From Candidatus Yanofskybacteria bacterium (GTDB taxonomy: Bacteria; Patescibacteriota; Minisyncoccia; 2-02-FULL-40-12; GWA2-44-9), in contig JACPNL010000019.1 of NCBI GenBank assembly GCA_016185505.1, positions 2,885 through 66,884 on the forward strand: a stretch of DNA of 64,000 nt. Direction: 5' to 3'. Made by a program: the position numbers and the translations under genes. Below, one piece after another: positions 1 to 64,000 of this stretch (positions are counted from its first letter, which is position 1; every line of letters starts with the position of its first letter). Below the pieces are notes generated by a model. The model searched no databases. It was not told the origin of the DNA and saw only the letters and a list, made by a program, of their open reading frames with translations.

Positions 1-84
1 TTTGTTGAGATTATTAAACCATATATATTGCCATCAATGAGATACAAGTTGGGAATATTAGGAACACAATTGCCTAAAAAGTAA
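1..84 (+). CDS. 3' end of an intron-encoded LAGLIDADG homing endonuclease (partial; starts upstream of the window)
   Basis: Frame-1 translation FVEIIKPYILPSMRYKLGILGTQLPKK* matches the C-terminal ...IGPYIIPSMIYKL... of the two LAGLIDADG ORFs at 518 and 1422, implying a further upstream intron in the 23S gene. Confidence 0.45.
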   Translation, partial: FVEIIKPYILPSMRYKLGILGTQLPKK

Positions 85-414
85 TGGAGGCGTTCATCAA
101 GGTCGGCTAGCTTCGGATGGACATCGAAGCGATAGCGTAAAGGCAAAAGCCGGCTTAACTGCAAGGCGGATGTGCCGCGCTTCGAAGGGCAACCTTCGAA
201 GATGTGTGGAGAGGGCCTTCTTATGCTGGATTATGAGGTGCTTGCACTTCGTAGCTTTAGCGAAGAAGTGAGATGCGAAAGCAGGACTTAGTGAACCGAC
301 TCTAGCTCGTAGGAGCGGAGAAGATCATCAGATAAAAGCTACCCCGGGGATAACAGGCTGGTACCACCCGAGCGTTCCTAGCGACGGTGGTGTTCGGCAC
401 CTCGATGTCGGCTC

Positions 415-1296
415 AAATTGGGCCGTACTCGAAGTAATTCGAGTTGGTAAGTTGGATTCCAATTTGCAACTTCAGCTAAAAACGGTGAAGTCATAATAAA
501 GTCAACCCAGATGTGTTATGATAATACCGTGGGAAGTAAGAGAAACTTTATACAGTATGCTATTATCACAAAGACAAACAGATATACTCATTGGTACAAT
601 TTTAGGCGACGGCCATTTGGAGAAAAATGGCCACGGTGTTCGCTTAAAAGTGGGTCATGGTAAAAAACAAACAGAATATACTTATTGGAAATATTTTGAA
701 ATGAAAAACTTAACTCCAAGTCCGCCACGATCAGTTAAAGAGTTTCATAAAAGCAGAAAAATGTTTGATGAAAGTGTGCATTTCGCAACTTTTTCTGACC
801 TCGAGCTAGTAAAATGGCGTGATTTATTCTATGAAAGTGGCGTTAAAGCAATACCCAAAAATATAAGCGATATTCTAAGGTCGCCCTTATCGTTAGCAGT
901 TTGGTATATGGACGATGGCTATAAGAGAAATGACTGCAATGCCTTAAGAATAAGTACAGATTCTTTTTCTCTTAATGATCATCACTTATTGGTCAATTGT
1001 TTGGAAAAGAATTTTGAAATTAACGCCCAGATCCATAAAAAAGACAAGACCAATAATATTTATATACCCAATAAATTTACTAAAAAGTTTTGTGATATTG
1101 TTAGACCATATATTGTTGATAGTTTATTGTATAAAGTTTCTCTTGCCCCGTAACGACTTTGTTCTTAATGAACAGGATAATTAACGATGAAGCGAAAGTC
1201 GATGGTTAATTATAAAAGGCTGACACCCCCTAATTAAATTAAACTTAGTGGGTGAATGTATAGTCTACACTTCTAGTGATAGAAGATTATTGTGCG
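415..1296 (+). other. Group I intron 1 in 23S rRNA (after GATGTCGGCTC) carrying a LAGLIDADG ORF
   Basis: Exon sequence breaks at 414 and resumes at ~1299. Intron core motifs are shared with the other introns: AATACCGTGGGAAGT, CCCCGTAACGAC, TATAGTCTACAC...TAGTGATA. Boundaries are approximate. Confidence 0.6.
518..1153 (+). CDS. LAGLIDADG homing endonuclease (two-motif type)
   Basis: Motifs LIGTILGDGHL and AVWYMDDGYK. The ORF lies inside 23S intron 1. Confidence 0.8.
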   Translation: MIIPWEVRETLYSMLLSQRQTDILIGTILGDGHLEKNGHGVRLKVGHGKKQTEYTYWKYFEMKNLTPSPPRSVKEFHKSRKMFDESVHFATFSDLELVKWRDLFYESGVKAIPKNISDILRSPLSLAVWYMDDGYKRNDCNALRISTDSFSLNDHHLLVNCLEKNFEINAQIHKKDKTNNIYIPNKFTKKFCDIVRPYIVDSLLYKVSLAP

Positions 1297-1329
1297 GCTT
1301 ATCCTGGGGGTGAAGAAGCTCCCAAGGGT

Positions 1330-2187
1330 GAAAGAACAAACTCGCCCATCTAGAAGAGATTCTAGATAAAATAACCGACTAATAACGGTGGAGTCGTAAT
1401 TAAATTTATGTTAAAATTAATATGAATTTAAACGATAATACCGTGGGAAGTTTAAGGCAAAAAATAGATTTAAGCGATAGGGAAATGAGTGTTTTAATCG
1501 GCACCATTCTTGGCGATGCATATATTGAACAGTATCCCAAAGATGCTCGGATTAGTATTATGCATTCACTAAAACAAAAAGAATTTGTCGAATGGAAATA
1601 CAAAGAGTTGGGAAGATTCGTGAAAATGAAACCAATGCAGTCAGAATACTTTGATCCCAGATATGGTAAGAAGTATTTTTGGCGGAGGTTTCAGACTAGA
1701 AGATTTCCGGAATTTAAGGAATTGGCCGATATTTTCTACGTTGGAAAAACAAAAATTATTCCCCGTACTATCAGCCAAATATTAACACATCCATTAGCTC
1801 TCGCGGTTTGGTATATGGATGATGGCGGAAGAAGAAAGGACTGTCACGGAATGTTTTTGAACACATTAAGCTATTCAAAACAAGAACAGATAGTGCTACA
1901 AAAATGTCTCCTAAAAAACTTTGGAATTCACACAAGAATCCATTGGGTTACTGATGGATTCAGATTGTATATCCCAACGGCAGATGCTAAAAAATTCAGC
2001 ACTCTTATCGGTCCATATATTATCCCATCCATGATCTATAAATTACCTTATAACCCCGTAACGACTGAATCCGCCGGAATATGGCGGAGGAGATAGATTG
2101 AAATAATATCTATCAAACGTCGGGCCCGTCTCTCATGGAGAGCGGAGCAAGGTATAGTCTGTGCTCTTAGTAATAAGAGAAACACAC
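1330..2187 (+). other. Group I intron 2 in 23S rRNA (after CCCAAGGGT) carrying a LAGLIDADG ORF
   Basis: Exon breaks at ~1329 and resumes at ~2188 (GGCTGTTCGCC). Contains CGACTAATAACGGTGGAGTC and the TATAGTCTGTGCTCTTAGTAATAAGAG core. Confidence 0.55.
1422..2096 (+). CDS. LAGLIDADG homing endonuclease (two-motif type)
   Basis: Motifs LIGTILGDAYIE and AVWYMDDGGRR. Paralogous to the ORF at 518. Confidence 0.8.
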   Translation: MNLNDNTVGSLRQKIDLSDREMSVLIGTILGDAYIEQYPKDARISIMHSLKQKEFVEWKYKELGRFVKMKPMQSEYFDPRYGKKYFWRRFQTRRFPEFKELADIFYVGKTKIIPRTISQILTHPLALAVWYMDDGGRRKDCHGMFLNTLSYSKQEQIVLQKCLLKNFGIHTRIHWVTDGFRLYIPTADAKKFSTLIGPYIIPSMIYKLPYNPVTTESAGIWRRR

Positions 2188-2237
2188 GTTGGCTGTTCGC
2201 CAATTAAAAAGCTACGCGAGCTGGGTTCAGACCGTCC

Positions 2238-3018
2238 GATTACAAATCATCGGGGCGGCTCTGTCAAGTAATTGACAGATGTTAAATCGACTCATATCGG
2301 AGAAGTCCTATTGCTTCAAAACCAACCGAAGCAAGGGTAATTCCGAGGGAAGTCTTCCGTTCAAATTTTTGGAAAAGAAAAACCGCGATTATTTACTCGC
2401 GGGCGTGGTCGGCGATGGGCACTGTGCAATAGAAAGCATTATGCCACTCATATAAGCACCATTCCACGAAGAAGAAGGCAGTAAAGAAGAAGGCAATGAT
2501 AGATGGAAAAAATCTGCAGCATTCTCTGCGTCTTTATCAGATAAAGAAAAACTAGCCAGCTCTTTTTTGTCGATACTGATAGTAAATTTATAGTTCATCT
2601 TTCGTTGCCTATTGTAAATATTAAGAACTTGAATCAGGGTATTAAATTATTTAAATTTTGTCAATTAAAAATTGACTCCAAAAATTTGAACGGAATGACC
2701 CCGTAGAGACTTGTTGAGTTAAACTCAACGGACGAAATCTATAAATTTCGTAATATGTCGATCAACCATTGTTTTGCATTGGGAAACTCTAAATTCAAAA
2801 CCCTAAACTCTAAACAATATCAAATATCAAAATCTAAAACTCAAAACTTTTAAGATTTTAAATTTGTAATTTGTTTAGAAATTAGAAATTAGGATTTAGA
2901 AATTCCACTGCTTTGCAGTGGCTGGTGGTATAGTCCATACTCTTAGTAATAAGAGATGTTCAGAGTTCAGATTTCAGATATCGGACATCCGATATCTGAT
3001 TTCCGATGTCTGATTATG
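2238..3018 (+). other. Group I intron 3 in 23S rRNA, ORF-less and filled with low-complexity repeats
   Basis: Exon breaks after GACCGTC (2237) and resumes at CGTGAGACAG (3019). Shares the TATAGTCCATACTCTTAGTAATAAGAG core, but no LAGLIDADG ORF remains; instead it holds AT-rich tandem repeats and the palindrome CAGATATCGGACATCCGATATCTG. Confidence 0.5.
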
Positions 3019-3081
3019 CGTGAGACAGGTTGGTCCATATCTGGTGCGGGCGTTAATACTTGAGAGGAGTTGTCCCTAGTA

Positions 3082-3965
3082 AAGTATTGCTACTTCACGG
3101 AGTAATCCGTGATGACAACGCGACTAATAACGGTGGAATCTTAATATTTCTGGATCTGTTGATAGCCATAATTTCAATCGGTCCGTAAATTGTGGTACAA
3201 TTTACTTGAGGACCAGAAACTATTAAGACAATACCGTGGGAAGTCGATCTAAAATTGATCTAGCGTATATGGCCGGTTTTCTTGATGGAGACGGAAGCTT
3301 GATGTTCCAACTCAAGAAACGCAAAGACGGCAAAAAGAAATGGCGGTTTATGTGCACTGTCTGTTTTTATCAAGACAGCAGGCACGATAAGACACTTCAT
3401 TGGATAAGAAGCAAGCTAAATATTGGCTATGTGTCTAAACGCAATGATGGAATGTCAGAGTTGAGAGTAAATGGGTTTAAACAAATCCGAGATATTCTCA
3501 ATGACTTATTGCCATTTGTGAAGTTTAAAAGAGTCCAGGCAAATGCTATGCATAAAGCCACGACCCTTTTGAGCAAAAAGCATAGTGGTCAACTTAATAA
3601 AAATGAACTTATTAGATTAGTTGATTATATTCTAGAAATTCAGAAGAAGAACTATGTAACAAAACGCAAGAAAGGCAGAAAAGAGTTATTATCAATTTTG
3701 GGTTTGACCCCGTAACGACTTGTTCTCGCCAACGGCGGGACGGATAGAAGTTTTTTAGCTTCTATAATATGTCGCTGACCAATGGAGGTTGGAGATTAGA
3801 GATTGGATGTTGGATTTATTCTAACTTCTCATTTCTAACCTCTAACTTCCGTTGGTTAAAGATATAGTCTACACCCGTAGTGATACGGGATAATCAATTC
3901 GCAATTCGCGGCATTCGCATATCATTTGTAGATTTGCATTATGTTGCGAGCGGAGAGAGCATGTG
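3082..3965 (+). other. Group I intron 4 in 23S rRNA (at CCTAGTA^CGAGAGGACC) carrying a LAGLIDADG ORF
   Basis: Exon breaks at ~3081 and resumes at 3966 (ACGAGAGGACCGGG). Contains CGCGACTAATAACGGTGGAATC, CCCCGTAACGAC and a CTAACYTC repeat block at 3781-3860. Confidence 0.55.
3236..3715 (+). CDS. LAGLIDADG homing endonuclease (single-motif type)
   Basis: Motif LAYMAGFLDGDGSLMF. Starts directly after the conserved intron motif ATACCGTGGGAAGT (GTG start, or ATG at 3269). Confidence 0.7.
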   Translation: MGSRSKIDLAYMAGFLDGDGSLMFQLKKRKDGKKKWRFMCTVCFYQDSRHDKTLHWIRSKLNIGYVSKRNDGMSELRVNGFKQIRDILNDLLPFVKFKRVQANAMHKATTLLSKKHSGQLNKNELIRLVDYILEIQKKNYVTKRKKGRKELLSILGLTP

Positions 3966-4242
3966 ACGAGAGGACCGGGATGAACGAACCTCTGGTCTGC
4001 CAGCTGTTCTGCCAAGAGCAGCGCTGGGTAGCTATGTTTGGTTCTGATAAGCGCTGAAAGCATATAAGCGCGAAGCAGGCCTCAAGATTAGGTATCGGGA
4101 CGCAAGTCCCAAAATTTCCTTGTAGATGACGAGGTTGATAGGGCTTAGGTGTAAGCGCCGTGAGGCGTTGAGCCGAGAGCTACTAATAAATTTACTTTGA
4201 GTAATTTGTCGCTCCTCACTTTTGTTCGGAGCTCTTCCTACA

Positions 4243-4338
4243 AATTACGAATTTTTACAAATATACGAATGGGTTGAAAAATTTTAATTTAATCCTTCCT
4301 TCAGTATTCGTAAATTCGTACTGATTAGTAATTCGTAG
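4243..4338. repeat. TACGAAT / ATTCGTA repeat block in the 23S-5S spacer
   Basis: ATTACGAATTTTTACAAATATACGAATGGG ... TATTCGTAAATTCGTACTGATTAGTAATTCGTAG. The same motif family recurs at 23991, 28553 and 59885. Confidence 0.5.
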
Positions 4339-4460
4339 TAAAGGAGCCGCGAGCGGAAGCGAGGGGCGACGGGTGATTTCGGTATAAAATTAAGTTTTTT
4401 CCCCAAGAGTGAAACGAAGAGGGTGCGTTCCACCCCTTTCTGGAAAATAAAAATTATTGG

Positions 4461-4574
4461 CTTGGTGGCAATGCTGACGTTGTACTACCTGATCCCATTC
4501 CGAACTCAGAAGTAAAAGACGTCAAGGCCCATGATAGTCAGCATTAGCTGGCGAAAGTAGGTAGCCGCCAGACC
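4461..4574 (+). rRNA. rrf: 5S rRNA
   Basis: CTTGGTGGCAATGCTGACG...CCCATTCCGAACTCAGAAGTAAAAGACG...GGCGAAAGTAGGTAGCCGCCAGAC aligns with the bacterial 5S consensus. It is flanked by the inverted repeats CTGGAAAATAAAAATTATTGG / CCAATAATTTTTATTTTTATCCAG, which would form a processing stem. Confidence 0.8.
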
Positions 4575-4671
4575 AATAATTTTTATTTTTATCCAGAAAG
4601 CCCGTGAGTTTTTAACGGCTCCAGAGGACCTCCGCCTAAAACTCCCGCTTGAGTGAAGCAGTTCACTCGAG

Positions 4672-4806
4672 CCCCATTCCGAACCCGGAAGCGAAGTCCC
4701 GCACCAAATCCGCCCCCTTTCTGAATGGCGGTCAGCGGAAAAATTTGGTGCGGGATGAAATTCTCCAAGGCCCATGATAGTCGGCATCAGCCGGCGAAAG
4801 TAGTCC
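4672..4806 (+). other. Partial second 5S-like segment interrupted by a ~60-nt hairpin insertion
   Basis: CCCCATTCCGAACCCGGAAGCGAAGTCCCGCACC [insert with stem CCCGCACCAAAT/ATTTGGTGCGGG] AAGGCCCATGATAGTCGGCATCAGCCGGCGAAAGTAG parallels the 5S at 4461-4574 but lacks helix I. Confidence 0.4.
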
Positions 4807-4936
4807 CGATTTTCTTCCTGTCAAAGGCGGATTAGAAAATCGAGGATCCCCGATTTGTCATCTGCGCTTTGCGCAGGACAAATCGGGAGTAGCTGCCCTA
4901 TACTGACCGCGACTTTTTAGTTGTGTACATTAGTTG

Positions 4937-4966
4937 TTGACAGAAATTGAGTTGTGGATATAATTT
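4937..4966 (+). promoter_or_regulatory. Sigma70-like promoter (TTGACA-N17-ATAATT) plus an AAGGAGGA RBS at 4988
   Basis: GTTGACAGAAATTGAGTTGTGGATATAATTTG, followed by the RBS AAGGAGGA 6 nt before the ATG at 4999. Confidence 0.4.
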
Positions 4967-4998
4967 GCTAAAGATCCTTGAATTAACAAGGAGGATTC

Positions 4999-5274
4999 AT
5001 GGAAGAAAGGGCAGATCAGAGAGTTTCGGTAGAATTGCCGAAAGAGGTTGTCTTAAATTTCCGGGACCAATGTCATCGCGGCGCTCATCCCTGGAAGAAG
5101 ATTTTCGGGAGAATCCAGGGTTTCATGATGGCTGAAGTAGAAGTAGTGCGCTGGTGTCCAATTTGTGGCTCAGTTGTGATTGATCTTGAATGCGACGACA
5201 GAATCCAGCCGGGTGCTATCAGAAAGATTGAATCTTCGCAAATTTCCAGTCGAATGTCATACAAGGGCACATAG
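4999..5274 (+). CDS. Hypothetical small protein with a CxxC zinc-ribbon-like motif
   Basis: 91-aa ORF with a good RBS and the CPICGSV...C motif. No family recognised. Confidence 0.45.
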   Translation: MEERADQRVSVELPKEVVLNFRDQCHRGAHPWKKIFGRIQGFMMAEVEVVRWCPICGSVVIDLECDDRIQPGAIRKIESSQISSRMSYKGT

Positions 5275-5307
5275 CCCTTTTTTGTTTGAGTATGTTAGAA
5301 TAATGCT

Positions 5308-6114
5308 ATGGAACAACGGACTCAAAAGCAGTTAATTATCGGCCTTATTTTTGTTTTGATCATCGGCGTTATCGGCTATGGATTTGTTGACTATTTCTTT
5401 CTTACCGAGCCGACCTGTTTTGATAATGTCCAGAATGGTAAGGAAGATGGAGTTGATTGCGGCCTTTTTGCTTGCGGAGTTACCTGTGAACCAGCGATAG
5501 TACCTCTAAGCATAGTATCCCAGAAACTGATAGAAGTAAGGCCGGGGGATTACGACTTTATCGCCCAGATCCATAATCCTAACTCTTTGTTAGGCGCGTC
5601 AAGGGTCAGATATGAGCTGAATCTTGGCGCGGTTAAGACAACGGGCGCGTTTTTCATCCTTCCTGGACAAACTCGTTTTGTAATAATTCCGGGCATTCAT
5701 GCCGACGGCGGCGTATTAAGTGGTGCTTCTATTGATATCACTGAAGCGGAATGGCAGAAGGTTGAATCGTTTGAAAATATAAATTTTCCTGTCCAGAGAA
5801 AGAACTATACGGTGGTAGATAGGAACGGCGTTTTCAGCGAGCTTGAGGCGGTAATATTGAACAGTTCCGATTTTGATTTTGATAAAGTTGAAGTGGGAGT
5901 TATATTATTCTCGACTGGAGGAGAAATTGTCGCCGTCAATAGAACCGATATACGCACTTTTCTTTCCAGGACCGAAAGATCTTTCAAGGTAAGCTGGCCG
6001 GCAGAACTTCCAGAAAGTGTAAGGCAAGACATTGAGGTCTTAACTAATGTTTTCGAGAATGCTAATTTTATCCGGCGTTATGGGACACAGGAGAGGTTTC
6101 AAAAATACTACTAA
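5308..6114 (+). CDS. Hypothetical membrane-anchored protein
   Basis: 268 aa with an N-terminal TM helix LIIGLIFVLIIGVIGYGF. No recognised family. Confidence 0.5.
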   Translation: MEQRTQKQLIIGLIFVLIIGVIGYGFVDYFFLTEPTCFDNVQNGKEDGVDCGLFACGVTCEPAIVPLSIVSQKLIEVRPGDYDFIAQIHNPNSLLGASRVRYELNLGAVKTTGAFFILPGQTRFVIIPGIHADGGVLSGASIDITEAEWQKVESFENINFPVQRKNYTVVDRNGVFSELEAVILNSSDFDFDKVEVGVILFSTGGEIVAVNRTDIRTFLSRTERSFKVSWPAELPESVRQDIEVLTNVFENANFIRRYGTQERFQKYY

Positions 6115-6121
6115 TCCGTTA

Positions 6122-6268
6122 TAAATTATTCTAATTGACCTAATTATTCTAATTATTCTAAAGAAATCCCAATATCAAAATGTCCAATGTCTAAAATTAT
6201 TTAGTTATTGGGTCATTAGGATTTATTTAGGTCAATTAGGTTAATTAGTATAATTAGAATAATTTTCA
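6122..6268. repeat. Dispersed palindromic intergenic element (TAATTATTCTAATT family), copy 1
   Basis: CTAATTATTCTAATTATTCTAAAG...GTCATTAGGATTTATTTAGGTCAATTAGGTTAATTAGTATAATTAGAATAATT. Near-identical copies lie at 29817-29957 and 46100-46350. Confidence 0.6.
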
Positions 6269-6294
6269 GATGATTACATTCGACTACTGTATTT

Positions 6295-7392
6295 ATGGCA
6301 AACTTTTCAAAAAACATAAGGTCTTATTTCCGCGAAGTAGATACTCCGCTCTTTATCGCAGTGGTAGCAATTTCTTTATTGGGTGCTTTGAATTTGTGGG
6401 GTATTGCCGGCGCCGATAGTTTGCTTTTTAAAAAACAACTCGTTTTTATTGCCATCGGCTTGACTGTAATGTTGGCGCTGTCTTTCTTTAACTACAGGTA
6501 TCTTAAGAATTATTCCTTGCCGGTGCTGGGCTTTTACTTCGTTTCCGTATTCTTATTGCTTTTGACTTTTTATTCCCAGTCGGTACGGGGAGTCAACTCT
6601 TGGATAATTTTGGGCAGTTTGACGTTCGAGCCGGTGGAATTGGCCAAGTTGATGTTGATCGTGTTGATGGCCAAGTACTTTTCCCAGAGACACGTTCATA
6701 TAAATGATTTCCGCCATATAGTCGTGGCCGGAATATATTTCTCTTTGCCTTTTGCTATAATCTTTCTTCAGCCGGATCTTGGTTCTTCCATTATATTCTT
6801 GGCTATCTGGCTGGGAATGCTTATGGCTGCCGGTATAAATAAGCGCCACTTGTTTCTGCTCGTCTCCGTCGGGGTTTTGGTAGGATATACAGCATGGCTG
6901 TTTGCTCTCCAGCCGTATCAGAAGACGAGGATAACGTCATTTCTGGATCCCTATAACGATCCAAAAGGGAGCGGTTATAATATCATTCAGTCAAAAATAG
7001 CGATCGGTTCCGGATATTTTTTCGGTAACGGTTTTGGCCAAGGTTCTCAAAGTAAGCATGGTTTCTTGCCGGAGCCACACAATGATTTCGCCTTTGCCGC
7101 CTTTACGGAGCAATTCGGCCTTATGGGCATAAGCGCGGTTATGGTGATGGTTCTAATCATCATTTCCCGTATTCTTTATATCGGGTCTAGAGTCATTTCT
7201 AATTTCGGTAAGCTTTTTTCCATAGGCCTTGCCGTGTTCATTGGCTCCCACGTATTCATAAGCGCCGGGGTCAACATAGGGTTGCTTCCGGTAACAGGGC
7301 TTTCCTTTTCGTTCTTAAGTTACGGCGGTAGCCACCTTTTGTCACTTATGGTAGGACTGGGAATACTACAGAGCATCAAACGTTATGGGTAA
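6295..7392 (+). CDS. ftsW: SEDS-family peptidoglycan glycosyltransferase FtsW/RodA
   Basis: 10-TM protein with the SEDS-family motifs LQPDLGS and GYNIIQSKIAIGSGYFFGNGFGQGSQSKHGFLPEPHNDFAFAAFTEQFGLMG. Confidence 0.85.
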   Translation: MANFSKNIRSYFREVDTPLFIAVVAISLLGALNLWGIAGADSLLFKKQLVFIAIGLTVMLALSFFNYRYLKNYSLPVLGFYFVSVFLLLLTFYSQSVRGVNSWIILGSLTFEPVELAKLMLIVLMAKYFSQRHVHINDFRHIVVAGIYFSLPFAIIFLQPDLGSSIIFLAIWLGMLMAAGINKRHLFLLVSVGVLVGYTAWLFALQPYQKTRITSFLDPYNDPKGSGYNIIQSKIAIGSGYFFGNGFGQGSQSKHGFLPEPHNDFAFAAFTEQFGLMGISAVMVMVLIIISRILYIGSRVISNFGKLFSIGLAVFIGSHVFISAGVNIGLLPVTGLSFSFLSYGGSHLLSLMVGLGILQSIKRYG

Positions 7393-7859
7393 TACCGCAT
7401 TTGACAGTGGGTCAAGATTTTGATATTCTGTTGACAGCAGTACTTGACAAGTTTTTACAGAGTAATAAAATAGAAAGATTGTCTTTAAAAAGCGGCCAAG
7501 TATGCGGGGAAATGGCCTCCGGAGCCATTTTGGGCATGATATTGAAAACCATAGCCGAAGCGCTATAAAAATAAGAAATCGAGAAATGAATCGCAGAAAC
7601 ACAGAAGGAACGGAAGACGCGGAACAGGAAAGAAATTAAGATATTAAGAAATAGAGAAATTAATAAGCAAAATATCGTAAAAAGATATCTTAATTTCTAA
7701 ATTTCTTAGTTTCTAAGTTTCTGATTTTCTTGTCTCCCCATTTTAATTAAAATTTAATAAAAATATTAGTAACGCTGTAAAGTAGCGGATTTGTTTTGTT
7801 GCCACAAATTTTCACACTGACAGATACGGACAGGAAACGGACAATAACTGACAACTAAA

Positions 7860-10800
7860 ATGTCCGCAACTGTCCGCGTATTTATAATGCGGAAACTATT
7901 CTCAAAATATGGAGCTACCCATTTGGAATCAGACGCGCCTAACCTTGTTCAAGTGCAACTTGATTCTTATAATTGGTTTTTACGCCACGGGCTCAAAGAA
8001 TTGCTGAAGGAGGTTTCGCCCGTTGAGGATTGGACCGGCAAAGAACTTGAGCTTCGTTTTTTGGATTACAAGCTGGACGAACCTAAATACGACGAAAGAA
8101 CATCCATAGATAAGAACATTACCTTTGAGGCGCCACTGAAGGTAAAAGTCGGTCTCGTCAATAAAAGTACGGGCCAGGAAAGGGAGCAGGAACTTTTTAT
8201 CGCGGATTTTCCATTAATGACCCAAAGGGGGACTTTCATCATAAATGGAATTGAAAGGGTGGTTATATCCCAGCTTATCAGAAGCCCGGGGTCATTTTTT
8301 TCATTATCCAGATCCAGCCGGTATAAGAGATTTTTTGGGGCCAAGTTAATTCCGTCCAGAGGCGCCTGGCTTGAATTTGAGACGGAGTATAACGGTGTTA
8401 TCTCGGTGAGGATAGACAGAAAAAGAAAGGTGGCCGCTACCGCGCTTTTGCGCGCGTTCGGCATTAAAGATGACGAAGAAATAAAAAAACTTTTTGCCGA
8501 TGTTGACACTGATCCAAATGTAAAATATATATTGGCGACTATTCTTCAGGACCCGTCTTCTAATGAAGAGGAAGGTCTGATTGAACTTTATAAGCGTATC
8601 AGGCCTGGAGATCCAGCTACTCCTGACAACGCCAGGCAGATGATCCACAATCTTTTTTTCAACCCATCCAGGTACGATTTGTCTAAGGTCGGCCGCTTTC
8701 GACTAAATAAAAGATTCAACGAGAGCTTGGATATAGAAAAAGCCGAGAATCGGGTGTTAAGGCCCAAGGACATAGTGAATCTTCTGCGGGAGATAATTCG
8801 TTTGAACAACGATCCGTCGTCGGAACCGGATAACATAGATCATCTTGGCAACAGAAGGGTCAAAACATTGGGGGAATTACTTCAGGATCGTTTAAGGATC
8901 GCTTTTGCCAGGATGGAAAGAAATATAAAAGACAGGATGAGTACGATGGATCTGGCAATGGTTTTGCCGTCTCAACTTATAAACGCGCGACCTTTTGTCG
9001 CGGCCTTGAAAGAATTTTTTTCGTCAGGGCAACTATCTCAATTTATGGATCAAGACAATCCTCTTTCAGAGCTTGAGCACAAGAGACGTCTTTCCGCGCT
9101 GGGCCCCGGCGGTCTTACCAGAGAAAGAGCCAGTTTTGAAGTTCGCGATGTCCATCCGTCACACTATGGGAGAATTTGTCCTATAGCTACGCCCGAGGGC
9201 CCTAATATAGGTCTTGTGGGACATCTTGCTTTGCATTCAAAGATCTCTGATCTTGGTTTCATACTCACTCCGTATAGAAAGGTTGCAAAGGGCAGGGTTA
9301 CCGATGAGATACTATATATGGATGCCATAGAGGAGGAGAGGTATAACATTGCTTCAGCCGGCGCCTCGATGGATAAAGAAGGCAACCTTACCGGCGACAA
9401 GGTAACGGCCAGGATCAAAGGAGAGCCAGGCACGGCCGAACCGAAAAACATCGATTATATAGACGTTTCTCCGAAGCAGCAATTCTCGGTATCCACATCT
9501 CTCATTCCTTTTCTTGAACATGATGACGCCAACAGGGCGTTGATGGGTTCTAATATGCAGAGGCAAGCCGTCCCTTTGATAAAACCAGAATCGCCCTATG
9601 TTGGTACGGGTCTTGAATCGAAAGTTGCCGTTGACTCGGGCGTTATGGTTGTTGCACCGGATAACGGAACTGTAAAAGAAGCGGATGCTTCTCATATCGT
9701 CCTTGAATCCGATAAAAAGAAATACGAGTTCAAACTTCTTAAATTCGCCAAGTCAAATAAATTCACATCAATAAATCAGAGGCCGATTGTCTCCAGGGGC
9801 GACAAGGTCAAGAAGGGAGACGTTCTTGCCGACGGTCCGTCAACAGAGAACGGAGAATTGGCCCTTGGCGCAAATCTCGTTGTCGCGTATATGTCTTTCG
9901 AAGGAGCAAATTTTGAGGACGCCATCGTTATCTCCGAGCGTCTGATCAAAGAGGATGTATTTTCAAGCATCCATATCGAGGACTATGTGAGCGACGTGAG
10001 AGAGACTAAGCTTGGGCCCGAGTTAACCACTTATGATATTCCTAATGTCGCTATGGAGCGATTGAATGATCTGGATCCTGACGGAGTGGTGAGAATAGGC
10101 GCCGAGGTCAGATCGCAGGATATTCTGGTGGGCAAGATTTCTCCGAAAGGAGAAAGCGACCTTACGGCCGAAGAGCGATTGCTGCGAGCCATATTCGGTG
10201 AAAAATCCAGAGACGTTAAAGATACTTCGCTTCGTCTTGATTACGGAAAGCAGGGCCGGGTCGTGGGCGTGAAAACATTCTCCAGAGATGAAGGGGACAA
10301 GCTGGATGTTGGGGTTATTAAAAAGACCCAGGTTTCTGTGGCGCAGTTGAGAAAGGTTCAAATAGGAGACAAGTTGGCTGGACGTCACGGCAATAAGGGA
10401 GTCATATCGGTCATACTTCCTGAAGAAGATATGCCGTTTATGGAGGACGGCACTCCGGTTGATATCGTTTTATCGCCTCTTGGCATTATTTCACGTATGA
10501 ATATCGGCCAGGTGCTTGAGGCTCACTTGGGCATGGCGGCCAAAAAACTTGAATATAAAGCCGCGACTCCTTCTATGGCCGGTCCGAGCGAGGATATGAT
10601 AATGGAAGAGTTAAAGAAAGCCGGCTTTCCCGTTGATGGAAAGGTCCAGCTTTACGATGGAAAGACGGGACTGTCTTTCGCGCAAAGATCCACTGTGGGC
10701 ATTACCTACTTTATGAAGTTGAGCCATATGGTTGAAGACAAGCTCCACATGAGGTCTATTGGTCCATATTCTCTTATCACCCAACAGCCGCTTGGAGGCA

Positions 10801-11045
10801 AAGCTCAGTTCGGAGGGCAGAGATTCGGAGAAATGGAGGTCTGGGCACTTGAAGGTTATGGCGCCTCTCATACTTTGCAAGAGATGTTGACCATCAAATC
10901 AGACGATGTTTTAGGCCGAGCGAAGACATATGAATCAATAGTGAACGGAGAAGAAATACACGCCCCCCACTTGCCGGAGTCGTTCAAGGTTTTGCTGTCG
11001 GAGATAAAGGGGTTAGGGTTGAATGTAGAATTGATTGAAAAGTAG
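7860..11045 (+). CDS. rpoB: DNA-directed RNA polymerase subunit beta
   Basis: Full-length RpoB homology (e.g. GDKLAGRHGNKGVIS, NIGQVLE). The start may instead be the ATG at 7887. Confidence 0.95.
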   Translation: MSATVRVFIMRKLFSKYGATHLESDAPNLVQVQLDSYNWFLRHGLKELLKEVSPVEDWTGKELELRFLDYKLDEPKYDERTSIDKNITFEAPLKVKVGLVNKSTGQEREQELFIADFPLMTQRGTFIINGIERVVISQLIRSPGSFFSLSRSSRYKRFFGAKLIPSRGAWLEFETEYNGVISVRIDRKRKVAATALLRAFGIKDDEEIKKLFADVDTDPNVKYILATILQDPSSNEEEGLIELYKRIRPGDPATPDNARQMIHNLFFNPSRYDLSKVGRFRLNKRFNESLDIEKAENRVLRPKDIVNLLREIIRLNNDPSSEPDNIDHLGNRRVKTLGELLQDRLRIAFARMERNIKDRMSTMDLAMVLPSQLINARPFVAALKEFFSSGQLSQFMDQDNPLSELEHKRRLSALGPGGLTRERASFEVRDVHPSHYGRICPIATPEGPNIGLVGHLALHSKISDLGFILTPYRKVAKGRVTDEILYMDAIEEERYNIASAGASMDKEGNLTGDKVTARIKGEPGTAEPKNIDYIDVSPKQQFSVSTSLIPFLEHDDANRALMGSNMQRQAVPLIKPESPYVGTGLESKVAVDSGVMVVAPDNGTVKEADASHIVLESDKKKYEFKLLKFAKSNKFTSINQRPIVSRGDKVKKGDVLADGPSTENGELALGANLVVAYMSFEGANFEDAIVISERLIKEDVFSSIHIEDYVSDVRETKLGPELTTYDIPNVAMERLNDLDPDGVVRIGAEVRSQDILVGKISPKGESDLTAEERLLRAIFGEKSRDVKDTSLRLDYGKQGRVVGVKTFSRDEGDKLDVGVIKKTQVSVAQLRKVQIGDKLAGRHGNKGVISVILPEEDMPFMEDGTPVDIVLSPLGIISRMNIGQVLEAHLGMAAKKLEYKAATPSMAGPSEDMIMEELKKAGFPVDGKVQLYDGKTGLSFAQRSTVGITYFMKLSHMVEDKLHMRSIGPYSLITQQPLGGKAQFGGQRFGEMEVWALEGYGASHTLQEMLTIKSDDVLGRAKTYESIVNGEEIHAPHLPESFKVLLSEIKGLGLNVELIEK

Positions 11046-11190
11046 TTTCAACCAATTCAACTAAATGTAAAATGCAAATATCAAAAATCAAAATGACAAT
11101 TCAAAATGTAAAGAATAATCAGAAATCAGAAAATTTTAAATTTTATACTGTCATTTTACACTTTGATTTTTAAATTTTAAATTTCTTATC
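11046..11190. repeat. AAAATGTAAAATGACA-family AT-rich inverted repeat element in the rpoB-rpoC spacer
   Basis: AAATGTAAAATGCAAATATCAAAAATCAAAATGACAATTCAAAATGTAAAG...TATACTGTCATTTTACACTTTGATTTTTAAATT. Related copies lie at 32043-32190 and, in frame, inside uvrC at 33541-33600. Confidence 0.5.
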
Positions 11191-14100
11191 GTGGATTTAT
11201 CCAGCATAAAACTTAAAATCGCGTCTCCCGAGGATATTTTGTCTTGGTCATACGGTGAGGTCACGAAGCCCGAGACCATCAACTACCGAACCCAGAAGCC
11301 GGAAAGGGAAGGTCTTTTTTCAGAGGCCATTTTCGGGCCGGTCAAGGATTGGGAATGCTATTGCGGAAAATATAAAAGGATAAGGTACAAGGGTATCATC
11401 TGCGACAGATGCGGTGTTGAGGTTACCAGATCCATAGTCAGACGAGAAAGAATGGGTCACATTAAACTGGCCGCGCCGGTGGCTCATATTTGGTTTCTGC
11501 GGGGCGTTCCTTCCAAGATAGCCACCGTTTTAGGCGCCAGTTTACAGGAACTTGAAAAGGTCGTCTACTTCGCGAGCTATATAATAATGAAAGCGAATGA
11601 AGACCTGAAAGCGGAAGCGATGAAAAGGATTGAGAACGAGTTTAAGACAAAGATCAAGAATTCTAAAAATGAAGCCGAACAAGAGAGTCTGAAAGAACAA
11701 AAAGATAGGGAGAAGAATAATTTAAGGAATTTAAGAAAATATCAGATTGTTTCGGAGCTTGATTTCCGCGACCTGTCTCTAAAATACGGGGAGGTGTTTG
11801 AGGCGGGCATAGGCGCGGAGGCGATAAAGCGTTTGCTTGAAGAGATAAACTTCGAAGACCTTGTTGCCGAAATAGAAAGCGAAGTAAAAAGCGAATCGAA
11901 TCCATTAGAGCAAAGAAAGCTGACAAGACGCTTGAGATTCATAAAAGGAATGAAGAAAGCGGAGATAAGGCCCGAGTGGATGATTTTGAGCACATTGCCG
12001 GTCATCCCCCCCGCTTTGAGGCCGATGGTACCTCTGGACGGTGGCCGCTACGCGACGTCAGATCTTAATGACCTATACAGGAGGGTGATCAACAGAAACA
12101 ACCGCTTGAAGCATTTGCTCGAACTTAAGGCTCCGGAAGTCATTACAAAGAACGAAAAGAGAATGCTTCAGGAGTCGGTTGACGCTCTTATAGACAATGC
12201 AATGAGAAGGGGGGGAGGAGTTACTACTGCTGCTTCAACGGGGCAGAAAAGGGCGCTCCGCTCTCTTGCCGATATGTTAAAAGGCAAACAGGGAAGATTC
12301 AGGCAGAACTTGCTTGGAAAACGAGTTGATTACTCCGGTCGTTCGGTTATCGTTATTGGTCCGGAACTTGGTATTGCCGAGTGCGGTCTTCCCAAAAGAA
12401 TGGCTTTGGAACTTTTCAAGCCGTTCGTGATAGGGATTTTGATAAGAAAAGAATTGGCTCACAACATTAAATCGGCGAGCCGTCTGATAGAGCAGGAAAC
12501 ACCGGATGTCTGGACGGCATTGGAAGAAGCGATGGAAGGCAAGCTGGTATTGCTCAATCGCGCGCCGACATTGCATCGTCTGTCTGTTCAGGCATTTAAG
12601 CCGACACTAATAGAAGGTAAAGCGATCAAAATTCCCGCTATGCCCGTGCATGCTTTTAATGCTGACTTTGATGGTGACCAGATGGCGGTTCACTTGCCGC
12701 TTACGAACGAAGCTCAAAAAGAAGCCAAGGACTTGATGCTATCCAGCCACGGCATACTGAAGCCGGCCACGGGCGAACCCGTCGCTATACCGAGCCACGA
12801 TATGTCATTTGGAATTTATTTTATTACTAATATGCTTGAGAACGCCAAAGGCGAAGGCAAGATATTTTCTTCCCGGTATGAAGCGCTTCTTGCTCATGAG
12901 AACGAGTTTATTGATCTTCGGGCAAAGATAAAAATACCGAACCCCGACTATAAAGAGCCAGGCGACAGAGATTCCCGGCTCCGCACGGGAACCTTATCCG
13001 AGCAAGGTTCACGCCGAGGAACTTCGGCGGGAATCGCCTCAGGTAGCGACGCGGAGAAGATCATTGAGACAACCGTAGGCCGCGTAATATTCAACAAAAT
13101 ATTGCCTAAGGAATTTCGATATGTGAATAAAACCCTCACTAAACCCGACTTAAAAGCTATCAGCTCCGATATATGGGACGAATACGGCGAGGAAGTAATG
13201 GTGGATTTCTTAGACAAAGTTAAAAACCTTGGCTTTCACTATGCAACGGTATCCGGCGTCTCCTGGAGTATGAGTGATTTGAGAGTTCCTCAAGAAAAGC
13301 AGCAAATCATAGAAGAGGCCGACAGGGTTATAGAAGAGAACAGGCACTTGTACGAGAACGGCTTGTTGACAGACCATGAAAGAAAGTCAAAAGCGATTGA
13401 AGTATGGAACAATGCTAAAGCCAAACTTTCTGCGTTGGTAAAAAAAGAGTTGGCTATTCAGGACCCGGTTTATATGATAGTTGATTCCAGGGCCAGAGGC
13501 AGTTGGGGGCCAATCGACCAAATGATGGGCATGAGAGGTATCGTGGTTAATCCTTCAGGTGAACTCATAGAACTGCCTATCAGGAATTCTTTGAAAGAAG
13601 GGATGACATCTCTTGAGTACTTCATTTCTACTCACGGCGCCAGAAAAGGTCTAGTGGACACGGCTCTCAAAACAGCCGAGGCCGGCTACCTCACCCGTAA
13701 ATTGGTTGATGTGGCGCAAAGCGTGGTTGTGCTGGAAGATGATTGTAAAGATAAAGAAGGATATGTGGTTTACGCTGAAGACAAAAAAATAAACGGGGAA
13801 ACACTGGGCCGTCGTTTGAAAGGTCGGGTAGTGATGGAGGACTTAATAGATAAGAATGGCGAAGTTATCGTAAAAAAGGGTAAAATGGTTGACAAAGAAG
13901 CCGCGGTCAAAATAGATGAAGCCGGGATAGACCAAGCGAGGATAAGATCTCTTGTAAGATGTAAGGCGCTTAATGGTGTTTGTCGTATGTGTTATGGCCA
14001 CGATCTGTCAAAGGGCGAACTTATAAATATCGGAGAGGCCGTCGGTATTGTCACCGCGCAAGCGATCGGAGAGCCGGGGACCCAGCTTACAATGAGAACG

Positions 14101-14844
14101 TTTCACACCGGAGGTATTGCCGGCGGAGCGGACATTACTATGGGTCTTCCCAGGGTTGTGGAGATATTTGAAGCGCGGTCTCCGCAATTCAAAGCGCTGG
14201 TAGCTGATGTCGATGGTCAGGTTTTGTCGGTAGAGGATACTGGCAAACAGAAGGTTATAACCGTAGAAGTTAAGGATACCCATGATAAAAAGGAATTCGT
14301 AATTGCTCCCAATTTAGCTGTATCTGTCGCCAAAGGAGATCTCGTAGCTGTTGGCCAGCAGTTAAGTGAGGGTCATATTGATCTTAAAGAATTATTCGCG
14401 ACGACCAATGATATTGATGTTGTCGCCAGATATATAATCAGAGAAGTTCAGGCCATTTACTTCCCAACGGGCGACAGCATAAACGACAAACACGTGGAGC
14501 TGATAGTAAGACAGATGTTCTCAAGGGTTAAGGTATTGGATCCCGGCGATACCGATCTTTTGTCCGGCGACATAATTGAAAAGAGGCGTCTCTGGCAGGA
14601 GAACGAGAAAGCAAAACAGAGAAAGAAAATCGAGGCAACGGCAGAGCAGCTGCTCTTGGGTATGACCAAGGTTTCGCTGACCACGGACAGTTTCCTTTCG
14701 GCCGCGTCGTTCCAGGAGACGGCAAGGGTGCTCATAGACAGCGCTACCGTCGGCAAAGAGGACTTGCTCAAAGGCCTCAAAGAAAACGTCATCATCGGCC
14801 GTCTGATACCGGCAGGGACGGGACTGGGAGCAGAATTGGAGTAG
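11191..14844 (+). CDS. rpoC: DNA-directed RNA polymerase subunit beta prime
   Basis: NADFDGDQMAVH catalytic motif and full-length RpoC homology. GTG start. Confidence 0.95.
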   Translation: MDLSSIKLKIASPEDILSWSYGEVTKPETINYRTQKPEREGLFSEAIFGPVKDWECYCGKYKRIRYKGIICDRCGVEVTRSIVRRERMGHIKLAAPVAHIWFLRGVPSKIATVLGASLQELEKVVYFASYIIMKANEDLKAEAMKRIENEFKTKIKNSKNEAEQESLKEQKDREKNNLRNLRKYQIVSELDFRDLSLKYGEVFEAGIGAEAIKRLLEEINFEDLVAEIESEVKSESNPLEQRKLTRRLRFIKGMKKAEIRPEWMILSTLPVIPPALRPMVPLDGGRYATSDLNDLYRRVINRNNRLKHLLELKAPEVITKNEKRMLQESVDALIDNAMRRGGGVTTAASTGQKRALRSLADMLKGKQGRFRQNLLGKRVDYSGRSVIVIGPELGIAECGLPKRMALELFKPFVIGILIRKELAHNIKSASRLIEQETPDVWTALEEAMEGKLVLLNRAPTLHRLSVQAFKPTLIEGKAIKIPAMPVHAFNADFDGDQMAVHLPLTNEAQKEAKDLMLSSHGILKPATGEPVAIPSHDMSFGIYFITNMLENAKGEGKIFSSRYEALLAHENEFIDLRAKIKIPNPDYKEPGDRDSRLRTGTLSEQGSRRGTSAGIASGSDAEKIIETTVGRVIFNKILPKEFRYVNKTLTKPDLKAISSDIWDEYGEEVMVDFLDKVKNLGFHYATVSGVSWSMSDLRVPQEKQQIIEEADRVIEENRHLYENGLLTDHERKSKAIEVWNNAKAKLSALVKKELAIQDPVYMIVDSRARGSWGPIDQMMGMRGIVVNPSGELIELPIRNSLKEGMTSLEYFISTHGARKGLVDTALKTAEAGYLTRKLVDVAQSVVVLEDDCKDKEGYVVYAEDKKINGETLGRRLKGRVVMEDLIDKNGEVIVKKGKMVDKEAAVKIDEAGIDQARIRSLVRCKALNGVCRMCYGHDLSKGELINIGEAVGIVTAQAIGEPGTQLTMRTFHTGGIAGGADITMGLPRVVEIFEARSPQFKALVADVDGQVLSVEDTGKQKVITVEVKDTHDKKEFVIAPNLAVSVAKGDLVAVGQQLSEGHIDLKELFATTNDIDVVARYIIREVQAIYFPTGDSINDKHVELIVRQMFSRVKVLDPGDTDLLSGDIIEKRRLWQENEKAKQRKKIEATAEQLLLGMTKVSLTTDSFLSAASFQETARVLIDSATVGKEDLLKGLKENVIIGRLIPAGTGLGAELE

Positions 14845-15086
14845 TCGCTCAAGCCAGCTCAGGGAAGCTCAGCTTCCTCAGCTGGCTCAATCCCACCCCC
14901 ATTTGCCGGCCTATTGGTTACGTCCTTCATCCGGCGTTTTGTAACTGTTCAAGGATCAATAGCTCCACAGAGAAGCTTTCACGAGCCCCCACACTAGTGT
15001 GGGGCAAGTAATATCTGTGGAGCTTTTCTTTTCTTGATTTAAGGTTTTAATACTATATACTTAATACTATATACTTAATACCAATA

Positions 15087-17318
15087 TTGATGGCTCGGCA
15101 TAAAAAGACCGACAAAAAGATGAAAGTTAGAAAGGAAAGAACGGCATCTGCCGTATCGCGGTTTGATATATCCCAGGAAACCAAGAATAGTATTTGGGGG
15201 ATTCTGGCTTTCAGCTTGGCCGTTCTTGCTATTTTGAGTTTTACTGGCAAGGCGGGGACGGCGGGCACTCTTTTCAATATTGCCGCAAGGTCTCTATTTG
15301 GCTGGGGATTTTTTATCGTTCCGGTTGCCTTCATTGTGCTCGGGTTTGCTTTTCTAAAATCAATTTCAAGGCAGATTTACCACAGCGCTGTTTTTGGGAC
15401 GGCTTTATTTATATTTTCTTTTCTGGCCCTGTTTTACATATTCGGTGGAGGCAACTTTGACGCTCGTCTTGTCCAAGGCGGATACTTTGGTATAGTTCTG
15501 GGTTTTCCGCTGCTTTACTCGTTAGGGTTCTGGGCTTCTTTGTTAATTTTATTGGTTCTGGTTATTGTCGCTCTCCTTGTTGCTTTGAATGTCCCTCTGT
15601 ATGGTTTAATCACAAAAAGCAAAGAAGAGGAAGAGCTGGTTGATCATGTCGTAATTAAAAAGAAGGGGGAAGTTGTTGATACTCACAAGTCAGCCATTGT
15701 TTCTGCTTCTCAACGCCAAGTCAATGTTCCCGGTGGGGCGGTCAAGCCGGTAAAAGTTGAACTTACCGACAAAGAGTTCGTCATTAAAAATTTGAAAAGA
15801 GGCAAGTGGACATTGCCGCCGTTGGAATTGTTGCATCATGACCAAGACGAAGCGGTGACGGGGGATATTAATGCCAGCGCTAACATTATCAAAAGGACTT
15901 TGGCCAATTTCAGTATAGATGTAGAAATGGGCGAGGTTTCTGTCGGGCCGACGGTAACTCAATTCACGATGAGACCGGCGGTGGGAGTTAAGTTGTCCCG
16001 TATTACGACTCTTAACTCTGATCTATCGCTTGCTCTTGCCGCTCACCCCATCCGTATTGAGGCTCCTATTCCGGGCAAGTCACTGGTCGGGATAGAAGTT
16101 CCTAACAAGAAGGTCTCGACTGTTGGTTTGAGGGATATGTTTGAGAATGACGAATACAAAAAGTCGGGATTTTTCCTTCCCGTATCCATCGGTCGAGATG
16201 TTTCCGGTACTGCTGTTTTTGCTGGTCTTGAAAAAATGCCCCACATTCTCGTCGCGGGAGCGACTGGAACGGGCAAGTCGGTTTCTATCAACTCGCTTCT
16301 TCTCTCAATGCTTTATAAACATTCACCGGATATTCTTAAGATGATACTCATTGATCCCAAACGGGTGGAACTTACTTTATATAATGGTATTCCGCATTTA
16401 ATAACTCCGGTAATAACTGACAATAAAAAAGTCCTTGGCGCGTTGAAGTGGGCTGTAAGCGAAATGGACCGCCGGTATGACACGCTTTCAAAAAACGCGT
16501 CAAAGGATATATTTTCATACAACGCTAAACTTACGGAAAAACGCGGTCGAGACGGCGACGATACTCAAATCATGCCCTTTATCGTGATAGTTATTGATGA
16601 GTTAGCCGATTTGATGGCTTCTTACGGACGGGACGTTGAAGCGGCGATAGTCCGGCTTGCCCAGATGTCTCGAGCGGTGGGAATTCATTTGATACTTTCA
16701 ACCCAAAGACCTTCGGTGGAAGTTATCACGGGGCTGATAAAAGCTAACATAACCTCCCGCGTTGCTTTTCAGGTGGCAAGCCAGGTGGATTCGCGAACGA
16801 TTTTGGATATGGCCGGAGCCGAGAAGTTACTGGGGCGAGGGGATATGCTGTTTATGGCCGGAGATGTGGCAAAGCCAAGGCGTCTTCAAGGCGCGAATGT
16901 AACCGAAAAAGAAGTCAAAGATGTCGTGAAGTTTCTGAAAACCCAAGCGGAAGCACTGGAAGTCGGCGAAGGAGAAGGCGAACTTCATGTTGATTTCAAC
17001 GCCACCGGCAGTTTCGGCGAAGGAGGGGGTTTCTCCGGTTCCGATGAGGGCGACGACCCTTTATATGGTGACGCCAAAGAGGTGATATTGGCTGCCGGCA
17101 AGGCCTCGGCATCATTGTTGCAGAGGCGGCTAAAAGTCGGCTATGCCCGAGCGGCGCGTTTGCTGGATATTCTTGAAGAAAACGGCGTTATTGGTCCCGG
17201 GGAAGGGGCTAAGCCGAGAGAGGTCTACGCAACGAGATCGGCTATGCCCGCGCAAGCAGAGAGTGCGTCCGAGGCGACAGTTATTTCGGCGGATATGGCG
17301 GAAGCAGAGCTTAAGTAG
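15087..17318 (+). CDS. ftsK: DNA translocase FtsK
   Basis: N-terminal TM helices, an FtsK/SpoIIIE ATPase domain (VAGATGTGKSV Walker A) and a C-terminal gamma domain. Confidence 0.9.
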   Translation: MMARHKKTDKKMKVRKERTASAVSRFDISQETKNSIWGILAFSLAVLAILSFTGKAGTAGTLFNIAARSLFGWGFFIVPVAFIVLGFAFLKSISRQIYHSAVFGTALFIFSFLALFYIFGGGNFDARLVQGGYFGIVLGFPLLYSLGFWASLLILLVLVIVALLVALNVPLYGLITKSKEEEELVDHVVIKKKGEVVDTHKSAIVSASQRQVNVPGGAVKPVKVELTDKEFVIKNLKRGKWTLPPLELLHHDQDEAVTGDINASANIIKRTLANFSIDVEMGEVSVGPTVTQFTMRPAVGVKLSRITTLNSDLSLALAAHPIRIEAPIPGKSLVGIEVPNKKVSTVGLRDMFENDEYKKSGFFLPVSIGRDVSGTAVFAGLEKMPHILVAGATGTGKSVSINSLLLSMLYKHSPDILKMILIDPKRVELTLYNGIPHLITPVITDNKKVLGALKWAVSEMDRRYDTLSKNASKDIFSYNAKLTEKRGRDGDDTQIMPFIVIVIDELADLMASYGRDVEAAIVRLAQMSRAVGIHLILSTQRPSVEVITGLIKANITSRVAFQVASQVDSRTILDMAGAEKLLGRGDMLFMAGDVAKPRRLQGANVTEKEVKDVVKFLKTQAEALEVGEGEGELHVDFNATGSFGEGGGFSGSDEGDDPLYGDAKEVILAAGKASASLLQRRLKVGYARAARLLDILEENGVIGPGEGAKPREVYATRSAMPAQAESASEATVISADMAEAELK

Positions 17319-17562
17319 GGGGAGTGAGACCGTCAATTAATTTTTAACATTGAAATCCTTTAACAAATCCTTTGATATTTGTTCATAATGCGGATAAAAA
17401 TTCAGCAACCGTTCCTCCCTCCCCAGTTTCAGAAAACTGGGGAGGGATTTTCCGGCTAAATTTTTATTTCCGCCTGCTGGTGGACCGCATTATCTCTCAA
17501 ATATCTTAGTATTTGTGCCAAAGGATTTCAGTTGCTAAAAATTAATTGACGGTCTCACTCCC
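17318..17562. repeat. Long imperfect inverted repeat (~75-bp arms, ~80% complementary) around a central hairpin; MITE-like element or giant hairpin
   Basis: Left arm GGGGGAGTGAGACCGTCAATTAATTTTTAACATTGAAATCC...ATAATGCGG. Right arm CCGCATTATCTC...GTTGCTAAAAATTAATTGACGGTCTCACTCCC. The centre holds the stem CTCCCCAGTTTTCAGAAAACTGGGGAG. Confidence 0.5.
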
Positions 17563-17612
17563 TGGATGTTTTGTGTGGTTTTGAAAATCGACTGTTCCCT
17601 TAGTTTTACTTT

Positions 17613-18020
17613 ATGCCGGTGTGTGCTATCCTATACGGTAGCACTTTTGGTTTGAGACAAAGATCTATGAGTTTGCCCGATGATCCCACCCTTCAAGAAG
17701 TTTTGCTTTCTGAAAGTAAACAGCTTCGAGACGAAATTTCTAGTATTAAAGTTCGGCTTGGACAACTGACCGTTGATCTGATGAGAAAGTCGGCTGAAGC
17801 AAGCGAGGCGCAAGAGATATTAAAACGCTGGCGGACTGAACTGGAGATATTGGCTGACCAGCAAGGTCATAACCTGTGCTGGGCCGGAGTGCCGAGATTG
17901 CTCAAGAATACCATCGGCCATACCGGCAAATATCCCGATCTTGAGAACGTAACAAGAGGTGAATTCGAGATCGGCTGTAGAGCGTATCAGGATGATATTT
18001 TCGGACCGGTAGAGAAGTAG
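17613..18020 (+). CDS. Hypothetical protein, predicted coiled coil
   Basis: 135-aa ORF (possible start at M18 MSLPDDP), followed by the hairpin terminator AGCGACTTGCGTCGCTTTTTT at 18017-18040. Confidence 0.4.
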   Translation: MPVCAILYGSTFGLRQRSMSLPDDPTLQEVLLSESKQLRDEISSIKVRLGQLTVDLMRKSAEASEAQEILKRWRTELEILADQQGHNLCWAGVPRLLKNTIGHTGKYPDLENVTRGEFEIGCRAYQDDIFGPVEK

Positions 18021-18101
18021 CGACTTGCGTCGCTTTTTTAATTTGTTAGAATATGTAAGTTAATTAAACACCCAACGTCTGGAGGGGCGTTATAAAAATA
18101 A

Positions 18102-19004
18102 ATGGCAAAAAAACAAGACGATTCAAAATCAAAACAGGTCGATCTGACTGTTAAAGAACTTCAGGAGAAATACGGCGAGGGGTCAATAATGAAGCTTGGC
18201 GAAGCCAAGAAAGTAGATATCGACGCCATATCGACTGGCTCCATATCTTTGGATTTAGCATTGGGAGTAGGCGGCATACCCAGGGGTAGGATAATAGAAA
18301 TCTACGGGCCGGAAAGTTCCGGTAAGACAACTTTGTGTTTACACATAGTATCTGAAGCTCAAAAGCTTGGCGGTATTGCCGCTTTTGTGGACGCAGAGCA
18401 CGCGCTTGATCCGGAATATGCAAAAAAAATAGGAGTTAAAATAGACCAGCTTTTAATTTCCCAGCCTGATACGGGAGAGGGTTTGCAGGCGCGCTTGATG
18501 TCCCACGCGTTAAGGAAACTTACGGCTATTGTGGCCAAGTCCAATACCACCGTAATTTTTATAAACCAGTTAAGAATGAAGATAGGCGTTATGTTCGGTA
18601 ATCCCGAAATTACCACCGGCGGTATGGCTTTGAAATTTTATTCTTCGGTTCGTATTGAAGTCCGTCGCGCGGCTCAAATACAATCAGGAGAAAAAATAGT
18701 GGGGAATAGGGTGAAAGTAAAAGTGGTTAAAAACAAAGTCGCGCCCCCGTTCAGAACTTGCGAATTCGATATTCTCTATAATGAGGGCATCTCAAAATAT
18801 TCCGATGTTGTTAACGCCGGAGTTAAATACGGCATAGTGGCTAAAGCGGGAAGTTGGTACAACTACCTGCCTGCGCAGGCAGGTGGCGAACCAATAAGAT
18901 TGGGTCAAGGTATAGACGGCTCGAGATTGTTTCTCAAAGATAATCCCAAAGTGGAGCGGGAAATTCTAAACAAAATTAAGGAGGCCGCAACGCGCGAGGC
19001 ATAA
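18102..19004 (+). CDS. recA: Recombinase RecA
   Basis: GPESSGKTT Walker A and full-length RecA homology. Confidence 0.95.
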
Positions 19005-19046
19005 AATATCGAAATTTCGATATGTCGATATTTCGAAATATCTTTT

Positions 19047-19346
19047 GTGGCGACCATTTCTAAATTTGAGGACCTGATTTGCTGGCAAAAAGCCAGAGAG
19101 TTGGCCAATTTTATATTTGATATTACAGATAATGCTCAATTTAGGGACTTTGATCTTAAGCGCCAGATCAGACGTGCGGCAATTTCACCGATGTCTAATA
19201 TCGCGGAAGGTTTTGACAGAGGTACGAGAGGAGAGTTTGTTGATGCCTTGTTTATTGCTAAAGGAGAAGTTGGTGAAGTAAGATGCCAACTTTATATTTC
19301 AAGCGATAGGCGATATATCGAAATGTCTAAATATCGAAATTTCTGA
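19047..19346 (+). CDS. Four-helix-bundle protein of the 23S-rRNA-IVS / Avd-like family (TIGR02436-type)
   Basis: MATISKFEDLICWQKARELANFIFDIT...IRRAAISPMSNIAEGFDRGTRGEF matches the family signature (DL.vWQKA.EL; R.A.Si..NIAEG). It is flanked on both sides by ATATCGAAAT palindromic repeats (19003-19046 and 19312-19345). Confidence 0.7.
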   Translation: MATISKFEDLICWQKARELANFIFDITDNAQFRDFDLKRQIRRAAISPMSNIAEGFDRGTRGEFVDALFIAKGEVGEVRCQLYISSDRRYIEMSKYRNF

Positions 19347-19350
19347 CCTA

Positions 19351-19380
19351 TTGACAAGGTATAGGGCGGTATGCTATACT
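19351..19380 (+). promoter_or_regulatory. Strong sigma70-type promoter TTGACA-N18-TATACT driving the downstream non-coding RNA block
   Basis: TTGACAAGGTATAGGGCGGTATGCTATACT. The predicted transcription start is near 19387. Confidence 0.55.
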
Positions 19381-19386
19381 GAAAGG

Positions 19387-19530
19387 GATGCTGGAGGATG
19401 GCTAGTCACGCTTCACGGCTGGCGGCCTGCGAAAGCAAGTCCTCGCAGCAGGTGTTTGAATCGTCGGGCAGATACGGCGTTCGTCAGGGTGGGGGTTCTG
19501 GGGACTCCCGGGGCCTCCACCCGCCCTTTT
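19387..19530 (+). ncRNA. Unassigned ~140-nt structured small RNA with its own intrinsic terminator (SRP-RNA-like features are speculative)
   Basis: GC-rich against an AT-rich genome and no credible ORF. Contains the GNRA hairpin UGCGAAAGCA and ends in the terminator GGGTGGGGGTTCTGGGGACTCCCGGGGCCTCCACCCGCCCTTTTT. Confidence 0.3.
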
Positions 19531-19589
19531 TCAATCTTGGCCTCGCGAAATTGGTTCATCCTGAGCTTGTCGAAGGGTGGCTCAATTCC

Positions 19590-19950
19590 GCGAGGCCTGG
19601 AAACATTGAGAAATGGGAGATGTCTCCGGGGTAAAGGTCGAAAGACCCTCCGGAGTAGGTCTGGTTCAAGCCCAGACCCAGTGCCTCGCCGCGTTCTTTC
19701 CGGCACAAGAGGGGTGGAAGTCGGGAAGCAGTACTGTACTACTGTTGCCATCCCGTACCTAGTTGAATCAACCGGGGGAACGATGTGCAGATCGTTCCTC
19801 CTCGCTACCAGGTTTATCAAGTAGTGGTTCAAGATCAGCTTGACAAGTCTGGTAGCGAGGCCGATAAAAAGTCGCTGGATGGCGACTGGCTGGCCAGTAA
19901 CAAATCTGGTCTTCGACGTTCGGGGTTCGTGTTGGAGCCTCGGCCTCGCT
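19590..19950 (+). ncRNA. rnpB: Candidate RNase P RNA (divergent type-A-like)
   Basis: Motif matches in the collinear order of E. coli M1 RNA: GAAAGACCC (cf. GGAAAGUCCGGGC, P4 5' strand); CCAGUGC; AGAGGGGUGGAAGUCGGGAAGCAG (cf. AGGGUGAAAGGGUGCGGUAAGAGCG); GCUGGCCAGU (cf. GCUGGCCUAG); ACAAAUCUGGUCUU (cf. ACAGAACCCGGCUU, J18/2 plus P4 3' strand, complementary to AAGACC). Possible P1: CGCGAGGCC / GGCCUCGCG. Boundaries are approximate. Confidence 0.35.
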
Positions 19951-19986
19951 CGTTCTTTCAATAAAAACTTGTGTGTGGACGGCTGT

Positions 19987-20068
19987 GGACGCTTAGCTCA
20001 GCGAGAGAGCGCCGGGGAGGTCTTAGTGACCGAACTGGAGGTTGGAGGTTTGATCCCTCCAGCGTCCA
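19987..20068 (+). ncRNA. tRNA-like element (perfect 7-bp acceptor stem plus T-arm; no canonical anticodon arm)
   Basis: GGACGCT...GGAGG-TTTGATC-CCTCC-AGCGTCC-A. A D-arm is possible (GCTC/GAGC), but the ~34 nt between the D and T arms do not form an anticodon stem. Confidence 0.35.
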
Positions 20069-20135
20069 TCAACCAAACCAAGCTCCGCTTGAGCAGCACT
20101 GCTCGCGGAGCCAGATACCATTCGGTATCTGACCA

Positions 20136-20170
20136 GTCCCGCATCGCATGGTGCGGGGTTTTTGTTTTTA
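20136..20170 (+). terminator. Rho-independent terminator closing the ncRNA block
   Basis: CCCGCATCGCATGGTGCGGGG followed by TTTTTGTTTTT. Confidence 0.6.
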
Positions 20171-20474
20171 ACGAGAGGTCTGGCCGCGGGTATATGGCAT
20201 CAGCGCCATATACCTTGCGAGTTTGACGGCTTGGGCTATCATTCGCTGATGGGAACTGCAAAGTTTGTTCCTTCGGGATGCGCCGATCTTGAATTGAGAC
20301 GTGACAAATTTCCGCAAAAAGCGGGTATTTTTATAATCAACTCTATTTATGTTGTCCTGACAGAAAATACATTGCATGTTTAGAAACAAGCGACAAGAGA
20401 CAAGATACCAAGTAAGCAAGTAAGAATAATTTACGGTTTCACTACTTGGTCGCATGTCCCTTGTTTCTTGGTTG

Positions 20475-21014
20475 CTAGAACGGGAGGTCTTCTTCTTTTA
20501 TCTTAACCTCATCTTCCTCAATCCCGTACGAAACAGAGGCGCGCTGCGAGCCCTCGCGGTTTCGTTCGGAATCAACACCGCTTGATACCGGGTCGTTGGC
20601 GTCTATTATGGGGATATCGTCGTCCTTGACAGGCGTTGGGCTTACTCGATTTGGTTGAATATCTGACACCGTTGCGTTTGCGTTTCCCATTCTTGGCCCA
20701 AGTTGAAGTCCTTCAGCCACTATTTCGGTTGTGTATCTCTTAATATTATTTTGGTCGGTCCAACTTCTTGTCTGAATTCGCCCCTCTATCATTACTAGTC
20801 CGCCCTTTTTCAGGTATTGATTGACTATCTCGCCCAAGCGCCCCCAAGCAACAACTCTGTGAAATTCAGCCGCTGTTTGTTTTTCTCCATTTTTGTCTGT
20901 CCAGGCCCTATTCGTCGCCATATTCAAAGTCGTGACGGTCTGACCGGTTTGGGTTGAGCGCATTTCCGGGTCTTGGGTTAGGTTGCCTATCAAAAAGATT
21001 TTATTCAGATTCAT
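20475..21014 (-). CDS. ssb: Single-stranded DNA-binding protein
   Basis: OB-fold N-terminus (LIGNLTQDPEMRST...) and an acidic C-terminal tail ending DLPF. Confidence 0.9.
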   Translation of the reverse strand: MNLNKIFLIGNLTQDPEMRSTQTGQTVTTLNMATNRAWTDKNGEKQTAAEFHRVVAWGRLGEIVNQYLKKGGLVMIEGRIQTRSWTDQNNIKRYTTEIVAEGLQLGPRMGNANATVSDIQPNRVSPTPVKDDDIPIIDANDPVSSGVDSERNREGSQRASVSYGIEEDEVKIKEEDLPF

Positions 21015-21117
21015 ACGCTTACGCTAGTACCGCTGAGTTAACGCTGATTTTTACGCTGATTCGACGCTGACTATCAGCGACTTATCGGCGTACCTATCAG
21101 CGACCCATCAGCGGTCT
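21015..21117. promoter_or_regulatory. rpsF-ssb intergenic array of CGCTGAT / ATCAGCG repeats (candidate operator)
   Basis: On the top strand there are 4x ACGCTGA(T/C) and then 3x ATCAGCG(A/G) in inverted orientation: TACGCTGA, AACGCTGAT, TACGCTGAT, GACGCTGAC, TATCAGCGA, TATCAGCGA, CATCAGCGG. Confidence 0.4.
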
Positions 21118-21546
21118 TTATAGGTTGCCTATTATGTCTTCAAGTTCCTTATCAAGCTCCTTGCTTTGTTCAGGCGTTGGTTTTTCTGCCGGTTTCTCGG
21201 GCGCAACTCTTGGTTTTTGCGGTTTGAACCTGAATTTAACTTTGCCCGTATCGGCCGGTACTTTGACTGTTAAGTGCCGCAGAATGTCATTGTTAAGCCG
21301 CATCTGCTCGTCAATAATAGCCATTCCTTCCTTGTTGTCAAGATTGAAATGGACATATCCGAAATATGCCTGATTTTTGTGTTTGATGGGGTAGGAGAGA
21401 CGGGTTTTTTCCGGTTCCTTTTTAAATGAAACAACCCCTCCGGCAGAGGTTATGTAACTCTCTATATTTTGCGCCAACTGTCGCGTTTGCGCCTCTTCAA
21501 GATCAGGATTTACGTGGAAGGCAAGTTCGTAAATTACACTCTTCAC
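21118..21546 (-). CDS. rpsF: 30S ribosomal protein S6
   Basis: S6 homology (MKSVIYELAFHVNPDLEE...) with a charged C-terminal extension. Confidence 0.9.
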   Translation of the reverse strand: MKSVIYELAFHVNPDLEEAQTRQLAQNIESYITSAGGVVSFKKEPEKTRLSYPIKHKNQAYFGYVHFNLDNKEGMAIIDEQMRLNNDILRHLTVKVPADTGKVKFRFKPQKPRVAPEKPAEKPTPEQSKELDKELEDIIGNL

Positions 21547-21714
21547 TTATGCTTGTGGCTTTAGTCCGACAGATAGGCAATAGAAGTTGCGCTAATGGGT
21601 ATTCTGTCGAGTTCCAAAGCCATTGTTTAATGATGTCGGCATGTTATCAGTTTGGTCTCTGGTTGTCAAATTGTCATTGAGTAACCCAAGGTCACTAAAT
21701 TACGGTTTATTTTA

Positions 21715-22797
21715 TCATATCTTTATCTCAACGACATCCCCCTCTTGGATAATGTGGTCGCGACCCACTGTTTTAAGAAGTCCTTTGCTACGCGTTACGC
21801 TCCACGCGCCACTTTCCAATAAAGTTTTCCAATTTATCACTTCGGCTCTGATGAAGAGTTTTTCAAAATCGGTATGTATGGCGCGGGCGGCTTTTGGTAT
21901 CGGGTCGCCGATATGAGCGGTCCAGGCGCGGGTTTCGTCTTCGCCGGTGGTCAGAAAGGTGACCAAGCCGAGTGTCCTATAGCTTTGTTTTATTAATTTA
22001 TCCAAACCAGATTCTTTGATATTAAAAGTGGTTAGGTATTCTTTTTTCTCATCCTGTGTGGCTTCGGACAGGATTAACTCAAGCGGAGTAGATAAGACCA
22101 CATACTCTCTACCATTGATGGCCTTTAGTAAATTATCATCCGTCTGCCATCCGTCGGCAAGCTGCTTTTCTGAAACATTAAGTATGTAAATTACTTTTTT
22201 AGCGGTAAGCAAGTTTAATTCTTTGGCTAAATCAATCTCTTCTGATTTTATGATACTATGATATATCATAAAATTTGAATTGAGGGTTTCTTTAAACTTT
22301 TTAAGTATTGCCAACTCACTTAATGCCTTTTTGTTTTCTGACTTTGTCTCCTTTTCCGATTTTTCCAATCTCTTAATGACCGTTTCGAGATCAGTCAATA
22401 TTAATTCTGTGTTTATTATATCAATATCTTCAGCTGGATCGATTTTATTATGAATATGAGTGATATTCTTGTCGTCAAAAACCCTTACCACGTGAGCGAT
22501 AGCATCTACTTCCCGGATATTAGCGAGGAATTTATTACCTAAACCTTCGCCTTCCGCCGCGCCTTTCACCAGACCGGCGATGTCAACGAATTCAATGGTC
22601 GTATAAACCTTCTTTTTTGAACCGGACATCAAAGCAAGTGCGTCAACTCTTTCATCGGGTACGGCAACAACGCCGACATTCGGGTCAATGGTAGTGAACG
22701 GATAATTCTGTATATCCACTTGTTTGTTCGTCAGGGCCTTGAAAAGGGTTGATTTACCGACATTGGGAAGGCCGACAATTCCTATAGATAAAGCCAT
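21715..22797 (-). CDS. ychF: Ribosome-binding ATPase YchF
   Basis: [24 protein letters not shown]1 motif plus a TGS domain; 360 aa. Confidence 0.9.
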
Positions 22798-22829
22798 AGC
22801 AGGAGTAATTTTATGATATACTTTGAAAT

Positions 22830-24248
22830 ATGTCTAACATATTTCGAGCATACGATGTAAGGGGAGTTTATCCCGACGAACTGAATGAAGAAATTGCGGG
22901 CAAAATTGCCGCTGCTGCGGTTAAATTTTTGAATGCTAAAAAACTGGTAGTAGGGGAGGATGCCAGAATTTCTTCGCCGACGATAAGGGACAAGGTTTTA
23001 AGGGGTATTGTTGCGGCTGGCTGCGATGTTCATTATATCGGCCGATGTACAACTCCGCTTTTTTATTTTTCGGTCAATAACCTTGATGTTGATGGTGGAA
23101 TTATGATTACCGCTTCTCACAATCCACCCGAATATAACGGTCTTAAAATAGTAGGCAAAAAATCAAAGCCGATAAGCGGAGATTCAGGATTAAAAGAAAT
23201 TGAGAAACTGATAGAAATTAAGCCAATAAAGCCCCGTGGGCCACTGGCCTTTACGGGGAAATTAAGCGGACTTCGCAAGTCCATTGGACTTGCGAAGTCG
23301 TTAATCAAAGAAATATCGCTTAACAAAGAATATGTAGATTTTCTGCTCAGCGAATCAAAGGATATTCCCGATAATGGCAAAGATCTCAAAATAGTGATAG
23401 ATGCGTCCAATGGCATGACACCGCTTGTGCTGAATGAACTTTTGCCAAGAACAAAACTCAATGTTTCGCCTTTGTACTTTCAAATAGACGGTACGTTTCC
23501 CAATCATTTGTCCGATACTTCCCGTGAAGAGAACTTGAAAGACCTGAAAGACAAAGTTATTGCCGAAAAAACAGATGTCGGTATCGCCTTTGACGGAGAC
23601 GGTGACCGGATGGCTGTAGTGGATGAAAAAGGAAATATTGTAAGGGCGGATATAGTCGCCGGCCTGATATACAAACATTTTTATGACGGCGATAGGGTTG
23701 TATATGACTCTAGGTTTTCAAGAGCGGTCAGAGATATTTTTGGAGCCAGCGGTATAGCAACAAGGACTGGCCATTCTTTTGGCAAAACAGCAATGAAACA
23801 GAATGATGCCGCTTTCGGCGGAGAGCTTTCCGGCCACTTCTTTTTTAAGGAAATGCTTTACGCCGATGCGGCGATATTGGCGATGCTTCGGCTTGTGGAA
23901 ATGTTGGCAACAGAGAACAAGCCATTATCCCAACTAGTTGCTCCTCTGCTTATCTATGCCAATTCGGGGGAGATAAATATACCACTACCAATTACGAATC
24001 AGTACGAATATACAAATCTACAAATAAAAATTTTAGAAATGTTAAAAAATAAATATCGAGACGGTAAACAGAGTTTTTTGGACGGGATTACGGTAGAGTA
24101 CTGGGACCCCGACGCTCCGGTCGGGACAGGCTGGTGGTTCAATGTGAGATTCTCCAACACAGAACCGATAGTGAGAGTCGTTGTTGAAGCAGATACACAA
24201 GAATTAATGGAAGAAAAAGTTAAAGAAATAACTCAACTTTTACAGTAG
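22830..24248 (+). CDS. Phosphomannomutase / phosphoglucomutase family protein
   Basis: Active-site ITASHNPPEYNGLK and Mg-binding FDGDGDR. Carries an in-frame TACGAAT-family repeat at 23991-24025. Confidence 0.85.
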   Translation: MSNIFRAYDVRGVYPDELNEEIAGKIAAAAVKFLNAKKLVVGEDARISSPTIRDKVLRGIVAAGCDVHYIGRCTTPLFYFSVNNLDVDGGIMITASHNPPEYNGLKIVGKKSKPISGDSGLKEIEKLIEIKPIKPRGPLAFTGKLSGLRKSIGLAKSLIKEISLNKEYVDFLLSESKDIPDNGKDLKIVIDASNGMTPLVLNELLPRTKLNVSPLYFQIDGTFPNHLSDTSREENLKDLKDKVIAEKTDVGIAFDGDGDRMAVVDEKGNIVRADIVAGLIYKHFYDGDRVVYDSRFSRAVRDIFGASGIATRTGHSFGKTAMKQNDAAFGGELSGHFFFKEMLYADAAILAMLRLVEMLATENKPLSQLVAPLLIYANSGEINIPLPITNQYEYTNLQIKILEMLKNKYRDGKQSFLDGITVEYWDPDAPVGTGWWFNVRFSNTEPIVRVVVEADTQELMEEKVKEITQLLQ

Positions 24249-25298
24249 CCCCATTTTCTCTTTCACTTCAGTGAGGGTTTTGTCGGCGAGTTGTCGGGCT
24301 TTTTCTTCAGATGACTCAAGTATTTGGATAACTTTCTTTGGGTCATCTTCAAACTCCTTTCTTTTTGCCTGAAACGGTTGGAGGAAATTAACTACGACTT
24401 CGGCCAGGTCATTTTTGAAGTCAACGTAGGATTTGCTTTCGTATTGGTTTTCTATTTCCTTAATACTTAATACTTGCTTCTTAATACTATCTTGGGAAAG
24501 TAGGTGATAGATGGTGAGCAAATTTGAAATTGCCGGCTTTTCTTTCTCGTCGTATTTAACTTCTTTGTCGGAGTCGGTAACGGCTTTCTTTGTTTTTGCT
24601 CGAATAATATCCGGAGTATCAACAAGGAAAATACAACTTTCGTCTCCCGCTTGTCCTGAGCTTGCCGAAGGGGTTTTAGACATCTTCTGTGTCGGATCTT
24701 TGAGCGACATTATGCGGGCACCCTCTGCTAAATGCGGCTTTACTGGCTCAAACACCTCACCAAACATAGAATTGAATTTCTTGGCGATTTCATTGGTTAG
24801 ATCTATGTGGGGTAACTGATCTTCACCGACGGGGACGAGATTTGATTTATAAATCAAAATATCGGCCGCCATTAAAACCGGGTAATCTAACAAGCCCACA
24901 TGATTATATTTAGGCGCTTTGGCTAGCTGTTCCTTATATGTTGGCAGGCGGTCTAACCAACTGACCGGCGTAACCGTATTGAAAAGCCACGCGAGTTCCG
25001 TGTGTTGGGGGACTTTTGACTGGCGGATTAGCAATGCTTTGTCGGGGTCAATTCCCGCGGCGAGATAATCCAAAACCACATCCATTATCTGCTGTTGGTA
25101 TGTCTTGGGATCGTAAGGGGTAGTGATTGCGTGGTAGTCAGCAACCATAAAAATTACCTGTGCGGGCTTTGCTGTGCCCTCCGAAGCTTTATGCGAAGGA
25201 GGGTCCTGCAATTCCATCCAATTCTTTATCGCCCCGAGATAATTGCCAAGATGTAATTTCCCGCTCGGACGGATGCCCGAAAATACTTTTAATTTCAT
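24240..25298 (-). CDS. trpS: Tryptophan--tRNA ligase
   Basis: Class I HIGH-type motif (GKLHLGNYLG) and a KMSKT motif, with typical TrpRS N-terminus and length. Contains a small low-complexity insertion, SASSGQAGDES. Confidence 0.85.
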   Translation of the reverse strand: MKLKVFSGIRPSGKLHLGNYLGAIKNWMELQDPPSHKASEGTAKPAQVIFMVADYHAITTPYDPKTYQQQIMDVVLDYLAAGIDPDKALLIRQSKVPQHTELAWLFNTVTPVSWLDRLPTYKEQLAKAPKYNHVGLLDYPVLMAADILIYKSNLVPVGEDQLPHIDLTNEIAKKFNSMFGEVFEPVKPHLAEGARIMSLKDPTQKMSKTPSASSGQAGDESCIFLVDTPDIIRAKTKKAVTDSDKEVKYDEKEKPAISNLLTIYHLLSQDSIKKQVLSIKEIENQYESKSYVDFKNDLAEVVVNFLQPFQAKRKEFEDDPKKVIQILESSEEKARQLADKTLTEVKEKMGLL

Positions 25299-25356
25299 AA
25301 TAAGTATTATATACTAAATTTTAGTTTTTTACAGTTTAATAGCGAGGTAGGGAAAG

Positions 25357-25788
25357 GTGGTAAAAATTCCCAAGATAGTCCAGAAAGAAATCGAGCTTCT
25401 TTTAAGAGGTAAACGAAAAACCAGGAAAGAGCCGATACAAGTTAACCGCGAAGAGTTAGTGAAGAGAGCATTAAAGGTTATTGAACTTATAAATGAAATT
25501 GCTCGGATAGATCTTGTTAAAAAATACTTAGCCCTAATGGACATCAAGATTTTTGGCCATCATCCGTGGAATATTGTTATTACTGGCCTTGGAGCAATTC
25601 CTGGTTGTTATGCCAGATTTGATATAGACAGGTACATGGAACATAAGAGGGATTATGTTGAGATGAAGAATAGAGATTCTTTTCACTTTTGGAGCATAGA
25701 CGAACTCGATCGATTTTCCAGTTTAACCGAGAGACAAATATGGAAAATAATTCTTGAATGGGTTCAAGCTCATCGCGAAAGAATTTAA
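25357..25788 (+). CDS. Hypothetical protein
   Basis: 143-aa ORF in an AT-rich islet. No family recognised. Confidence 0.45.
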   Translation: MVKIPKIVQKEIELLLRGKRKTRKEPIQVNREELVKRALKVIELINEIARIDLVKKYLALMDIKIFGHHPWNIVITGLGAIPGCYARFDIDRYMEHKRDYVEMKNRDSFHFWSIDELDRFSSLTERQIWKIILEWVQAHRERI

Positions 25789-25880
25789 CTCTCTATGCAC
25801 ACAGTATACTAGCGGGCAACTAAGCTCGCTTTTGTTTTTTATTATTCGCTACTCCGCCTCACTACCTACCATATTTGCTA

Positions 25881-25914
25881 TTACACAAATTTATCATATG
25901 ATAAATTTGTGTAA
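25881..25914. repeat. 34-bp perfect palindrome TTACACAAATTTATCAT|ATGATAAATTTGTGTAA
   Basis: Exact reverse-complement symmetry. A near-identical 42-bp perfect palindrome, CTTATTACACAAACTAATCAT|ATGATTAGTTTGTGTAATAAG, lies at 26539-26580 on the other side of the ORF at 26051. Confidence 0.6.
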
Positions 25915-26050
25915 TCAAAAAAGAGATGAAAAGAAAACAAGTTTTTGCAAATAAACTTCTTAAGGTCCTTGTTGTCGGAGGAGAGTAGTTACTATCGCGG
26001 CAGTTAACCCGTTCTTCGGTCTTCTGGCTGCTAAGGTAATTGAAGAGGAG

Positions 26051-26500
26051 TTGAAAAAGAGAAAGTGGCAAAGATTTAGACGGGACTTATATTACTTAAA
26101 GCGTCGGGGCTTTATTGAAGCTAATCAAAATCTAGACGGTTCCTATTTGGTAAGGGTTACTTCTACCGGAAAGCGGCAGGCCAGGAAATACGAGTTGGAT
26201 GATATTGTCATAAAGAGTCCTAAAAGGTGGGACAAGCAATGGCGGTTAGTAATGTTTGATATTCCAGTTGTCAAACAAAAAGGAAGATTGGCTCTGTTGT
26301 CTAAATTGAAAAATCTTGGATTTATAATGCTTCAGAAAAGTATTTGGACGCATCCTTTTGAATGTCAGAACGAAGTCGCTGTTTTGGCTAGGGCTTTTGA
26401 GGTTGATAAGTACGTTCACCAACTTACTTGTGATAATATTTCAGCAAGAGAATATTTAAAGAATGAGTTTGAAAAAAGAAACAACACAAAATTGAGTTAA
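26051..26500 (+). CDS. wHTH plus Cas2/VapD-like-fold protein (PaaX-like architecture?), hypothetical
   Basis: N-terminal winged-helix-like region (LYYLKRRGFIEANQNLDGSYLVRVTSTGKRQARKY), then WRLVMFDIP...GRLALLSKLKNLGFIMLQKSIWTHPFE, which resembles the Cas2 beta1 / loop / GxxxQxSVF pattern. Confidence 0.45.
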   Translation: MKKRKWQRFRRDLYYLKRRGFIEANQNLDGSYLVRVTSTGKRQARKYELDDIVIKSPKRWDKQWRLVMFDIPVVKQKGRLALLSKLKNLGFIMLQKSIWTHPFECQNEVAVLARAFEVDKYVHQLTCDNISAREYLKNEFEKRNNTKLS

Positions 26501-26538
26501 AGATTAGCATTACCTTTTGTTAATTAAACCAGTTAAGT

Positions 26539-26580
26539 CTTATTACACAAACTAATCATATGATTAGTTTGTGTAATAAG
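26539..26580. repeat. 42-bp perfect palindrome, partner of the one at 25881
   Basis: CTTATTACACAAACTAATCATATGATTAGTTTGTGTAATAAG. Confidence 0.6.
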
Positions 26581-26621
26581 TAGTCAGGTAAAGAGGTAAG
26601 AGGCGATAAGAATATTATTGG

Positions 26622-28541
26622 TTATACCTCTATAACTACCGGTAGTACCATCGGCCTTCTTTGGGTTTTTTGGAACAGGAAGAGGCCTATCTGGTTGCGG
26701 ATCTGGTCTTTCAGATAGGCAAAATCATGCTTGTGGCCCGGCGGTTTATGGTCTTCGATGATGCGTCTTATTCTTTTCCTTATTTCCATTAGCAGTTCCC
26801 GATTCTCTTTCAGATAAATAAATCCACGCGATATGATGTCGGGGCTGGTTTTGACTTTACCCGTGCTTGAATCAATGAGTGTGACTATGGTGACAAACCC
26901 GTCCTCGGACAATATTTGCCTGTCGCGCAAGACGACATTGCCTATATCACCGACTCCGAGACCGTCAACGAACACGTAATCAAACGGTGCTCGTTCTTTG
27001 TCAAACCAGAATTTATCTTTTTCCAAATTTACTATAGTGCCGTTATCGGCGATTATCACATTTTCTTTCGGTATGCCTTCTTCGTTGCCGAGAAAACCGT
27101 GATTGACCATCATTGAGTATTGGCCGTGGATGGGCATTAAGAATTTGGGCCTTATCAATTTTAACATCGTACGCAGGTCTTCTTTGTTCCCGTGTCCGCC
27201 GGCGTGAATATCCATCATTCGGTAATTATATACTCTGACGCCGTTGCGATAGAGCTGGTCTTTAAGGAATTGGACGTTCCTCTCATTGCCCGGTATGACC
27301 GACGAGGAGAAAACGAAAGTGTCATGTTTGCGGGGAAGAATGTATCTGTGCTCGCCGTTAGCGATACGCATAAGTACGGCGTTGCCCTCGCCTTGAGCGC
27401 CGGTGCAGATGACGGTCACTTTTTCTCTCGGATAGTTATCAATCTCGTCCATGCTTATCTGGGTACCCTTTTGCATTTTGAGGTAGCCAAGTTTTTTGGT
27501 TATTTCAACGTTACTTTTCATTGAATAACCGTCGACGACGACTTTTCGGCCAAATTTTTCAGATATCGTGATTGTCTGCTGGATGCGGTTTATCAGAGAA
27601 GCAAATGTGCCGATAATGAGCATTCCGGTTGCTTCAGTGAATATTTGTTCCAGATTTTTGGTTATGTCCTGTTCGGACAAAGAATGGCCCTCATTCTCCG
27701 CGCCGGTAGAATCAGACATCATCAGAAGAACTTCTTTATTGTCGCCCATTCTTTGCATTTCTTCTATCTGGGCCGGTTTGTCATTCACGGGTGTCTCGTC
27801 AAACTTAAAGTCGGATGTGTGAACTATCTTGCCAAGAGGCGTGGTTATGACTATCTGAAGGTCATCAGGGATACTGTGGCTGACGCGCAGAACTTTGACC
27901 GAGAGCTTGTCGCTTATTTTTATCTCGTCCCCGGCTTCTATTTGGATTATGTTAACTGGTTTCCTGCCCTTGTACTCTTCAAGGCGCTTTATGATGAGGG
28001 CTCTTGTCAGGGCGGCGGCGTAGAAGTCGGGGTCGCCGATCTTGTCAAGGACGAAGGGGAGAGCGCCAGTGTGATCCATGTGGCCGTGGGTAAAGAACAT
28101 CGCTTTGATCATATGTTCTTTGCCTCGTAGATATCCGACATTTGGCAAGATAAAATCAATGCCCGGCATTTGCTCGTTTGGGAAACTTATGCCGGCATCT
28201 ATGAGAATTATCTCGTTGTCATATTGGATGGCCGACATATTCCGGCCGACTTCGCCAAGTCCGCCGAGGTGGACTATCTTAAGACCGCCGACCTTTTCTT
28301 TTTCGGCTTCTTCTCCGCCATAAGCGGACCCGCCTCCGACGGGACCTCTTCCTAAGACCTTAACTCTGCGCACAGTGGGTTTCATCCATCGGCGCTTTGC
28401 GTCTCTTTCTTGCCTGCGGGAGCCGTCTCCCGGTTTTCTATAATTTCGACCATGAGTTCCAGAAGCTGTGCCTCTGGAAGGGGTTTCTTTGGCAGAAGCA
28501 AGGATTGCTTCGCCTTGAGAAGTATTATTGTTTTGTTCCAT
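26622..28541 (-). CDS. rnj: Ribonuclease J (beta-CASP metallo-beta-lactamase) with a basic N-terminal extension
   Basis: FTHGHMDHTGALP zinc motif plus beta-CASP / RNase J C-terminal domains. The first ~90 residues are Arg/Lys/Gly-rich. Confidence 0.9.
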   Translation of the reverse strand: MEQNNNTSQGEAILASAKETPSRGTASGTHGRNYRKPGDGSRRQERDAKRRWMKPTVRRVKVLGRGPVGGGSAYGGEEAEKEKVGGLKIVHLGGLGEVGRNMSAIQYDNEIILIDAGISFPNEQMPGIDFILPNVGYLRGKEHMIKAMFFTHGHMDHTGALPFVLDKIGDPDFYAAALTRALIIKRLEEYKGRKPVNIIQIEAGDEIKISDKLSVKVLRVSHSIPDDLQIVITTPLGKIVHTSDFKFDETPVNDKPAQIEEMQRMGDNKEVLLMMSDSTGAENEGHSLSEQDITKNLEQIFTEATGMLIIGTFASLINRIQQTITISEKFGRKVVVDGYSMKSNVEITKKLGYLKMQKGTQISMDEIDNYPREKVTVICTGAQGEGNAVLMRIANGEHRYILPRKHDTFVFSSSVIPGNERNVQFLKDQLYRNGVRVYNYRMMDIHAGGHGNKEDLRTMLKLIRPKFLMPIHGQYSMMVNHGFLGNEEGIPKENVIIADNGTIVNLEKDKFWFDKERAPFDYVFVDGLGVGDIGNVVLRDRQILSEDGFVTIVTLIDSSTGKVKTSPDIISRGFIYLKENRELLMEIRKRIRRIIEDHKPPGHKHDFAYLKDQIRNQIGLFLFQKTQRRPMVLPVVIEV

Positions 28542-28552
28542 TTTCTATCTAC

Positions 28553-28605
28553 TAATTACGAATGCAAGTACGAATATACGAATTGTAAATTCGATAACTT
28601 TGTAT
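28553..28605. repeat. TACGAAT-family repeat immediately upstream of the rnj start
   Basis: ATTACGAATGCAAGTACGAATATACGAATTGTAAATTCGATAAC. Confidence 0.5.
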
Positions 28606-28623
28606 TTAGAGATTTATTTTGAC

Positions 28624-28710
28624 TGGTGCCCAGGGGGAGATTTGAACTCCCACGGGATTGCTCCCATACGGCCCTGAACCGTACATGTATACCAGTTCCA
28701 TCACCTGGGC
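28624..28710 (-). tRNA. tRNA-Leu (anticodon CAG)
   Basis: The reverse complement GCCCAGGTGATGGAACTGGTATACATGTACGGTTCAGGGCCGTATGGGAGCAATCCCGTGGGAGTTCAAATCTCCCCCTGGGCACCA folds as a type II tRNA: 7-bp acceptor, TTCAGGG anticodon loop, long variable arm, CCA encoded. Confidence 0.85.
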
Positions 28711-28833
28711 TTGATGAGTTAATGTCGTTGTGTTAAGTTGTTGCTAAATTGGAAACTTGAAATTTAGGAGGAGAAATGATCGTAATTGTTATCTGTATAC
28801 TTATTATACTTATACTTTTTAGCGAAGATACAA

Positions 28834-29814
28834 TTAACCCTTCTTAAGCTCTTTATATCTCTCAATAAGTTCAATTTTTTCGGGGTCAACCCCGATTTTT
28901 TGCGCCAGATAAAAACTCGTCCAAAGGCCTAAAATGTAGTTATTTAGGACTATTTCGAGAGGTAGAGGGTCAGGTACTTTACTTGAGAGTACCTGACCCT
29001 CTCTTAGGTTAACGATACTATAATTATACTCCTGTTTGTCTAAAATTGCAATAGCAGCATCCAGATCGCGGATATAGCGGGGCAAGTCCCTTTCGTCTTT
29101 AAAAATTATGGGATAAAACGGCAGGTCTTTACGAATATACATAGCGAGCTCATCATGGGCTAAAATAGGCAGATAGTTCCAATAAGCCGGCGTCTTGGCC
29201 GTCTCGTTAAAATTTGATTTCCATAACGCGCCCAATTTGCGCCACGAATAAGATGTATAAATCAAAGGCGTCGCGGAGCCGATCTTATCAGCTAGTTCTT
29301 TTCCTGTATTTTCATGGTGTTGGGGATCAAGGGCAATGTCTAATTCTTTTTCCAATCCAAGTACGGTGAACAGCGCGCCGACCATATATCCAACGCTCAA
29401 GCGAGGGGCTGTTGACTGGTCGGGGAGAACGACTAGTGGAGTATTATTATCTTTGGCTAATTGGCCGAGTTCTCCTCCTTTGGTTATAGCAACTGGTTTA
29501 ATACCGCGTTTCACTGCGGTTTTGAACGCGGAAATTGTTTCTTCGGTTGTTCCCGACCATGAAATGCATATGACCAAGTCATCGGCGTCAACATCCGAAG
29601 ACAGATCATAGTTGTTATTGATAATAATAGGAACACCCGGACCCTTGTTCTTGTGTTCTTTGTAGGTCAATAGCATCAGGCCTGGCATGATGGAGCCGCC
29701 CATACCGCATATGACGACTTTCTCGTAGGTTTTGTCTATCTTAATATCTCGGGCAATTTCCGCGCCCTTGGATAGTTGTGATGGGAAGGTTAGGATTTGT
29801 TCACGCATAACCAA
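28834..29814 (-). CDS. SIS-domain bifunctional phosphoglucose/phosphomannose isomerase-like protein
   Basis: SIS motif VVICGMGGSIMPG and archaeal-type PGI/PMI architecture; 326 aa. Confidence 0.7.
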   Translation of the reverse strand: MVMREQILTFPSQLSKGAEIARDIKIDKTYEKVVICGMGGSIMPGLMLLTYKEHKNKGPGVPIIINNNYDLSSDVDADDLVICISWSGTTEETISAFKTAVKRGIKPVAITKGGELGQLAKDNNTPLVVLPDQSTAPRLSVGYMVGALFTVLGLEKELDIALDPQHHENTGKELADKIGSATPLIYTSYSWRKLGALWKSNFNETAKTPAYWNYLPILAHDELAMYIRKDLPFYPIIFKDERDLPRYIRDLDAAIAILDKQEYNYSIVNLREGQVLSSKVPDPLPLEIVLNNYILGLWTSFYLAQKIGVDPEKIELIERYKELKKG

Positions 29815-29816
29815 AA

Positions 29817-29957
29817 AATTATTCTAATTATTCTAATTGCTCTAATTATTCTAAATAATACCCAATATCTAATTTCTGAATGTCTAAAAAATATTTAGTC
29901 ATTTAGTCATTAGGATTTATTTAGGTCAATTAGGTTAATTAGAATAATTAGGTTAAT
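29817..29957. repeat. Dispersed palindromic intergenic element (TAATTATTCTAATT family), copy 2
   Basis: ATTCTAATTATTCTAATTGCTCTAATTATTCTAAATAATACCCAATATCTAA...GTCATTAGGATTTATTTAGGTCAATTAGGTTAATTAGAATAATTAGG. Confidence 0.6.
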
Positions 29958-31769
29958 TTATCTCCACACTCTTTTCGTGTCTATATACCACCCCTCAATA
30001 TTTATGAATCTGTCCGAAGGCAACGATATTAATTTGCCATTTGAGCTTTTTATTTTTTTGGCTTGGCCGTGAATGTAAAGCGGATTATATAGAAATACCG
30101 CCGGAATGTCTTCTATGGCTAATTTTTGGAAGTCGTCGTATTTCTTGGCCCGCTCAAGAGGGTTAAGCGTCTGTCGAGCGTCCTCAAGGAGAGTGTCGGC
30201 GGCTTTATTATCGTAAAGGGCGAGGTTCAGGCCGGGGTCTCTTTTTTGCGAGGAATGCCACAAGCTGAAAGGGTCAGGGTCTATGTTGAGCACCGTTCCG
30301 AAAAGCAATGCTTCGTAGTTCCTGTCCTTTATCGTTTGCTGGAGTTCTGGCGTAGGCAGGACTTCAATGTCAACTTGGGCTCCGACGTCTTCCCACTGCT
30401 CTTTTATTATTTTAGCAACTTCCGTCAGTTCAGGCCAGGTTGATGTGGTGATCTTTATGCTCAACCTCTGGTCTTTCTTGGACAAAATACCGTTCTCGTT
30501 TGCTTTCCACCCCGCTGTTTCAAGTATCGTTTTTGCCAGTTCAGGGTCATGTTCATATTTTTTAACGCTATTCGGTATGTCGAGGACTCCTCCCATCATC
30601 GGAGAGTGTACGGCAACGCCCCTTGATCCCAAGACCTTTTCTATCAGGGTGTTTTTGTCGGTGGCGTGACTTAAGGCCAAGCGTACGTTCTTGTCCGATA
30701 GTATGGCGCTCTTGTTCTGATTAAAGAAAACGGCAAAGTAGCGGGGGAGTTGGAGTTCTCTTAGGTTGAGACGCTGTTTGAATTTGGTTCTCTTTAAGTT
30801 ATCTGGTGAGACAAAACTTAGTCCCTCTATCTCATTTCTGTTGTAAGCATCTATCATCTCATCTTCGGAAACATAGAATTTTATCTCTATGTCATTGATG
30901 AACGGCCTGCCCCCGTAGAAGTCCTTATTAGCCAACAGTTGATATGATCGTATCCTGCCATCCTTGTCTTTTTTTAGCCGGTCGAATTTGTAAGGGCCGG
31001 AACCGATTGGCTTTAAGTTGAATTCTGAAAGAGCAAAGTTTATTGGTTTGACATCTTGCCAAATGTGTTTAGGTAGTATCTTCACGGTCAGATTATTGAG
31101 GAACTGGGCGTACCTTGCCTGGAGTTTGAACATCACCGCAAGGTCATTGACCTTTTCGATTTGGACGCCCTGCCAGTTGATTCGCTGAGGGCTTCCGTAA
31201 TCGGAATTCTGGGCCGTCTGGATGGTAAATATTATATCGTCGGCGGTAACCCGCTTGCCGTCATGCCAGCGGGCGTCTTCTTTTAAGTAAACGGTGTAAT
31301 TCAGGCCGTCGCTTGATATCTCATATGACTGCGCCAAATCGGGCACTATCTTGCCTTCGCCATTATACTCAAGAAGTCCGGAGTAGATGAGATATACCAG
31401 GTCTCTGTCGGTGTCGTTGGCTTGGGAAAGGAGGGGATTGATGTGGCGCGGTCCGTTAACCATACCTTCGGTGAACTTGCCGCCGTAATCAGGAGCTTGG
31501 ACGGTAAAGTGGAAATATGTTGTGAAGGGTATGGCAACAATAGAACCCAGTATCACAAGAACCAAGGCCGCGACAATATATCTTTCCTTCCTGGATAGCG
31601 CTTTGGGAATAAGCCGTATTTTGAGCTTGTTCTGGACCTTTTTGGCGAGGGTTTCTCGTATGCCGTGATTTTTGTCTTCCCCGTTCTTTAGACCAAAAAA
31701 ATCATCGAGTTGGTTGTTATCGTTCACGCGAACATAATGCAAAACTACAAATCTGCGCGAATGCCGCAA
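29958..31769 (-). CDS. ABC transporter substrate-binding protein, family 5 (OppA/DppA-like)
   Basis: SBP_bac_5 homology across ~500 aa after an N-terminal TM anchor. Confidence 0.8.
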   Translation of the reverse strand: MRHSRRFVVLHYVRVNDNNQLDDFFGLKNGEDKNHGIRETLAKKVQNKLKIRLIPKALSRKERYIVAALVLVILGSIVAIPFTTYFHFTVQAPDYGGKFTEGMVNGPRHINPLLSQANDTDRDLVYLIYSGLLEYNGEGKIVPDLAQSYEISSDGLNYTVYLKEDARWHDGKRVTADDIIFTIQTAQNSDYGSPQRINWQGVQIEKVNDLAVMFKLQARYAQFLNNLTVKILPKHIWQDVKPINFALSEFNLKPIGSGPYKFDRLKKDKDGRIRSYQLLANKDFYGGRPFINDIEIKFYVSEDEMIDAYNRNEIEGLSFVSPDNLKRTKFKQRLNLRELQLPRYFAVFFNQNKSAILSDKNVRLALSHATDKNTLIEKVLGSRGVAVHSPMMGGVLDIPNSVKKYEHDPELAKTILETAGWKANENGILSKKDQRLSIKITTSTWPELTEVAKIIKEQWEDVGAQVDIEVLPTPELQQTIKDRNYEALLFGTVLNIDPDPFSLWHSSQKRDPGLNLALYDNKAADTLLEDARQTLNPLERAKKYDDFQKLAIEDIPAVFLYNPLYIHGQAKKIKSSNGKLISLPSDRFINIEGWYIDTKRVWR

Positions 31770-31816
31770 ATAAATATTCGTGGTATTCGCATGTCATTTG
31801 CGGATTTGCATTACAC

Positions 31817-32029
31817 TTAAATAATTCTAAGAACCGAAACAGTCAGAAAGAGTATGGCAAGAACTATGGTCGCGTAAAAAAAGAATTTCTCCGCGCCTCT
31901 TTTGGTGCTGTACTCTATGCCGCTTCCTCCGAAAGCAGAGGATAAGCCGCTTCCTTTTTGCTGAACCAAAACAGCCATTGTCAGTAAAACAGCTAAAATT
32001 ATCTGCGCGTATGTTAATAGTTGAGTCAT
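31817..32029 (-). CDS. secG: Preprotein translocase subunit SecG
   Basis: 70 aa, two TM segments, conserved LVQQ(K)GSGLS...FGG. Confidence 0.8.
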   Translation of the reverse strand: MTQLLTYAQIILAVLLTMAVLVQQKGSGLSSAFGGSGIEYSTKRGAEKFFFYATIVLAILFLTVSVLRII

Positions 32030-32042
32030 GGTTATTTTAGTT

Positions 32043-32190
32043 AGTCGGCTTAATTAAAAATGTAAAAATCAAAATGTAAAATGACAGTTTAAAATGTCAA
32101 AATTGTTTTTCATTCTCGGGAACATTTTTTAATTTTGCATTGTAATTTTTCATTTTGATATTTAAATTTTACATTAAAGTTCGTGAGCTA
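32043..32190. repeat. AAAATGTAAAATGACA-family AT-rich repeat element
   Basis: AAAAATGTAAAAATCAAAATGTAAAATGACAGTTTAAAATGTCAAAATTG...TTTTGCATTGTAATTTTTCATTTTGATATTTAAATTTTACATT. Confidence 0.5.
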
Positions 32191-32192
32191 AA

Positions 32193-32543
32193 TTAATCTA
32201 CTATTTTGCTGAAAACGTTTATAACTCCATTTACCACCGCAACCACGACTGTTGCCCACACTAATGCCGTTATGCTCTCTATAATTACAAAATCAAAAGT
32301 ATAGTCAACCAGCCATAGCATCAGAGCGTTTATAACTACAAGAAAAAGCCCTAAGGTCAATATTATCAAGGGCATCGTGAGGAGCTTGATGGGCGGCTTT
32401 ACTATTTTGTTTAACAAACCCAGTAAAATACCCGCCAACAGGAATTCTTTAATACTGCCATTTATAACAAATCCGGGCACAAAATAAATAGCCGCGTAAA
32501 TTGCCACAGAATTGCCTAAAATACGTACAAGAAATCCTATCAT
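32193..32543 (-). CDS. Small integral membrane protein (YvlD / Phage_holin_4_2-like)
   Basis: 116 aa with 4 predicted TM helices and a typical YvlD-like hydrophobic pattern. Confidence 0.5.
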   Translation of the reverse strand: MIGFLVRILGNSVAIYAAIYFVPGFVINGSIKEFLLAGILLGLLNKIVKPPIKLLTMPLIILTLGLFLVVINALMLWLVDYTFDFVIIESITALVWATVVVAVVNGVINVFSKIVD

Positions 32544-32553
32544 AAGCTTGCCT

Positions 32554-33981
32554 TTATGATAGCGCTTTTTGGTGACGGTGTCTATAATAAGCTATTGCGA
32601 ACCGATGAGCTTCGGCATCAATATGGAGGATTAAATTGCGGACATCGGCCGGGAGTTTTGACAAAGAGATCGAATTTTTATTGCCGGCTACATAAATTTT
32701 ACTACCTCGGTGTCTCTCGTCCTTGGTTAAGGCAATGATCCCAAGATATTGGTTAATTGTTAATTGTAAGTTGTCAATTATTGAACGCGCCGCGTTCAAC
32801 TGCGCTTTTCCGCCATCTATTAATATCAAGTCAGGCAATGGCCACTCCGGATGGCTAAATCGGCGAGAGAGTATTTCTTTAAGCATACCAGTATCTCCTC
32901 CTACTGCGCTACCCGCTACTGCGCTACTGCGCTGTTTGATTTTGAATTTCCTGTACCCGCTCTTACTTGGTTTTCTGTTTACAAATACCGCCATTGCTCC
33001 AACGGCGTATTTGCCTTGAATATTAGCCACATCATAACCCTCAATGCGGTGCGGTACGTTTGACAGCTTAAATACCCTCCTTATTTGTTTCAAAGTATCC
33101 TTGTATTGATATTTTGATATATCAATAGATTTTATAATTTGAGCATTTTCAAAGACGTGCTTTATTTTTTCTATTTTGTTGCGTAATTCGATCGCTTCTT
33201 CGAACTCTTCTTTCCGGCCTAAAGCAATCATTTCTTTTTCCAGTTTTTTAAGCAGAGATGTCTTCTTGCCATTTAGGATATCTTTTATTGCCTTTACGTT
33301 TTTCTGGTAACGATTCTTTAATTCTACGAAATTATCATATGATAATTTCGTAGAACGATTTAATATATTCGTGGTTTTCAAGCAACAAATGCCGGGGCAC
33401 TTGCCTATATGATAGTTCAAGCAGAAGTTATTGTGGGGTTTCTTGCAAGTGCAGTAGGGGAATATTCTTCGCAGGTAGAGCAGAGTCGTCTTTAGTGCTC
33501 CAATATCTGTAAATGGTCCGATAAATTCGGCTTTAAAATTTTTACATTTTGAATTGTCATTTTGCATTTTGATTTTTGCATTTTGATTTTTTGTTGGCTG
33601 ATGTGTGATAAATATTTTGGGGTATGTTTCTTTTGTAAAGCCGACAAAGCCGAACTGCTTGTCGTCGCGGAGCATTATATTGAACGCTGGCTTGTATCTT
33701 TTTATGTACTGCGATTCCAATATCAGGGCCTCAATTTCGGAGTCGGTTTCAATGGTCTTAATTCTTTTTGCCAGGGAAACCATTTTCTGGAGCCGTGTAT
33801 CCGCGGTTTTTACATATTGCTTGATTCGATTTTTCAGATTTGACGCTTTGCCGATGTACAAATTCAGACCCGAAATATTTTTGAATAAATACACGCCGGG
33901 CTTAGCGGGTATTTTCCGCATTAATTTTATAAGATGGCTGCTTGTCATGATTAGGGCAATATTATAATATGTTTTTAGCAA
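32554..33981 (-). CDS. uvrC: UvrC-like excinuclease (shortened) carrying two in-frame repeat insertions
   Basis: GIY-YIG N-terminal (PGVYLFKNISGLNLYIGKASNLKNRI), Cys-rich CTCKKPHNNFCLNYHIGKCPGIC, and endonuclease-domain LILIDGGKAQLNAA. At 475 aa it lacks the usual C-terminal HhH region. In-frame repeats lie at 33541-33600 (AAAATG family) and ~32890-32940 (GCTACTGCG tandem). Confidence 0.8.
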   Translation of the reverse strand: MLKTYYNIALIMTSSHLIKLMRKIPAKPGVYLFKNISGLNLYIGKASNLKNRIKQYVKTADTRLQKMVSLAKRIKTIETDSEIEALILESQYIKRYKPAFNIMLRDDKQFGFVGFTKETYPKIFITHQPTKNQNAKIKMQNDNSKCKNFKAEFIGPFTDIGALKTTLLYLRRIFPYCTCKKPHNNFCLNYHIGKCPGICCLKTTNILNRSTKLSYDNFVELKNRYQKNVKAIKDILNGKKTSLLKKLEKEMIALGRKEEFEEAIELRNKIEKIKHVFENAQIIKSIDISKYQYKDTLKQIRRVFKLSNVPHRIEGYDVANIQGKYAVGAMAVFVNRKPSKSGYRKFKIKQRSSAVAGSAVGGDTGMLKEILSRRFSHPEWPLPDLILIDGGKAQLNAARSIIDNLQLTINQYLGIIALTKDERHRGSKIYVAGNKNSISLSKLPADVRNLILHIDAEAHRFAIAYYRHRHQKALS

Positions 33982-33999
33982 TTTGAAAAGGTCCTATCA

Positions 34000-34959
34000 A
34001 TGAGAAGAATTTGGCTTCTTTGTCTTACGCTTAGTGTCTCGAGCTCTTTGTTTTGGGGTTGCGAACCGCCGACAGAATTAAACCGGAATATATATCGAGA
34101 CGAGAATTTTTTCCCGCTTCCGGGTGATTTAAAAAATACAAGCGCATTTCTTGTTTTGGAGTGGAATGGCAGAAAGCCGTGGATAATGGCTTCGGGCAAT
34201 TTAATTGATAAGAAAGAAGGACTCATACGCACGGCTAAGCATTTCACTGATGATTTCGGTAAACTCGGTTTGGATTATTGCAGGGTCTTTTTAATGAACG
34301 GCAAGATATATAAAGCTACCCTTACCAAAGTTACGCCCATTCGCGACGCCGCAATTATAAAATTAATTCCGCCATTCTCGCCCGATGATTTTACTGACCC
34401 CTTATTGTCTGCTTCCGAAATGCCTAAATTCGGAGACACGGTCTATGTCCAAGGACTTCATCCCCATGCTTATGATATAAGGCGGGCAAATAAAGAAGAA
34501 GGTTTTTCGGATCAAGTGGTTAATATCTTTGAGACCTATTACGGACAACTGTTTAAAGATACAAGCCAAGAGTTGCAGGTTGTGTTTGATAACCTTGAGG
34601 GCAAAAGAGTAAAACCCGATCCGGACTCAATTCGTAATAATCCTTGGCTTAGCGTCGAAGACAAAAAAGCTCTGCTGGAGTTTGAAAACGACAGATACAT
34701 CAAAGTGTTAACGGCGCGAGACCATAAGTCTCCCTTTAGCGGATTGAGCGGCGGAGTCGCGCTAAACGGGAAAGGCGAGGCCTTCGGTGTCATAACTGCT
34801 CAAAACCCGATGAGGTTTGAAATTGACGATCAGGGGTTATTTTTTATCCCCGGGATCGGCCCGGCCAAGATGGGGGAAGTCAAGAAACAGTTTTGGGATA
34901 CAATATACATTACACCGTTAGATTCAATTAAGGACTTGGATAAATATCCTCAAAATTAG
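34000..34959 (+). CDS. Secreted/lipoprotein trypsin-like (S1) serine protease
   Basis: Signal peptide with a lipobox-like LFWGC. Catalytic-triad contexts TAKHF, RDAAIIKL and GLSGGVALN (cf. TAAHC / DIALLKL / GDSGGP). Confidence 0.55.
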   Translation: MRRIWLLCLTLSVSSSLFWGCEPPTELNRNIYRDENFFPLPGDLKNTSAFLVLEWNGRKPWIMASGNLIDKKEGLIRTAKHFTDDFGKLGLDYCRVFLMNGKIYKATLTKVTPIRDAAIIKLIPPFSPDDFTDPLLSASEMPKFGDTVYVQGLHPHAYDIRRANKEEGFSDQVVNIFETYYGQLFKDTSQELQVVFDNLEGKRVKPDPDSIRNNPWLSVEDKKALLEFENDRYIKVLTARDHKSPFSGLSGGVALNGKGEAFGVITAQNPMRFEIDDQGLFFIPGIGPAKMGEVKKQFWDTIYITPLDSIKDLDKYPQN

Positions 34960-35025
34960 GGATTGACACTCAATCTCTTTTTCATTACTCTTACTCCTAA
35001 AGTTCATTGAAAATTTGAGGTAAAA

Positions 35026-36138
35026 ATGCCGCTTACAGATCCGAATGAAGGAAGAAGATTACTAAGAAAATGGGAAGAACAACCGAACAAGGTCGTATTT
35101 GGAATTCCACGCGCAATTTTTAATTGTGTGTTGGCCATGATTACGCCAGTTGCCCGTGACGGCGATTTTGGCAAGGAGTATGCTCAAGCCCACGTGTATT
35201 TGCTTGATCTGATGGGCCGGGGGAAAACGGCTGTTCTCAAATATCTCTCCGTTGGAGTAAAAGCAAAACTTGGACGAGTTGACGGCCGGCCGGACATGAT
35301 GCCGTCGGACTTAACAGGATATGAATATGTTGACAGATTCACCGGCGCCAGGACCTTGTTAAAGGGACCCCTTCATAGCAACATTCTTTTCTGTGACGAG
35401 TTGAACAGAACCCCTCCAAAGGGTCAAGCAGTTATGTTGGGCTCTATGGAAGGCAGTTATGTGATTATGTATATAATCGATCCCAAAACAGGCAGGTTAG
35501 AAGCCAAATCGTTTCCTCTTTATCCCATATCGGATGATCCCAACGAAACAAGAACGTATTTTATAACCCTTGCTACGGGTAATCCGATTGAATTTGAGGG
35601 TACCTATCCGCTCTCGGAAGCGCAAAAGGAAAGATTTACTTATTCTTTCAGAATGGGGCTTCCTGATCCGGAAAGTGAGATGAAGATACGTCCCTGGAAC
35701 GTCATGAATGAAAAAATCGAAACAGTTATGGACTTGGCCACCCTTTTGGATATTCAGGGGATGGTTAAACAAATTCGGTTCGCTAGAGAAACCGATGAGT
35801 CCGTGAAGCGTCTCATATTGAATTCTAGGCCCCAGTCTCAGGACATGAAAGAATGGGGCGAAATAATACCTCGCCACGCAACACCCGATCTGGTGAAGTG
35901 TGTTAACAGGTATGTTGCTTCCGGCTGCTCTCCTAGGAGAAATTATCACATGGTTGGGGCGACGCAGGCGTGGGCTTTTATACGAGGCGAAGACAAAATA
36001 GCGACAGTTGATGACGTTAAAGCAATTGCGCCCATAACAATGGAGCATGTTATTTTGCTTCAGCCGTGGGCTGAAGGAGATGGCGTTTCGGCGCAAGCGA
36101 TTGTTCAAAAAATAATCGATGAAACGGAAATGCCATGA
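35026..36138 (+). CDS. MoxR-family AAA+ ATPase
   Basis: LLDLMGRGKTAVLKYLS...GRVDGRPDMMPSDLTGYEY...ILFCDELNRTPPKGQAVMLGSMEG matches MoxR Walker A and B and sensor spacing. The Walker A reads GRGKT rather than GVGKT. Confidence 0.75.
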   Translation: MPLTDPNEGRRLLRKWEEQPNKVVFGIPRAIFNCVLAMITPVARDGDFGKEYAQAHVYLLDLMGRGKTAVLKYLSVGVKAKLGRVDGRPDMMPSDLTGYEYVDRFTGARTLLKGPLHSNILFCDELNRTPPKGQAVMLGSMEGSYVIMYIIDPKTGRLEAKSFPLYPISDDPNETRTYFITLATGNPIEFEGTYPLSEAQKERFTYSFRMGLPDPESEMKIRPWNVMNEKIETVMDLATLLDIQGMVKQIRFARETDESVKRLILNSRPQSQDMKEWGEIIPRHATPDLVKCVNRYVASGCSPRRNYHMVGATQAWAFIRGEDKIATVDDVKAIAPITMEHVILLQPWAEGDGVSAQAIVQKIIDETEMP

Positions 36139-37073
36139 AACAATTTGAGTTCAATGAGGTCGTATCGGCGCTTACCCATATTCGAGGCGGTATTCCAGCG
36201 GTCAGATTATCAACGAGGATTCGTTTGGGCCAGCATAGAAGTATTTTCTTCGGTCCCAGTTATGATTTTTACGATATTCAGGAATATGACCCGGAGCGTG
36301 ATCCGCCGAATCAAATAATCCACTCTTCTGTCGGTTCAGACGAGGATATGATCTATGCTCGTAAATGTATCGAACAGCACGAAGTCAAGGTGATTGTTCT
36401 GTCTGACTTGAGTTCGTCTATCGATGCGGGTACGGACTTTGCTAGAAGGCGCTTACTTCTCGAATCGATCGGCTATATAGGGCTTACCGCGGCTCGCTAT
36501 CAAAATCCACTGGGTCTAGTTGGTTTTGCGGATAAGGTTATTTTAAAGTTGCCGGCCAGATGCGGCCAGAATAATTTTTATCATTTGCTTAGATTAACAT
36601 ATGATTTTTTGGCAGAACGCGATCCTGATCAAGCAAAGACCCTTGCTAGAAAAACAGATTTTTTCGTCGCCCTTGACTTCGTCAGAAGGTCTTTCGGCCA
36701 GCGATGTTTTATACCGATGGTCTCCGATTTTATTGGATTTGAGAATGTCGTTAATTCGTCTCTCTTGAGAACCGTTGCCGCAAAGCACGAACTGATATTC
36801 ATTTTTTTAGACGACCCCATGGAACTTATTGCCGCACAAGGTATAGGATATTTGCGGATGGAAAATATTGAGGACGAGGACGGCAAACAAGCCATTGTTT
36901 CTAGACGGAAACTGCCGAAACTTGAAAAGGACTTGCGTCAAAAAAGAAAAGAGTTGAGACGGGAGTTGGCAAGATTAAGTATCGGCTCCACTGTTCTAGA
37001 ATATGGCAAACACTTTAATCGCCTCCATAGATTTTTTACGAAAAGACACAAACTTTTAAATGTCAGACACTGA
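36135..37073 (+). CDS. DUF58-family protein (MoxR partner; vWA-like fold)
   Basis: Overlaps the moxR stop by 4 nt. Size and position are typical of DUF58 in Bat-type operons. Confidence 0.6.
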   Translation: MKQFEFNEVVSALTHIRGGIPAVRLSTRIRLGQHRSIFFGPSYDFYDIQEYDPERDPPNQIIHSSVGSDEDMIYARKCIEQHEVKVIVLSDLSSSIDAGTDFARRRLLLESIGYIGLTAARYQNPLGLVGFADKVILKLPARCGQNNFYHLLRLTYDFLAERDPDQAKTLARKTDFFVALDFVRRSFGQRCFIPMVSDFIGFENVVNSSLLRTVAAKHELIFIFLDDPMELIAAQGIGYLRMENIEDEDGKQAIVSRRKLPKLEKDLRQKRKELRRELARLSIGSTVLEYGKHFNRLHRFFTKRHKLLNVRH

Positions 37074-37134
37074 CATGCGCATCCTTGACGGTTGCGCTTT
37101 TTTTATTTATCTTTTTTCAAAAGCACATTAATAA

Positions 37135-38238
37135 TTGGGGAAAGCGATGCTGTATAAAGTGCTGTTTTGCGTCGCCGTGTTGCTTATCGGAACTCCTCCA
37201 GAAATTCAAGCCCAAGAAGTTGTTCCAACTGTCGTTGAAATGCAGAGGGATTCTACCAAACCGACTACCGTAAGAACAGGAGAGCCGTTTACCCAGGTTT
37301 ACAAAATAAGCTATATCCGCTCAAAAAACCCGAAAAGGTGGGGGAAAGAAGTTCTTATTCTTGAAGACCAGATGAGACCCCTCGTCTTTCCGGCGCCTCT
37401 CGGCGATTTTGAAATAATCGGCTGGGTTCTGGATGAACCGGTGGCTACTGAAGGCGAAGAGACAGACGAGCTTACGCGGTATCTGCGACTCACCTTAAGG
37501 ATTATCAAACCTAAAAAAGATGCTTATGAAGTGCCCAAATTCAATGTCTATTGGGCATTGAAGAATGGCGATAAAATCGAAAACCAAGATCCGATAGAGA
37601 CGGAACCAGTTCACGTCAATTACGTGACTACGGCAACAAAAGACCCATATCTTGATATTCGCGACAATATCGAATCTGGCGGCTATTTTCGAGAAGCAAA
37701 TATGTTCTGGTGGATATCTCGGCTAGGTTTCTTGGGCATATTTATCTCCTTATTTTTGCTGGTAGCGTCGCTGCGTCTGGTAAAACATCGCAAGATGGAA
37801 AGATCCAAAGAAAAACCGACTGAAGAAGAGGGTCAGGAGTGCGTGGTTGTATCCAAGCCGCTTTCTTTTAACCAAGCGTATAGAAACTTTTTTAAAGAAG
37901 CCGGTAGATTATCCAAAGAACGCGGATTATCAGATCTGACCATGGAAAGGAGTTTATACACGGCTGTTCGTAATGTTTTAGCAACTAGATTGGGAAAGAT
38001 TAAGCCAGGGGATACTGCCGCTGATATTGGACTCTATATTGAGAAAAATGTAAAAGCGGGGGTTTACAAAAACACCTTGTTTGAATTACAGAAAGCTCTT
38101 GTTTTTCATCGAAAAAATATTGAATCCGGTGTGGCATCTATGCTGACTGACTCCTATTTATACAAACTCAAGGGTTTGGTTCGTTTGCTTAAGCGTCGTT
38201 GGCGAATTATGGCATTTCTAAGGAAGAGAAAAGTATGA
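37135..38238 (+). CDS. BatD-like membrane protein (exported N-domain, single TM, cytoplasmic C-domain)
   Basis: Signal peptide, ~190-aa extracytoplasmic domain, TM helix ISRLGFLGIFISLFLLVASL, then a basic cytoplasmic domain. Confidence 0.45.
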   Translation: MGKAMLYKVLFCVAVLLIGTPPEIQAQEVVPTVVEMQRDSTKPTTVRTGEPFTQVYKISYIRSKNPKRWGKEVLILEDQMRPLVFPAPLGDFEIIGWVLDEPVATEGEETDELTRYLRLTLRIIKPKKDAYEVPKFNVYWALKNGDKIENQDPIETEPVHVNYVTTATKDPYLDIRDNIESGGYFREANMFWWISRLGFLGIFISLFLLVASLRLVKHRKMERSKEKPTEEEGQECVVVSKPLSFNQAYRNFFKEAGRLSKERGLSDLTMERSLYTAVRNVLATRLGKIKPGDTAADIGLYIEKNVKAGVYKNTLFELQKALVFHRKNIESGVASMLTDSYLYKLKGLVRLLKRRWRIMAFLRKRKV

Positions 38239-39374
38239 ATTTTTACGAAATTCTGGCTACCGGCTTAGATTCGTTGTCTGGTATTAGCCCTTCCGAAATC
38301 AAATATTCCCAGTGGCATATATCTGTCTGGCTGGCAGCTATACTGGCTATGCTAGTTATGCTGAAGTCATTGTTTAGCCGGAACAGCGATTCGCAAAAAT
38401 GTTCCGGCTATTTAATTCCCGCTTATTATCATCGGGGTTTCTCCCGTCAATTAGTTGATCTATTATTCAAGACAACTCTTGCGCTTGGCGTGGGTATGCT
38501 TCTCGTCGCGCTGGCTGATCCGTTTGTGCCGACAATTAAGACGGAGTCTGTTTTGAAAGAATCTAAGGAAAGGATAGATCTGATCGACGTTTCTACGTCC
38601 AAGGGCTGGTTATTTGAAAATATCGGCAAATCAGCCGGACGACTGGGGAGAGAAGCGCATCTTAAATTTCTAAAGATGCGCCAAGGCAAAAACGACAGAG
38701 TGTCTTTGTGGCTCTTTTCAACGAAAGCCACTAAGGTAGAAAGCTTTATCGCTGATGACGAACTTTATTATCAGCAGGTTGAAGATGCTCCGTATGTGAT
38801 CACCAGTCCGGGAAATCCTTGGCTGCCTCAGTTTAATTACCCTGCATCTTGCCACGTAAATATTCCCGAAAGCCGTTTGGAGTTAGTGTTCGCGGAAGGC
38901 GGGACTTTCTTAGATACCGGTCTTAGGTCGGTAATTAGACACTTTGACGAGGAAGGCGATAAAAGAATAAAAAGAAAAGCCGTTATCATAGAAACAGACG
39001 CCGCTGTAGACGTTTTTCCTAAAACAGAATTACAGGAATTACGCAAAAAAAATATTCATCCCTATTTTCTGTACATAAAACCAAACGAAGAATGCGAAAC
39101 ACTGGCTGGCAATATGTATAAAGGGCTTGTAAACGCGCAGAGATTGAAATTGGAAATTGAAAAATACGGGGGCAAATTTTATGATATTCAAAACGCAGAC
39201 AGTCTGAACAGGGCTTATCAGGATATTGACCGGCTTGAAGCGGTTGAACTCAAAGAAACCCATGTCGTTGACAAGCTGTACTTGTTTCAGGCGTTTATTC
39301 TGCTGGGTATCTTAATTGCGGTTATAGCAATTACCGGCATTTTAGTGGCTGAAATTTTTGGGATTTATCCGTAA
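38235..39374 (+). CDS. vWA-domain membrane protein (BatA-like), paralog 1
   Basis: N-terminal TM helices, MIDAS motif DVSTS and a C-terminal TM helix. A paralog of the ORF at 39481 (HLKFLKMRQGKNDRVSLWLF vs HLEFLKMREGKNDRVSFWIF). Confidence 0.6.
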   Translation: MNFYEILATGLDSLSGISPSEIKYSQWHISVWLAAILAMLVMLKSLFSRNSDSQKCSGYLIPAYYHRGFSRQLVDLLFKTTLALGVGMLLVALADPFVPTIKTESVLKESKERIDLIDVSTSKGWLFENIGKSAGRLGREAHLKFLKMRQGKNDRVSLWLFSTKATKVESFIADDELYYQQVEDAPYVITSPGNPWLPQFNYPASCHVNIPESRLELVFAEGGTFLDTGLRSVIRHFDEEGDKRIKRKAVIIETDAAVDVFPKTELQELRKKNIHPYFLYIKPNEECETLAGNMYKGLVNAQRLKLEIEKYGGKFYDIQNADSLNRAYQDIDRLEAVELKETHVVDKLYLFQAFILLGILIAVIAITGILVAEIFGIYP

Positions 39375-39480
39375 TCCCGTCTTCTCTTGTTTGAAGGCGG
39401 GTTTTTGTTTAGTATTGCGGCAAGTACGTTAAAAATTTAAGGGGCAGATTAAATGAAGCATTATTGTAGAGACAGAACTT

Positions 39481-40617
39481 ATGCTTAAGCGTATTTGGGA
39501 CACGGTTCTTATGATTTGGGAAGAAATTTATGATTTTTTGGGCATAAATTTTATGGAGATACATTATCCCGATATCAATTTTTCCATAGTCGCTGGTCTG
39601 ACTCTCTTATCACTGTTTTTGGTTAAAATTTTATGGCGGCGTCTTAAGCGGGACAAAAACGCGCAGAAACATTCCGGCCACGAAATAAGCAGATATTATT
39701 TGCGGGGGTTGATCGCCATGTTTTTAAGCGCTATTTCCAAAGGCGTGTTCGCGCTGGCGGTTGCCGGCGTTCTCTTGGCTCTAGCCGAACCGTTCTTAGA
39801 TCAGATAAGGGAAGACCAAAAGGTCATAGAATCAAGAGTCAGAGTTGACGTAAGGGACGTTTCGAGTTCGATGAAATTATTTTTCCCGAATGTTTCCAAG
39901 TCAAAAGCTCAAGTTGCCGCTGAAGCTCATTTAGAATTTTTAAAAATGAGAGAGGGTAAAAATGACAGAGTTTCTTTTTGGATTTTTGCTTCGTATCCGC
40001 ATCTGATTGAAGACTTTATCTCCGATGACGCCCTTTACTATCAGCAAGTTGAAGATGCTCCATGGTTAGCGCAGAGTATGAATATGGAATCTTCGTTCGG
40101 ATCGCAGGTGGTACCCGCAGAGAGATACGGCGCAATCTCCGGAGAAGGCGGAGGAACAGACATAGTTCTTATCCTTCAAGCGGTAATAAAACAGTTTGAC
40201 GAGGACGAAAAAAAGTTAGCAAAAGCGGGCATTAACATTAGAAGAATAAAAAGATCGGTGCTGGTGCTTACTGATGCCGAAGTATATGCGATACCTGATA
40301 ATGAATTAAACGGACTGCAACAAAGAAATATCAAGCCCTATGTTATCTGGATTAAAAGTTCGTTAGTGATTTCTACCCCTGATTTTATCAGCCGGGTACG
40401 CGCTTACGGCGGAGAGTATTTTGATGTTACCGACGAAAACAGTTTGGCAAGGGCCTACGAGTCAATCGACAAATTAGAAACCGCAAAGGTGGTGATTACT
40501 AGAAAATCATTTCAACTGCCTCTTTTTCAGAATTTTATTTTCATGGCTATCGTGATAATGTTTGTTGCCGTCTTTGTGGCTTTGTTGATTGAACCATTCG
40601 GTGTTTATCCAGAATGA
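39481..40617 (+). CDS. vWA-domain membrane protein (BatA-like), paralog 2
   Basis: MIDAS DVSSSM; same architecture as the ORF at 38235. Followed by the terminator AAACCTCCGTTATTGCGGAGGTTTTTT at 40628-40655. Confidence 0.6.
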   Translation: MLKRIWDTVLMIWEEIYDFLGINFMEIHYPDINFSIVAGLTLLSLFLVKILWRRLKRDKNAQKHSGHEISRYYLRGLIAMFLSAISKGVFALAVAGVLLALAEPFLDQIREDQKVIESRVRVDVRDVSSSMKLFFPNVSKSKAQVAAEAHLEFLKMREGKNDRVSFWIFASYPHLIEDFISDDALYYQQVEDAPWLAQSMNMESSFGSQVVPAERYGAISGEGGGTDIVLILQAVIKQFDEDEKKLAKAGINIRRIKRSVLVLTDAEVYAIPDNELNGLQQRNIKPYVIWIKSSLVISTPDFISRVRAYGGEYFDVTDENSLARAYESIDKLETAKVVITRKSFQLPLFQNFIFMAIVIMFVAVFVALLIEPFGVYPE

Positions 40618-40701
40618 TCAAGCGTCAAACCTCCGTTATTGCGGAGGTTTTTTAATTATTGTATAGTATCGCAAAGTTCATTTACATTGAGAAAAGCAAC
40701 T

Positions 40702-41442
40702 GTGGCAGAGAAAAGCGTGGCCAGGCGAGTTATCGGTTCAATTTTGGTTTTGATCACTGCTGTCGCTATGGGTTTTGTCGGCGACTGCCTGTATCAACTT
40801 AACGACCGCCGCAATCGGCTTCACTTGAATATCGCCAGTGGCGACCGCGAGCCATCTCGCGCCGAGCTGAATAATGTAAAATATTTTGACGGATTAGCGC
40901 GGCAATGGAAAATGCATTGGTTTGTCGCAGGCCGCTATCTGCTTAACAGCGATGATGCCATGCTTTACGAAGTGATTGTCGATGATTATTTGGTTGGTGA
41001 CTACAAGAAAGTGGCAGAATCAGAGCAGTTAAGGTCAAGCGACGACTATCGCGCCGCCCATCTTGTGGGAGTTGCCAAGGTTAGGCTTTTGCAGGCCGAA
41101 TACCGAGAAGAGAAAAAACCGGCGGCCCAAAAAAAGCTCATGGAGAAACTGGTCCAGCGCATGATTGATGACGTCAGTCCTTATTTTAAAAAAGCGGTTG
41201 AGAATAGCCCTGATTTCGAATTTCCCGATCCTAACTTTGGTGACCGCTTTAACTACGACTTAACAAGCGATAGGGATGCCGCCAAAAGACTGATTGAAAA
41301 CAAAAAGCCGGCCCGGAAATTTATTTTGGGAATTCCTCAATTGCCCGGAGATGAGTTTGGCGACAAGAAAGCGCCTGGGGAAAAGGGTCTTAACGAAGAA
41401 ACTCAACCGGGTGCCGGCGGTAATTCCAAGAAGAAGAGCTAG
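40702..41442 (+). CDS. Hypothetical membrane-anchored protein (possibly BatC-like)
   Basis: TM anchor VIGSILVLITAVAMGFVG followed by a charged helical domain. Start uncertain (GTG at 40702 or 40717; the ORF tracks from 40639 inside the terminator). Confidence 0.4.
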   Translation: MAEKSVARRVIGSILVLITAVAMGFVGDCLYQLNDRRNRLHLNIASGDREPSRAELNNVKYFDGLARQWKMHWFVAGRYLLNSDDAMLYEVIVDDYLVGDYKKVAESEQLRSSDDYRAAHLVGVAKVRLLQAEYREEKKPAAQKKLMEKLVQRMIDDVSPYFKKAVENSPDFEFPDPNFGDRFNYDLTSDRDAAKRLIENKKPARKFILGIPQLPGDEFGDKKAPGEKGLNEETQPGAGGNSKKKS

Positions 41443-41444
41443 CC

Positions 41445-42614
41445 ATGATAGCAAAACTGGCCGAATTCAGAAACCTTCAGTTTATTAGCCCGGAATATTT
41501 CAGTTTGTTTAACTTTCTTTATATTCTGCTTGTCGTCTGGCTTGTTGTTTTCGCTGTCCGATATAAAGAACGCGTGAACCGAACAGTCGGTTCGCGCCGT
41601 GTTCTGATTGGCAGAATGTTAAAATTTAACCTTGTTGTTATTGCCGTCGTTCTTCCTTTATCAATTCTGGCTTTATCCAGGCCATATCTTTCCGAGGGCG
41701 CTCTACAGTTTAAAAAAGGCGCTGTTGAGGTTATTTTTATTGTGGATGATTCGGTTTCAATGTGGGCGAAGGATATTGTGCCATCTCGGTTGGGAGTATC
41801 GGCTCGGGAAATTGCCCGGGTCTATGCGGACCAGATATTGAAAGAAGGAGATAAAGCGTCTCTGGTTATTTTCGGCAAGACGTCTTTGAAAAAATTGCGT
41901 CTTTCCACAGATTTTGAACGTTTTTATAGCGAGATTTTGAAAATAGGCCCGCCTGAAAGTCTGACCGGTGACGATCATCCGTGGGATTCCGATATCGCTT
42001 TGGCTCTGACGGATACTTACAACTTTCTTGATATGCAGGACAAGCGGTTAGCATATCGGACACGGTTTGGAAAAAATCCGCCCTTGGATTTTGATTGGGA
42101 AACATTTAGTTGGCAACCGGATAAAAAATCTAGCAGGATTGTCATATTTTTTGGTGATGGCGATTATCGTTTTGATGAATATACTGAAGAAAAAACAAAA
42201 CAACTCCAAGCATCTTTAGCGGAATTTCGTCGGCGAGGTCTTAAAATTTATTCGGTAGGCGTAGGCACTAAACAGGGTTACCCTGTGTACAGAGTCCTTG
42301 ATGATTATAAAAGAGGCGTTGATTATTTTGAGCAAACTGAAATTGAGTTGAAAGAGGAAGGAATGACCCGGCTTAATAGAATTACTCTGAATTTTCTAAG
42401 TAGCCAGACCGGCGGCAGTATGGCTACGATTGAAAATAGTACGGGAAGCGCGGCAAATTTTCTGCGCGTTGCTATTGACGGCCACAGGGAGTTAACTGTC
42501 ACTGTCGCCAGTGAACAACAAAAACAAGAATTTTGGAGAGAATTTTTGTACGCGGCATTACTGATTTTTGGGTTAGCTTTTCTCATTATTTTTGTATTGT
42601 CCCCCTATCTGTAG
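41445..42614 (+). CDS. vWA-domain membrane protein (BatA/BatB-like), paralog 3
   Basis: Two N-terminal TM helices, MIDAS IFIVDDSVSM, and a C-terminal TM helix. Confidence 0.65.
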   Translation: MIAKLAEFRNLQFISPEYFSLFNFLYILLVVWLVVFAVRYKERVNRTVGSRRVLIGRMLKFNLVVIAVVLPLSILALSRPYLSEGALQFKKGAVEVIFIVDDSVSMWAKDIVPSRLGVSAREIARVYADQILKEGDKASLVIFGKTSLKKLRLSTDFERFYSEILKIGPPESLTGDDHPWDSDIALALTDTYNFLDMQDKRLAYRTRFGKNPPLDFDWETFSWQPDKKSSRIVIFFGDGDYRFDEYTEEKTKQLQASLAEFRRRGLKIYSVGVGTKQGYPVYRVLDDYKRGVDYFEQTEIELKEEGMTRLNRITLNFLSSQTGGSMATIENSTGSAANFLRVAIDGHRELTVTVASEQQKQEFWREFLYAALLIFGLAFLIIFVLSPYL

Positions 42615-43685
42615 ATGGGGGCTTTTTATTACCGCTTCCATGCTGTACTCTATAGTTTGAGCATGTATTTGCGCGACTCTATTTTAGCGACCATTCTTTA
42701 TTATAATTCTTTTAATTTTCCGCTTACTTTTGCGGAGGTTTTTAAGTATCTTATAAATCCGCAAAGATTGAGGTTAAACCTCAATCAAGGGAGGATATTA
42801 AGGTCAGACTTCAATGAAAGGAGGTCTGACCTTGAATTTGGAGCGGCGGAGATTGCCGTCGAGTTGGAAAATATGGCCAGGGTAGATCTTATAGGTCATA
42901 AGAATGGGTTTTATTTTTTACCCGGGCGGGAAGATCTTTACGAAAAAAGAATAGAGAAAGACAAGTTGGCAAACAGAAAATGGAAAAAATTTCTCTCTAT
43001 AGCCAAATATCTTCAATTCGCGCCTTATTTGGGAGCTGTTTTTGCAAGCGGTTCTTTGGCGGCCAATAATCCCGAACCGAAAAGCGATTTTGATGTTTTC
43101 GTAATTGTTAGATCTGGTCGGCTTTATACCGGACGATTTTTCTTATGGCTGATCTCGTCGGTCCTTGGAGCCAGGCGTGGCCGGTTTGATGTCGTTGCTC
43201 CCGACAAGCTTTGCTTCAATCACTACTTAACCGACGATAATCTCGAATTGTCTCATCGCGGTCTCTATATCGCGCAGTCGCTTGCGAACATGAGGCCGGT
43301 CATTATGTCCGACGGGGTCTTGGAAAAATTCATAATATCAAATAAATGGGCCAGTTCTTATTGTTATAATTTAAGGCAGACAAGTTCCTACAGGAATGTA
43401 AAACCAAATAAAATTATGATTTCGACGGCTAGAATTTTTGAGTTGTTCCTAGATAATTTTGTCGGCGATTTATTGGAAAAAATCTTAAAAATTATCCAGC
43501 AAAAAAGAATAAAGAAAAACCCCGCTACTTACGAATCCGGCGGGCGGATTATTTTTAATGACAAGGAGCTTGAGTTTCACCCTCGTTCTTTCGAAAAAGT
43601 GGTTATTGATAATTATAACAGCGGACTCAAAAAGTTCGGCATATTGGGAGTCGAAGAAAAGGATTCGGGTTTGACCTGTGGATAA
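42615..43685 (+). CDS. Hypothetical protein with a minimal nucleotidyltransferase (Pol-beta-like) motif
   Basis: GSLAANNPEPKSDFDVFVIV fits the GS-x(9-13)-DhD NTase signature. Confidence 0.4.
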   Translation: MGAFYYRFHAVLYSLSMYLRDSILATILYYNSFNFPLTFAEVFKYLINPQRLRLNLNQGRILRSDFNERRSDLEFGAAEIAVELENMARVDLIGHKNGFYFLPGREDLYEKRIEKDKLANRKWKKFLSIAKYLQFAPYLGAVFASGSLAANNPEPKSDFDVFVIVRSGRLYTGRFFLWLISSVLGARRGRFDVVAPDKLCFNHYLTDDNLELSHRGLYIAQSLANMRPVIMSDGVLEKFIISNKWASSYCYNLRQTSSYRNVKPNKIMISTARIFELFLDNFVGDLLEKILKIIQQKRIKKNPATYESGGRIIFNDKELEFHPRSFEKVVIDNYNSGLKKFGILGVEEKDSGLTCG

Positions 43686-43801
43686 ACGACTTGCGAAGTC
43701 GTTTATCCACAGGTTGCTTTGTAATGTCGTTACGCTGTGTTGATTTCTCTTTGGATTGTGGTAGCGTTGGATAAAGTTCATTAACTACAAGAGGCAAAAT
43801 A

Positions 43802-45649
43802 ATGACGAGGATGCTTCGTCCGATTTTGCTGGCGATGTTATTCATATTTATGATCGGGCCTTCCGTTTTCGCGCAGACGCCGAAACCGAAGATATTGAAA
43901 ATGTCTGAAATTCAGTTTAACACCCCAGCAGTCGGATTCTCTGTTTTCAGAGGAGTTGAGCCGGAGAGATTCGAAGTCAAAATCAAGCACGTAACCGATA
44001 TCGAGGGATTTCCGATAATACTTGCCCGTATCTCGGGTGGTCCTATGGAGACGCCGTTGGAAAAAATCGGCGCTGTTGAGGCAATGAGCGGCAGTCCGAT
44101 ATTTGTCGGTTGCGTTGAACTTGAAGAATGTGTCAGAAAAGTGGTTCTTCCCGATAACGACGTGTTTCTTGTCGGGGCTTTGAGTTATGCCCTCGGTTAT
44201 TTTATAGAAGATGGTCCAAATGTCGGACTGACAACGGCAGAATATATGCTGGGAGCGCGGCTAGGCGGTTATGCGGCTACGAGGCAGTTCTCAATTCGCC
44301 CGCCGAATAAAATAATTGTTGACGGTCGGGAATTCAAAAATCTCATGCTTTTTTCGGGAATTGACGGTTTGCAGACGCGGGGGGCGCTGCCCGACGGCAG
44401 TTGCGGCGAATCAGTCCAAAGCGATATCGGGCCGGGTTCAATGGTAACGGTTTTTCTCGCGAGAGGTTCGCGCAATATCGGTGGTTCAGGCACGGTAACC
44501 TGGAGAGACGGCAATACCATCTATATTTTTGGCCACCCGTTTTTTGGCACCGGCGCGGTAAGCTACCCGTTTGCGCAAGTGTCTGTAGCGGATACGCTTC
44601 AGACACCGTTTCAGGCTCACAAAATTATCGGTTGCCGTCTTAAAACGGAAGGCGAGATGCAGATGGATGGAATGTTTGAGATGGCTGGCGTTATCGGCCG
44701 GTCCGCCCGGCTATTGCCGTTTCAAGTTGAGATAGGCGATGATCTGGCTGTTTTTTCTGAAGAGATTGCGGAAAGTCCTCTCGCTTCTCTAATTATCAGT
44801 CAGCTTCCGGTTGTATGGGCGCAGAGCTTCCTTGGCGACCTAAGCCAAGTATCCGCGATTTATCAGACGCGTATAGCGGTAACGGATCATCCCGAAATAT
44901 TTTTGAGCGGGCTGTCGCCCGCGCAAGTGGTTAAAAATCCTTTTGCCGGGATCTTTTCCGAAATTAACCCTGTGCTGGGAAAATTAAGAGACAGTGGCTT
45001 TAGGTATAATTTAGAAGGCATCAAGACACATATTGATCTGGCCAGAGGCGCGAGCGTGTGGACAGAAAAGCGATCATTTCTATCGCAAAATACGGCGAAG
45101 CCGGGAGAGACGGTTTATGTGAACATTGTGCTTGAAGAGCGGTCAAGAGGGTTGAGAAGGCAGGTTAGTATTCCAGTCAAAGTGCCCGACGACTTTAATG
45201 ACAGATTAACTTCCGGGATTCCTCCTCAATTTTCAGTGATCGTGCAAAGCGCCGATAAATTTGTTGATAAAAACGCTTCCAAAGAATTTGCGTCTTTGCG
45301 CGATGTAATCGAGGCGATCAACGAATCAGCCGCGCGGTGGCAGAACGTTTTGTATGTTCAGCAAATTATGCCGTTGACGAAAGCGAAACACGAAGCCGTG
45401 GAGGAGGCCGCCAAGTTATCGGTTCAGCCGGATTGGAGCTGGGTTGAGCTGGATCAGGGAGCCATGTCCAGATTGCCTAAAACGGAAGAGACAGAGATCA
45501 TATTGACAAGCACGCCGGGGTTGGCCCATTTCATTAGCTTCGACGCGACTTTTAAGATCTTAGTCAAATCTTCGGATACAGCATCAGGCGGATCTGTAAA
45601 GAAAAATAAAAGATGGTTTGATTATCTCAAAGTATGGAGAATATTTTAA
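43802..45649 (+). CDS. Secreted protein with a GxSGSP serine-peptidase-like motif (S55/SpoIVB-like?)
   Basis: Signal peptide MLRPILLAMLFIFMIGPSVFA and the motif AMSGSPIFVG. 615 aa, otherwise unassigned. Confidence 0.35.
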   Translation: MTRMLRPILLAMLFIFMIGPSVFAQTPKPKILKMSEIQFNTPAVGFSVFRGVEPERFEVKIKHVTDIEGFPIILARISGGPMETPLEKIGAVEAMSGSPIFVGCVELEECVRKVVLPDNDVFLVGALSYALGYFIEDGPNVGLTTAEYMLGARLGGYAATRQFSIRPPNKIIVDGREFKNLMLFSGIDGLQTRGALPDGSCGESVQSDIGPGSMVTVFLARGSRNIGGSGTVTWRDGNTIYIFGHPFFGTGAVSYPFAQVSVADTLQTPFQAHKIIGCRLKTEGEMQMDGMFEMAGVIGRSARLLPFQVEIGDDLAVFSEEIAESPLASLIISQLPVVWAQSFLGDLSQVSAIYQTRIAVTDHPEIFLSGLSPAQVVKNPFAGIFSEINPVLGKLRDSGFRYNLEGIKTHIDLARGASVWTEKRSFLSQNTAKPGETVYVNIVLEERSRGLRRQVSIPVKVPDDFNDRLTSGIPPQFSVIVQSADKFVDKNASKEFASLRDVIEAINESAARWQNVLYVQQIMPLTKAKHEAVEEAAKLSVQPDWSWVELDQGAMSRLPKTEETEIILTSTPGLAHFISFDATFKILVKSSDTASGGSVKKNKRWFDYLKVWRIF

Positions 45650-45803
45650 CCAAGAGCGGTTCTTGACACCGCTCTTTTATTTGCTAAAATGTTAACCGTT
45701 AGCGCTTAGACGGTCGGACTGCTAAATAGAGCGTAGAACGTGGAGGGTGGAACGTGGTTTTACTAACAACTTTCTACTATCTACATTCTACATTCAAGGT
45801 CGT

Positions 45804-46099
45804 ATGAAAATACAGCCATTAAGCGATCACATCTTGGTCGAACCCATTAAGGAGGAAAAGAAAAAGGGCGGCATAATCCTCCCTGACACTGTTGAAAAAG
45901 AACGGTCTGAAAAAGGCAAAGTTGTTGCTGTCGGTCCGGGCAAACGGGCAAGTTCATCAGCCGGCGAAGGAAAACGTGTGCCCCTAGATGTCAAAAAGGG
46001 CGACGTGGTGCTTTTCACCAAATACAGCCCCAATGAAGTTAAAGTTGACGGGAAAGAATATCTGGTCATTAAAGAAGATGATATATTAGCAATTATAAA

Positions 46100-46103
<4 letters not shown>
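45804..46103 (+). CDS. groES: Co-chaperonin GroES
   Basis: [14 protein letters not shown]...GGIILPDT...GKVVAVGPG. The tracked ORF begins at 45747, but the conserved start is M at 45804. Confidence 0.9.
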
Positions 46104-47994
<1,891 letters not shown>

Positions 47995-48037
47995 AAACTA
48001 AAAAATAAAGTAATTTAGAAATTGAGAAATAAAGACT

Positions 48038-48080
48038 CAAAACACGGCCACCAAGCCGTGTTTTGAGTTTAAATTTTTTT
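48038..48080 (+). terminator. Rho-independent terminator after groEL
   Basis: CAAAACACGGCCACCAAGCCGTGTTTTGAGTTTAAATTTTTTT. Confidence 0.6.
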
Positions 48081-48176
48081 GTTGCAATATTTACACGATC
48101 GTTGAATTATTGCAACTTACATCATTCTCATATTCTTGAGAATATGAGAATGATGTAAGGAGGGTCAAGGGTGTTC

Positions 48177-48204
48177 TTGACACATTTATTTGGTCCTGTA
48201 TAGT
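48177..48204 (+). promoter_or_regulatory. Putative promoter TTGACA-N16-TATAGT for the lipoprotein gene
   Basis: TTGACACATTTATTTGGTCCTGTATAGT. Confidence 0.4.
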
Positions 48205-48242
48205 TAAACTACTTCCTTGAAAACGTACAAAAAGGGCTAAAA

Positions 48243-48614
48243 ATGACCAGAACAAAAGCGCTTCTGTCTCTTGTTGTTATTTTGCTTGCAAGTTCGTTGA
48301 TTGTAACGGGATGCTCTACTAAACCAGTAGATGCCAGCACTGTTCTCACGCCACATCGTACAAGCGTTTATTTTGTTGTTGATAGGCCAAATGGCTTCGT
48401 GGCCTATGCGCCAGAGGGTTCTGTCTTTGTCAACATAAAAATTCAGCCAGATATTACTGAACCATACGTTGAAGTTCCAAGGACGCGGATTAATACTGAT
48501 TATTCCTCGAAGTTGTTGGATGGTACATATGTGGCTTGGATTTACGGTGGCACATTGTACGTGAAAGATTTAGAGCAGTTTAAGGGTCTTCTTTTGAAAG
48601 CCGAGCGTGAGTAA
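48243..48614 (+). CDS. Small lipoprotein, hypothetical
   Basis: Signal peptide plus the lipobox LIVTGCS. Flanked by the 43-bp direct repeat GTTTAAATTTTTTTGTTGCAATATTTACACGATCGTTGAATTA (48066-48108 and 48630-48672). Confidence 0.5.
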   Translation: MTRTKALLSLVVILLASSLIVTGCSTKPVDASTVLTPHRTSVYFVVDRPNGFVAYAPEGSVFVNIKIQPDITEPYVEVPRTRINTDYSSKLLDGTYVAWIYGGTLYVKDLEQFKGLLLKAERE

Positions 48615-48881
48615 CTCGCGCTTTTTTGTTTAAATTTTTTTGTTGCAATATTTACACGATCGTTGAATTAGTATCAACAGCCCACTTCCTGGCCGGGTTG
48701 TTGAAGGGACGTTGACATAAAGTTGTCCATAGATTATAATCCATACATAATATGGCTGACATATTTAAAAACGCCATAAACAGCGCTAAAACGCGTTTTA
48801 AAACCCACAAAATAGCCAACAATCTATAATCTAAAGAGCGGCGTTATCGCCGCTCTTTAGATTTGTGTTATTGTAATAATA

Positions 48882-50570
48882 ATGGAAACAAAATTTATCT
48901 TTGTGGCAGGCGGAGTGATGTCCGGAGTTGGGAAAGGCGTAGCCGTTGCTTCAATTGCTAAGATTTTACAAGCCAGAGGGCTGGAGACGACTGCGGTTAA
49001 AATAGATCCCTATGTCAATGTGGATGCCGGCACCATGAATCCTACCGAACACGGCGAGGTTTTTGTTTTAGACGACGGAATGGAGTGTGATCAGGATATG
49101 GGCAACTATGAGCGGTTCTTGGGGCGGAACTTGTCGAGCAAAAACTATATGACCACCGGCAGTATTTATCTTGATGTCATTAATCGTGAACGAAATCTAG
49201 ATTATGGCGGCAAATGTGTTGAGGTGGTTCCCCAGATCCCGCTGTTTATTATAGAAAAAATAAAAAGGGCGGCAAAAACAAATCGTGCAAAAGTCGTTAT
49301 TGTGGAGATAGGCGGGACCGTCGGAGAATATCAGAACATTTTGTTTTTGGAGGCTGTCCGTATGTTGAAAATAAAACAGCCGGATGATGTGGCGCTGGTA
49401 TTAGTCAGTATGCTTCCGGTTCTTGAAGCCGGCGGCACGGAGTTGAAAACAAAACCTACTCAATATGCCGTCAGAACCTTAAACGCCGCTGGTTTGCAGC
49501 CGGATATTATCTTAGCTCGGGGCAGTGTTCCGGTTGACGACAGCAGAAAAGAAAAACTGGCGTTAAATTGCAATCTTCGGAGGGAAGATATTATCTCTGC
49601 CCCGAATGTTAAAAATATTTATGAAATTCCGCTGAACTTTGAAAAAGACCGGCTTAGTGATTTATTGCTTAAAAAATTAAAACTAAAAGCAAAGAAAAAA
49701 GATTTTAGGAAATGGAAAAAGTTTATTCATAAATCAAACAACCCAACAAAAAAAGTCAGAATAGGCATTGTGGGGAAATATTTTAATTCTGGGGACTTTG
49801 TACTGACGGATTCTTATCTCTCTGTTTTGGAAGCGGTGAAGCATGCCGCATGGTCCTTAAGGGCAGATCCGGAGATAACATGGCTTAATGCCGAGAGTTA
49901 TGAAAATAATCCGACATCTTTGGAAGAACTGAAAAATTTCGACGGGATCATCGTGCCAGGGGGATTCGGTAAAAGGGGAGTTGAAGGCAAGATCGCCGCT
50001 ATCAAGTATGTCCGGGAAAATAACATTCCTTTTCTCGGGTTATGCTATGGACTGCAGTTGGCAGTCGTGGAATTTGCCCGCGATATCTGTGGATTAAAGG
50101 AGGCGCATACCACCGAAATTGACCCCGAAACGCCAAAGCCGGTAATCTGTACGATGCCGGATCAGCTGGTGAATATTAAAAAAAAGCAAATGGGCGGCTC
50201 AATGCGCCTCGGTGCATACAAGTGTAAATTGCACCCAAAATCTATAAGCTATAAACTTTATACTACAAGCCATCCCTCGACTTTGCTTGGGACAGGCAAG
50301 CTAACTCCTAATCTCCTAACTCCTAACTTCCTAATTAGCGAACGCCATCGTCATCGCTACGAAGTGAACAACCATTACCGCTTGAAGTTGGAAAAAGGAG
50401 GGATGCTTATCGCCGGTCTTAACCCCCAAAGAGAACTGATTGAAATTATAGAAATTCCGGAGCATAAATTCTTTGTTGCCACTCAATTTCATCCGGAGTT
50501 CAAGTCCCGGCCGTTATCGCCACACCCGTTGTTTGTGGGTCTTATCAAAGCGGCATCGGAAATTAAATAA
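48882..50570 (+). CDS. pyrG: CTP synthase
   Basis: N-terminal synthetase domain (FVAGGVMSGVGKGV) plus a GATase domain (GLCYGLQ, HPEF). An in-frame CTCCTAA-type repeat insertion lies at 50301-50336 (LTPNLLTPNFL). Confidence 0.9.
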   Translation: METKFIFVAGGVMSGVGKGVAVASIAKILQARGLETTAVKIDPYVNVDAGTMNPTEHGEVFVLDDGMECDQDMGNYERFLGRNLSSKNYMTTGSIYLDVINRERNLDYGGKCVEVVPQIPLFIIEKIKRAAKTNRAKVVIVEIGGTVGEYQNILFLEAVRMLKIKQPDDVALVLVSMLPVLEAGGTELKTKPTQYAVRTLNAAGLQPDIILARGSVPVDDSRKEKLALNCNLRREDIISAPNVKNIYEIPLNFEKDRLSDLLLKKLKLKAKKKDFRKWKKFIHKSNNPTKKVRIGIVGKYFNSGDFVLTDSYLSVLEAVKHAAWSLRADPEITWLNAESYENNPTSLEELKNFDGIIVPGGFGKRGVEGKIAAIKYVRENNIPFLGLCYGLQLAVVEFARDICGLKEAHTTEIDPETPKPVICTMPDQLVNIKKKQMGGSMRLGAYKCKLHPKSISYKLYTTSHPSTLLGTGKLTPNLLTPNFLISERHRHRYEVNNHYRLKLEKGGMLIAGLNPQRELIEIIEIPEHKFFVATQFHPEFKSRPLSPHPLFVGLIKAASEIK

Positions 50571-50671
50571 CTTGCTCAACTTTTAGCGTACGCTAAAAGT
50601 TGAGCAAGGGGCCGATACTTGATAAATTGTTCAATTTGGGATATTGCTGATGTATTATTCCGGGGAGGTCT

Positions 50672-51787
50672 TTGACATTGAAAAACCCAGTTTACGACAT
50701 CGTCATTATTGGCGCGGGAGTAGTTGGTTGCGCTATCGCAAGAGAAATATCTATCAGATATCCAAATCGCAAAATTGTTGTTCTTGAAAGATTGGGGAAT
50801 GTTGGGCTTGAAACAAGCCGTTTTAACAGCGGGGTTCTTCATTCCGGTTTTCACCAGAACCCTAAATTTTTAAAGTCGCGGCTTGCCAGAGAGGGCAGCC
50901 GTATCGCGGTTGATTATATGGCAGACAAGGGGTTGCCTATTTTGAGGCGCGGAATGCTGATAGCATTGTCGGGTCACAGTATCGCCGGCGCGTTAGCAGA
51001 AATTCCTTCGTTGGCGAATATGGCGAAAAGAGGATTTAATAAGGACTTAAAAGTTAGGTTTTTAACTTCATTCGGTGTTAGAAAATTAGAGCCAAACTTA
51101 AAATCATGGGGCGGAATTTTTATACCGGAAGTTGCTGTTATTGATCCTGCCCATTTGGTTAGAGCGTTGTTTGATGACGCTTTGGAGAATGGCGTTAGTT
51201 TCAGATTTAATTCTGGCGTTACTGGGATAGAGGTTTTGGACGACACGTATTTAGTTCGTACCGGAGCAGGTTACGTTCCCTGTAAAGTTATTATTAATGC
51301 CGCCGGACTTTATGCCGATGAAATTTCAGAAATGGCCGGTGTTAGCGGTTATACGTTATATCCTTGGCGAGGAGAATACTATGAGATTATTGGTGCCAAA
51401 AGAGAGCTTATAAAGCGGCTGGTTTATCCGGTAAATCCTTCTCACTATCCCGGCAAGGGTATTCATTTTAGCCCAAGAGTGGATGGCAGGTTATTTGTAG
51501 GTCCGAATGCTCGTCTTGTTCCGTCAAAAAATTATTATACGGAAGATAAGACAGACGTAAGTGTTTTTGTTGAACAGATCAAACGCTTTTGTCCTAATAT
51601 AAGAAGTTGCGATTTAAAGTGGGCTTATTCCGGAATAAGGCCGACGCTTTCAAGCGCTCCGGGAGAACTGGATTTTATAATAAAAGTCGACAGATTAAGT
51701 CCGAAACTAATCAACCTGATAGGAATTGATTCGCCGGGCTTGTCGGCAAGCATGGCCATTGCTAAATATGTTTGTGGTCTATTATAA
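50672..51787 (+). CDS. FAD-dependent oxidoreductase (DAO family; L-2-hydroxyglutarate oxidase / glycerol-3-phosphate dehydrogenase-like)
   Basis: Rossmann motif DIVIIGAGVVGCAIAREIS; 371 aa. Confidence 0.7.
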   Translation: MTLKNPVYDIVIIGAGVVGCAIAREISIRYPNRKIVVLERLGNVGLETSRFNSGVLHSGFHQNPKFLKSRLAREGSRIAVDYMADKGLPILRRGMLIALSGHSIAGALAEIPSLANMAKRGFNKDLKVRFLTSFGVRKLEPNLKSWGGIFIPEVAVIDPAHLVRALFDDALENGVSFRFNSGVTGIEVLDDTYLVRTGAGYVPCKVIINAAGLYADEISEMAGVSGYTLYPWRGEYYEIIGAKRELIKRLVYPVNPSHYPGKGIHFSPRVDGRLFVGPNARLVPSKNYYTEDKTDVSVFVEQIKRFCPNIRSCDLKWAYSGIRPTLSSAPGELDFIIKVDRLSPKLINLIGIDSPGLSASMAIAKYVCGLL

Positions 51788-51830
51788 CAGAGGCATTGCG
51801 CCCTCTTTTTTATTCTGTTAATATTTAAAC

Positions 51831-52394
51831 ATGAATACTACACTTATTTTACTCATAATCTTGGTCGTTGTCGGTCTTTGGTTGGCGGGCGCTTTCAATA
51901 TGCTTGTTCGTACGAGGAACAGGACGAAGGAAGCATGGGCGGATATTGACGTGCAGTTAAAGAGGCGATACGACTTAATTCCCAATCTGGTTGAGTCGGT
52001 CAAGGGCTATGCTTCACACGAGAGAGAGGTCCTTGAGAATGTTACCAAAGCCCGTTCGGCGGCAATGAACGCAGAGCAGGGCGGAGATGTGAAAGCGGTG
52101 GCGCAGGCGGAGAATATGCTTTCCGGAACGCTGAAAAGTTTATTCGCTTTGTCGGAGAATTATCCTCAATTAAGAGCGGTTGAGAGTTTTACAAAATTAC
52201 AGGACGAGCTTTCCGATACCGAGAACAAGATACAAGCCGCCCGCAGATTTTACAATACAAATGTAATGACCCTCAACACCCAGATAGAGCAGTTCCCGAC
52301 AAATATTGTTGCCAATATGTTCGGATTCAAAAAATCCGACTTCTTCGAACTCAACGAAGAAGCCGCTCGGGAACCAGTCAAGGTTAGTTTTTAA
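51831..52394 (+). CDS. lemA: LemA family protein
   Basis: N-terminal TM helix plus the LemA signature (LVRTRNRTKEAWADIDVQLKRRYDLIPNLVE). Confidence 0.8.
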   Translation: MNTTLILLIILVVVGLWLAGAFNMLVRTRNRTKEAWADIDVQLKRRYDLIPNLVESVKGYASHEREVLENVTKARSAAMNAEQGGDVKAVAQAENMLSGTLKSLFALSENYPQLRAVESFTKLQDELSDTENKIQAARRFYNTNVMTLNTQIEQFPTNIVANMFGFKKSDFFELNEEAAREPVKVSF

Positions 52395-52396
52395 AA

Positions 52397-52720
52397 ATGG
52401 CGGGAGAATATCTATTAATTCTTTTGTTTCTTTTTGCCAGCGCTTTTTATGTGGAGTGGAAATATAAGATTCACTTATATCATTCGTTCAAAGAAAGGTT
52501 GGTTATAACTTTACATTTCTTTGTTTTAGGAACAGCTTGGGATACTTTCGCGGTTTGGCGAAGCCACTGGTCTTTTCCCGGGGAAGGTCTTATTGGTGTC
52601 AAAATTTGGCTTTTACCGCTTGAAGAATACTTATTCTTTTTAATTATGCCGTTTTTTATACTTACGGTTTATAAGGCATACGAACATATTTTTCACCGTG
52701 GCAAACCTTTATCAACATAA
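52397..52720 (+). CDS. Lycopene-cyclase-domain small membrane protein
   Basis: ~100 aa with 3 TM helices and the W..W...G...PLEEYLFF pattern. Confidence 0.5.
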   Translation: MAGEYLLILLFLFASAFYVEWKYKIHLYHSFKERLVITLHFFVLGTAWDTFAVWRSHWSFPGEGLIGVKIWLLPLEEYLFFLIMPFFILTVYKAYEHIFHRGKPLST

Positions 52721-53570
52721 GGACTCAAATATCCGCAAGACATGGTTATTGATGACCGTGTTTTTGGTTTTGATAATTTTTATCGGATGGATTTTCGGCT
52801 ACGTGTATAATTCGCCCGGAATATTGTATTTTGCCGTATTTTTGGCGGTGTTTATGAATTTTTTCGCTTATTGGTATTCCGACAAGGTCGCTTTAGCTAT
52901 GTCGGGCGCGAAGCCGGCATCTCGCGAGACGCATCTGGAACTTTTCCGCGTTGTTGAGAATTTGTCAATTACTGCCGGATTGCCGATGCCGAGGGTGTAT
53001 ATAATGCATAGCCCGCAGATAAACGCTTTTGCTACCGGCAGAAATCCTGAACACGCCGCGGTTGCCGTGACAGAGGGAGCGCTAATGAAATTAAATAAAA
53101 ATGAATTAGAGGGGGTAATGGCCCACGAACTCTCGCATATCGGCAACAGAGATATTCTTATTTCAACCGTTGTTGTTGTTCTGGCTGGACTTATAGCTAT
53201 TCTGGCTGACTGGTTTTTGCGGATGAGTATTTTTGGAAATTTCAGCAGGGGAAACGATAACAGACAAGGAGGAGCGATAATTTTATTGCTTGGCATTGCC
53301 GTGGCCATAGTTATGCCGCTGATCGCGACAATAATTCGTTTGGCGGTTTCACGAAAAAGAGAATTTCTTGCCGACGCATCGGGCGCTTTGCTAACGCGTT
53401 ATCCCGAAGGCCTTGCCGGCGCGCTTGAAAAAATCGCTCACGACGAAACACCTATGCGCCATGCTCACAGCGGAACGGCGCACCTTTTTATCTCTAACCC
53501 ATTTAAGGGTAAGCAAAAAACCAGCTGGTTCGCCCGACTATTTCTCACGCATCCCCCTTGTGGTGTATGA
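52698..53570 (+). CDS. htpX: Zinc metalloprotease HtpX (M48)
   Basis: HELSHIGNRD (HExxH) and 4 TM helices. Confidence 0.85.
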   Translation: MANLYQHKDSNIRKTWLLMTVFLVLIIFIGWIFGYVYNSPGILYFAVFLAVFMNFFAYWYSDKVALAMSGAKPASRETHLELFRVVENLSITAGLPMPRVYIMHSPQINAFATGRNPEHAAVAVTEGALMKLNKNELEGVMAHELSHIGNRDILISTVVVVLAGLIAILADWFLRMSIFGNFSRGNDNRQGGAIILLLGIAVAIVMPLIATIIRLAVSRKREFLADASGALLTRYPEGLAGALEKIAHDETPMRHAHSGTAHLFISNPFKGKQKTSWFARLFLTHPPCGV

Positions 53571-53770
53571 ATACTAATATTGTGGGACAATATCAAAATC
53601 TGGTCAAAGAGCAAGAAAAGTTAAGAAAAACGCTTAAAGACAACGAGCGTAAGCTTTTGTTTCTTAAACAATATCTGAAACATGTTGAGGATATAAAAAT
53701 TAGTCGAAACCAAATTAAGAATAAAAAACTAATTTCACAGGAGGAACTGTTTAATGAACTTGGAATCTAA
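53558..53770 (+). CDS. Putative antitoxin (partner of RelE/ParE)
   Basis: Small ORF overlapping the start of the toxin gene by 17 nt; helical and charged. The start may be M at 53567. Confidence 0.35.
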   Translation: MWCMNTNIVGQYQNLVKEQEKLRKTLKDNERKLLFLKQYLKHVEDIKISRNQIKNKKLISQEELFNELGI

Positions 53771-54029
53771 GTGGAAGATAAAGTATACCGATAATGCCGC
53801 GGATGATTTAAGAAAACTGCCCGAAAAATTACAGAGGCGCATCGCCGAGAAGATGCGTTTCTTTGTTTTATCAAGCGCCATGATTGTGCATGCCAAAAAA
53901 TTGAAAGATAATAAATATGGCACTTATCGTCTTCGTGTGGGTGACTATCGTGTTATTTTTGATAAAAATGATAAAACAAAAGAGTTATATGTTCTTAAAA
54001 TAGGCAAAAGAGACGAAGTGTATAAATAA
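53754..54029 (+). CDS. RelE/ParE-family type II toxin
   Basis: 91 aa with a RelE/ParE-like pattern (...YRLRVGDYRVIFDKNDKTKELYVLKIGKRDEVYK). Confidence 0.65.
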   Translation: MNLESKWKIKYTDNAADDLRKLPEKLQRRIAEKMRFFVLSSAMIVHAKKLKDNKYGTYRLRVGDYRVIFDKNDKTKELYVLKIGKRDEVYK

Positions 54030-54030
54030 T

Positions 54031-54116
54031 GGAGGGGTGTACCGAATGGTAAGGTACCCGCTTGGAAAGCGGGCGCCCGCAAGGGCTTGCAGGTTCGACT
54101 CCTGTCCCCTCCGCCA
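54031..54116 (+). tRNA. tRNA-Ser (anticodon GGA)
   Basis: GGAGGGG acceptor, TTGGAAA anticodon loop, long variable arm, GGTTCGACTCC T-arm, CCA encoded. Confidence 0.85.
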
Positions 54117-54348
54117 GTTAGGATTTCGCAAGCCAGAGGAAGCCCCGCCTCGCTTCGCTCGGCGGCTAATTTGTATTGTTTTTTGGGCGAAAAGGAAAAG
54201 GATTTATTAATGAAGGGCAAAAGAACTTTTTTCATCAATTTTTTATAAGACTTAGTAAATAGCCTAAATAATGTCTAACGAGGTTGACGGACACAAGGAA
54301 TAGTCGTACTTTAAGCGTAATTTAGCTCATTGATAATGAGGGAAAGCC

Positions 54349-57300
54349 GTGCGAATCAAAAGCGTTTTTTTGATCCCGTTGGTTGTTGGTCGCGTAAAGC
54401 AACGTGGTCGCCACGCGACTTTACGTTGTTGGTTGCCGTGCCCTGTACTGTGCTTTGCTCTGGTACTGGGGTTGGCCATTAACTCTGCTTATGCTCAACT
54501 CGGGCAGTTCGGCAAGAACAATGTTCGTTATAACCAGCTGGACAAATTCTATAAATCATATCGATTTGATGTTCGGCACAACCTTGATACTAACGATCCG
54601 GTCCAGAAAGAATATCTGGAAATGGTCGTTGCTAATCTGGAGAACGCCCGTGATCGGATGAGCGGCCAGCAGTTTTATAACCATACGATAAAAAAAAGAA
54701 TTCCTATTTTTCTGTACAAGACCCATGCCGATATGGAGTCAAGTAATCTTGTCGGCGGGTTTTTGCCCGAAGGAGTCGGCGCGTTTGTGGAATGCGGAAG
54801 AAGGCGGGAAGTGCTTAAGGCCGATTTTTCAAAACCGTTGAGCCGAGCTATTGGTGTTCACGAGTTGGCGCATGAATTTCAGTGTGACATTTTGGATCCC
54901 GGTTTTGTTGATAAGGTAATGAATAACCGGCGCCCTCTTTGGTTTCATGAAGGCGGAGCTGAATTTATCGCCGGCCTGTACGAGCCGCATACGCGGGATG
55001 ACATTAGAAGGGATGGCCAGCGTATTGCTTCTTCTGACAGGCACTTTATTCCTACATGGGAAGCATGCAATCAAGGACGAGCAAATCCATATTCAGAGTG
55101 CGAAATGATTTTCGAATTGCTTGAGGAAAAATTTAGCGCGGGAGTGGCGTTTCAGGTTCAGGGATTCAAGCAGATCAAAGTCGGACTTGGCGAATTGCTT
55201 TATGACCTTACCAAAGGCGAACTTGGCAATCCGGATGTTGATTCCGAAAAGTTCAATCAAGGGATAACTCGTTTCTGGATGGACAAGTATGAGGACGAGT
55301 TTAATGCTCGGCCAAAGCCCGATGAAAAGAACGACAACTTTGAGGGACGTCTCGTTATGCCATGGGGTCATTCTGCTCCGATGAGCTCGCCACGCGTTTC
55401 ACTGGACGGTAAGCAACTCGCGGTGTTTACTGTTTTTAAGTATGGTGTGGGGTTAGGGAAGTACGAAATACCCAAAGATAAGATTTATGTTTCTAAAGAA
55501 GAAAGAGAAAAGTTAGCAGACGCAAACCAGGCCTTTGGTCCGAACGGCCATGAGCTGGTAAATCTTACGCCACAGCTTCCTCCTATTCCGTGGGAAGGAG
55601 TTATTAGTCAACTTGAGACATGGTCTTTTAACGGTTTTGACGAGAGCTGGTCTCCCGATGGAAGTAAGATGGCGTTTTTTGCCAAAACCAAAGATCACGC
55701 GCTGATGCTTATTGACGCCGAGACGGGTGATGTATTGAGAAAAATTGAATTGCCGCTTGATCAGGCATTCTCACCGTCATTTGCGTCGAATGGAGAGTCG
55801 CTGGTTTTCTCGGCGGCAAAGGATACCACGAGAGACATTTATATGATTAAACTTGAGAGCGGAGAATTTGAAAATCTAACTAAAGATGCCCGATATGACA
55901 CCGCGCCGCAGTTCAGTTCGGTGGAAGGAAAAGTTGTATATGTCGGTTCCGATGGCGATTTCCAGCACCTCTTTCTGATGGATTTGAGCAACGGCAATGA
56001 TCGTATTACGATCGAGCAGCTTACATTCGGCGATTTCAACGATAGCTGGCCGAGCTGGTCGGATGACGGCTCAACGATCGTTTACGCTTCGGACGAAGCT
56101 GACGGGATTTGGAATCTGTACACTCTTGAACTGTCTACACGAACAGTCAGGCAATGGACCGAATTTCTTTTGGGGTCAAAGACGCCCGTCTTTGCCAAAG
56201 GGACGACGGATACCGTTTACCACGTATCAGCCGCGGAAGATACTCAAAGCGGCGGTGTGTTTGACAAGGTTTTTGAGGCGAAGTTAAAAAAGCCGATCCG
56301 GGAATACACGGTTCGGGACACGGGATCGGCTGGAACGTATGTTTTCAATCCTTCGCGTGATTTGATCAAGTTTGAGCTTGATGAAAATCAACTTCTCAAC
56401 CCGACGCCGGCGCCGGAACAATGGGAATGCGGAGGCGGCGAAGTCGCTTTTGGCGCCAGTACTTATTGGGGAATAGTTAGTCAGGGTTTTGTCAGGTGTT
56501 CCAACATCCTTGAGACCAAACATCATCTTGGTCGATATGTTTCATACTACGGTATTAATATTTTTGACTATTCAAACATAAACCAAGAGAAACGTACGAC
56601 TTGGCTTTGGGGCATCAGCCACAATCAAATGCCTCTCTCTTATCGGCACTACGATATAGCGAAAAGATTTCCCAAACAGCCCATTCTTAACCGGACGTGG
56701 GTCAAAGAGTCGTCGCTTAATCTTTCTGCCGCGTATCCATTCAGCAAGTTCAAACGTTTGGAGCTTTACTCGAAACTCCGTCATCGCTCGTTCGCCAACG
56801 TTCTTAATCCCGACGAGCTTTCTGTTGATGACTTGCAAGTAAAAAGATTCCTTGACAACTCAACCGGTTCTAATTTTGTTTTTGGCACGGCTTATGTTCG
56901 AGATACGGTTCTGTCCTCCGGCAACACCTGGGGGCCATTCCATGGTAACGCGCTTCGGGCGCAGATTGAATTCGCGCCGCCATTGGGCGAGGAATTTCAG
57001 GGTTACACGTCCGTGAACATTTCGGGTAGAACTTATCGGCATCTTGGATCAAATTCGTTGTTTGCTGGCCGAGTCGATTTGATGGCTAACACGAGAGCCA
57101 ATGGCGATTATATACTGTTTGGCGGACCGGAATTCGGGCGTGGCGCCGAATACGGTGGTATTATCTGTAACCAATGCGCCTACGCCAGCATGGAATTGAG
57201 ATTCCCGATCCCGGGGACATATCTTCTGGGTGCACCAGTAAGAGCATTTCTATATGACGATATGGCTGTGGCCAGATTTAGTGACGAAAGATTTCCTGTC

Positions 57301-57429
57301 CAAAAATTCAATATACCCGGGATGGGTGTTCAGTTCTTTATTCCGTTCGTGGGTTTGCCCGCCCAGATGACGTGGCGGCTGGAAGATAAGAGGTTGATAC
57401 CGACTTTCTATGTTGCTATGCCCTGGTAG
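54349..57429 (+). CDS. Large exported multidomain protein: HExxH zincin-like N-domain, TolB-like beta-propeller, C-terminal Omp85/BamA-like motif
   Basis: Signal peptide ...LGLAINSAYAQ; HELAHEF plus FHEGGAEF. Repeated TolB-type blades (SWSPDGSKMAFF, SPSFASNGESLVFSA, SWPSWSDDGSTIVYASDE). The C-terminus FGGPEFGRGAEYGG...MELRFPIP...VRAFLYDDMAVA...GMGVQFFIPFVGLP...YVAMPW resembles the Omp85 barrel signature and ends in an aromatic residue. The start codon is uncertain. Confidence 0.7.
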   Translation: MRIKSVFLIPLVVGRVKQRGRHATLRCWLPCPVLCFALVLGLAINSAYAQLGQFGKNNVRYNQLDKFYKSYRFDVRHNLDTNDPVQKEYLEMVVANLENARDRMSGQQFYNHTIKKRIPIFLYKTHADMESSNLVGGFLPEGVGAFVECGRRREVLKADFSKPLSRAIGVHELAHEFQCDILDPGFVDKVMNNRRPLWFHEGGAEFIAGLYEPHTRDDIRRDGQRIASSDRHFIPTWEACNQGRANPYSECEMIFELLEEKFSAGVAFQVQGFKQIKVGLGELLYDLTKGELGNPDVDSEKFNQGITRFWMDKYEDEFNARPKPDEKNDNFEGRLVMPWGHSAPMSSPRVSLDGKQLAVFTVFKYGVGLGKYEIPKDKIYVSKEEREKLADANQAFGPNGHELVNLTPQLPPIPWEGVISQLETWSFNGFDESWSPDGSKMAFFAKTKDHALMLIDAETGDVLRKIELPLDQAFSPSFASNGESLVFSAAKDTTRDIYMIKLESGEFENLTKDARYDTAPQFSSVEGKVVYVGSDGDFQHLFLMDLSNGNDRITIEQLTFGDFNDSWPSWSDDGSTIVYASDEADGIWNLYTLELSTRTVRQWTEFLLGSKTPVFAKGTTDTVYHVSAAEDTQSGGVFDKVFEAKLKKPIREYTVRDTGSAGTYVFNPSRDLIKFELDENQLLNPTPAPEQWECGGGEVAFGASTYWGIVSQGFVRCSNILETKHHLGRYVSYYGINIFDYSNINQEKRTTWLWGISHNQMPLSYRHYDIAKRFPKQPILNRTWVKESSLNLSAAYPFSKFKRLELYSKLRHRSFANVLNPDELSVDDLQVKRFLDNSTGSNFVFGTAYVRDTVLSSGNTWGPFHGNALRAQIEFAPPLGEEFQGYTSVNISGRTYRHLGSNSLFAGRVDLMANTRANGDYILFGGPEFGRGAEYGGIICNQCAYASMELRFPIPGTYLLGAPVRAFLYDDMAVARFSDERFPVQKFNIPGMGVQFFIPFVGLPAQMTWRLEDKRLIPTFYVAMPW

Positions 57430-57469
57430 AAATTAAGAAATTCAGAAATAAAGACATTAAGTAATTAGT

Positions 57470-57535
57470 GAGGTCGAACCTCCCTCGGGAGGTTCGACCC
57501 CTAACCCTCGCTCTTGCGGGGGTTTTTAATTAATG
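57470..57535 (+). terminator. Tandem hairpin terminator
   Basis: GAGGTCGAACCTCCCTCGGGAGGTTCGACCCC followed by CCCTCGCTCTTGCGGGGGTTTTT. Confidence 0.5.
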
Positions 57536-57676
57536 AATTTTCCTATCATTATGATACGATGGTGTATCATAGTAAATGGGCAAGGCGACTTGCCCATTTA
57601 CTTTTAGCGAGATGTGGCGCGGGGTTGCTACCCATAAATTATTGGTATAGAGTTATGAAAAGTTCATTTACAAGGA

Positions 57677-58351
57677 TTGATAATGAGAAAAGGCCTTGTT
57701 TTAGCGCTGATTGTTTTCTTTTTCTGTACCAACTTTGCCAGAGCCGATACGCCGCCCGCGGTGAGCTTGTCGAAGCCGTTTCCGGCGAATTGTTCCGTGC
57801 CGATTCCCGATATGAGCAACTGGCCAATTATTCGAAAAACGCGCGTCGAATTTCGTATTTCCGACGAGACGCCGGCTTATCTCGGCGCGGCTATTGAATA
57901 TAAGAATTATCGCGGCTCTGCTGATTTCGGAGAATTTATACAGATGTTCGGTCGCCATACTCCTTTTATACCTCAAAGGCAAAAACCGGACGAGCAATCA
58001 TTTTTTCAGACCGCGGCTTTTCTTTATGCTCAACAGGAAGAAGAGACAACCCTCCGGCAGCTTGACAAACAAATTGACCCGATTCTTTATATAAGATGGC
58101 GGGTCAAAACAGATCAGCGCGTCAACGGAGACAAATTGGACGCGGATGTTGACGTATGGTTTTTACAGTCAAACGGACGATGTTTATTTGCTCAAAATGA
58201 AAAAATATCCATTCAGTTGCTGACAGAAAGTATGGGAGACGGCGAATCGCGTAATGTTTTTGCCGGAGTCAGATACAAAATAGACGATCTCTCTCATATT
58301 CTAAAAGCTGATCGCCGTGATATTGCTAACTTGATGAACGGAGGCCGCTAA
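57677..58351 (+). CDS. Hypothetical secreted protein
   Basis: Signal peptide MIMRKGLVLALIVFFFCTNFARA; 224 aa. Palindromic operator-like sites lie upstream (TATGATACGATGGTGTATCATA; AAATGGGCAAGGCGACTTGCCCATTT). Confidence 0.45.
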   Translation: MIMRKGLVLALIVFFFCTNFARADTPPAVSLSKPFPANCSVPIPDMSNWPIIRKTRVEFRISDETPAYLGAAIEYKNYRGSADFGEFIQMFGRHTPFIPQRQKPDEQSFFQTAAFLYAQQEEETTLRQLDKQIDPILYIRWRVKTDQRVNGDKLDADVDVWFLQSNGRCLFAQNEKISIQLLTESMGDGESRNVFAGVRYKIDDLSHILKADRRDIANLMNGGR

Positions 58352-59730
58352 TGACTAAAACATTGCGTCTTTCATTTGTTTCCTATCTCCTAATTCCTAT
58401 CTCCTGTTTCCTGCTTTTGTCCGGTTGCGCCGGCAAAAAGATCAAAATAGACCCGAGTAACCCCGTTTATGGGCCAAAGAACGATTTTGAACGAGATTAC
58501 GGTTTCTTTATTACTCCGGATGAGAAGAAAAACGGTTATGCCGCGGGGTTTTGCCTCGGGTTGGCGAGACCGGAAACGATTCAACCGTTTAATGAAATTG
58601 ACACACTGGCAGAGTTTCGCAAGTTTGAAAAATGCTTCTGGGATATACGGGATACTAATACGCAAACTTCGCAGAATGAATTTAAGGTGTTGATCGACGG
58701 CCGACTCAAAGATATCGAAAACGAGATCTTTGCTTCTGATATTGATATTCCGGGTACGCGTTTTCAGGGTCCCAGCGGCGGCCTGAAGGGGGACTTGGCC
58801 CATGTTTATCTGCTCTGGGGCGCGCCTGCGCCGGGCAATAAAGCAAAATTGAATAAGGGCAGTTATCATACCGAATTGACGGTTTGGTATTATTTTTTCA
58901 ACAACAGGGTTTTATTCAGTTTTCTCTTCTATAATGATCATGGCCGAGTCCGGTTGTTTAAGGAATATGGGGCCTTGTTTGGGCTGGATCTTTTTGATCC
59001 GCTGGCTTCTCCTTTGCGATTGATCGGCAATCGGCCGGCTAATACACGGGAAGAGATGATGGAGATTTGGAATGAACTTGAATATAATGATCCGGAAGAA
59101 ATATTTAGAAACGCTTTGTTTAGATTCTCGTCCTACAAGGACTGGGTGGTTGAGAACGGAAACGGCAAAGACAAATTTGGGGCTATTGATCCTCCCATAC
59201 CGATAATGCTGGCCGCGAAACGGTTTAGGCCAACAATTTTAGGTCAGCCGAATATCCCCGAAGGAACGGAGTTGTTCGAAAACGGGTATCACTCGTTTAT
59301 TCCGGTAGATCTCCAGATCGCCGCCGATCCGATCGGGGGCAGACCTTCTTTCTCGTTTACGGTGGCTTATGCCGACCTGGACTGGGAGGTTAAAGATAAA
59401 ACAGCCGAAGCGGTTCTGAATGTCAGGATCAGTTTTCAAAATAAGAAAACCCGAGCTCTGGATGAATTTGAAACCAGGGTAGTATTTAAGGGGCCGCGGC
59501 AAGCCGTTGAGTCCTTGATTCGCGGAAAGAATCCCAAAACAGGCGAACCAAATTCCAGAACAGTTGATCTGAATGGGATGATGAATTTTGCGGCCGGTAA
59601 GGATCAAGCCACTCTGCGCCAGTTGATCGATGGATTTGAACAGAGCGAGTATGTGGTCAATATCTACTTCCAGCACACTCTCACTAAGAAATACAATACT
59701 TGGCGAGAAGAGATAGAAATTAAGAAATAG
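58351..59730 (+). CDS. Hypothetical lipoprotein
   Basis: Signal peptide plus lipobox LLSGCAG; 459 aa. Start overlaps the previous stop (ATGA). Followed by the terminator GAAATTCCCTGCGGGGAATTTTTT at 59756-59782. Confidence 0.5.
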   Translation: MTKTLRLSFVSYLLIPISCFLLLSGCAGKKIKIDPSNPVYGPKNDFERDYGFFITPDEKKNGYAAGFCLGLARPETIQPFNEIDTLAEFRKFEKCFWDIRDTNTQTSQNEFKVLIDGRLKDIENEIFASDIDIPGTRFQGPSGGLKGDLAHVYLLWGAPAPGNKAKLNKGSYHTELTVWYYFFNNRVLFSFLFYNDHGRVRLFKEYGALFGLDLFDPLASPLRLIGNRPANTREEMMEIWNELEYNDPEEIFRNALFRFSSYKDWVVENGNGKDKFGAIDPPIPIMLAAKRFRPTILGQPNIPEGTELFENGYHSFIPVDLQIAADPIGGRPSFSFTVAYADLDWEVKDKTAEAVLNVRISFQNKKTRALDEFETRVVFKGPRQAVESLIRGKNPKTGEPNSRTVDLNGMMNFAAGKDQATLRQLIDGFEQSEYVVNIYFQHTLTKKYNTWREEIEIKK

Positions 59731-59884
59731 AGAAATTTAGATATTAAGATATTAAGAAATTCCCTGCGGGGAATTTTTTCTGGACATTTTTTATGCATTG
59801 GTATATAATTGAATAACATTTAAATATTCAGGCATCTCAAAGGGACCAAAAGTCCTTTATAATAAATACTTTCTTAAGTATTAG

Positions 59885-59913
59885 TATATTCGCACAAATT
59901 CGTAATTCGTAGA
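59885..59913. repeat. TACGAAT-family repeat immediately upstream of dnaG
   Basis: GTATATTCGCACAAATTCGTAATTCGTAG. Confidence 0.45.
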
Positions 59914-59914
59914 T

Positions 59915-61968
59915 ATGGATAATGTTTCTAAAATTAAGGATCGCTTAAGCGTGGTTGATGTCATTTCCGGGTACCTGAAACTCCAAAAAGCCGGAGCGAA
60001 TTTCAAGGCCTCTTGTCCTTTTCACAACGAAAAAACGCCATCGTTTTTCATATCTCCCGAACGCCAGACGTGGAAGTGTTTTGGTTGTTCCAAGGGTGGT
60101 TCGATCTTCGATTTTGTAATGGAGATGGAGGGGGTTGAGTTTCCCGAGGCATTGAGAATACTTGCCGCAAAGGCAGGCATAGAACTGGAAAAGTTTGACT
60201 CTACCATCAAGGACTCAAAAGATCGCCTCTATCAAATATGCGAGTCATCAGCCCGGTTTTTCGAAAAGCAATTAAGCTATTCCGGCGCGGGCCGACGAGC
60301 TATTGAATATTTGAAAAGCAGAGGGCTCCAGGAGACAACGATGGCAAAATTCCGTCTTGGGTTCGCGCCCGATACATGGGATGCATTGAGCGGATATTTA
60401 CGCAATTCTGGTTTTACTGAAAAAGAGATAGTGGATGCGGGAGTAGTGGTCAAAAGACAACCAACAACCAACAACCAACAACAGGGATCTACGACAGGTT
60501 TCGTTCGCGCATAATGTTTCCTGTTTCGGATGCTAACGGCAGGGTTGTGGGGTTCACTGGCCGCATCTTTGAAGACAAGGTCCCGACGCGCGAAGTGGTC
60601 GGGACCCCGACTTCTGATTTTGATCAAGCCACAAAGGGGCTCGACAACAGTCAGAGCGTCGTGGCCAAATATATCAATACCCCGCAGACGCTTATCTATG
60701 ACAAAAGCAGGATACTTTACGGCCTTGACCATTCCCGAACCGACATCAGAAAAAAGGATAAATGTCTTCTTGTAGAAGGCAATATGGACGCCATCATGTC
60801 TTATCAGGCTGGTGTGACGCACGTGGTTGCTTCATCGGGAACCGCTCTTACGCCGATGCATCTTGCCATCCTGAAAAGATTTACTAACAATCTGGACTTC
60901 TGCTTTGATACGGATTCTGCCGGAGTGATGGCGACCAAAAGGGGTATAGCAATAGCGCTCGGACAGGATTTTAACGTCAAGGCGGTCTCACTTGACGACC
61001 CCGTAAAATCGTCTAAAGACGATCACGGGGCAAGATGCAAGGACCCCGCTGATTATATTCAGAGGTACGGAAGCAACCTCGCCGCTTCGGGTCCCGGAGT
61101 GGGATCCCAAGCACTCCTTGGGAACTCTGTCGGGGCAAGCTGGATAGAAGTGGTTGAAAAAGCGAAGCCGGTCGTGGAATTCTACTTTGATAAAGCCAAA
61201 GAAAGTTATAATCCCGAATCGGCGGAAAGTAAAAAGAATGTCATCTTGACCGTTGCTCCTTTCGTCAAGCGGCTTGTCAGCAACGTGGAGAGAACTCACT
61301 GGGTGAACCAGTTGGCGTATCTGCTTCGTGTGAAAGAAGAGGCCGTTGAGGCAGATATAAGGGATGCTCCTGATATTGATGTTGGCTATGTTGGAAGTGT
61401 TCGAAACGTTGGAAATGACAACTCGAACAACTCGAACAAGCCAGCAGGCGATCAAACAAGCGAAGCAGGGTACAGTCCTGTACCCCGCGAAGCGGTCGAA
61501 CAAGTGTTGAACGAGGCTCTATTATCCCTTGTTGTTAAAAAACCGGTATTATTCAAACAAGAAATCATGACGCTTGATAAAAGTTTTTTAAACCCGTTGG
61601 CATCACAAGTTCTTGATGAGTTGGCGAAGGAAGACCTGGAGCAATTCAATTTCAGCAATTTCATAAAAAAATTCGATTCGGATCCCGAACAACAGCAAGT
61701 TGTATACGGGGCAGGTAAAACACTTGATGTAGAATTTGTTTATCTAAGATCGCAAGCATTGTGGGACGATTTCAAAGATGACGAACTTAAAATGGAATTT
61801 AAAAATATATTCAATAAATTAAAACAAAAAACGATCCATTTGCGTCTTGCCGATCTCGGGTACGAAATGAGAGCGGCAGAAGCGGTTGGAGATAGAGCAA
61901 AGATAGGCGAACTCGCGTCGGTGTTTAATAAGTTGGCGGGGGAGTTGGCGGAGATACACAAAATTTAA
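59915..61968 (+). CDS. dnaG: DNA primase DnaG, split into two ORFs by an apparent frameshift inside a CAACCAA repeat
   Basis: ORF 59915-60514 gives the CHC2 zinc finger (CPFHNEKTPSF...WKCFGC). ORF 60514-61968 gives TOPRIM (LLVEGNMDAIMSYQAG) and the C-domain. The conserved IYDRFRSRIMFPVSD motif reads through from frame 1 at 60487, so the shift lies within CAACCAACAACCAACAACCAACAACAG (60457-60486). Confidence 0.7.
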
Positions 61969-62075
61969 ATCAAATATCAAATATCAAAAATCAAAACGAC
62001 AAATCAAAATTCAAAATTTCTAATCTTTCATATGTATTTCTAATCTTTGATATTTAATTTTTAATTTATATAATC

Positions 62076-63332
62076 ATGTCTAAATCAAAAAAACATCATA
62101 AAAAAAGGAGTGTCAAAAAGTTGATAAAGAGGAGAACGTCCCGGCCGAAAAAAATTACCAAGAAAGTCAAAAAGGCTAAAGCCAAAGGAACCCATCCTTC
62201 GCTAAAGCTACGGAGGGCAAAGAAAAAGTCGGGAGCAAAAAAAGCAGGCGCAAAACTCGGCGAGAGCGCCATTTTGGCTTTGATAGAGAAGGGGAAACAT
62301 CGGGGCTTCGTTACACAGTCCGAGGTTTTGAATTCTTTTCCCGAGGTTGAGAGAGATATCAAGGGCCTTGAGATGTTGTACGAACGGCTTGAGTCGTCGA
62401 ATATCAATATCATAGAATCAGGCAAGGTTTTTGAAGAAGAAAAGACCAAAGAATATGAGGAAAAGAAAAAGATACAAGAAGAGTTCGGCGAATCAGCGGT
62501 ATCTGATTCGGTCCAGATGTATCTTAAAGAAATAGGCCAGTATCCTTTGCTGACCGGAGACGAAGAAGTGGAATTAGCCAAAAGAATAGCGAAGGACGAT
62601 GAGGCGGCCAGGCAGCGTTTGGCGGTATCCAATTTGCGCCTCGTCGTATCAATAGCGAAAAAATACGTCGGCCGCTCGGCAAATCTGACCTTGCTGGATT
62701 TGATACAAGAAGGGAACATAGGCCTGTTCAAAGCGGTTGAAAAATTTGATTACAAAAAGGGCTTCAAATTCTCGACTTACGCGACCTGGTGGATACGCCA
62801 AGCCATAACCCGCGCTCTTGCCGATCAGGGCAGGACCATCCGCATTCCTGTGCATATGGTGGAGACGATAAACAAATACCAGCAGGTGGTGCGTCGGCTT
62901 GTGCAGGATTTAGGCCGAGACCCGCTTCCGGAGGAAGTAGCTTCGGAAATGGGCGTTGAAGTGGAGAAGATCAGGCATATTCAGAAGATATCGCAAGAAA
63001 CGGTCTCGCTTGAAGCGCCGGTAGGGGAGGACGATGACAGCGATAGCGCGCTGGAAAGTTTTATCCCCGATGAGGATACCATTTCTCCTTCAACTTCAGC
63101 CGCGAGGAAAATCCTCAAAACATATTTGAATGAAATAATCAGTGATCTGACTCCGAGGGAGCAGAAGATACTTGATATGCGATTTGGCCTCGGCGATGGC
63201 GTGACCCACACCCTTGAAGAAGTGGGCAAGGTTTTTGTTGTCACCCGCGAGCGTATCAGGCAGATAGAAGCCAAGGCGCTTGAGAAGATTCGCCAGCATA
63301 CCAAACTCGGAAAACTCAAGGGATACGAATAA
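62076..63332 (+). CDS. rpoD: RNA polymerase sigma factor RpoD (sigma-70) with a Lys-rich N-terminal extension
   Basis: Regions 1.2-4 conserved ([40 protein letters not shown]; C-terminal HTH). The first ~60 aa are KKxK-rich and histone-H1-like. Confidence 0.9.
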
Positions 63333-63367
63333 AAATCAGCCCCGATTGGGGCTGATTTTATTTTTGG
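63333..63367. terminator. Bidirectional hairpin terminator between convergent rpoD and mscS
   Basis: AAAATCAGCCCCGATTGGGGCTGATTTTATTTTT. Confidence 0.5.
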
Positions 63368-64000
63368 TGTATTACTCTCTGTGGAAACGGTATCTCTATG
63401 CCGTTTTTGTCGAAGGCGATTTTGAGGCGCTTTCGCAGTTCGCCGGTGACGTCCCACTGTTTGATGGGTTTGGTCTCGCCGAGTATCTTAATGATTATCG
63501 CCGAGTCGGCGAAGTCGTCTACGCGCAGGAATTGCGGGGGTTTGGTTATCATATCGCGCCATTCCGGGTCTTGAGCCAGTTCGTTGCCGACCTCGTTCAC
63601 GACTCTGATAACTTTTTCCAGATCGGAATCGTAGGCGACGCCGACGTTCAGATTCACTCTAGCTATATATTTGGACAGGTTGGAAACGCGGGTAATGGAG
63701 CCGTGGGGGACATGGTGAACCGTGCCGTCCAGGTCTCGCAAGGTGGTCATTCGAAGAGAGATATCTTCCACCAATCCGCAAGTGCCGTCAAAGCATGCCA
63801 CATCATTAACACGGTACTGATTCTCCATTATTATAAACAGTCCGGATATCAAGTCCTTTATCAAATACTGTCCGCCGAACCCGAAAGCTAGGCCGGCGAT
63901 GGCGGCGGCGGCGACCAGCGGGCCGGTGTCTATGCCTAGTTCGGATAGAACCATCATCAGGGTTACTATAATTATGACAACATGAATAAGCCGCCGGATG
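63358..64000 (-). CDS. mscS: Small-conductance mechanosensitive channel (MscS family), C-terminal part; gene continues past the window edge
   Basis: MscS beta-domain homology (...GTVHHVPHGSITRVSNLSKYIARVNLNVGVAYDSDLEKV...) with TM3 at the window edge. Confidence 0.75.
   Translation of the reverse strand, partial: IRRLIHVVIIIVTLMMVLSELGIDTGPLVAAAAIAGLAFGFGGQYLIKDLISGLFIIMENQYRVNDVACFDGTCGLVEDISLRMTTLRDLDGTVHHVPHGSITRVSNLSKYIARVNLNVGVAYDSDLEKVIRVVNEVGNELAQDPEWRDMITKPPQFLRVDDFADSAIIIKILGETKPIKQWDVTGELRKRLKIAFDKNGIEIPFPQRVIHQK

Follow-up and report, generated by a model that had tools for sequence, protein, structure and literature searches.

A multi-part non-coding RNA family of Yanofskybacteria-type CPR bacteria, with signals resembling those of ribosomal RNA operons

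CPR bacteria (Patescibacteria) make up a large share of bacterial diversity, and to our knowledge very little is known about their non-coding RNAs. Among large structured RNAs, GOLLD and ROOL are several hundred nucleotides long, elaborately folded and patchily distributed, and they carry their own transcription signals. Smaller tRNA-like sequences serve as processing handles or mimics, as in MALAT1 mascRNA, the tRNA-like domain of tmRNA and the tRNA-like module of YrlA. In rRNA operons, the reference layout of transcription signals is boxB-boxA-boxC, with boxC reading UCUGUGUGGG (PMC10250234); the boxA consensus of gamma-proteobacteria is GYTCTTTAANA (PMC5725501), and a third published sequence with which we compared the motifs described below is GTTCTTTAAAA (PMC7862264).

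The block that we describe here lies in a 64-kb stretch of DNA from a Candidatus Yanofskybacteria metagenome-assembled genome (the window; coordinates are positions in it, and features are on the + strand unless stated). It is one copy of a multi-part non-coding RNA family that has no Rfam entry and of which we found members only in Paceibacteria/Yanofskybacteria-type CPR bacteria. Like GOLLD and ROOL, the locus is several hundred nucleotides long, structured and patchily distributed, with its own signals and an adjacent tRNA(-like) gene. Unlike them, it gives no match to their models at E<=10, and it is modular with exchangeable inserts, whereas they have one conserved multi-stem core. Searches of phages, plasmids and viral contigs found no relatives of the locus, and literature searches returned no description of such an RNA.

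The unit opens with a promoter and a 5' domain that closes with a terminator-like hairpin; two tandem modules follow, then a tRNA-like element, and finally two hairpins ahead of a terminator. Its sigma-70-type promoter, TTGACA-N18-(TG)TATACT at 19351-19380, scores 11/12 against the consensus with a TG extension, confirming an assignment made in an earlier note on this DNA, and is near-identical in two related loci, L104 and L108. The GC excess that the note had seen is also real (0.52-0.615 across 19300-20200, versus 0.37-0.46 in the flanks), and so is the non-coding character of the block: its open reading frames, including those of 157, 78 and 182 aa, have no Pfam match, and alignment with the closest relative, L104, shows no reading frame kept between the two. 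The 791-nt + strand folds to -375.8 kcal/mol (z = -11.7 against shuffles), compared with z = -7.7 for the - strand. Terminator-like sites number 10, where shuffles predict 1.9. The long stems previously named are present at 19539-19562/19574-19597, 19800-19821/19839-19860 and 19774-19787/19788-19801, together with a GNRA hairpin, also claimed before, of sequence GGTC-GAAA-GACC at 19636-19647. Towards the 3' end, two hairpins, GCUCCGCUUGAGCAGCACUGCUCGCGGAGC and CAGAUACCAUUCGGUAUCUG (20082-20131), the first of which is kept in L093, L104 and L108, are followed by the intrinsic terminator that the note had placed there (20135-20170); after its stem (20135-20160) comes a T-run that abuts the stop codon of the convergent gene rpsR (20168-20455, - strand). 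No part of the block has a second copy within the 64-kb window.

The 5' domain (19387-19486) is formed by a helix, P1, around variable hairpins, and then by a second hairpin. P1 pairs GAUGCUGGAGG (19387-19397) with CCUCGCAGCAGG (19441-19452); together with the promoter it is common to the window, L104, L095, L103 and L112. Compensatory changes in relatives run through UGCUG:CAGCA, CGCUG:CAGCG (L119) and UCCAG:CUGGA (L128), and since MAFFT/RNAalifold alignment of the 5' domains was poor, this covariation is stated from direct reading only. Next comes a terminator-like hairpin, T1 (19487-19532), with a 16-bp stem at 19487-19522 and then CUUUUUC, so that an internal GC-hairpin-plus-T5 terminator, as proposed earlier, is indeed there. 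L095, L103 and L112 conserve the sequence of this hairpin, GGGGUGGGGUUCUGGGGAYUCCC..CUCCACCC. The 5' domain may also leave as a short RNA by way of this internal terminator.

Each of the two modules that follow has a three-strand build, in which strands (1) and (3), both CUCGC, are complementary to the same strand (2), GCGAG. Pairing (1:2) makes a long hairpin; the alternative pairing (2:3) makes a closing stem that encloses a variable structured insert. Over 19 modules these two conformers are nearly isoenergetic, with a median difference of 1.0 kcal/mol. In module a, the long hairpin, P (19539-19597), pairs CCUCGCGAAAUUGG as strand (1) with CUCAAUUCCGCGAGG as strand (2) and carries a mini-palindrome, CCUGAGCUUGUCGAAGG, at its tip (19560-19576). 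The closing stem (19590-19689) joins strand (2), GCGAGGCCUGG at 19590-19600, to strand (3), CCAGUGCCUCGC at 19678-19689, around cargo a, the home of the GGUC-GAAA-GACC hairpin. Between the modules stands the hairpin GGGGGAACGAU-GUGC-AGAUCGUUCCUCC (19774-19801). The hairpin of module b (19800-19860), a type also present in L104, pairs strand (1), CCUCGCUACCAGG, with strand (2), CUGGUAGCGAGG, and the closing stem (19854-19950) is a perfect 11-bp helix between AGCGAGGCCGA (19854-19864) and UCGGCCUCGCU (19940-19950), enclosing cargo b, a homologue of the insert in module 1 of L112. In both modules strand (3) complements strand (2), and a GUUCUUU-type motif comes after it.

The same architecture recurs in metagenomes. 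Scanning them with a pattern that fixed the base of hairpin P yielded 46 loci, about 30 of which share further features that had not been selected for: the promoter, the closing stem, GTTCTTT and the 3' hairpins. These roughly 30 loci come from groundwater CPR contigs; members span 350-800 nt. Along with a conserved promoter and a 5' domain, they have in common a long hairpin, a closing stem that covaries and holds a variable insert of 45-115 nt, and GTTCTTT. Rfam scans of 28 of the related loci gave no match. A covariance model of hairpin P trained without the window recovered the hairpin of module a at 19538-19601 on the + strand (50.5 bits, E = 7.7e-12), versus 29.9 bits on the - strand; it found nothing else significant in the 64-kb window, and no match at E<=1 in 40 recA loci (L001-L040, mostly other phyla and a few distant CPR). 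In the helix alignment 88.7-89.2% of cells are paired, as against 25-42% in slid controls, double changes are seen at 16 of 21 pairs, and none of 500 shuffles attains the observed values, although strand (3) was chosen by a script for complementarity and the pairing statistics are therefore inflated. In none of its five variants does strand (3) lose G.U pairing with GCGAG, and the helices are strand-asymmetric, with 28-33 G.U cells versus 14 A.C cells. Covarying helices at about 30 metagenomic loci support the fallback claim of the earlier note, that of an unassigned large structured CPR RNA.

Homology of the block was first recognized by eye; nhmmer found no homologue in the GTDB genomes from a RecA-based scan, which was dominated by universal RecA motifs (best match 64% identical), or in the first synteny loci. 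Even where RecA identity between genomes is down to ~70-77%, the units sit at the same two syntenic positions. The module interiors of the window and L104 are non-homologous in alignment, and inserts have been exchanged between loci. The block is missing from the close relatives L091, L093 and L081, and is therefore dispensable.

The middle segment had been put forward as rnpB, with a tRNA-like trailer behind it and, on its 5' side, a partner RNA of an unusual kind. The locus does resemble bacterial RNase P RNA in its size range, GC-rich structure, GNRA hairpins and nearby tRNA-like substrate, and the segment holds short strings like RNase P conserved regions, in the expected order. AAGACC (in 19636-19647) is complementary to GGUCUU (19908-19913), as the proposal that they form P4 demands, and as strings the match stands. 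But the local GNRA hairpin already takes up AAGACC: the proposed CR-I, GAAAGACC, is the loop and 3' strand of GGUC-GAAA-GACC (19636-19647), and GGUCUU aligns with GGCCUU in a different hairpin of L112. CR-I (GAGGAAAGUCC-type) and CR-V (ACAGAA...GGCUUA-type) sequences are absent from the segment, leaving neither P4 nor a CR-I to CR-V core. The RNaseP_bact_a, RNaseP_bact_b and archaeal RNase P models have no match at E<=10 over 19250-20300, nor has the whole 64-kb window an RNase P match at the gathering score; the Infernal check that the note had advised for RNase P, SRP, tmRNA, 6S, GOLLD and ROOL was negative throughout at E<=10, as was the OLE model. Instead of the core conservation expected of RNase P RNA, we find two modules of a multi-locus family, variable even among close relatives, with interiors replaced in L104 and the block absent in L091 and L093. 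We regard rnpB as extremely improbable.

Rfam scans of the window, and of 1 kb around the block at E<=10, gave the block only a tRNA-type match. The element concerned, at 19987-20068, scores 44.2 bits (gathering score 29, E = 6.5e-8) and has a 7-bp acceptor stem, a D arm, a T arm and a 5-nt variable loop. The acceptor stem and T arm that had been recognized before are sound; the accompanying statement that no anticodon arm can fold is not, since the arm is foldable but aberrant. In the anticodon position is an 11-'bp' arm with a 5-nt loop (19 nt, versus 9 in the tRNA model), folding as CCGG/GGA/GGUC-UUAGU-GACC/GAA/CUGG, with two 4-bp stems on either side of a 3x3 internal loop and 5 nt in the terminal loop. 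A standard 5-bp anticodon stem, 7-nt loop, U33 and readable anticodon are lacking, and the element has no usable anticodon and no encoded CCA. ARAGORN with default settings, with or without introns, does not detect it; at lowered thresholds its models are forced and contradict one another. Judged by sequence alone, G18-U55 and a swapped A19-U56 pair could form between the D loop (AGCGAGA) and the T loop (UUUGAUC). Both ARAGORN -m and Rfam were negative for tmRNA, and at the third acceptor position the element has A3-U70 in place of G3.U70. On sequence grounds we also rejected readings of the arm as a T-box, a K-turn or an archaeal bulge-helix-bulge intron, since its 3x3 loop is symmetric and not staggered.

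Among the family members examined, the tRNA-like element is confined to the window genome. This cargo cannot decode; most likely it is a processing handle or a tRNA mimic. Like the known examples, it retains the acceptor, T and D framework, has lost anticodon function and lies on the 3' side of a longer non-coding RNA, a position that suggests RNase P cleavage as the step defining its ends. Unlike them, it is a full cloverleaf with an extended, closed 'anticodon' arm, and it differs from tmRNA and YrlA-type elements in having no G3.U70, tag reading frame or nearby Ro/Rsr gene.

The motifs that follow the modules resemble signals of rRNA operons. In module a the boxA-like motif, GUUCUUUCCGG (19693-19703), lies 3 nt past strand (3); in module b, GUUCUUUCAAUAAAAAC (19952-19968) is directly followed by a boxC-like UUGUGUGUGG (19969-19978). 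The latter region takes part in a weak leader-trailer-type helix (19968-20082) of 9 bp and two bulges, in which CUUGUGUGUGG (19968-19978) pairs with CCAAACCAAG (20073-20082). This helix encloses the tRNA-like element and is present in the minimum-free-energy fold of 19965-20085, with z = -2.5 for that segment and -1.0 for 19951-20090. The order of a boxB stem, boxA and boxC is thus reproduced by the strand at 19940-19950, the motifs at 19952-19968 and 19969-19978 and the helix closing at 20073-20082. It is found with a long-range helix in L111, L120 and L122 too, where a GGUGUGUGG strand enters a stronger predicted helix with a cargo of ~200 nt inside. GTTCTTT stands 1-3 nt past strand (3) in 10 of 19 modules, and near variants in most others; some members have degenerate forms (GUUUUUC, UCAUUUUUU), and L108 and module 2 of L112 have none. 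Against a consensus that is gamma-proteobacterial and may not be the host's, module b (GTTCTTTCAAT) matches at 9/11 positions, module a (GTTCTTTCCGG) at 7/11 and relatives at up to 10/11 (GTTCTTTATTA, GTTCTTTAATG).

The likeness to rRNA operons as known from other bacteria extends to the strong promoter, the stem followed by a GYUCUUU-type motif, the UGUGUGG-type strand, which supplies the 5' side of a long-range helix enclosing the RNA that comes next, the repetition of the signal set before each enclosed RNA, the tRNA-type element inside and the tandem terminators at the end. There are also differences. The enclosed RNAs are variable structures of 45-200 nt, not 16S and 23S; the boxA-like and boxC-like motifs are spaced by 0-10 nt, versus 18-19 nt in the rRNA operons of Enterobacteriaceae; and ahead of the first boxA-like motif there is already a strong intrinsic terminator. 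The boxA-like motifs come after this internal terminator, and those of single-module members stand just upstream of the final terminators, leaving little for antitermination to act on; the GUUCUUU motif could be a plain U-rich tail. L146, from a distant member of the Parcubacteria, contains a stand-alone 23S operon with a hairpin, CCUCUUUAAGG and a leader-trailer helix of 20 bp. No 16S gene was present in any fetched locus. Locus L145 ends inside a 23S gene, and look-ups of a 5S-adjacent protein and of a homing endonuclease led to 1-kb contigs only.

We give about even chances to the reading that 19351-20170 is an independently transcribed, non-coding, multi-domain RNA gene, a stable-RNA mini-operon that runs on rrn-type signals. 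Its layout appears to copy the rRNA-operon order of a boxB-like stem, a boxA-like GUUCUUU(A/C)A and a boxC-like UGUGUGG paired with a trailer past the next cargo, and from this order we propose that RNA polymerase is modified through NusB/S10. Binding of these factors to the predicted boxA-like motif (GUUCUUUCAAUAA) would modify polymerase on the unit; the long helices would bracket each cargo, aid its folding and be cut by RNase III-type processing; and RNase P and RNase Z would free the tRNA-like element, which would also set the 3' end of the upstream RNA. Several small stable RNAs would come out of one transcript. A broader version, which we offer only tentatively, is that Yanofskybacteria-type CPR use rrn signals as a chassis for expression and folding, with exchangeable cargoes moving between recA and gyrA islands and between genomes. 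Such a chassis would be made up of the strong promoter, the boxA/boxC-like motifs, and leader-trailer helices into which a strand-exchange toggle is built, and its cargoes would include a non-decoding tRNA mimic.

Other explanations account for parts of these data. In one, selfish palindromic elements of the REP/BIME, RPE or MITE-like kind have accumulated in an intergenic 'island', and the block does nothing as RNA. Presence and absence do differ among close relatives, inserts are shuffled between loci, the island also gathers an IVP cassette, hicAB and a transposase, and the mini-palindrome CCTGAGCTTGYCGAAGG turns up in either orientation at the tips of hairpins and also within the coding sequence of trpS. 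In these respects the units recall REP/BIME and the Rickettsia palindromic elements, which are GC-rich palindromes after housekeeping genes, strain-variable, with one mini-palindrome in coding sequence. Yet here the units are flanked in every context by a conserved consensus promoter and by oriented U-tract terminators; the strands differ in fold energy, model score and the counts of G.U versus A.C; compensatory changes preserve the helices; and the tRNA-like element keeps its acceptor, D and T framework intact. The two syntenic positions shared by genomes of such diverged RecA argue in the same direction, and we consider selfish DNA unlikely. Distinctly unlikely, too, is a decaying second rRNA operon whose rRNA genes were deleted while leader, spacer, tRNA and trailer remain. 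The order of signals would fit, and the D arm resembles those of spacer-type tRNAs, but the helices are maintained by compensatory change and show no erosion, the promoter is conserved and near-consensus, and inserts are swapped as intact structured units, with no 16S or 23S fragments found inside any of them. A relic is likewise hard to square with units at two syntenic loci across several lineages that have diverged and whose genomes are streamlined.

A cis-regulatory leader, either riboswitch or attenuator, would have the 5' domain sense a signal and control read-through at T1, with the modules as terminator/antiterminator switches. Promoter, structured leader and strong terminator do come in that order, and the competition between isoenergetic (1:2) and (2:3) pairings ahead of a U-rich tract recalls the three mutually exclusive strands of similar energy in known platforms. 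What speaks against a leader is that there is no gene in the same direction for it to regulate, because the unit terminates against the convergent rpsR; that no known aptamer family matches in the window or any relative; that the putative sensor parts are the most variable ones; and that the 'terminator' loops are structured inserts of 45-115 nt, unlike ordinary terminators. We hold this to be very improbable.

The locus yields a searchable family, with a pattern and a covariance model, whose build is unusual in that the punctuation is conserved and the cargo variable; the analysis also removes a false rnpB call. If the rrn-like reading is true, RNA biogenesis assisted by Nus factors and leader-trailer helices is not restricted to ribosomal RNA, and this would explain how a streamlined genome can express a set of small stable RNAs and give them their shape. 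If the chassis reading holds as well, the units would represent a new class of modular RNA gene, and the rrn antitermination/chaperone machinery would have a second natural client. The tRNA look-alike, which does not decode and whose elbow is possibly compensated, is a candidate natural tRNA mimic or processing handle.

Finally, the surroundings of the unit suggested two further readings, neither of which we retained. Terminal inverted repeats around the whole block (19355-19368/20204-20217) were rejected because the right arm falls inside the conserved C-terminus of S18. A diversity-generating retroelement, suggested by the Avd-like neighbour, was rejected as well: no part of the block recurs in the 64 kb as a template/variable repeat would, and there is no reverse transcriptase between recA and rpsR. 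Exact look-ups of the SSB and IVP proteins of the window gave no matches. The neighbour itself is a separate cassette outside the RNA, a 3'-truncated 23S_rRNA_IVP (Avd-like) gene on the + strand (19004-19346; Pfam PF05635, E = 2.8e-26) bracketed by 32-nt AT-rich inverted repeats at 19011-19042 and 19312-19343, and an intact copy of 154 aa is present in L081.

These analyses lead us to conclude that the GC-rich locus is a dedicated, non-coding, multi-domain RNA gene on the + strand, one member of a CPR-restricted family that has covarying helices and no entry in Rfam 15. As the earlier note had proposed, the block opens with a TTGACA-N18-TATACT promoter, which also has a TG extension (19351-19380, + strand, score 11/12); GC content rises to 0.52-0.615 within 19300-20200, against 0.37-0.46 on both flanks; and the ORFs, regarded there as artefacts, have no Pfam match. 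An inverted-repeat search recovered the long-range stems named in that note, and a terminator scan confirmed both the internal terminator, a 16-bp hairpin with T5 (T1, 19487-19532, + strand), and the final one, a hairpin with a T-run (20135-20170, + strand). Terminator-like sites numbered 10, compared with 1.9 from shuffles. The 791-nt + strand fold reaches -375.8 kcal/mol (z = -11.7); on the - strand z = -7.7. Upstream lie recA (18102-19004), whose product is 100% identical to a protein from a Candidatus Yanofskybacteria MAG, and a 23S_rRNA_IVP/Avd-like gene of 99 aa (PF05635, E = 2.8e-26), and downstream the convergent rpsR-ssb-rpsF operon.

The earlier note had also suggested that the middle segment might be rnpB. 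A permissive Rfam scan (19250-20300, E<=10, 4227 families) found no match to RNase P, SRP, tmRNA, 6S, GOLLD or ROOL, all of them candidates in that note, nor to group I/II introns, T-box or riboswitches; tRNA, likewise a candidate, was the only real match (44.2 bits against a gathering score of 29, at 19987-20068). The string GAAAGACC, taken for RNase P CR-I, is really the loop and 3' strand of a local GNRA hairpin, GGUC-GAAA-GACC (19636-19647). The block is not RNase P RNA, and the rnpB reading is left with hardly any probability. Because the 64 kb contain no second copy of any part of the block, and the recA-rpsR interval has no reverse transcriptase, its Avd-like neighbour does not make it a diversity-generating retroelement. 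Nothing similar was found in phage, plasmid and viral collections.

Related loci (L numbers) were obtained via RecA homologues of 75-80% identity, and these share the gene order rpoC-ftsK-recA, gap, rpsR/ssb/rpsF. In the recA-rpsR gaps nhmmer detected no homology; by eye, the window has the hairpin CCTCGCGAAATT...AATTTCGCGAGG in common with L088 and CGCGAGGCTGG...CTCGCGCGTTCTTT with L085. Scanning metagenome contigs for CTCGCGAAATT-N15-45-AATTNCGCGAG gave 46 loci, about 30 of which, mostly from the Rifle and Hainich aquifers, have common features beyond the pattern: a strongly kept promoter (TTGACAGATTTTGTGGGAGGAGTATRAT or the window type), the 5' domain, the closing stem, GTTCTTT and two 3' hairpin-terminators. 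No Rfam family matches the homologous region of these loci. A hairpin covariance model trained without the window scored 50.5 bits (E = 7.7e-12) at 19538-19601 on the + strand, compared with 29.9 bits for the - strand; it had no other significant match in the window, and none at E<=1 in 40 recA loci (L001-L040, mostly other phyla with a few distant CPR). The family recurs in two islands, recA...rpsR/ssb/rpsF and gyrA...methyltransferase, and appears once after jag and once after proS. In the close relatives L091, L093 and L081 the block is missing, or sufB/transposase stands instead.

Each module of the RNA is built from three strands. In hairpin P (about 20 bp), strand (1) (CUCGCG...) pairs with strand (2) (...CGCGAG), and strand (2) with its extension, GCGAG+GCUGG..., pairs with strand (3) (...CCAGC+CUCGC) 45-115 nt downstream, closing a variable structured insert, the cargo. 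Strands (1) and (3) both complement the GCGAG of strand (2) and therefore compete for it. There are two modules in the window. Module a has its hairpin at 19539-19597 and its closing stem at 19590-19600 with 19678-19689; module b has its hairpin at 19800-19860 and a perfect 11-bp closing stem, 19854-19864 with 19940-19950. When 19 modules were aligned and the alignment was trimmed, both pairings were found in 88.7-89.2% of cells (slid controls, 25-42%), values reached by 0 of 500 shuffles, and 16 of 21 pairs show two-sided changes, with the caveat that strand (3) was selected by script for complementarity and the base of hairpin P was fixed by the search pattern. The closing-stem extension covaries freely (GCUGG/CCAGC, GUUGG/CCAAC, GUCUGACAA/UUGUCAGAC, GCCGUAGGU/ACCUACGGC, ACUGAAGUG/CACUUCGGU). 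Strand (3) variants (CUUGC, UUCGC, CUCGU) retain G.U pairing with GCGAG in 5 of 5 cases, strand (1) is mismatched in two modules, and G.U cells number 28-33, against 14 A.C cells. With either pairing forced, the median difference in fold energy is 1.0 kcal/mol, and 9 of 19 modules have conformer B as the lower one; as modelled, the module is an isoenergetic strand-exchange toggle. Ahead of the modules lies a 5' domain; its helix P1 (19387-19397 with 19441-19452) shows compensatory changes in L119 and L128. T1 follows this domain, and its sequence is kept in L095, L103 and L112.

In 10 of the 19 modules GTTCTTT lies 1-3 nt after strand (3), and most of the rest have a near variant. Because L103 and L135 keep it despite a hairpin inserted between strand (3) and the motif, its conservation argues for a sequence-specific role rather than that of a mere U-tail. 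The motif resembles the functional Legionella boxA, GTTCTTTAAAA (PMC7862264), and the gamma-proteobacterial boxA consensus GYTCTTTAANA (PMC5725501). After module b, GUUCUUUCAAUAAAAAC is followed by UUGUGUGUGG (19952-19978). In E. coli, boxC (UCUGUGUGGG) lies 18-19 nt after boxA and is the 5' strand of the leader-trailer helix enclosing 16S rRNA; 16S and 23S are each preceded by a boxB-boxA-boxC set of their own (PMC10250234; PMC2724277). In the minimum-free-energy fold of 19965-20085, CUUGUGUGUGG forms a weak helix with CCAAACCAAG (20073-20082), just past the tRNA-like element. The equivalent UUGGUGUGUGGRGGAG in L111, L120 and L122 forms a helix with CUUCUCCCACACC that encloses a cargo of about 200 nt, and L085 has the unit of boxA-like motif, G-rich strand, cargo and trailer twice. 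A distant Parcubacteria 23S operon has the layout expected of a real leader: hairpin, CCUCUUUAAGG and a 20-bp leader-trailer helix. No boxA/boxC-like leaders occur at the genuine tRNA genes of the window. We infer, rather than conclude, that the motifs are boxA and boxC, because the rRNA leaders used for comparison come from lineages other than the window's own.

The tRNA-like element (19987-20068) does have the 7-bp acceptor stem and T arm (GGAGG/CCUCC) described in the earlier note, together with a D arm (GCUC/GAGC) and a 5-nt variable loop. The accompanying claim that no anticodon arm folds did not survive: CCGG-GGA-GGUC-UUAGU-GACC-GAA-CUGG folds into a closed arm that has a 5-nt loop and a symmetric 3x3 loop, in which tandem G.A pairs are possible. 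The D loop (AGCGAGA) and T loop (UUUGAUC) could, judging from sequence, form A19-U56 in place of G19-C56; this would be a compensated elbow and may point to selection for the L-shape. A3-U70 is the third pair of the acceptor stem, and CCA is not encoded. ARAGORN called no tRNA here at default settings, with or without introns, and found no tmRNA; with lowered thresholds, the only models it gave were forced and contradicted one another. No family locus examined other than the window's carries this tRNA-like cargo. The first 12 nt of the transcript (19386-19397, GGAUGCUGGAGG) are 92% complementary to CCUCCAGCGUCC (20056-20067), the 3' strand of the element's T arm and acceptor stem; such pairing could circularise the RNA as a whole or could compete with cloverleaf formation, or the match may be chance in GC-rich sequence.

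The closest relative, L104, has the same recA-IVP context and a near-identical promoter. Only the promoter, P1, the T1 3' strand, the bases of both hairpins, strand (3) with GTTCTTT, and the last hairpin can be aligned with the window; cargo, hairpin tips and tRNA-like region are replaced. Cargo b of the window resembles the insert of module 1 in L112, which has an a-type hairpin and lies after gyrA (61% identity against a background of about 50%, with conserved blocks), and the module b insert of L104 is 74% identical to that of L088. By these sequence comparisons, inserts are re-assorted between loci.

We give an even chance to the block working as a stable-RNA mini-operon built on rrn-type signals. 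The boxA-like motif would load Nus factors, the helices bracketing the cargo would be cut by RNase III-type processing, and RNase P/Z would cut at the tRNA-like element. It is unlikely that the block is instead a pile-up of selfish palindromes; that it is a relic rRNA operon seems quite improbable, and that it acts as an attenuator, very improbable.

Other elements lie in or near these loci. Directly upstream of the family RNA, a further noncoding unit of about 400 nt, bounded by promoter and terminator and with no Rfam match, occurs in L127 (reverse strand, ~2396-2815), L111, L120 and L122. Noncoding RNA genes make the recA-rpsR gap of these genomes a 1.5-kb island. The islands also contain mobile or addiction genes: hicA/hicB lie between or beside RNA units (L096/L119, L116/L118), and an rve-family transposase occurs in L081/L083 (7613-8656), in L081 at the exact position after the IVP cassette that the RNA promoter would occupy. 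The CPR contig L112 carries, about 900 nt downstream from its family RNA, a bona fide SAM-I riboswitch (814-914, - strand, 63.1 bits) that has its own promoter and precedes a small ORF. The related RNA block of L085 contains a 25-codon ORF (7860-7945, MIIIVIDGIVFTSRKAAQEYKAGKR) that resembles a NUMOD1-type DNA-binding motif of homing endonucleases and may be what is left of an endonuclease that had inserted into the RNA gene.

Upstream of the block, the 300-aa RecA has a 41-residue in-frame internal deletion relative to homologues of 335-345 aa, which takes out the segment with the Walker B strand; the protein is probably inactive, provided that the deletion did not arise in assembly. The IVP cassette (19004-19346) is bracketed by 32-nt AT-rich inverted repeats (ATATCGAAATTTCGATATGTCGATAT...) and is built like an rRNA intervening sequence, but lies outside rRNA. 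Its gene has lost the 3' end (99 aa remain of a product that has 154 aa in L081, 7033-7580), apparently by deletion between cgatat repeats, and in L108 (reverse strand, ~140-215) the inverted repeats alone remain. In the window's 23S rRNA gene (1-4193), model positions 2636 and 2652 are separated by an interruption of about 3.5 kb, which carries three LAGLIDADG homing-endonuclease ORFs (518-1153, 1422-2096, 3236-3715). After the 5S gene (4461-4573) comes a second, degenerate and interrupted 5S-like sequence (~4670-4810, ...CCCATTCCGAACCCGGAAG...CAAGGCCCATGATAGTCGGCATCAGCCGGCGAAAGTAG), which Rfam does not report at gathering score. In L146, a Parcubacteria locus, a bAvd gene adjoins a reverse transcriptase (1038-2378), likely a diversity-generating retroelement, about 3.4 kb upstream of a stand-alone 23S-5S operon that has no 16S gene directly upstream. 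Finally, a 17-nt mini-palindrome, CCTGAGCTTG(T/C)CGAAGG, makes up the hairpin P tip of several members of the family (window, 19560-19576), is inverted in L104 (1207-1224), and recurs with one mismatch inside the trpS coding sequence (24655-24671, - strand gene, peptide ...PSASSGQAG...); these occurrences suggest a tiny mobile or recombinogenic hairpin element, and the matches number 3, against 0.08 expected.

What the first reader, a model, noticed from the sequence alone, without database searches (positions are those of the whole stretch)
25300..26620. Two-gene islet flanked by near-identical 34- and 42-bp perfect palindromes; one gene encodes a wHTH plus Cas2/VapD-like-fold protein
Between the convergent housekeeping genes trpS and rnj lies an AT-rich insert with two plus-strand ORFs (143 and 149 aa). 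Exactly two long perfect palindromes lie 25 bp downstream of the first ORF and 39 bp downstream of the second: TTACACAAATTTATCAT|ATGATAAATTTGTGTAA and CTTATTACACAAACTAATCAT|ATGATTAGTTTGTGTAATAAG. They share the half-site TTACACAAA-N8-CAT. The second protein pairs a winged-helix-like N-terminus with a segment (WRLVMFDIPVVKQKGRLALLSKLKNLGFIMLQKSIWTHPFE) that follows the Cas2/VapD beta-alpha-beta pattern, a PaaX-like architecture. The palindromes have no GC stem and no T-tract, so they look more like operator or recombination sites for that DNA-binding protein than like terminators. The pair could delimit a small mobile or regulatory cassette.
Basis: partly seen in the sequence, partly recalled or inferred. 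Interest (0 to 1): 0.6.

Follow-up and report, generated by a model that had tools for sequence, protein, structure and literature searches.

The report
Palindrome-flanked PaaX/Cas2-like regulator gene cassette
A small DNA-binding protein gene of an uncultured ultra-small bacterium lies between two long perfect DNA palindromes that are most likely its own binding sites, and the same unit recurs across many related bacteria, each lineage with its own palindrome sequence, an arrangement my literature searches did not find described.

Summary
The two palindromes are real: 25880-25915 (18+18 nt) and 26539-26580 (21+21 nt), both with no loop. The palindromes flank one gene, not a two-gene islet. 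That gene is a 190-aa wHTH + Cas2-like protein of the PaaX family, frameshifted in this assembly. The fold claim holds: Pfam PaaX_M E=8e-19, and the best Foldseek match is E. coli PaaX, followed by Cas2 and VapD. In 80 homologous loci across Patescibacteria, loop-less perfect palindromes are about 77-fold enriched within 200 bp of this gene, while ordinary looped terminator hairpins are not enriched. The upstream and downstream copies match within a locus and differ between loci. Positions that differ between the two copies are mostly changed on both arms (31 against 15). In the window's clade the upstream palindrome carries the gene's -10 element at its centre. Solo copies lie upstream of dnaJ and thyX in relatives. 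Close relatives have empty sites, so the 780-bp unit comes and goes. Best reading: paired autoregulatory operators of a short PaaX-like repressor; E. coli PaaX also binds a 39-bp inverted repeat. What keeps the palindromes perfect, what the downstream copy does, and why the Cas2 catalytic Asp is invariant all remain unexplained. I rate it a new variant of a known kind, of moderate to high interest.

The parts
25357..25788 (+). ORF1, a 143-aa hypothetical protein. It neighbours the cassette but is not part of it.
   Evidence: It has no Pfam, NCBIfam or PADLOC match. Only 5 homologues were found; the two that carry a source name are Yanofskybacteria. Relatives L089 and L090 have ORF1 between trpS and rnj without the cassette. 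Other relatives have non-homologous small ORFs in its place.
25811..25841 (+). Intrinsic terminator of ORF1: a 7-bp GC-rich stem with a 6-nt loop, followed by TTTTGTTTTTT.
   Evidence: Found by the terminator scan. RNA fold energy is -11.7 kcal/mol. The element is conserved in L082, L003 and L089.
25842..26621 (+). The 780-bp segment that is present here but absent at the same site in relatives L089 and L090. This is the cassette: spacer, palindrome A, gene, palindrome B, spacer.
   Evidence: By-eye comparison. In L089 the T tract of the ORF1 terminator directly abuts the rnj stop codon. No palindrome remains at the empty sites.
25874..25902 (+). Putative sigma-70-type promoter of the PaaX-like gene. 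The -35 element TTTGCT/TTGCTA lies at the left edge of palindrome A. The -10 element TATGAT (25897-25902) lies at the dyad centre.
   Evidence: Found by the promoter scan. The same arrangement, TTTACT-17 nt-TATGAT, is conserved in L082, L003, L084 and L085, with TTGATT-17-TATGCT in L001. This is an inference; no transcript data exist.
25880..25915 (.). Palindrome A: 18+18 nt, perfect, zero loop. Proposed operator overlapping the gene's promoter.
   Evidence: It is identical in L082, L083 and L088, and identical as a solo site in L087.
25926..25988 (+). 5' fragment of the PaaX-like gene (MKRKQVFANKLLKVLVVGG, then E-stop). The frame is broken by a 2-nt insertion at 25983-25984.
   Evidence: tblastn places residues 1-19 of P0002 at 100% identity on 25926-25982. 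The alignment with L082 and L003 shows GGAGGAGAGTAG here against GGAG--GGGTAG there.
25985..26500 (+). The rest of the PaaX-like gene (residues 20-190): wHTH plus a Cas2-like PaaX_M domain.
   Evidence: Pfam PaaX_M E=1.4e-18. Homologues of 190-192 aa. Structure prediction and fold search. The residue D111 of the FDIP motif is invariant in 82 sequences.
26539..26580 (.). Palindrome B: 21+21 nt, perfect, zero loop. It shares the half-site TTACACAAA-N5-CAT with palindrome A. Proposed second operator, with no promoter.
   Evidence: The orthologous copy in L081-L083 and L088 differs by changes on both arms. No -35-like hexamer is present on either side, from direct reading of the sequence.

Best explanation
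The unit is a self-contained regulator cassette. It consists of one gene for a short (190 aa) PaaX-family protein, with an N-terminal winged helix and a C-terminal Cas2-like dimerisation domain, bracketed by two copies of that protein's own long palindromic binding site.

Proposed mechanism. A dimer binds palindrome A. Palindrome A carries the gene's -10 element at its dyad centre and its -35 element at its left edge, so binding blocks RNA polymerase and the gene represses itself. Palindrome B, about 660 bp away and just past the stop codon, is a second operator with no promoter. It probably strengthens repression through cooperative binding or DNA looping, or it insulates the convergent rnj gene. 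Further copies of the same palindrome near other genes in relatives (dnaJ, thyX) suggest small regulons. Each paralogue or lineage has its own palindrome sequence.

What is shown: the anatomy; the protein fold; the specific, family-wide association of gene and palindromes; the match between copies within a locus and the differences between loci; and the presence/absence of the cassette among relatives.

What is inferred: that the encoded protein binds the palindromes; the promoter assignment; repression; and looping.
For: (1) Protein. It matches PaaX_M. The best structural match is E. coli PaaX 8a39, aligned over 187 columns, followed by the PaaX-like 3kfw and 3l09, then Cas2 and VapD.

(2) Precedent. 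E. coli PaaX represses its own promoter Px and binds TGATTC-N27-GAATCA, a 39-bp inverted repeat of the same overall size as these 36-50-bp palindromes (PMC9493321).

(3) Specific association. In 80 homologous loci, perfect palindromes with arms of at least 12 nt were counted. Within 200 bp of the gene (31.6 kb in total) there are 35 loop-less and 3 looped. Elsewhere (487 kb) there are 7 loop-less and 35 looped. All 11 close homologues examined have both copies.

(4) Sequence relationships. Upstream and downstream copies are 78-100% identical out to position 14 and 72-94% at positions 15-17 from the centre, and the sequences differ between loci. Paralogues within one MAG have different palindromes.

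(5) Symmetry runs through the exact centre, with zero loop. This fits a dimer on double-stranded DNA rather than an RNA hairpin. Mismatches in decayed copies show no G.U bias: 10 G.T, 7 C.A and 21 other.

(6) Promoter. The conserved arrangement -35(TTTACT)-17 nt-TATGAT has its -10 at the dyad centre of the upstream copy. In the rpoC-site clade the downstream copy has CAATTG at the centre instead, which removes the -10.

(7) Solo sites with the same core. L094 786-839 lies 44 nt upstream of dnaJ. L087 9999-10042 lies between tmk and thyX.

(8) The wHTH region varies between family members while the Cas2-like domain is strongly conserved. This is expected if DNA specificity diverges while the dimer core is kept.
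Against: No binding data exist.

The palindromes are perfect over 36-54 bp, including positions that differ between the two copies of one locus: 31 changes on both arms against 15 on one arm. There is also an apparent one-base insertion mirrored on both arms (L084 against L092). Contact by a protein alone does not require this. It points to an additional symmetrising force, such as template-switch 'palindrome perfecting', cruciform formation or hairpin function.

A second operator downstream of the regulator's own gene is unusual.

In clades whose centres are GCCATGGC, GCGATCGC or GCTATAGC, the promoter geometry is different and was not resolved.

The L087 solo site lies upstream of the likely thyX promoter rather than over it. 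It could also be a scar left by deletion of a cassette.

The invariant Cas2-type Asp is not needed for a plain repressor.

The gene is frameshifted in this assembly, yet both palindromes remain perfect.
Confidence: 0.6

Rival explanations
1. The palindromes are the ends or recombination sites of a small mobile cassette. The wHTH/Cas2-like protein, or a host recombinase, recognises them and moves the 0.7-0.8 kb unit between intergenic sites.
For: The cassette shows presence/absence among close relatives. It is present at trpS-rnj in the window, L081-L083 and L003, but absent there in L089 (rnj 93% identical) and L090. It is present at rpoC-ftsK in L084, L092 and L093, but absent there in the window (ftsK 90% identical to L092). 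Other sites include def-priA (L091) and pgm-ychF (L043). Several paralogues can occur in one genome. The Cas2 catalytic Asp is invariant.
Against: The breaks in homology lie about 20-50 bp outside the palindromes, not at their edges. Empty sites retain no solo palindrome, which recombination between the two copies would leave. No clear target-site duplication is seen. No recombinase or transposase gene travels with the cassette. Paralogues within a genome are old and divergent, with different palindromes, so there is no sign of recent copying. None was found on viral contigs. The site types (trpS type against rpoC type) have distinct palindromes, which also fits ancient paralogues with differential loss.
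Confidence: 0.13
2. The palindromes act as hairpins in RNA or in extruded DNA. They would be 5' and 3' stem-loops that stabilise, terminate or insulate the transcript, acting as bidirectional terminators or roadblocks between convergent genes, independently of the encoded protein.
For: Both fold into very stable hairpins as RNA: -17.3 kcal/mol for A and -24.6/-25.0 kcal/mol for B on the two strands, with z-scores of -7 to -10. Changes on both arms are the classic signature of a selected secondary structure. Palindrome B lies between the convergent PaaX-like and rnj genes, where no other terminator is seen. The centre GC-NATN-GC would form a GC-closed tetraloop.
Against: 35 of the 38 gene-adjacent palindromes are symmetric through the centre, which a hairpin loop does not require, whereas hairpins elsewhere in the same loci have loops of 1-8 nt. 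There are no T tracts. There is no G.U enrichment. A generic hairpin function does not explain why this one gene family carries them, nor why the two copies in a locus share their sequence. If the conserved promoter is real, only the right arm of palindrome A is transcribed. There is no Rfam match.
Confidence: 0.14
3. The Cas2-like domain is an active nuclease and the palindromes, or cruciforms extruded from them, are its substrates. The system would be a selfish, addiction-like or defence-like nuclease/target pair rather than a regulator.
For: D111, Q136 and S138 are 100% conserved in 82 sequences. D111 aligns with the FDMP Asp of E. faecalis Cas2. E. coli PaaX, recalled from memory, lacks this Asp. 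The centre is conserved: C at position +/-3 in 46 of 48 half-sites and G at +/-4 in 33 of 48. PADLOC gives weak Cas2 hits.
Against: The gene's own flanks would be cut. No partner gene (antitoxin, cas1 or CRISPR array) is nearby. Scores against the Cas2 models fall below their curated cut-offs. These conserved residues are also structural in Cas2 folds.
Confidence: 0.06
4. The two palindromes are chance matches or ordinary terminators that happen to resemble each other.
For: The window holds other long perfect palindromes at gene ends.
Against: The pattern is expected 0.00 times in shuffles. There is about 77-fold enrichment across 80 independent loci. The pair is conserved in relatives.
Confidence: 0.01

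Closest known systems
PaaX, the phenylacetyl-CoA-responsive repressor of the paa catabolon (E. coli, Pseudomonas; PDB 8a39, 3l09, 3kfw)
   Same: Both have an N-terminal winged helix followed by a Cas2-like central domain (PF20803), and PaaX is the best structural match. PaaX represses its own promoter and binds a long inverted repeat, TGATTC-N27-GAATCA, 39 bp overall. That size is comparable to the 36-50-bp palindromes here.
   Different: This protein is about 190 aa against about 305-316 aa. It has no PaaX_C domain, which the cited review describes as binding the phenylacetyl-CoA inducer. Its TIGR02277 score is 27.9 against a cut-off of 264.55. No paa genes are nearby. It keeps the Cas2-type Asp. 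Its sites are perfect palindromes along their whole length and occur as a pair bracketing the gene. The family is confined to Patescibacteria in the loci recovered.
Cas2 (CRISPR adaptation protein) and the VapD toxins
   Same: The C-terminal half has the same ferredoxin-like beta-alpha-beta-beta-alpha-beta fold. The motif around the end of beta1 (FDIP, with an invariant Asp) and the QxS motif align with Cas2.
   Different: It is fused to a wHTH. No cas1 gene or CRISPR array is present. Scores fall just below the curated Cas2 cut-offs: PF09827 19.5 against 23.8, and TIGR01573 23.6 against 24.5.
REPtrons (a RAYT gene flanked by REP palindromes)
   Same: A single gene is bracketed by palindromic elements whose sequence is specific to the gene's clade, and occasional additional copies occur elsewhere in the genome.
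   Different: There is no HUH/Y1 transposase. The palindromes are perfect, have zero loop and are 36-54 bp long. Only 2-3 copies were seen per stretch sampled (4-12 kb loci and this 64-kb window), not hundreds.
Paired or auxiliary operators with DNA looping (deo, gal, lac) and symmetric bidirectional promoters
   Same: There are two like operators several hundred bp apart. In this clade a -10 element sits at a dyad centre.
   Different: Here the loop would enclose the regulator's own coding sequence. The operators are much longer and exactly symmetric.

Membership tests
PaaX family (Pfam PaaX_M, PF20803) | The central Cas2-like domain scores above the Pfam gathering threshold. | tested here: met
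   67.9 bits against a cut-off of 24, E=8.2e-19. The full-length relative P0002 gives the same result.
PaaX proper (TIGR02277 equivalog; phenylacetate regulator) | A full-length match that includes the C-terminal PaaX_C domain. | tested here: not met
   TIGR02277 scores 27.9 bits against a cut-off of 264.55. Pfam finds no PaaX N- or C-terminal model. The protein ends about 20 residues after the Cas2-like domain.
PaaX proper | A genomic link to paa catabolic genes and a response to phenylacetyl-CoA. | tested here: not met
   The neighbours are trpS, rnj, pgm, rpoC, ftsK, def, priA and dnaJ. The ligand response cannot be tested here.
PaaX-type DNA recognition | A dimer binds a long inverted repeat of about 39 bp that overlaps its own promoter. 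| tested here: inconclusive
   Inverted repeats of 36-54 bp lie at the right place, and the precedent comes from PMC9493321. Binding itself was not tested.
Cas2 | A ferredoxin-like fold with a conserved Asp at the end of beta1. | tested here: met
   The AlphaFold2 model has strands and helices in the order beta-alpha-beta-beta-alpha-beta with pLDDT above 90. Foldseek matches Cas2 chains with probability 0.99-1.0. D111 is 100% conserved and aligns with the FDMP Asp of 5xvn_E.
Cas2 | A score above the curated family cut-off, and a setting within a cas operon or CRISPR array. | tested here: not met
   PF09827 scores 19.5 against 23.8, and TIGR01573 scores 23.6 against 24.5. No cas1 gene was called among the neighbours and no CRISPR-like array is present in the window.
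Intrinsic (Rho-independent) terminator | A GC-rich stem, a 3-8-nt loop and a downstream T tract. | tested here: not met
   The scan does not call either palindrome, whereas it does call the ORF1 terminator at 25811-25830. The stems are AT-rich, the loop is zero and there is no T tract.
Transposable element (IS or MITE-like) | Terminal repeats exactly at the element boundary, a target-site duplication, a transposase, and near-identical copies. | tested here: not met
   The boundaries lie 20-50 bp outside the palindromes and no clear duplication is seen. There is no transposase domain. Paralogues are divergent.
REPtron (REP/RAYT) | An HUH Y1 transposase gene flanked by REPs that are also dispersed in many copies. 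| tested here: not met
   The protein is of PaaX/Cas2 type. The motif occurs twice in the 64 kb window. Only rare solo copies were seen.
Known RNA families (Rfam 15) | A match at or above the gathering score. | tested here: not met
   Only sub-threshold hits to miRNA hairpin models were found, about 21-26 bits against thresholds of 54-139.

The most novel reading that the evidence does not exclude
The cassette may be more than a repressor with operators. A Patescibacteria-wide family of wHTH-Cas2 proteins with an intact Cas2 active site would act on, or help maintain, perfectly symmetric palindromes or cruciforms that bracket their own genes. This could work through structure-specific binding or nicking that drives homogenisation of the arms and occasional relocation of the 0.7-0.8 kb unit. 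That would make it a new kind of selfish or semi-mobile regulator element, and a living intermediate between Cas2 nucleases and PaaX repressors.
Probability: 0.12. Interest if true: 0.85.

Novelty: new variant of a known kind. Interest (0 to 1): 0.6.

Why it matters
Very little is known about gene regulation in Patescibacteria (CPR), as far as I am aware. This family is large: 4291 clusters at 50% identity with E<=1e-3, and 2264 with E<=1e-10. Each member comes with its presumptive binding site written twice next to the gene. That gives hundreds of natural protein/DNA specificity pairs from sequence alone. It also gives a way to predict regulons in uncultured organisms; the solo sites at dnaJ and thyX are first examples. 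The exact symmetry, maintained by changes on both arms, may report a palindrome-perfecting mutational process in these repair-poor genomes. It may instead indicate a function that depends on cruciforms. The invariant Cas2-type Asp bears on how PaaX repressors and Cas2 are related.

Tried and rejected
The correct spacing is N5.
- I looked for a second PaaX-like gene in the window and found none.
- I tested whether ORF1 or other small upstream ORFs travel with the cassette. They are mutually non-homologous, and ORF1 occurs without the cassette. I therefore rejected the two-gene unit.
- Annotation of ORF1 with Pfam, NCBIfam and PADLOC gave no match; PHROGs gave one non-significant hit (E=0.098).
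- No relatives were found on viral contigs.
- Rfam gave nothing at threshold.
- A test for RNA-wobble bias in imperfect copies showed no G.U excess.
- I tried to read a protein/DNA recognition code from the alignment. Similar proteins have similar outer boxes, but this cannot be separated from shared ancestry.
- I considered whether the conserved centre GC-N-AT-N-GC is simply a -35 element (TTGCNA). I rejected this as the sole explanation, because the near-invariant C falls on a position that does not match the -35 consensus.
- Literature searches for PaaX/Cas2/wHTH, PaaX-like in Patescibacteria, and perfect palindromes in CPR found no description of this arrangement.
- The MAFFT alignment of the filled and empty rpoC-ftsK sites misplaced the right flank. 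I read those boundaries by eye.
Full report
**What is in the window**

The region between trpS (24240-25298, minus strand) and rnj (26622-28541, minus strand) holds two plus-strand ORFs and two perfect palindromes with no loop.
- Palindrome A is 25880-25915: ATTACACAAATTTATCAT|ATGATAAATTTGTGTAAT.
- Palindrome B is 26539-26580: CTTATTACACAAACTAATCAT|ATGATTAGTTTGTGTAATAAG.

The shared pattern TTACACAAA-N5-CATATG-N5-TTTGTGTAA occurs exactly twice in 64 kb, and none is expected from shuffles. The region has about 36% GC against about 45% in the flanks. By its best protein matches, the window comes from a Candidatus Yanofskybacteria MAG.

**Anatomy, corrected**

ORF1 (25357-25788) has its own intrinsic terminator at 25811-25830 plus a T tract. 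Palindrome A lies 92 nt after the ORF1 stop and ends 10 nt before ATG 25926.

That ATG is the real start of the second gene. Homologues are 190-192 aa and begin MKRKQVFANKLLKVLVVGG. The window matches residues 1-19 at 25926-25982 and residues 20-190 at 25985-26497. A 2-nt insertion (GGAGGAGAGTAG against GGAG--GGGTAG in relatives) breaks the frame. The deposited annotation therefore shows only the 149-aa tail (P0003). Whether this is a real pseudogene or an assembly error cannot be decided here.

The two palindromes therefore bracket one gene, not a two-gene islet.

**The protein**

- Pfam finds PaaX_M, described as the "PaaX protein central Cas2-like domain", at E=8e-19. Cas2 itself scores just under its threshold.
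- An AlphaFold2 model built from 16 homologues has pLDDT above 90 over residues 100-190. The secondary structure there runs beta-alpha-beta-beta-alpha-beta. The winged-helix N-terminal half is less confident.
- Foldseek against the PDB returns E. coli PaaX (8a39, E=2e-5, 187 aligned columns). Next come the PaaX-like 3kfw and 3l09, then many Cas2 chains, then VapD.

Across 82 family members the wHTH region varies, but the Cas2-like domain has invariant W101, D111, Q136 and S138. D111, in the FDIP motif, aligns with the FDMP Asp of E. faecalis Cas2.

The protein lacks PaaX_C. It scores 27.9 against a cut-off of 264.55 on the PaaX equivalog model. It is a short relative of PaaX, not PaaX itself.

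The family is large: 4291 clusters at 50% identity with E<=1e-3. In the genome collection, 284 stretches encode a relative, and nearly all of the 80 loci kept come from Patescibacteria MAGs. Several paralogues often occur in one MAG.

**The gene and the palindromes go together**

I fetched 80 homologous loci and scanned them for perfect palindromes with arms of at least 12 nt.

| Region | Total length | Loop-less | Looped |
|---|---|---|---|
| Within 200 bp of the gene | 31.6 kb | 35 | 3 |
| Elsewhere in the loci | 487 kb | 7 | 35 |

Loop-less palindromes are thus about 77-fold enriched next to this gene. Ordinary looped hairpins, which look like terminators, are not enriched.

Other observations on the arrangement:
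- Typical positions are 0-40 nt upstream of the start codon and 0-70 nt downstream of the stop.
- With relaxed criteria and a core search, at least 19 of the 80 loci show both copies, and many more show decayed copies.
- All 11 close homologues examined have both copies (L081-L085, L088 and L091-L094, plus the window).
- Within a locus the two copies share a half-site. Identity is 78-100% out to position 14 from the centre and 72-94% at positions 15-17, with a dip at positions 5-8.
- Between loci the sequences differ.
- Paralogues in one MAG have different palindromes.

A common design is visible across loci. C sits at position 3 from the centre in 46 of 48 half-sites and G at position 4 in 33 of 48, giving the centre GC-N-AT-N-GC. 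Positions 5-11 are AT-rich. Beyond them lies a lineage-specific outer box.

**Evidence that the sites act on DNA, at the promoter**

- The symmetry runs through the exact centre. An RNA or DNA hairpin loop does not need that, but a dimer on duplex DNA does.
- Imperfect copies show no excess of G.T over C.A mismatches: 10 G.T, 7 C.A and 21 other.
- In the window's clade a -35-like hexamer abuts the left edge of the upstream palindrome. It is TTTACT in most loci, TTGCTA/TTTGCT in the window and TTGATT in L001. Exactly 17 nt downstream, the dyad centre reads TATGAT. This holds in six diverged loci.
- The downstream copy has no -35-like hexamer. In the rpoC-site clade its centre is consistently CAATTG instead of CATATG, which removes the -10 element.
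- E. coli PaaX represses its own promoter and binds TGATTC-N27-GAATCA, 39 bp overall (PMC9493321). The geometry is the same.

Taken together, the best reading is a pair of operators for the encoded protein, with the upstream one covering the gene's own promoter.

**Solo sites**

- A 54-bp perfect palindrome lies 44 nt upstream of dnaJ (L094 786-839). It has the same 24-bp core as the sites flanking that locus's own gene.
- The exact 36-bp palindrome A, extended to 44 bp, lies between tmk and thyX on a 52-kb metagenome contig. No PaaX-like gene lies within 12 kb of it. The same sample also holds the cassette (L087).

These sites fit small regulons. A deletion scar is an alternative explanation for L087.

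**The cassette comes and goes**

| Site | Cassette present | Cassette absent |
|---|---|---|
| trpS-rnj | window, L081-L083, L003 | L089 (rnj 93% identical), L090 |
| rpoC-ftsK | L084, L092, L093 | window (ftsK 90% and rpoC 87% identical to L092) |

- In L089 and L090 the order is trpS, ORF1, rnj. The ORF1 terminator abuts the rnj stop codon, so 25842-26621 (780 bp) is the extra segment in the window.
- For the rpoC-ftsK comparison.
- Other sites are def-priA (L091) and pgm-ychF (L043).

The homology breaks lie 20-50 bp outside the palindromes. Empty sites keep no solo palindrome. No clear target duplication, no recombinase and no recent copies are seen. I therefore rank "mobile-element ends" as a rival, not the main reading. 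Ancient paralogues with differential loss would also fit, because the trpS-type and rpoC-type sites have different palindromes.

**What stays unexplained**

Where the two copies in a locus differ, 31 positions are changed on both arms and remain paired in both copies. Only 15 are changed on one arm. Between orthologous copies there are changes on both arms (window against L081: CTTA..TAAG against CTCA..TGAG). There is also an apparent one-base insertion mirrored on both arms (L084 against L092).

Protein contact alone does not demand this. Three explanations are possible: template-switch "perfecting" of quasi-palindromes (a known mutational process, recalled from memory), selection for cruciform or hairpin formation, or an activity of the protein itself. 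The role of the downstream copy and of the invariant Cas2-type Asp is also open.

**Comparison with known systems, and novelty**

In mechanism, the cassette most resembles PaaX autoregulation. It is not PaaX proper, not Cas2, not a terminator, not an IS element and not a REPtron (see the membership table).

Searches of the paper library found no description of this palindrome-bracketed arrangement or of this short family in Patescibacteria. That library is incomplete, so this is absence of evidence only.

I rate it a new variant of a known kind, with interest 0.6.

Noticed in passing
window 33322-33355: A 34-bp perfect loop-less palindrome (TTCTACGAAATTATCAT|ATGATAATTTCGTAGAA) lies inside the uvrC coding sequence (32554-33981, minus strand; it encodes ..STKLSYDNFVE..). 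Its half-site matches palindrome A at 13 of 17 positions, including the ATCATATGAT centre. I did not determine whether it is a binding site within a gene or the product of a palindrome-perfecting mutation.
   Followed up: partly
window 50571-50608: A 38-bp perfect loop-less palindrome (CTTGCTCAACTTTTAGCGT|ACGCTAAAAGTTGAGCAAG) starts right after the pyrG stop, upstream of a DAO-family oxidoreductase gene. Its GCGTACGC centre recurs in L094 1676-1713, and a related ATCGTACGAT centre occurs in L087 389-426. It may be the site type of another PaaX-like paralogue encoded outside the window.
   Followed up: partly
window 25983-25984: A 2-nt insertion (GA) in a GGAGGAG run frameshifts the PaaX-like gene relative to all homologues. 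It is either a real pseudogene or an assembly error. The public annotation shows only the 149-aa tail.
   Followed up: partly
window 15047-15081; L084 about 3780-3810: A perfect 14-nt tandem repeat (TTAATACTATATAC, 2.5 copies) lies just upstream of ftsK. It is conserved at the same place in a relative whose ftsK is 82% identical. It may be a regulatory element of ftsK.
   Followed up: no
window 6124-6161 and 29817-29854; also 57428-57467 and 59715-59761: The same short AT-rich tandem repeats recur in different intergenic spacers: AATTATTCT in about 4 copies at two sites, and AGAAATTA in about 5-6 copies at two sites. Their function is unknown.
   Followed up: no
window 48116-48159, 43674-43714, 48035-48068, 48828-48863, 17416-17447, 57472-57499, 63332-63359: There are many long perfect hairpins (arms of 12-21 nt, loops of 2-6 nt) at gene ends. 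Several lack clear T tracts. This genome appears to use unusually long perfect stems as terminators.
   Followed up: partly
L081 and L082, 1417-1462: A 46-bp perfect loop-less palindrome (centre GCTAGCTAGC) lies exactly between the convergent pgm and trpS genes in a close relative. In the window these two genes overlap by 9 bp and have no such element. It does not fit the C+/-3, G+/-4 centre rule.
   Followed up: no
L089 1-967: The relative that lacks the cassette carries genes resembling a diversity-generating retroelement (bAvd and a reverse transcriptase, RVT_1) next to pgm. The window has ychF at that position.
   Followed up: no
Just upstream of the cassette: window 25357-25788, L081 2596-2865, L092 2377-2808, L094 2641-2910, L085 679-1299: The slot immediately upstream of the cassette is repeatedly occupied by small orphan ORFs (143, 89, 143, 89 and 206 aa) that are not homologous to one another. 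This suggests a hotspot for gain of small genes.
   Followed up: partly

Follow-up and report, generated by a model that had tools for sequence, protein, structure and literature searches.

How a segment of the uvrC gene comes to resemble the DNA that lies between genes is the question raised by a 64,000-nucleotide stretch from a Candidatus Yanofskybacteria bacterium (contig JACPNL010000019.1), referred to here as the window. A first, sequence-only reading had proposed that this segment, translated in frame as ...TKNQNAKIKMQNDNSKCKNFKAE..., repeats an element of the rpoB-rpoC spacer and of the spacer at 32043-32190. Both observations stand, as the translation agrees and AAAATGYAAAATGACA, with up to two mismatches, is matched 5 times against 0.16 expected. 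The segment is probably a full copy of a discrete, dispersed unit of about 53 nt, which would occasionally be pasted into coding DNA, with selection acting on the survivors.

The copy at uvrC site 1 is a complete, near-consensus, A-rich unit with a 7-nt period, called here the QNDN unit (Table 1). In a repeat search within the window, positions 11069-11112 and 33541-33584 were 93% complementary over 44 nt, while 32052-32104 and 33537-33589 matched at 87% over 53 nt. Self-BLAST between the uvrC unit and the intergenic copies gave E-values of 1.4e-11 and 2e-10. When aligned with all window non-coding DNA, site 1 reached a local score of 35, as compared with a null of 12.6±1.3, and none of 100 dinucleotide shuffles equalled it. 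Moreover, an nhmmer profile made from non-window copies only identified 33537-33587 as the best copy of the window (41.4 bits, E=1.8e-10). An assembly artefact is ruled out because independent assemblies, namely the NCBI MAG and two ENA assemblies, carry the identical in-frame segment.

The insert is 54 nt long, a whole number of codons, and it is located in the loop joining the GIY-YIG domain and the Cys-rich region of UvrC. As DNA it represents a single, unfolded arm (dG -3.0, z=+1.1). Judging from the intact frame, it is presumably translated, and in the AF2 model it forms a coil (pLDDT 54-69), so that its effect on the protein is most likely that of a neutral, disordered 18-residue surface loop. 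Both this low-confidence coil and the existence of orthologs devoid of the insert support the idea of a dispersed repeat placed in frame in a conserved gene.

The consensus of the unit is about AAATTCAAAATKYAAAAATCAAAAWKCAAAATGACAATKYAAAATTNAAAAAT, a fixed succession of seven and a half heptads. A metagenome scan revealed it in at least 86 distinct contexts, across which the 5' edge is sharp, with information content rising from about 0 to more than 1 bit within 1-2 positions, and the 3' edge decays within about 3 positions, giving a length of about 53 nt. The seven different heptads keep one order, whether in Yanofskybacteria, in Wolfebacteria or on phage contigs, and TRF assigns the unit a period of 7 with only 73% matches. 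A TRF census at score 30 over 83 loci was too noisy for statistics. Most copies are intergenic, starting at a median of 11 nt past a stop codon and mostly between same-strand genes. A complementary arm is present downstream in 32 of the 68 intergenic copies; thus, roughly every second intergenic unit has an inverted copy behind it, with which it constitutes a 110-140-nt hairpin. The window contains six arms of the unit, including those of the rpoB-rpoC spacer (38.2 and 14.9 bits by nhmmer), and 17 of its 31 spacers fold far better than shuffles. One copy was found on a phage contig of 55% GC, where it is flanked by the major capsid gene and the adaptor gene.

Table 1. Repeat units, hairpins and tandem arrays in the window (positions in the 64,000-nt stretch).
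Feature	Position	Strand	Details
QNDN unit, in frame in uvrC site 1	33537..33591	-	encodes QNAKIKMQNDNSKCKNFK between THQPTKN and (A)EFIGPF
uvrC site 2, perfect 34-nt palindrome, in frame	33322..33355	-	both arms translated, STKLSYDNFVE
uvrC site 4, (CTACTGCG)x4.2 array	32901..32933	-	SAVAGSAVGG; TRF
uvrC site 5, (GTTAATT)x4 array	32752..32779	-	NLQLTINQ; TRF
rpoB-rpoC spacer hairpin	11064..11183	+	A-rich unit 11064-11112, loop, inverted T-rich unit 11131-11183
Spacer hairpin, secG-like ORF to holin-like gene	32052..32175	+	inverted units 32052-32104 and 32124-32175; z=-3.9
dnaG-rpoD spacer	61969..62067	+	degenerate unit 61969-62019 (28.6 bits) and weak partner arm
TACGAAT-family unit, in frame, PMM/PGM-family mutase gene	23984..24025	+	encodes PITNQYEYTNLQ
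23S-5S spacer hairpin, TACGAAT family	4238..4339	+	arms 4238-4289 and 4306-4339; z=-2.8
TACGAAT cluster, tRNA-Leu to rnj start	28555..28590	+	
TACGAAT-family copy upstream of dnaG	59861..59912	+	repeat search
Two small GC-rich palindromes in ~19-residue mutase insert	23268..23300	+	GGACTTCGCAAGTCC, GGACTTGCGAAGTC
pyrG insert, 15-nt unit	50284..50338	+	LTPNL/LTPNF; in-frame tandem duplication
dnaG perfect (ACAACCA)x3.7 array	60457..60482	+	TRF, 100% matches; divides dnaG into two ORFs

The insertion in uvrC is not an isolated case. Nineteen ORF copies of the unit lie on the sense strand, all in the same frame and with the A-rich strand as sense, against one antisense ORF copy. All 19 encode the peptide (M/I)QN(A/S)KIK(M/N)QNDN(S)KFK (frame 0; short form QNAKIKxQNDNSKFK), and a second open frame present in the unit is used by none of the ORF copies. 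At least 12 protein families act as hosts. Those confirmed by Pfam are UvrC, PMM/PGM, GT4, Mur ligase, the CCA-adding enzyme, TatD (twice), TilS, MnmA, Fpg, a YchF-like GTPase, MurB and a P-type ATPase; additionally, copies occur at the ORF termini of RF, pol III tau, GT2 and the IVS-protein. Copies situated well inside ORFs have no complementary arm within 160 nt, being always single arms and never hairpins, and ORF copies keep no consistent distance from gene ends. The QNDN peptide falls opposite gaps in the solved MnmA and Fpg structures. More generally, the inserts of the various families meet gaps when aligned with the solved structures of UvrC, CTP synthase, PMM/PGM, Fpg and MnmA, as expected of loops compatible with the fold. 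In the mutase gene of another genome (L083), 31 of 32 bases are identical to window positions 11069-11100.

The UvrC loop itself is highly variable. Among 120 orthologs, the length of site 1 lies between 3 and 57 residues and takes 34 distinct values, and the loop carries at least seven insert families; control segments are invariant. All UvrC insert sites are coil (block pLDDT 39-77 in an AF2 model with a mean pLDDT of 84) and lie opposite gaps in solved UvrC structures, and all invariant UvrC residues are retained. Orthologs that read THQPTKNQNFI lack the unit and represent the empty site. The uvrC insertions of the window and of locus L001 look orthologous because GCCGA follows the unit in both. 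The two units are identical at 57 of 60 positions (95%), against flanks in which synonymous sites are near saturation (third-position identity 0.38-0.56), a conservation not expected of neutral "junk in a loop". Short repeats are also common to uvrC and to intergenic DNA or other genes of the same locus in 13 further Patescibacteria loci, as in L012, where a GC-rich repeat of 71 nt is shared at 90%. The UvrC loop is a hot spot across Patescibacteria, occupied by different repeat families. True coding palindromes among these other families are that of L012, the "VSSIKYxVLRG...NTKY" type and uvrC site 2 in the window. The site 2 palindrome is related to intergenic palindromes at 25879-25915 and 26541-26577 (1 of 100 shuffles as good) and shows compensatory double changes between the window and L001. 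Further repeat families seen beside the 53-nt unit are TACGAAT, GTATTAAG, SSGQA and a CATATG-palindrome.

The TACGAAT family behaves in a similar manner. Its proposed presence in the mutase gene is borne out by a match of 34 nt at 88% between 23984-24017 and 4306-4339, and the clusters expected elsewhere were located in both arms of the 23S-5S spacer and upstream of both rnj (28557-28583) and dnaG (59898-59911). The mutase insert scores 22 against a null of 10.1±1.1, a value reached by none of 100 shuffles, and the unit makes the protein exceed its orthologs and the solved structures by 7-10 residues. The two small palindromes located elsewhere in the same gene resemble a hairpin at 43686-43707, with 1 of 100 shuffles as good.

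Other arrays have a different character. The sequence-only reading had traced the pyrG insert to a repeat of a 23S intron. The insert is confirmed as a segment of about 20 residues relative to solved CTP synthases, and it is real and recent, being missing from orthologs 86-90% identical and varying between 0, 1 or 2 units across close orthologs. Its derivation from the intron is rejected, as the insert resembles the non-coding DNA of the window, including the 23S intron, no better than chance predicts (10 vs 9.9±1.0; 63 of 100 shuffles as good). The second tandem insert that had been noted in uvrC, site 4, is also present, with a TRF period of 8 and not 9; it lengthens the protein by 7-8 residues compared with the UvrC chains of known structure and has no intergenic counterpart within the window. 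Site 5 is an approximately homogeneous heptamer array. These arrays, together with that of dnaG, look like products of ordinary local tandem duplication, not copies of intergenic elements. The dnaG array shows that 7-nt-period arrays in ORFs do not always preserve the frame. A TrpRS array at 24459-24488 was considered as a copy of the spacer 15047-15081; the match is weak (6 of 100 shuffles), and the array looks like a local AGTATTA expansion.

Could the resemblance between genes and spacers arise with no copying at all? If the inserts were native low-complexity loops, their likeness to intergenic DNA would reflect only AT-rich convergence. Such an account fits pyrG, uvrC sites 4 and 5 and the dnaG array, and it draws on the A-richness of K/N/Q codons and on an empty uvrC loop that already reads AAAAATCAAAAT. 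It is nevertheless scarcely credible as a general explanation. For uvrC site 1 and the mutase, the similarity lies far beyond chance (0 of 100 shuffles each), and there convergence is refuted by the shuffles, the 86-context profile and the independent nhmmer profile. The fixed heptad order with sharp ends and the near-identity of the L083 mutase to window 11069-11100 also oppose it, and GC-rich inserts such as that of L012 cannot be compositional. Alternatively, all inserts might be made in place by slippage of 7-8-nt units, similar arrays being independent products of one mutational bias. Arrays of period 7-9 detected by TRF both in spacers and in ORFs, the varying unit number in pyrG, the perfect frame-breaking array in dnaG and the local expansion in TrpRS are in line with this idea, as are known heptameric SSRs, which include inverted pairs and of which 7-32% lie within genes (PMC4692102). 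The QNDN unit, however, is inhomogeneous, and since its order of seven different heptads cannot re-arise independently in uvrC, mutase, MurB, Fpg and other hosts, slippage is refuted as a full account and remains very unlikely overall.

A functional role at the DNA or RNA level deserves more weight, even though it is still unlikely as the main explanation. The unit would then be a cis-element, for instance the arm of a terminator or processing hairpin or a protein-binding array, and the uvrC copy would be kept for a putative role of this kind. The position of intergenic copies just after stops and between same-strand genes, the strong folding of window spacers, the copy among the phage structural genes, the compensatory changes at uvrC site 2 and the 95% identity of the uvrC unit between genomes with saturated synonymous sites are all consistent with such a function. 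On the other hand, ORF copies are unfolded and have no partner arm, they occupy unrelated positions in unrelated genes, always in loops, and their distance from gene ends is inconsistent. Furthermore, no Rfam family matches the hairpins, a gathering scan of the window giving rRNA, 5S and one tRNA only.

The reading preferred here is that intergenic copies of the unit would occasionally be pasted into coding DNA; the single frame, single arms, whole codons and length-tolerant loops may then be the outcome of selection on what survives. As for the copying step, the most likely route, with a likelihood just short of even, would be template switching primed by homology or microhomology, or else ectopic conversion in which another copy is the donor and A-rich Lys/Asn/Gln codon runs are the target, and a trans-acting transposase of some kind ranks second as a possible source. 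Microhomology is supported because empty sites read ACAAAAAATCAAAAT, which matches the first 15 nt of the filled site, and because no transposase recurs near the copies. Among 501 ORFs clustered around 80 copies, with a few kb sampled per locus, none was a transposase, and the sole recurrent neighbour was a 23S-rRNA-IVS-type four-helix-bundle protein; likewise, Pfam revealed no mobilising gene among the small ORFs of the window. The empty-site sequence could also be a deletion scar instead of a seed. None of the insertions seen was both fresh and bounded by unambiguous junctions. The UvrC ortholog closest to that of the window is only 59-64% identical. The label "selfish" given by the sequence-only reading, like mobility of the unit, is something that we infer, as neither a transposase, nor terminal inverted repeats, nor an unambiguous target-site duplication was found.

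A more far-reaching and rather doubtful possibility is that the unit is actively maintained and spreads horizontally among Parcubacteria-type CPR and their phages, existing as hairpins when paired and as protein loops when single, with its sequence fixed, inside ORFs too and more tightly than the host gene itself is constrained, by a putative dedicated recognition or conversion system. If true, the repeat-riddled protein loops of CPR would be the footprint of a lineage-wide, ongoing process and not old debris. In 80 GTDB uvrC loci (1.25 Mb), the unit occurs in L051 only, with a weak match in L009; therefore, its distribution is patchy and not phylum-wide. No intergenic QNDN copies lie within 13-14 kb in L001 and L002, where the spacers hold other 7-nt families.

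No earlier description of the unit in Patescibacteria, CPR or Parcubacteria was found in the open-access literature. Short repeats that colonise essential genes in frame have hitherto been treated as a near-unique oddity of Rickettsia, and the case of Patescibacteria shows that the same behaviour is a recurrent outcome in reduced genomes. Its scope here includes several families, a unit conserved from Yanofskybacteria to Wolfebacteria, copies on phage contigs and phylum-wide insertion hot spots. In practical terms, the inserts bloat and fragment alignments of CPR marker proteins, can split genes (dnaG in this case) and mislead gene callers at ORF ends, and they provide natural markers for strain typing. 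They also open a way to study how conserved proteins acquire new peptide segments and what forms the unusually structured intergenic spacers of these genomes.

Several known repeat systems share some of these features. REPs are imperfect palindromes of 20-40 nt with GTAG/CGTC tags, mobilised by RAYTs and extragenic by definition. The unit resembles REP/BIME and terminator-like SPRITE repeats (both named in PMC3733652 and PMC10969869) in being short, placed just after stops, single or in inverted hairpin pairs, and possibly active as a terminator or mRNA stabiliser. Unlike REPs, the 53-nt unit is not self-palindromic, lacks such a tag and occurs in ORFs, and no RAYT-like gene was seen among the 501 ORFs around the 80 copies. 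The heptameric tandem repeats of cyanobacteria and Xanthomonas (GGGAATC, GGGGAYT, Calothrix heptanucleotides) consist of one heptamer in variable copy number (PMC4692102). They share with the unit the 7-nt period, a mostly intergenic location, occasional inverted pairs and a minority of intragenic copies; however, the QNDN unit is a fixed series of different heptads with defined length and ends, and one heptamer in tandem is found in the dnaG array and, roughly, at uvrC site 5. The GC clusters of yeast mitochondrial var1 and the palindromes of Volvox organelles are hairpin repeats that spread intergenically and are tolerated in frame. Being organellar, GC-rich and of other structure, they serve as an analogy only.

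Small non-coding repeats sometimes fused in frame with host ORFs include the enterobacterial ERIC/RU elements (PMC2759123), QMITE1 and Anabaena MITEs, as cited in PMC10969869. A MITE is recognised by its terminal inverted repeats, by target-site duplications and by the IS from which it derives. For the 53-nt unit, no such IS was seen around the copies and no unambiguous target-site duplication was found; its consensus has no terminal inverted repeats, and the AAAAT present at both uvrC junctions is inseparable from unit heptads or microhomology.

The closest comparison is with the Rickettsia palindromic elements, RPE-1 to RPE-10 (Ogata et al. 2000, 2002), which are summarised in PMC10969869 and are palindromes of about 100-150 bp translated over their whole length. 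As with RPEs, several short dispersed families in a small genome occupy spacers and also sit in frame within housekeeping genes of unrelated kinds, and each family gives its own conserved peptide in one frame at sites compatible with the fold. Unlike RPEs, the QNDN unit is a non-palindromic 53-mer with a 7-nt period, which enters ORFs as a single arm and forms hairpins only as intergenic inverted pairs. The host belongs to Patescibacteria and not to Rickettsia, and the consensus is constant among hosts that share no more than 50-60% identity between orthologous proteins. To our knowledge, the A-rich heptad consensus bears no obvious relation to RPE sequences. The defining palindrome is absent from the unit because the uvrC copy is a single non-folding arm; it is confined to the intergenic pairs and to different families, those of uvrC site 2 and of further genomes. 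The RPE-like behaviour suggested at the outset is thus upheld for the in-frame dispersal (19 ORFs in many unrelated families) and not for the palindrome: the unit is RPE-like in behaviour without being an RPE.

As the sequence-only reading had claimed, a segment of uvrC is a copy of an intergenic repeat, and several tests place this likeness far above chance. The repeat, called here the QNDN unit, is A-rich with a 7-nt period, and its motif has 5 matches in the window against 0.16 expected. The uvrC segment is 93% complementary to one spacer copy over 44 nt (33541-33584 and 11069-11112) and 87% complementary to another over 53 nt (33537-33589 and 32052-32104), with self-BLAST E-values of 1.4e-11 and 2e-10 for the two copies. 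Its local alignment score against all non-coding DNA of the window is 35, compared with 12.6±1.3 for dinucleotide shuffles. Moreover, when a profile HMM is trained on copies from beyond the window alone, the uvrC segment is the best match within it (41.4 bits, E=1.8e-10, model positions 3-53). The uvrC copy does not fold (z=+1.1).

A metagenome scan with the 20-nt core ATCAAAAWKCAAAATGACAA matched at least 120 stretches and returned 80 loci. Although the core alone was the query, the flanks beyond it are kept in nearly all matches listed, and information content across at least 86 distinct contexts delimits a sharply bounded unit of about 53 nt, within which seven different heptads follow a fixed order. 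The conserved flanks, sharp ends and fixed order indicate a discrete element rather than an open-ended simple repeat. Among the matches listed, intergenic copies lie mostly between same-strand genes and start a median of 11 nt past the upstream stop codon; a complementary T-rich copy (the partner arm) stands 11-68 nt downstream, able to form a hairpin, in 32 of 68. Another 20 copies in these matches occupy ORFs of at least 100 codons, and 19 of them are read on the sense strand in one common frame, giving the peptide (M/I)QN(A/S)KIK(M/N)QNDN(S)KFK. In the single antisense copy, in locus L110, the T-rich strand codes for a hydrophobic, signal- or anchor-like stretch (ILHFALSFCILIFAFCI) at the N-terminus of a 307-residue protein.

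Copies well inside ORFs are single A-rich arms, read in one hydrophilic frame and situated in loops; no partner arm was found for them among the matches listed. According to Pfam, their hosts are UvrC (the window and comparison loci L001 and L002), PMM/PGM (L083), a GT4 glycosyltransferase, a Mur ligase, the CCA-adding enzyme, TatD (two loci, different positions), TilS, MnmA, Fpg, a YchF-like GTPase, MurB and a P-type ATPase. Aligned to solved structures, the QNDN peptide of MnmA and Fpg falls opposite gaps. Copies at ORF termini occur in a release factor, pol III gamma/tau, a GT2 glycosyltransferase and 23S-rRNA-IVS-type four-helix-bundle proteins, the last being the only recurrent neighbour of the unit among the matches listed. 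In L117, L120, L133, L139, L146, L150, L155 and L159, the unit is fused to the N-terminus of such proteins, with the peptide MQNDNxKFKNEFKKRLY....

Features of the window, with positions and supporting annotation
Feature	Position	Strand	Remark
23S rRNA, 3' part	1-4200		Rfam matches at 1-448 and 3947-4193 only
ORFs amid the 23S matches	518-1153, 1422-2096, 3236-3715
PMM/PGM-family mutase	22830-24248		Pfam
TrpRS	24240-25298		'SSGQA'-type insert
Intergenic palindromes	25879-25915, 26541-26577		core AAAWTTAKCATATGMTAAWTTT
PaaX/Cas2-like gene	26051-26500
tRNA-Leu(CAG)	28624-28710	-	ARAGORN; missing from Rfam gathering scan of whole window
UvrC	32554-33981	-	Pfam: GIY-YIG, UVR, RNase H-like domains
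uvrC site 2	33322-33355		perfect 34-nt palindrome
uvrC site 1, QNDN copy	33537-33591	-
Direct repeats	48061-48109, 48622-48670		49 nt, 96% identical
ORF between direct repeats	48243-48614		123 residues; no Pfam match
CTP synthase (pyrG)	48882-50570		Pfam
dnaG, first part	59915-60514		zinc ribbon, first DNAG_N part
dnaG array	60457-60482		perfect (ACAACCA)x3.7
dnaG, second part	60514-61968		remaining DNAG_N, Toprim, DnaB-binding
Strongly folding spacers (examples)	17319-17612, 21015-21117, 29815-29957, 46104-46359, 47995-48242, 57430-57676

In 120 UvrC orthologs, the segment P118-G144 takes 34 distinct lengths between 3 and 57 residues, and three control segments are constant in length; on this alignment, the QNDN segment is an insert. 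UvrC has at least five such variable-length sites. At the first of them, the insert family varies by ortholog and the QNDN type is one of several: about 13 orthologs carry a palindromic 'VSSIKYxVLRG...NTKYxIxNT' type, others carry 'SSAVV...TALxPTAL', 'SLRASPAK', a type of the TACGAAT family (IRIYESVRMYEFV), another dispersed repeat family of the window, or further types, and many have a 7-residue loop alone, such as TKNQNFI. Several of these inserts in other species are strong hairpins (z -3.5 to -7). In L012, a 71-nt GC-rich palindrome nested in a second palindrome at site 1 is 90% identical to an intergenic copy. By self-BLAST of 82 related loci, 13 genomes have short uvrC repeats that recur, within the same locus, in intergenic DNA or in other genes. 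At site 2, both arms of the window palindrome are translated, a perfect 38-nt palindrome occupies the same place in L001, and the core recurs in two intergenic palindromes on both sides of the PaaX/Cas2-like gene. In an AlphaFold model of the window protein (120-sequence alignment, mean pLDDT 84), all insert sites are low-confidence coil, with blocks at residues 121-140, 191-200, 271-280 and 341-350. Every invariant residue is retained. In the window (32554-33948) and the 120 orthologs, UvrC is 411-525 residues long and ends past the RNase H-like domain; Pfam detects no C-terminal helix-hairpin-helix among them.

The mutase gene repeats the UvrC pattern of variable inserts at one site. A TACGAAT-family unit had been proposed there, and it is confirmed over 34 nt at 88% identity, with an alignment score of 22 against 10.1±1.1 for shuffles; further clusters of this family lie in the 23S-5S spacer and upstream of rnj and dnaG. 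Some close orthologs share the PLPITNQYEYTNLQ insert, as does one at 59% identity, and others at 64-68% identity lack it. At its exact site, the L083 mutase carries a QNDN unit that matches the window at 11069-11100 in 31 of 32 bases. In related genomes, reverse-transcriptase genes adjoin the mutase in L086 (715-2125; bAvd plus RVT_1, DGR-like) and uvrC in L207 (11310-12347), with no tie to the repeats established.

Two other proposed cases are tandem arrays. The pyrG insert is real, since the window CTP synthase is about 20 residues longer there than solved CTP synthases and orthologs 86-90% identical lack it, but its alleged kinship to a 23S intron is at chance level (63 of 100 shuffles are as good). 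The insert consists of a 15-nt, five-codon unit duplicated in tandem, and close orthologs differ in the number of copies. Likewise, the SAVAGSAVGG insert of uvrC (site 4) is present as a period-8 array of 4.2 copies of CTACTGCG, but has no intergenic counterpart in the window. A further array splits dnaG in two and lengthens the product by about 8 residues compared with E. coli DnaG; one more 7-nt ACAACCA unit would restore the frame. The split may reflect phase variation, population heterogeneity collapsed in assembly, or a pseudogene. 'SSGQA'-type peptides (PSASSGQAG, AHSASSGQAKK, STSSGQAE) turn up as short inserts in various proteins and genomes, among them TrpRS of the window and UvrC and mutase orthologs; at the peptide level they suggest one more repeat family, richer in GC.

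QNDN copies probably entered coding DNA by insertion, after which selection would have retained those that are in frame, free of stop codons, hydrophilic and at a permissive position. One of the other two frames of the A-rich strand contains TGA, and the T-rich strand encodes hydrophobic peptides. The arrays in pyrG, uvrC sites 4 and 5 (the latter (GTTAATT)x4), TrpRS and dnaG would have arisen by local tandem duplication; because the dnaG array breaks the frame, frame-keeping appears to reflect selection rather than the process itself. As for how the unit was copied, the evidence slightly favours homology-primed template switching or ectopic conversion: uvrC orthologs without the unit read ACAAAAAATCAAAAT followed by TTC at the site, identical to the filled site over its first 15 nt, and one arm only has been copied. 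Moreover, neither terminal inverted repeats nor a clear target-site duplication was found in the contexts listed, nor a transposase near the listed copies. This evidence is not decisive, as a deletion could have left the empty site as its scar.

The constancy of the unit keeps other readings alive. The window and L001 insertions share the codon of entry and the GCCGA that follows the unit, and appear to be orthologous; their units are identical at 57 of 60 positions, in flanks whose third-codon identity at identical residues is 0.38-0.56, and they resemble each other more than either resembles the paralogous window copies. Compensatory double changes separate the two site-2 palindromes, and the family consensus is constant over very divergent hosts. 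The unit could accordingly be an actively maintained, horizontally spreading element, with hairpin pairs after genes, single arms in protein loops and a sequence held constant by a putative recognition or conversion system, a proposal we regard as doubtful. That it is a functional cis-element whose sequence is held by selection seems distinctly improbable.

The window belongs to a Candidatus Yanofskybacteria MAG (CPR/Patescibacteria) with a GC content of about 44% here, and its UvrC, mutase and CTP synthase each match NCBI proteins at 100% identity. Its intergenic spacers are unusual in consisting of degenerate 7-9-nt units laid out as long inverted repeats (TRF and repeat search). Among 31 spacers of at least 70 nt, 17 fold far better than shuffles at z of -3 or lower, reaching -15.6; most are long inverted repeats from several families, including AATTATTCT, AGAAATTA, TTAATAC, CGAAATAT and others. 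Several families reappear at distant loci with 85-98% identity (self-BLAST, repeat search). The roughly 3.5 kb amid the 23S matches hold three ORFs and internally repeated segments, consistent with several introns. The direct repeats flanking a small ORF look like a duplicated spacer or small cassette.

Beyond the window, a host protein with the annotation Candidatus Wolfebacteria makes the unit common to distinct Parcubacteria lineages. Its spread is patchy: across 80 GTDB species (1.25 Mb around uvrC), L051 alone has it. Twelve IMG/VR contigs (L209-L220) bear related copies, and the phage contigs with the unit have 52-61% GC. In L218 (55% GC; portal, capsid and adaptor genes), the copy at 6928-6947 sits just past the major capsid gene and before the adaptor gene, a position expected of a terminator. 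Phage contigs are a possible route of horizontal spread.

The finding is real, and the phenomenon of repeats in ORFs reaches far beyond this window. In the open-access literature searched, no paper was found that connects such elements with CPR, Patescibacteria or Parcubacteria. Rickettsia palindromic elements form dispersed families, stand in frame in unrelated housekeeping genes, encode a conserved peptide and occupy fold-compatible sites (PMC10969869). The analogy drawn by the sequence-only reading is apt for uvrC and the mutase, where the QNDN unit resembles these elements in families, in-frame copies, peptide and sites; the link that this reading drew from pyrG to the intron is not supported. 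Copies in ORFs are not palindromic, the unit is one third as long and the host is unrelated, so that the behaviour is RPE-like and the unit is no RPE. It also lacks what defines MITEs and REP/BIME elements, and its fixed order of heptads distinguishes it from heptameric simple repeats in Nostoc and Xanthomonas (PMC4692102).
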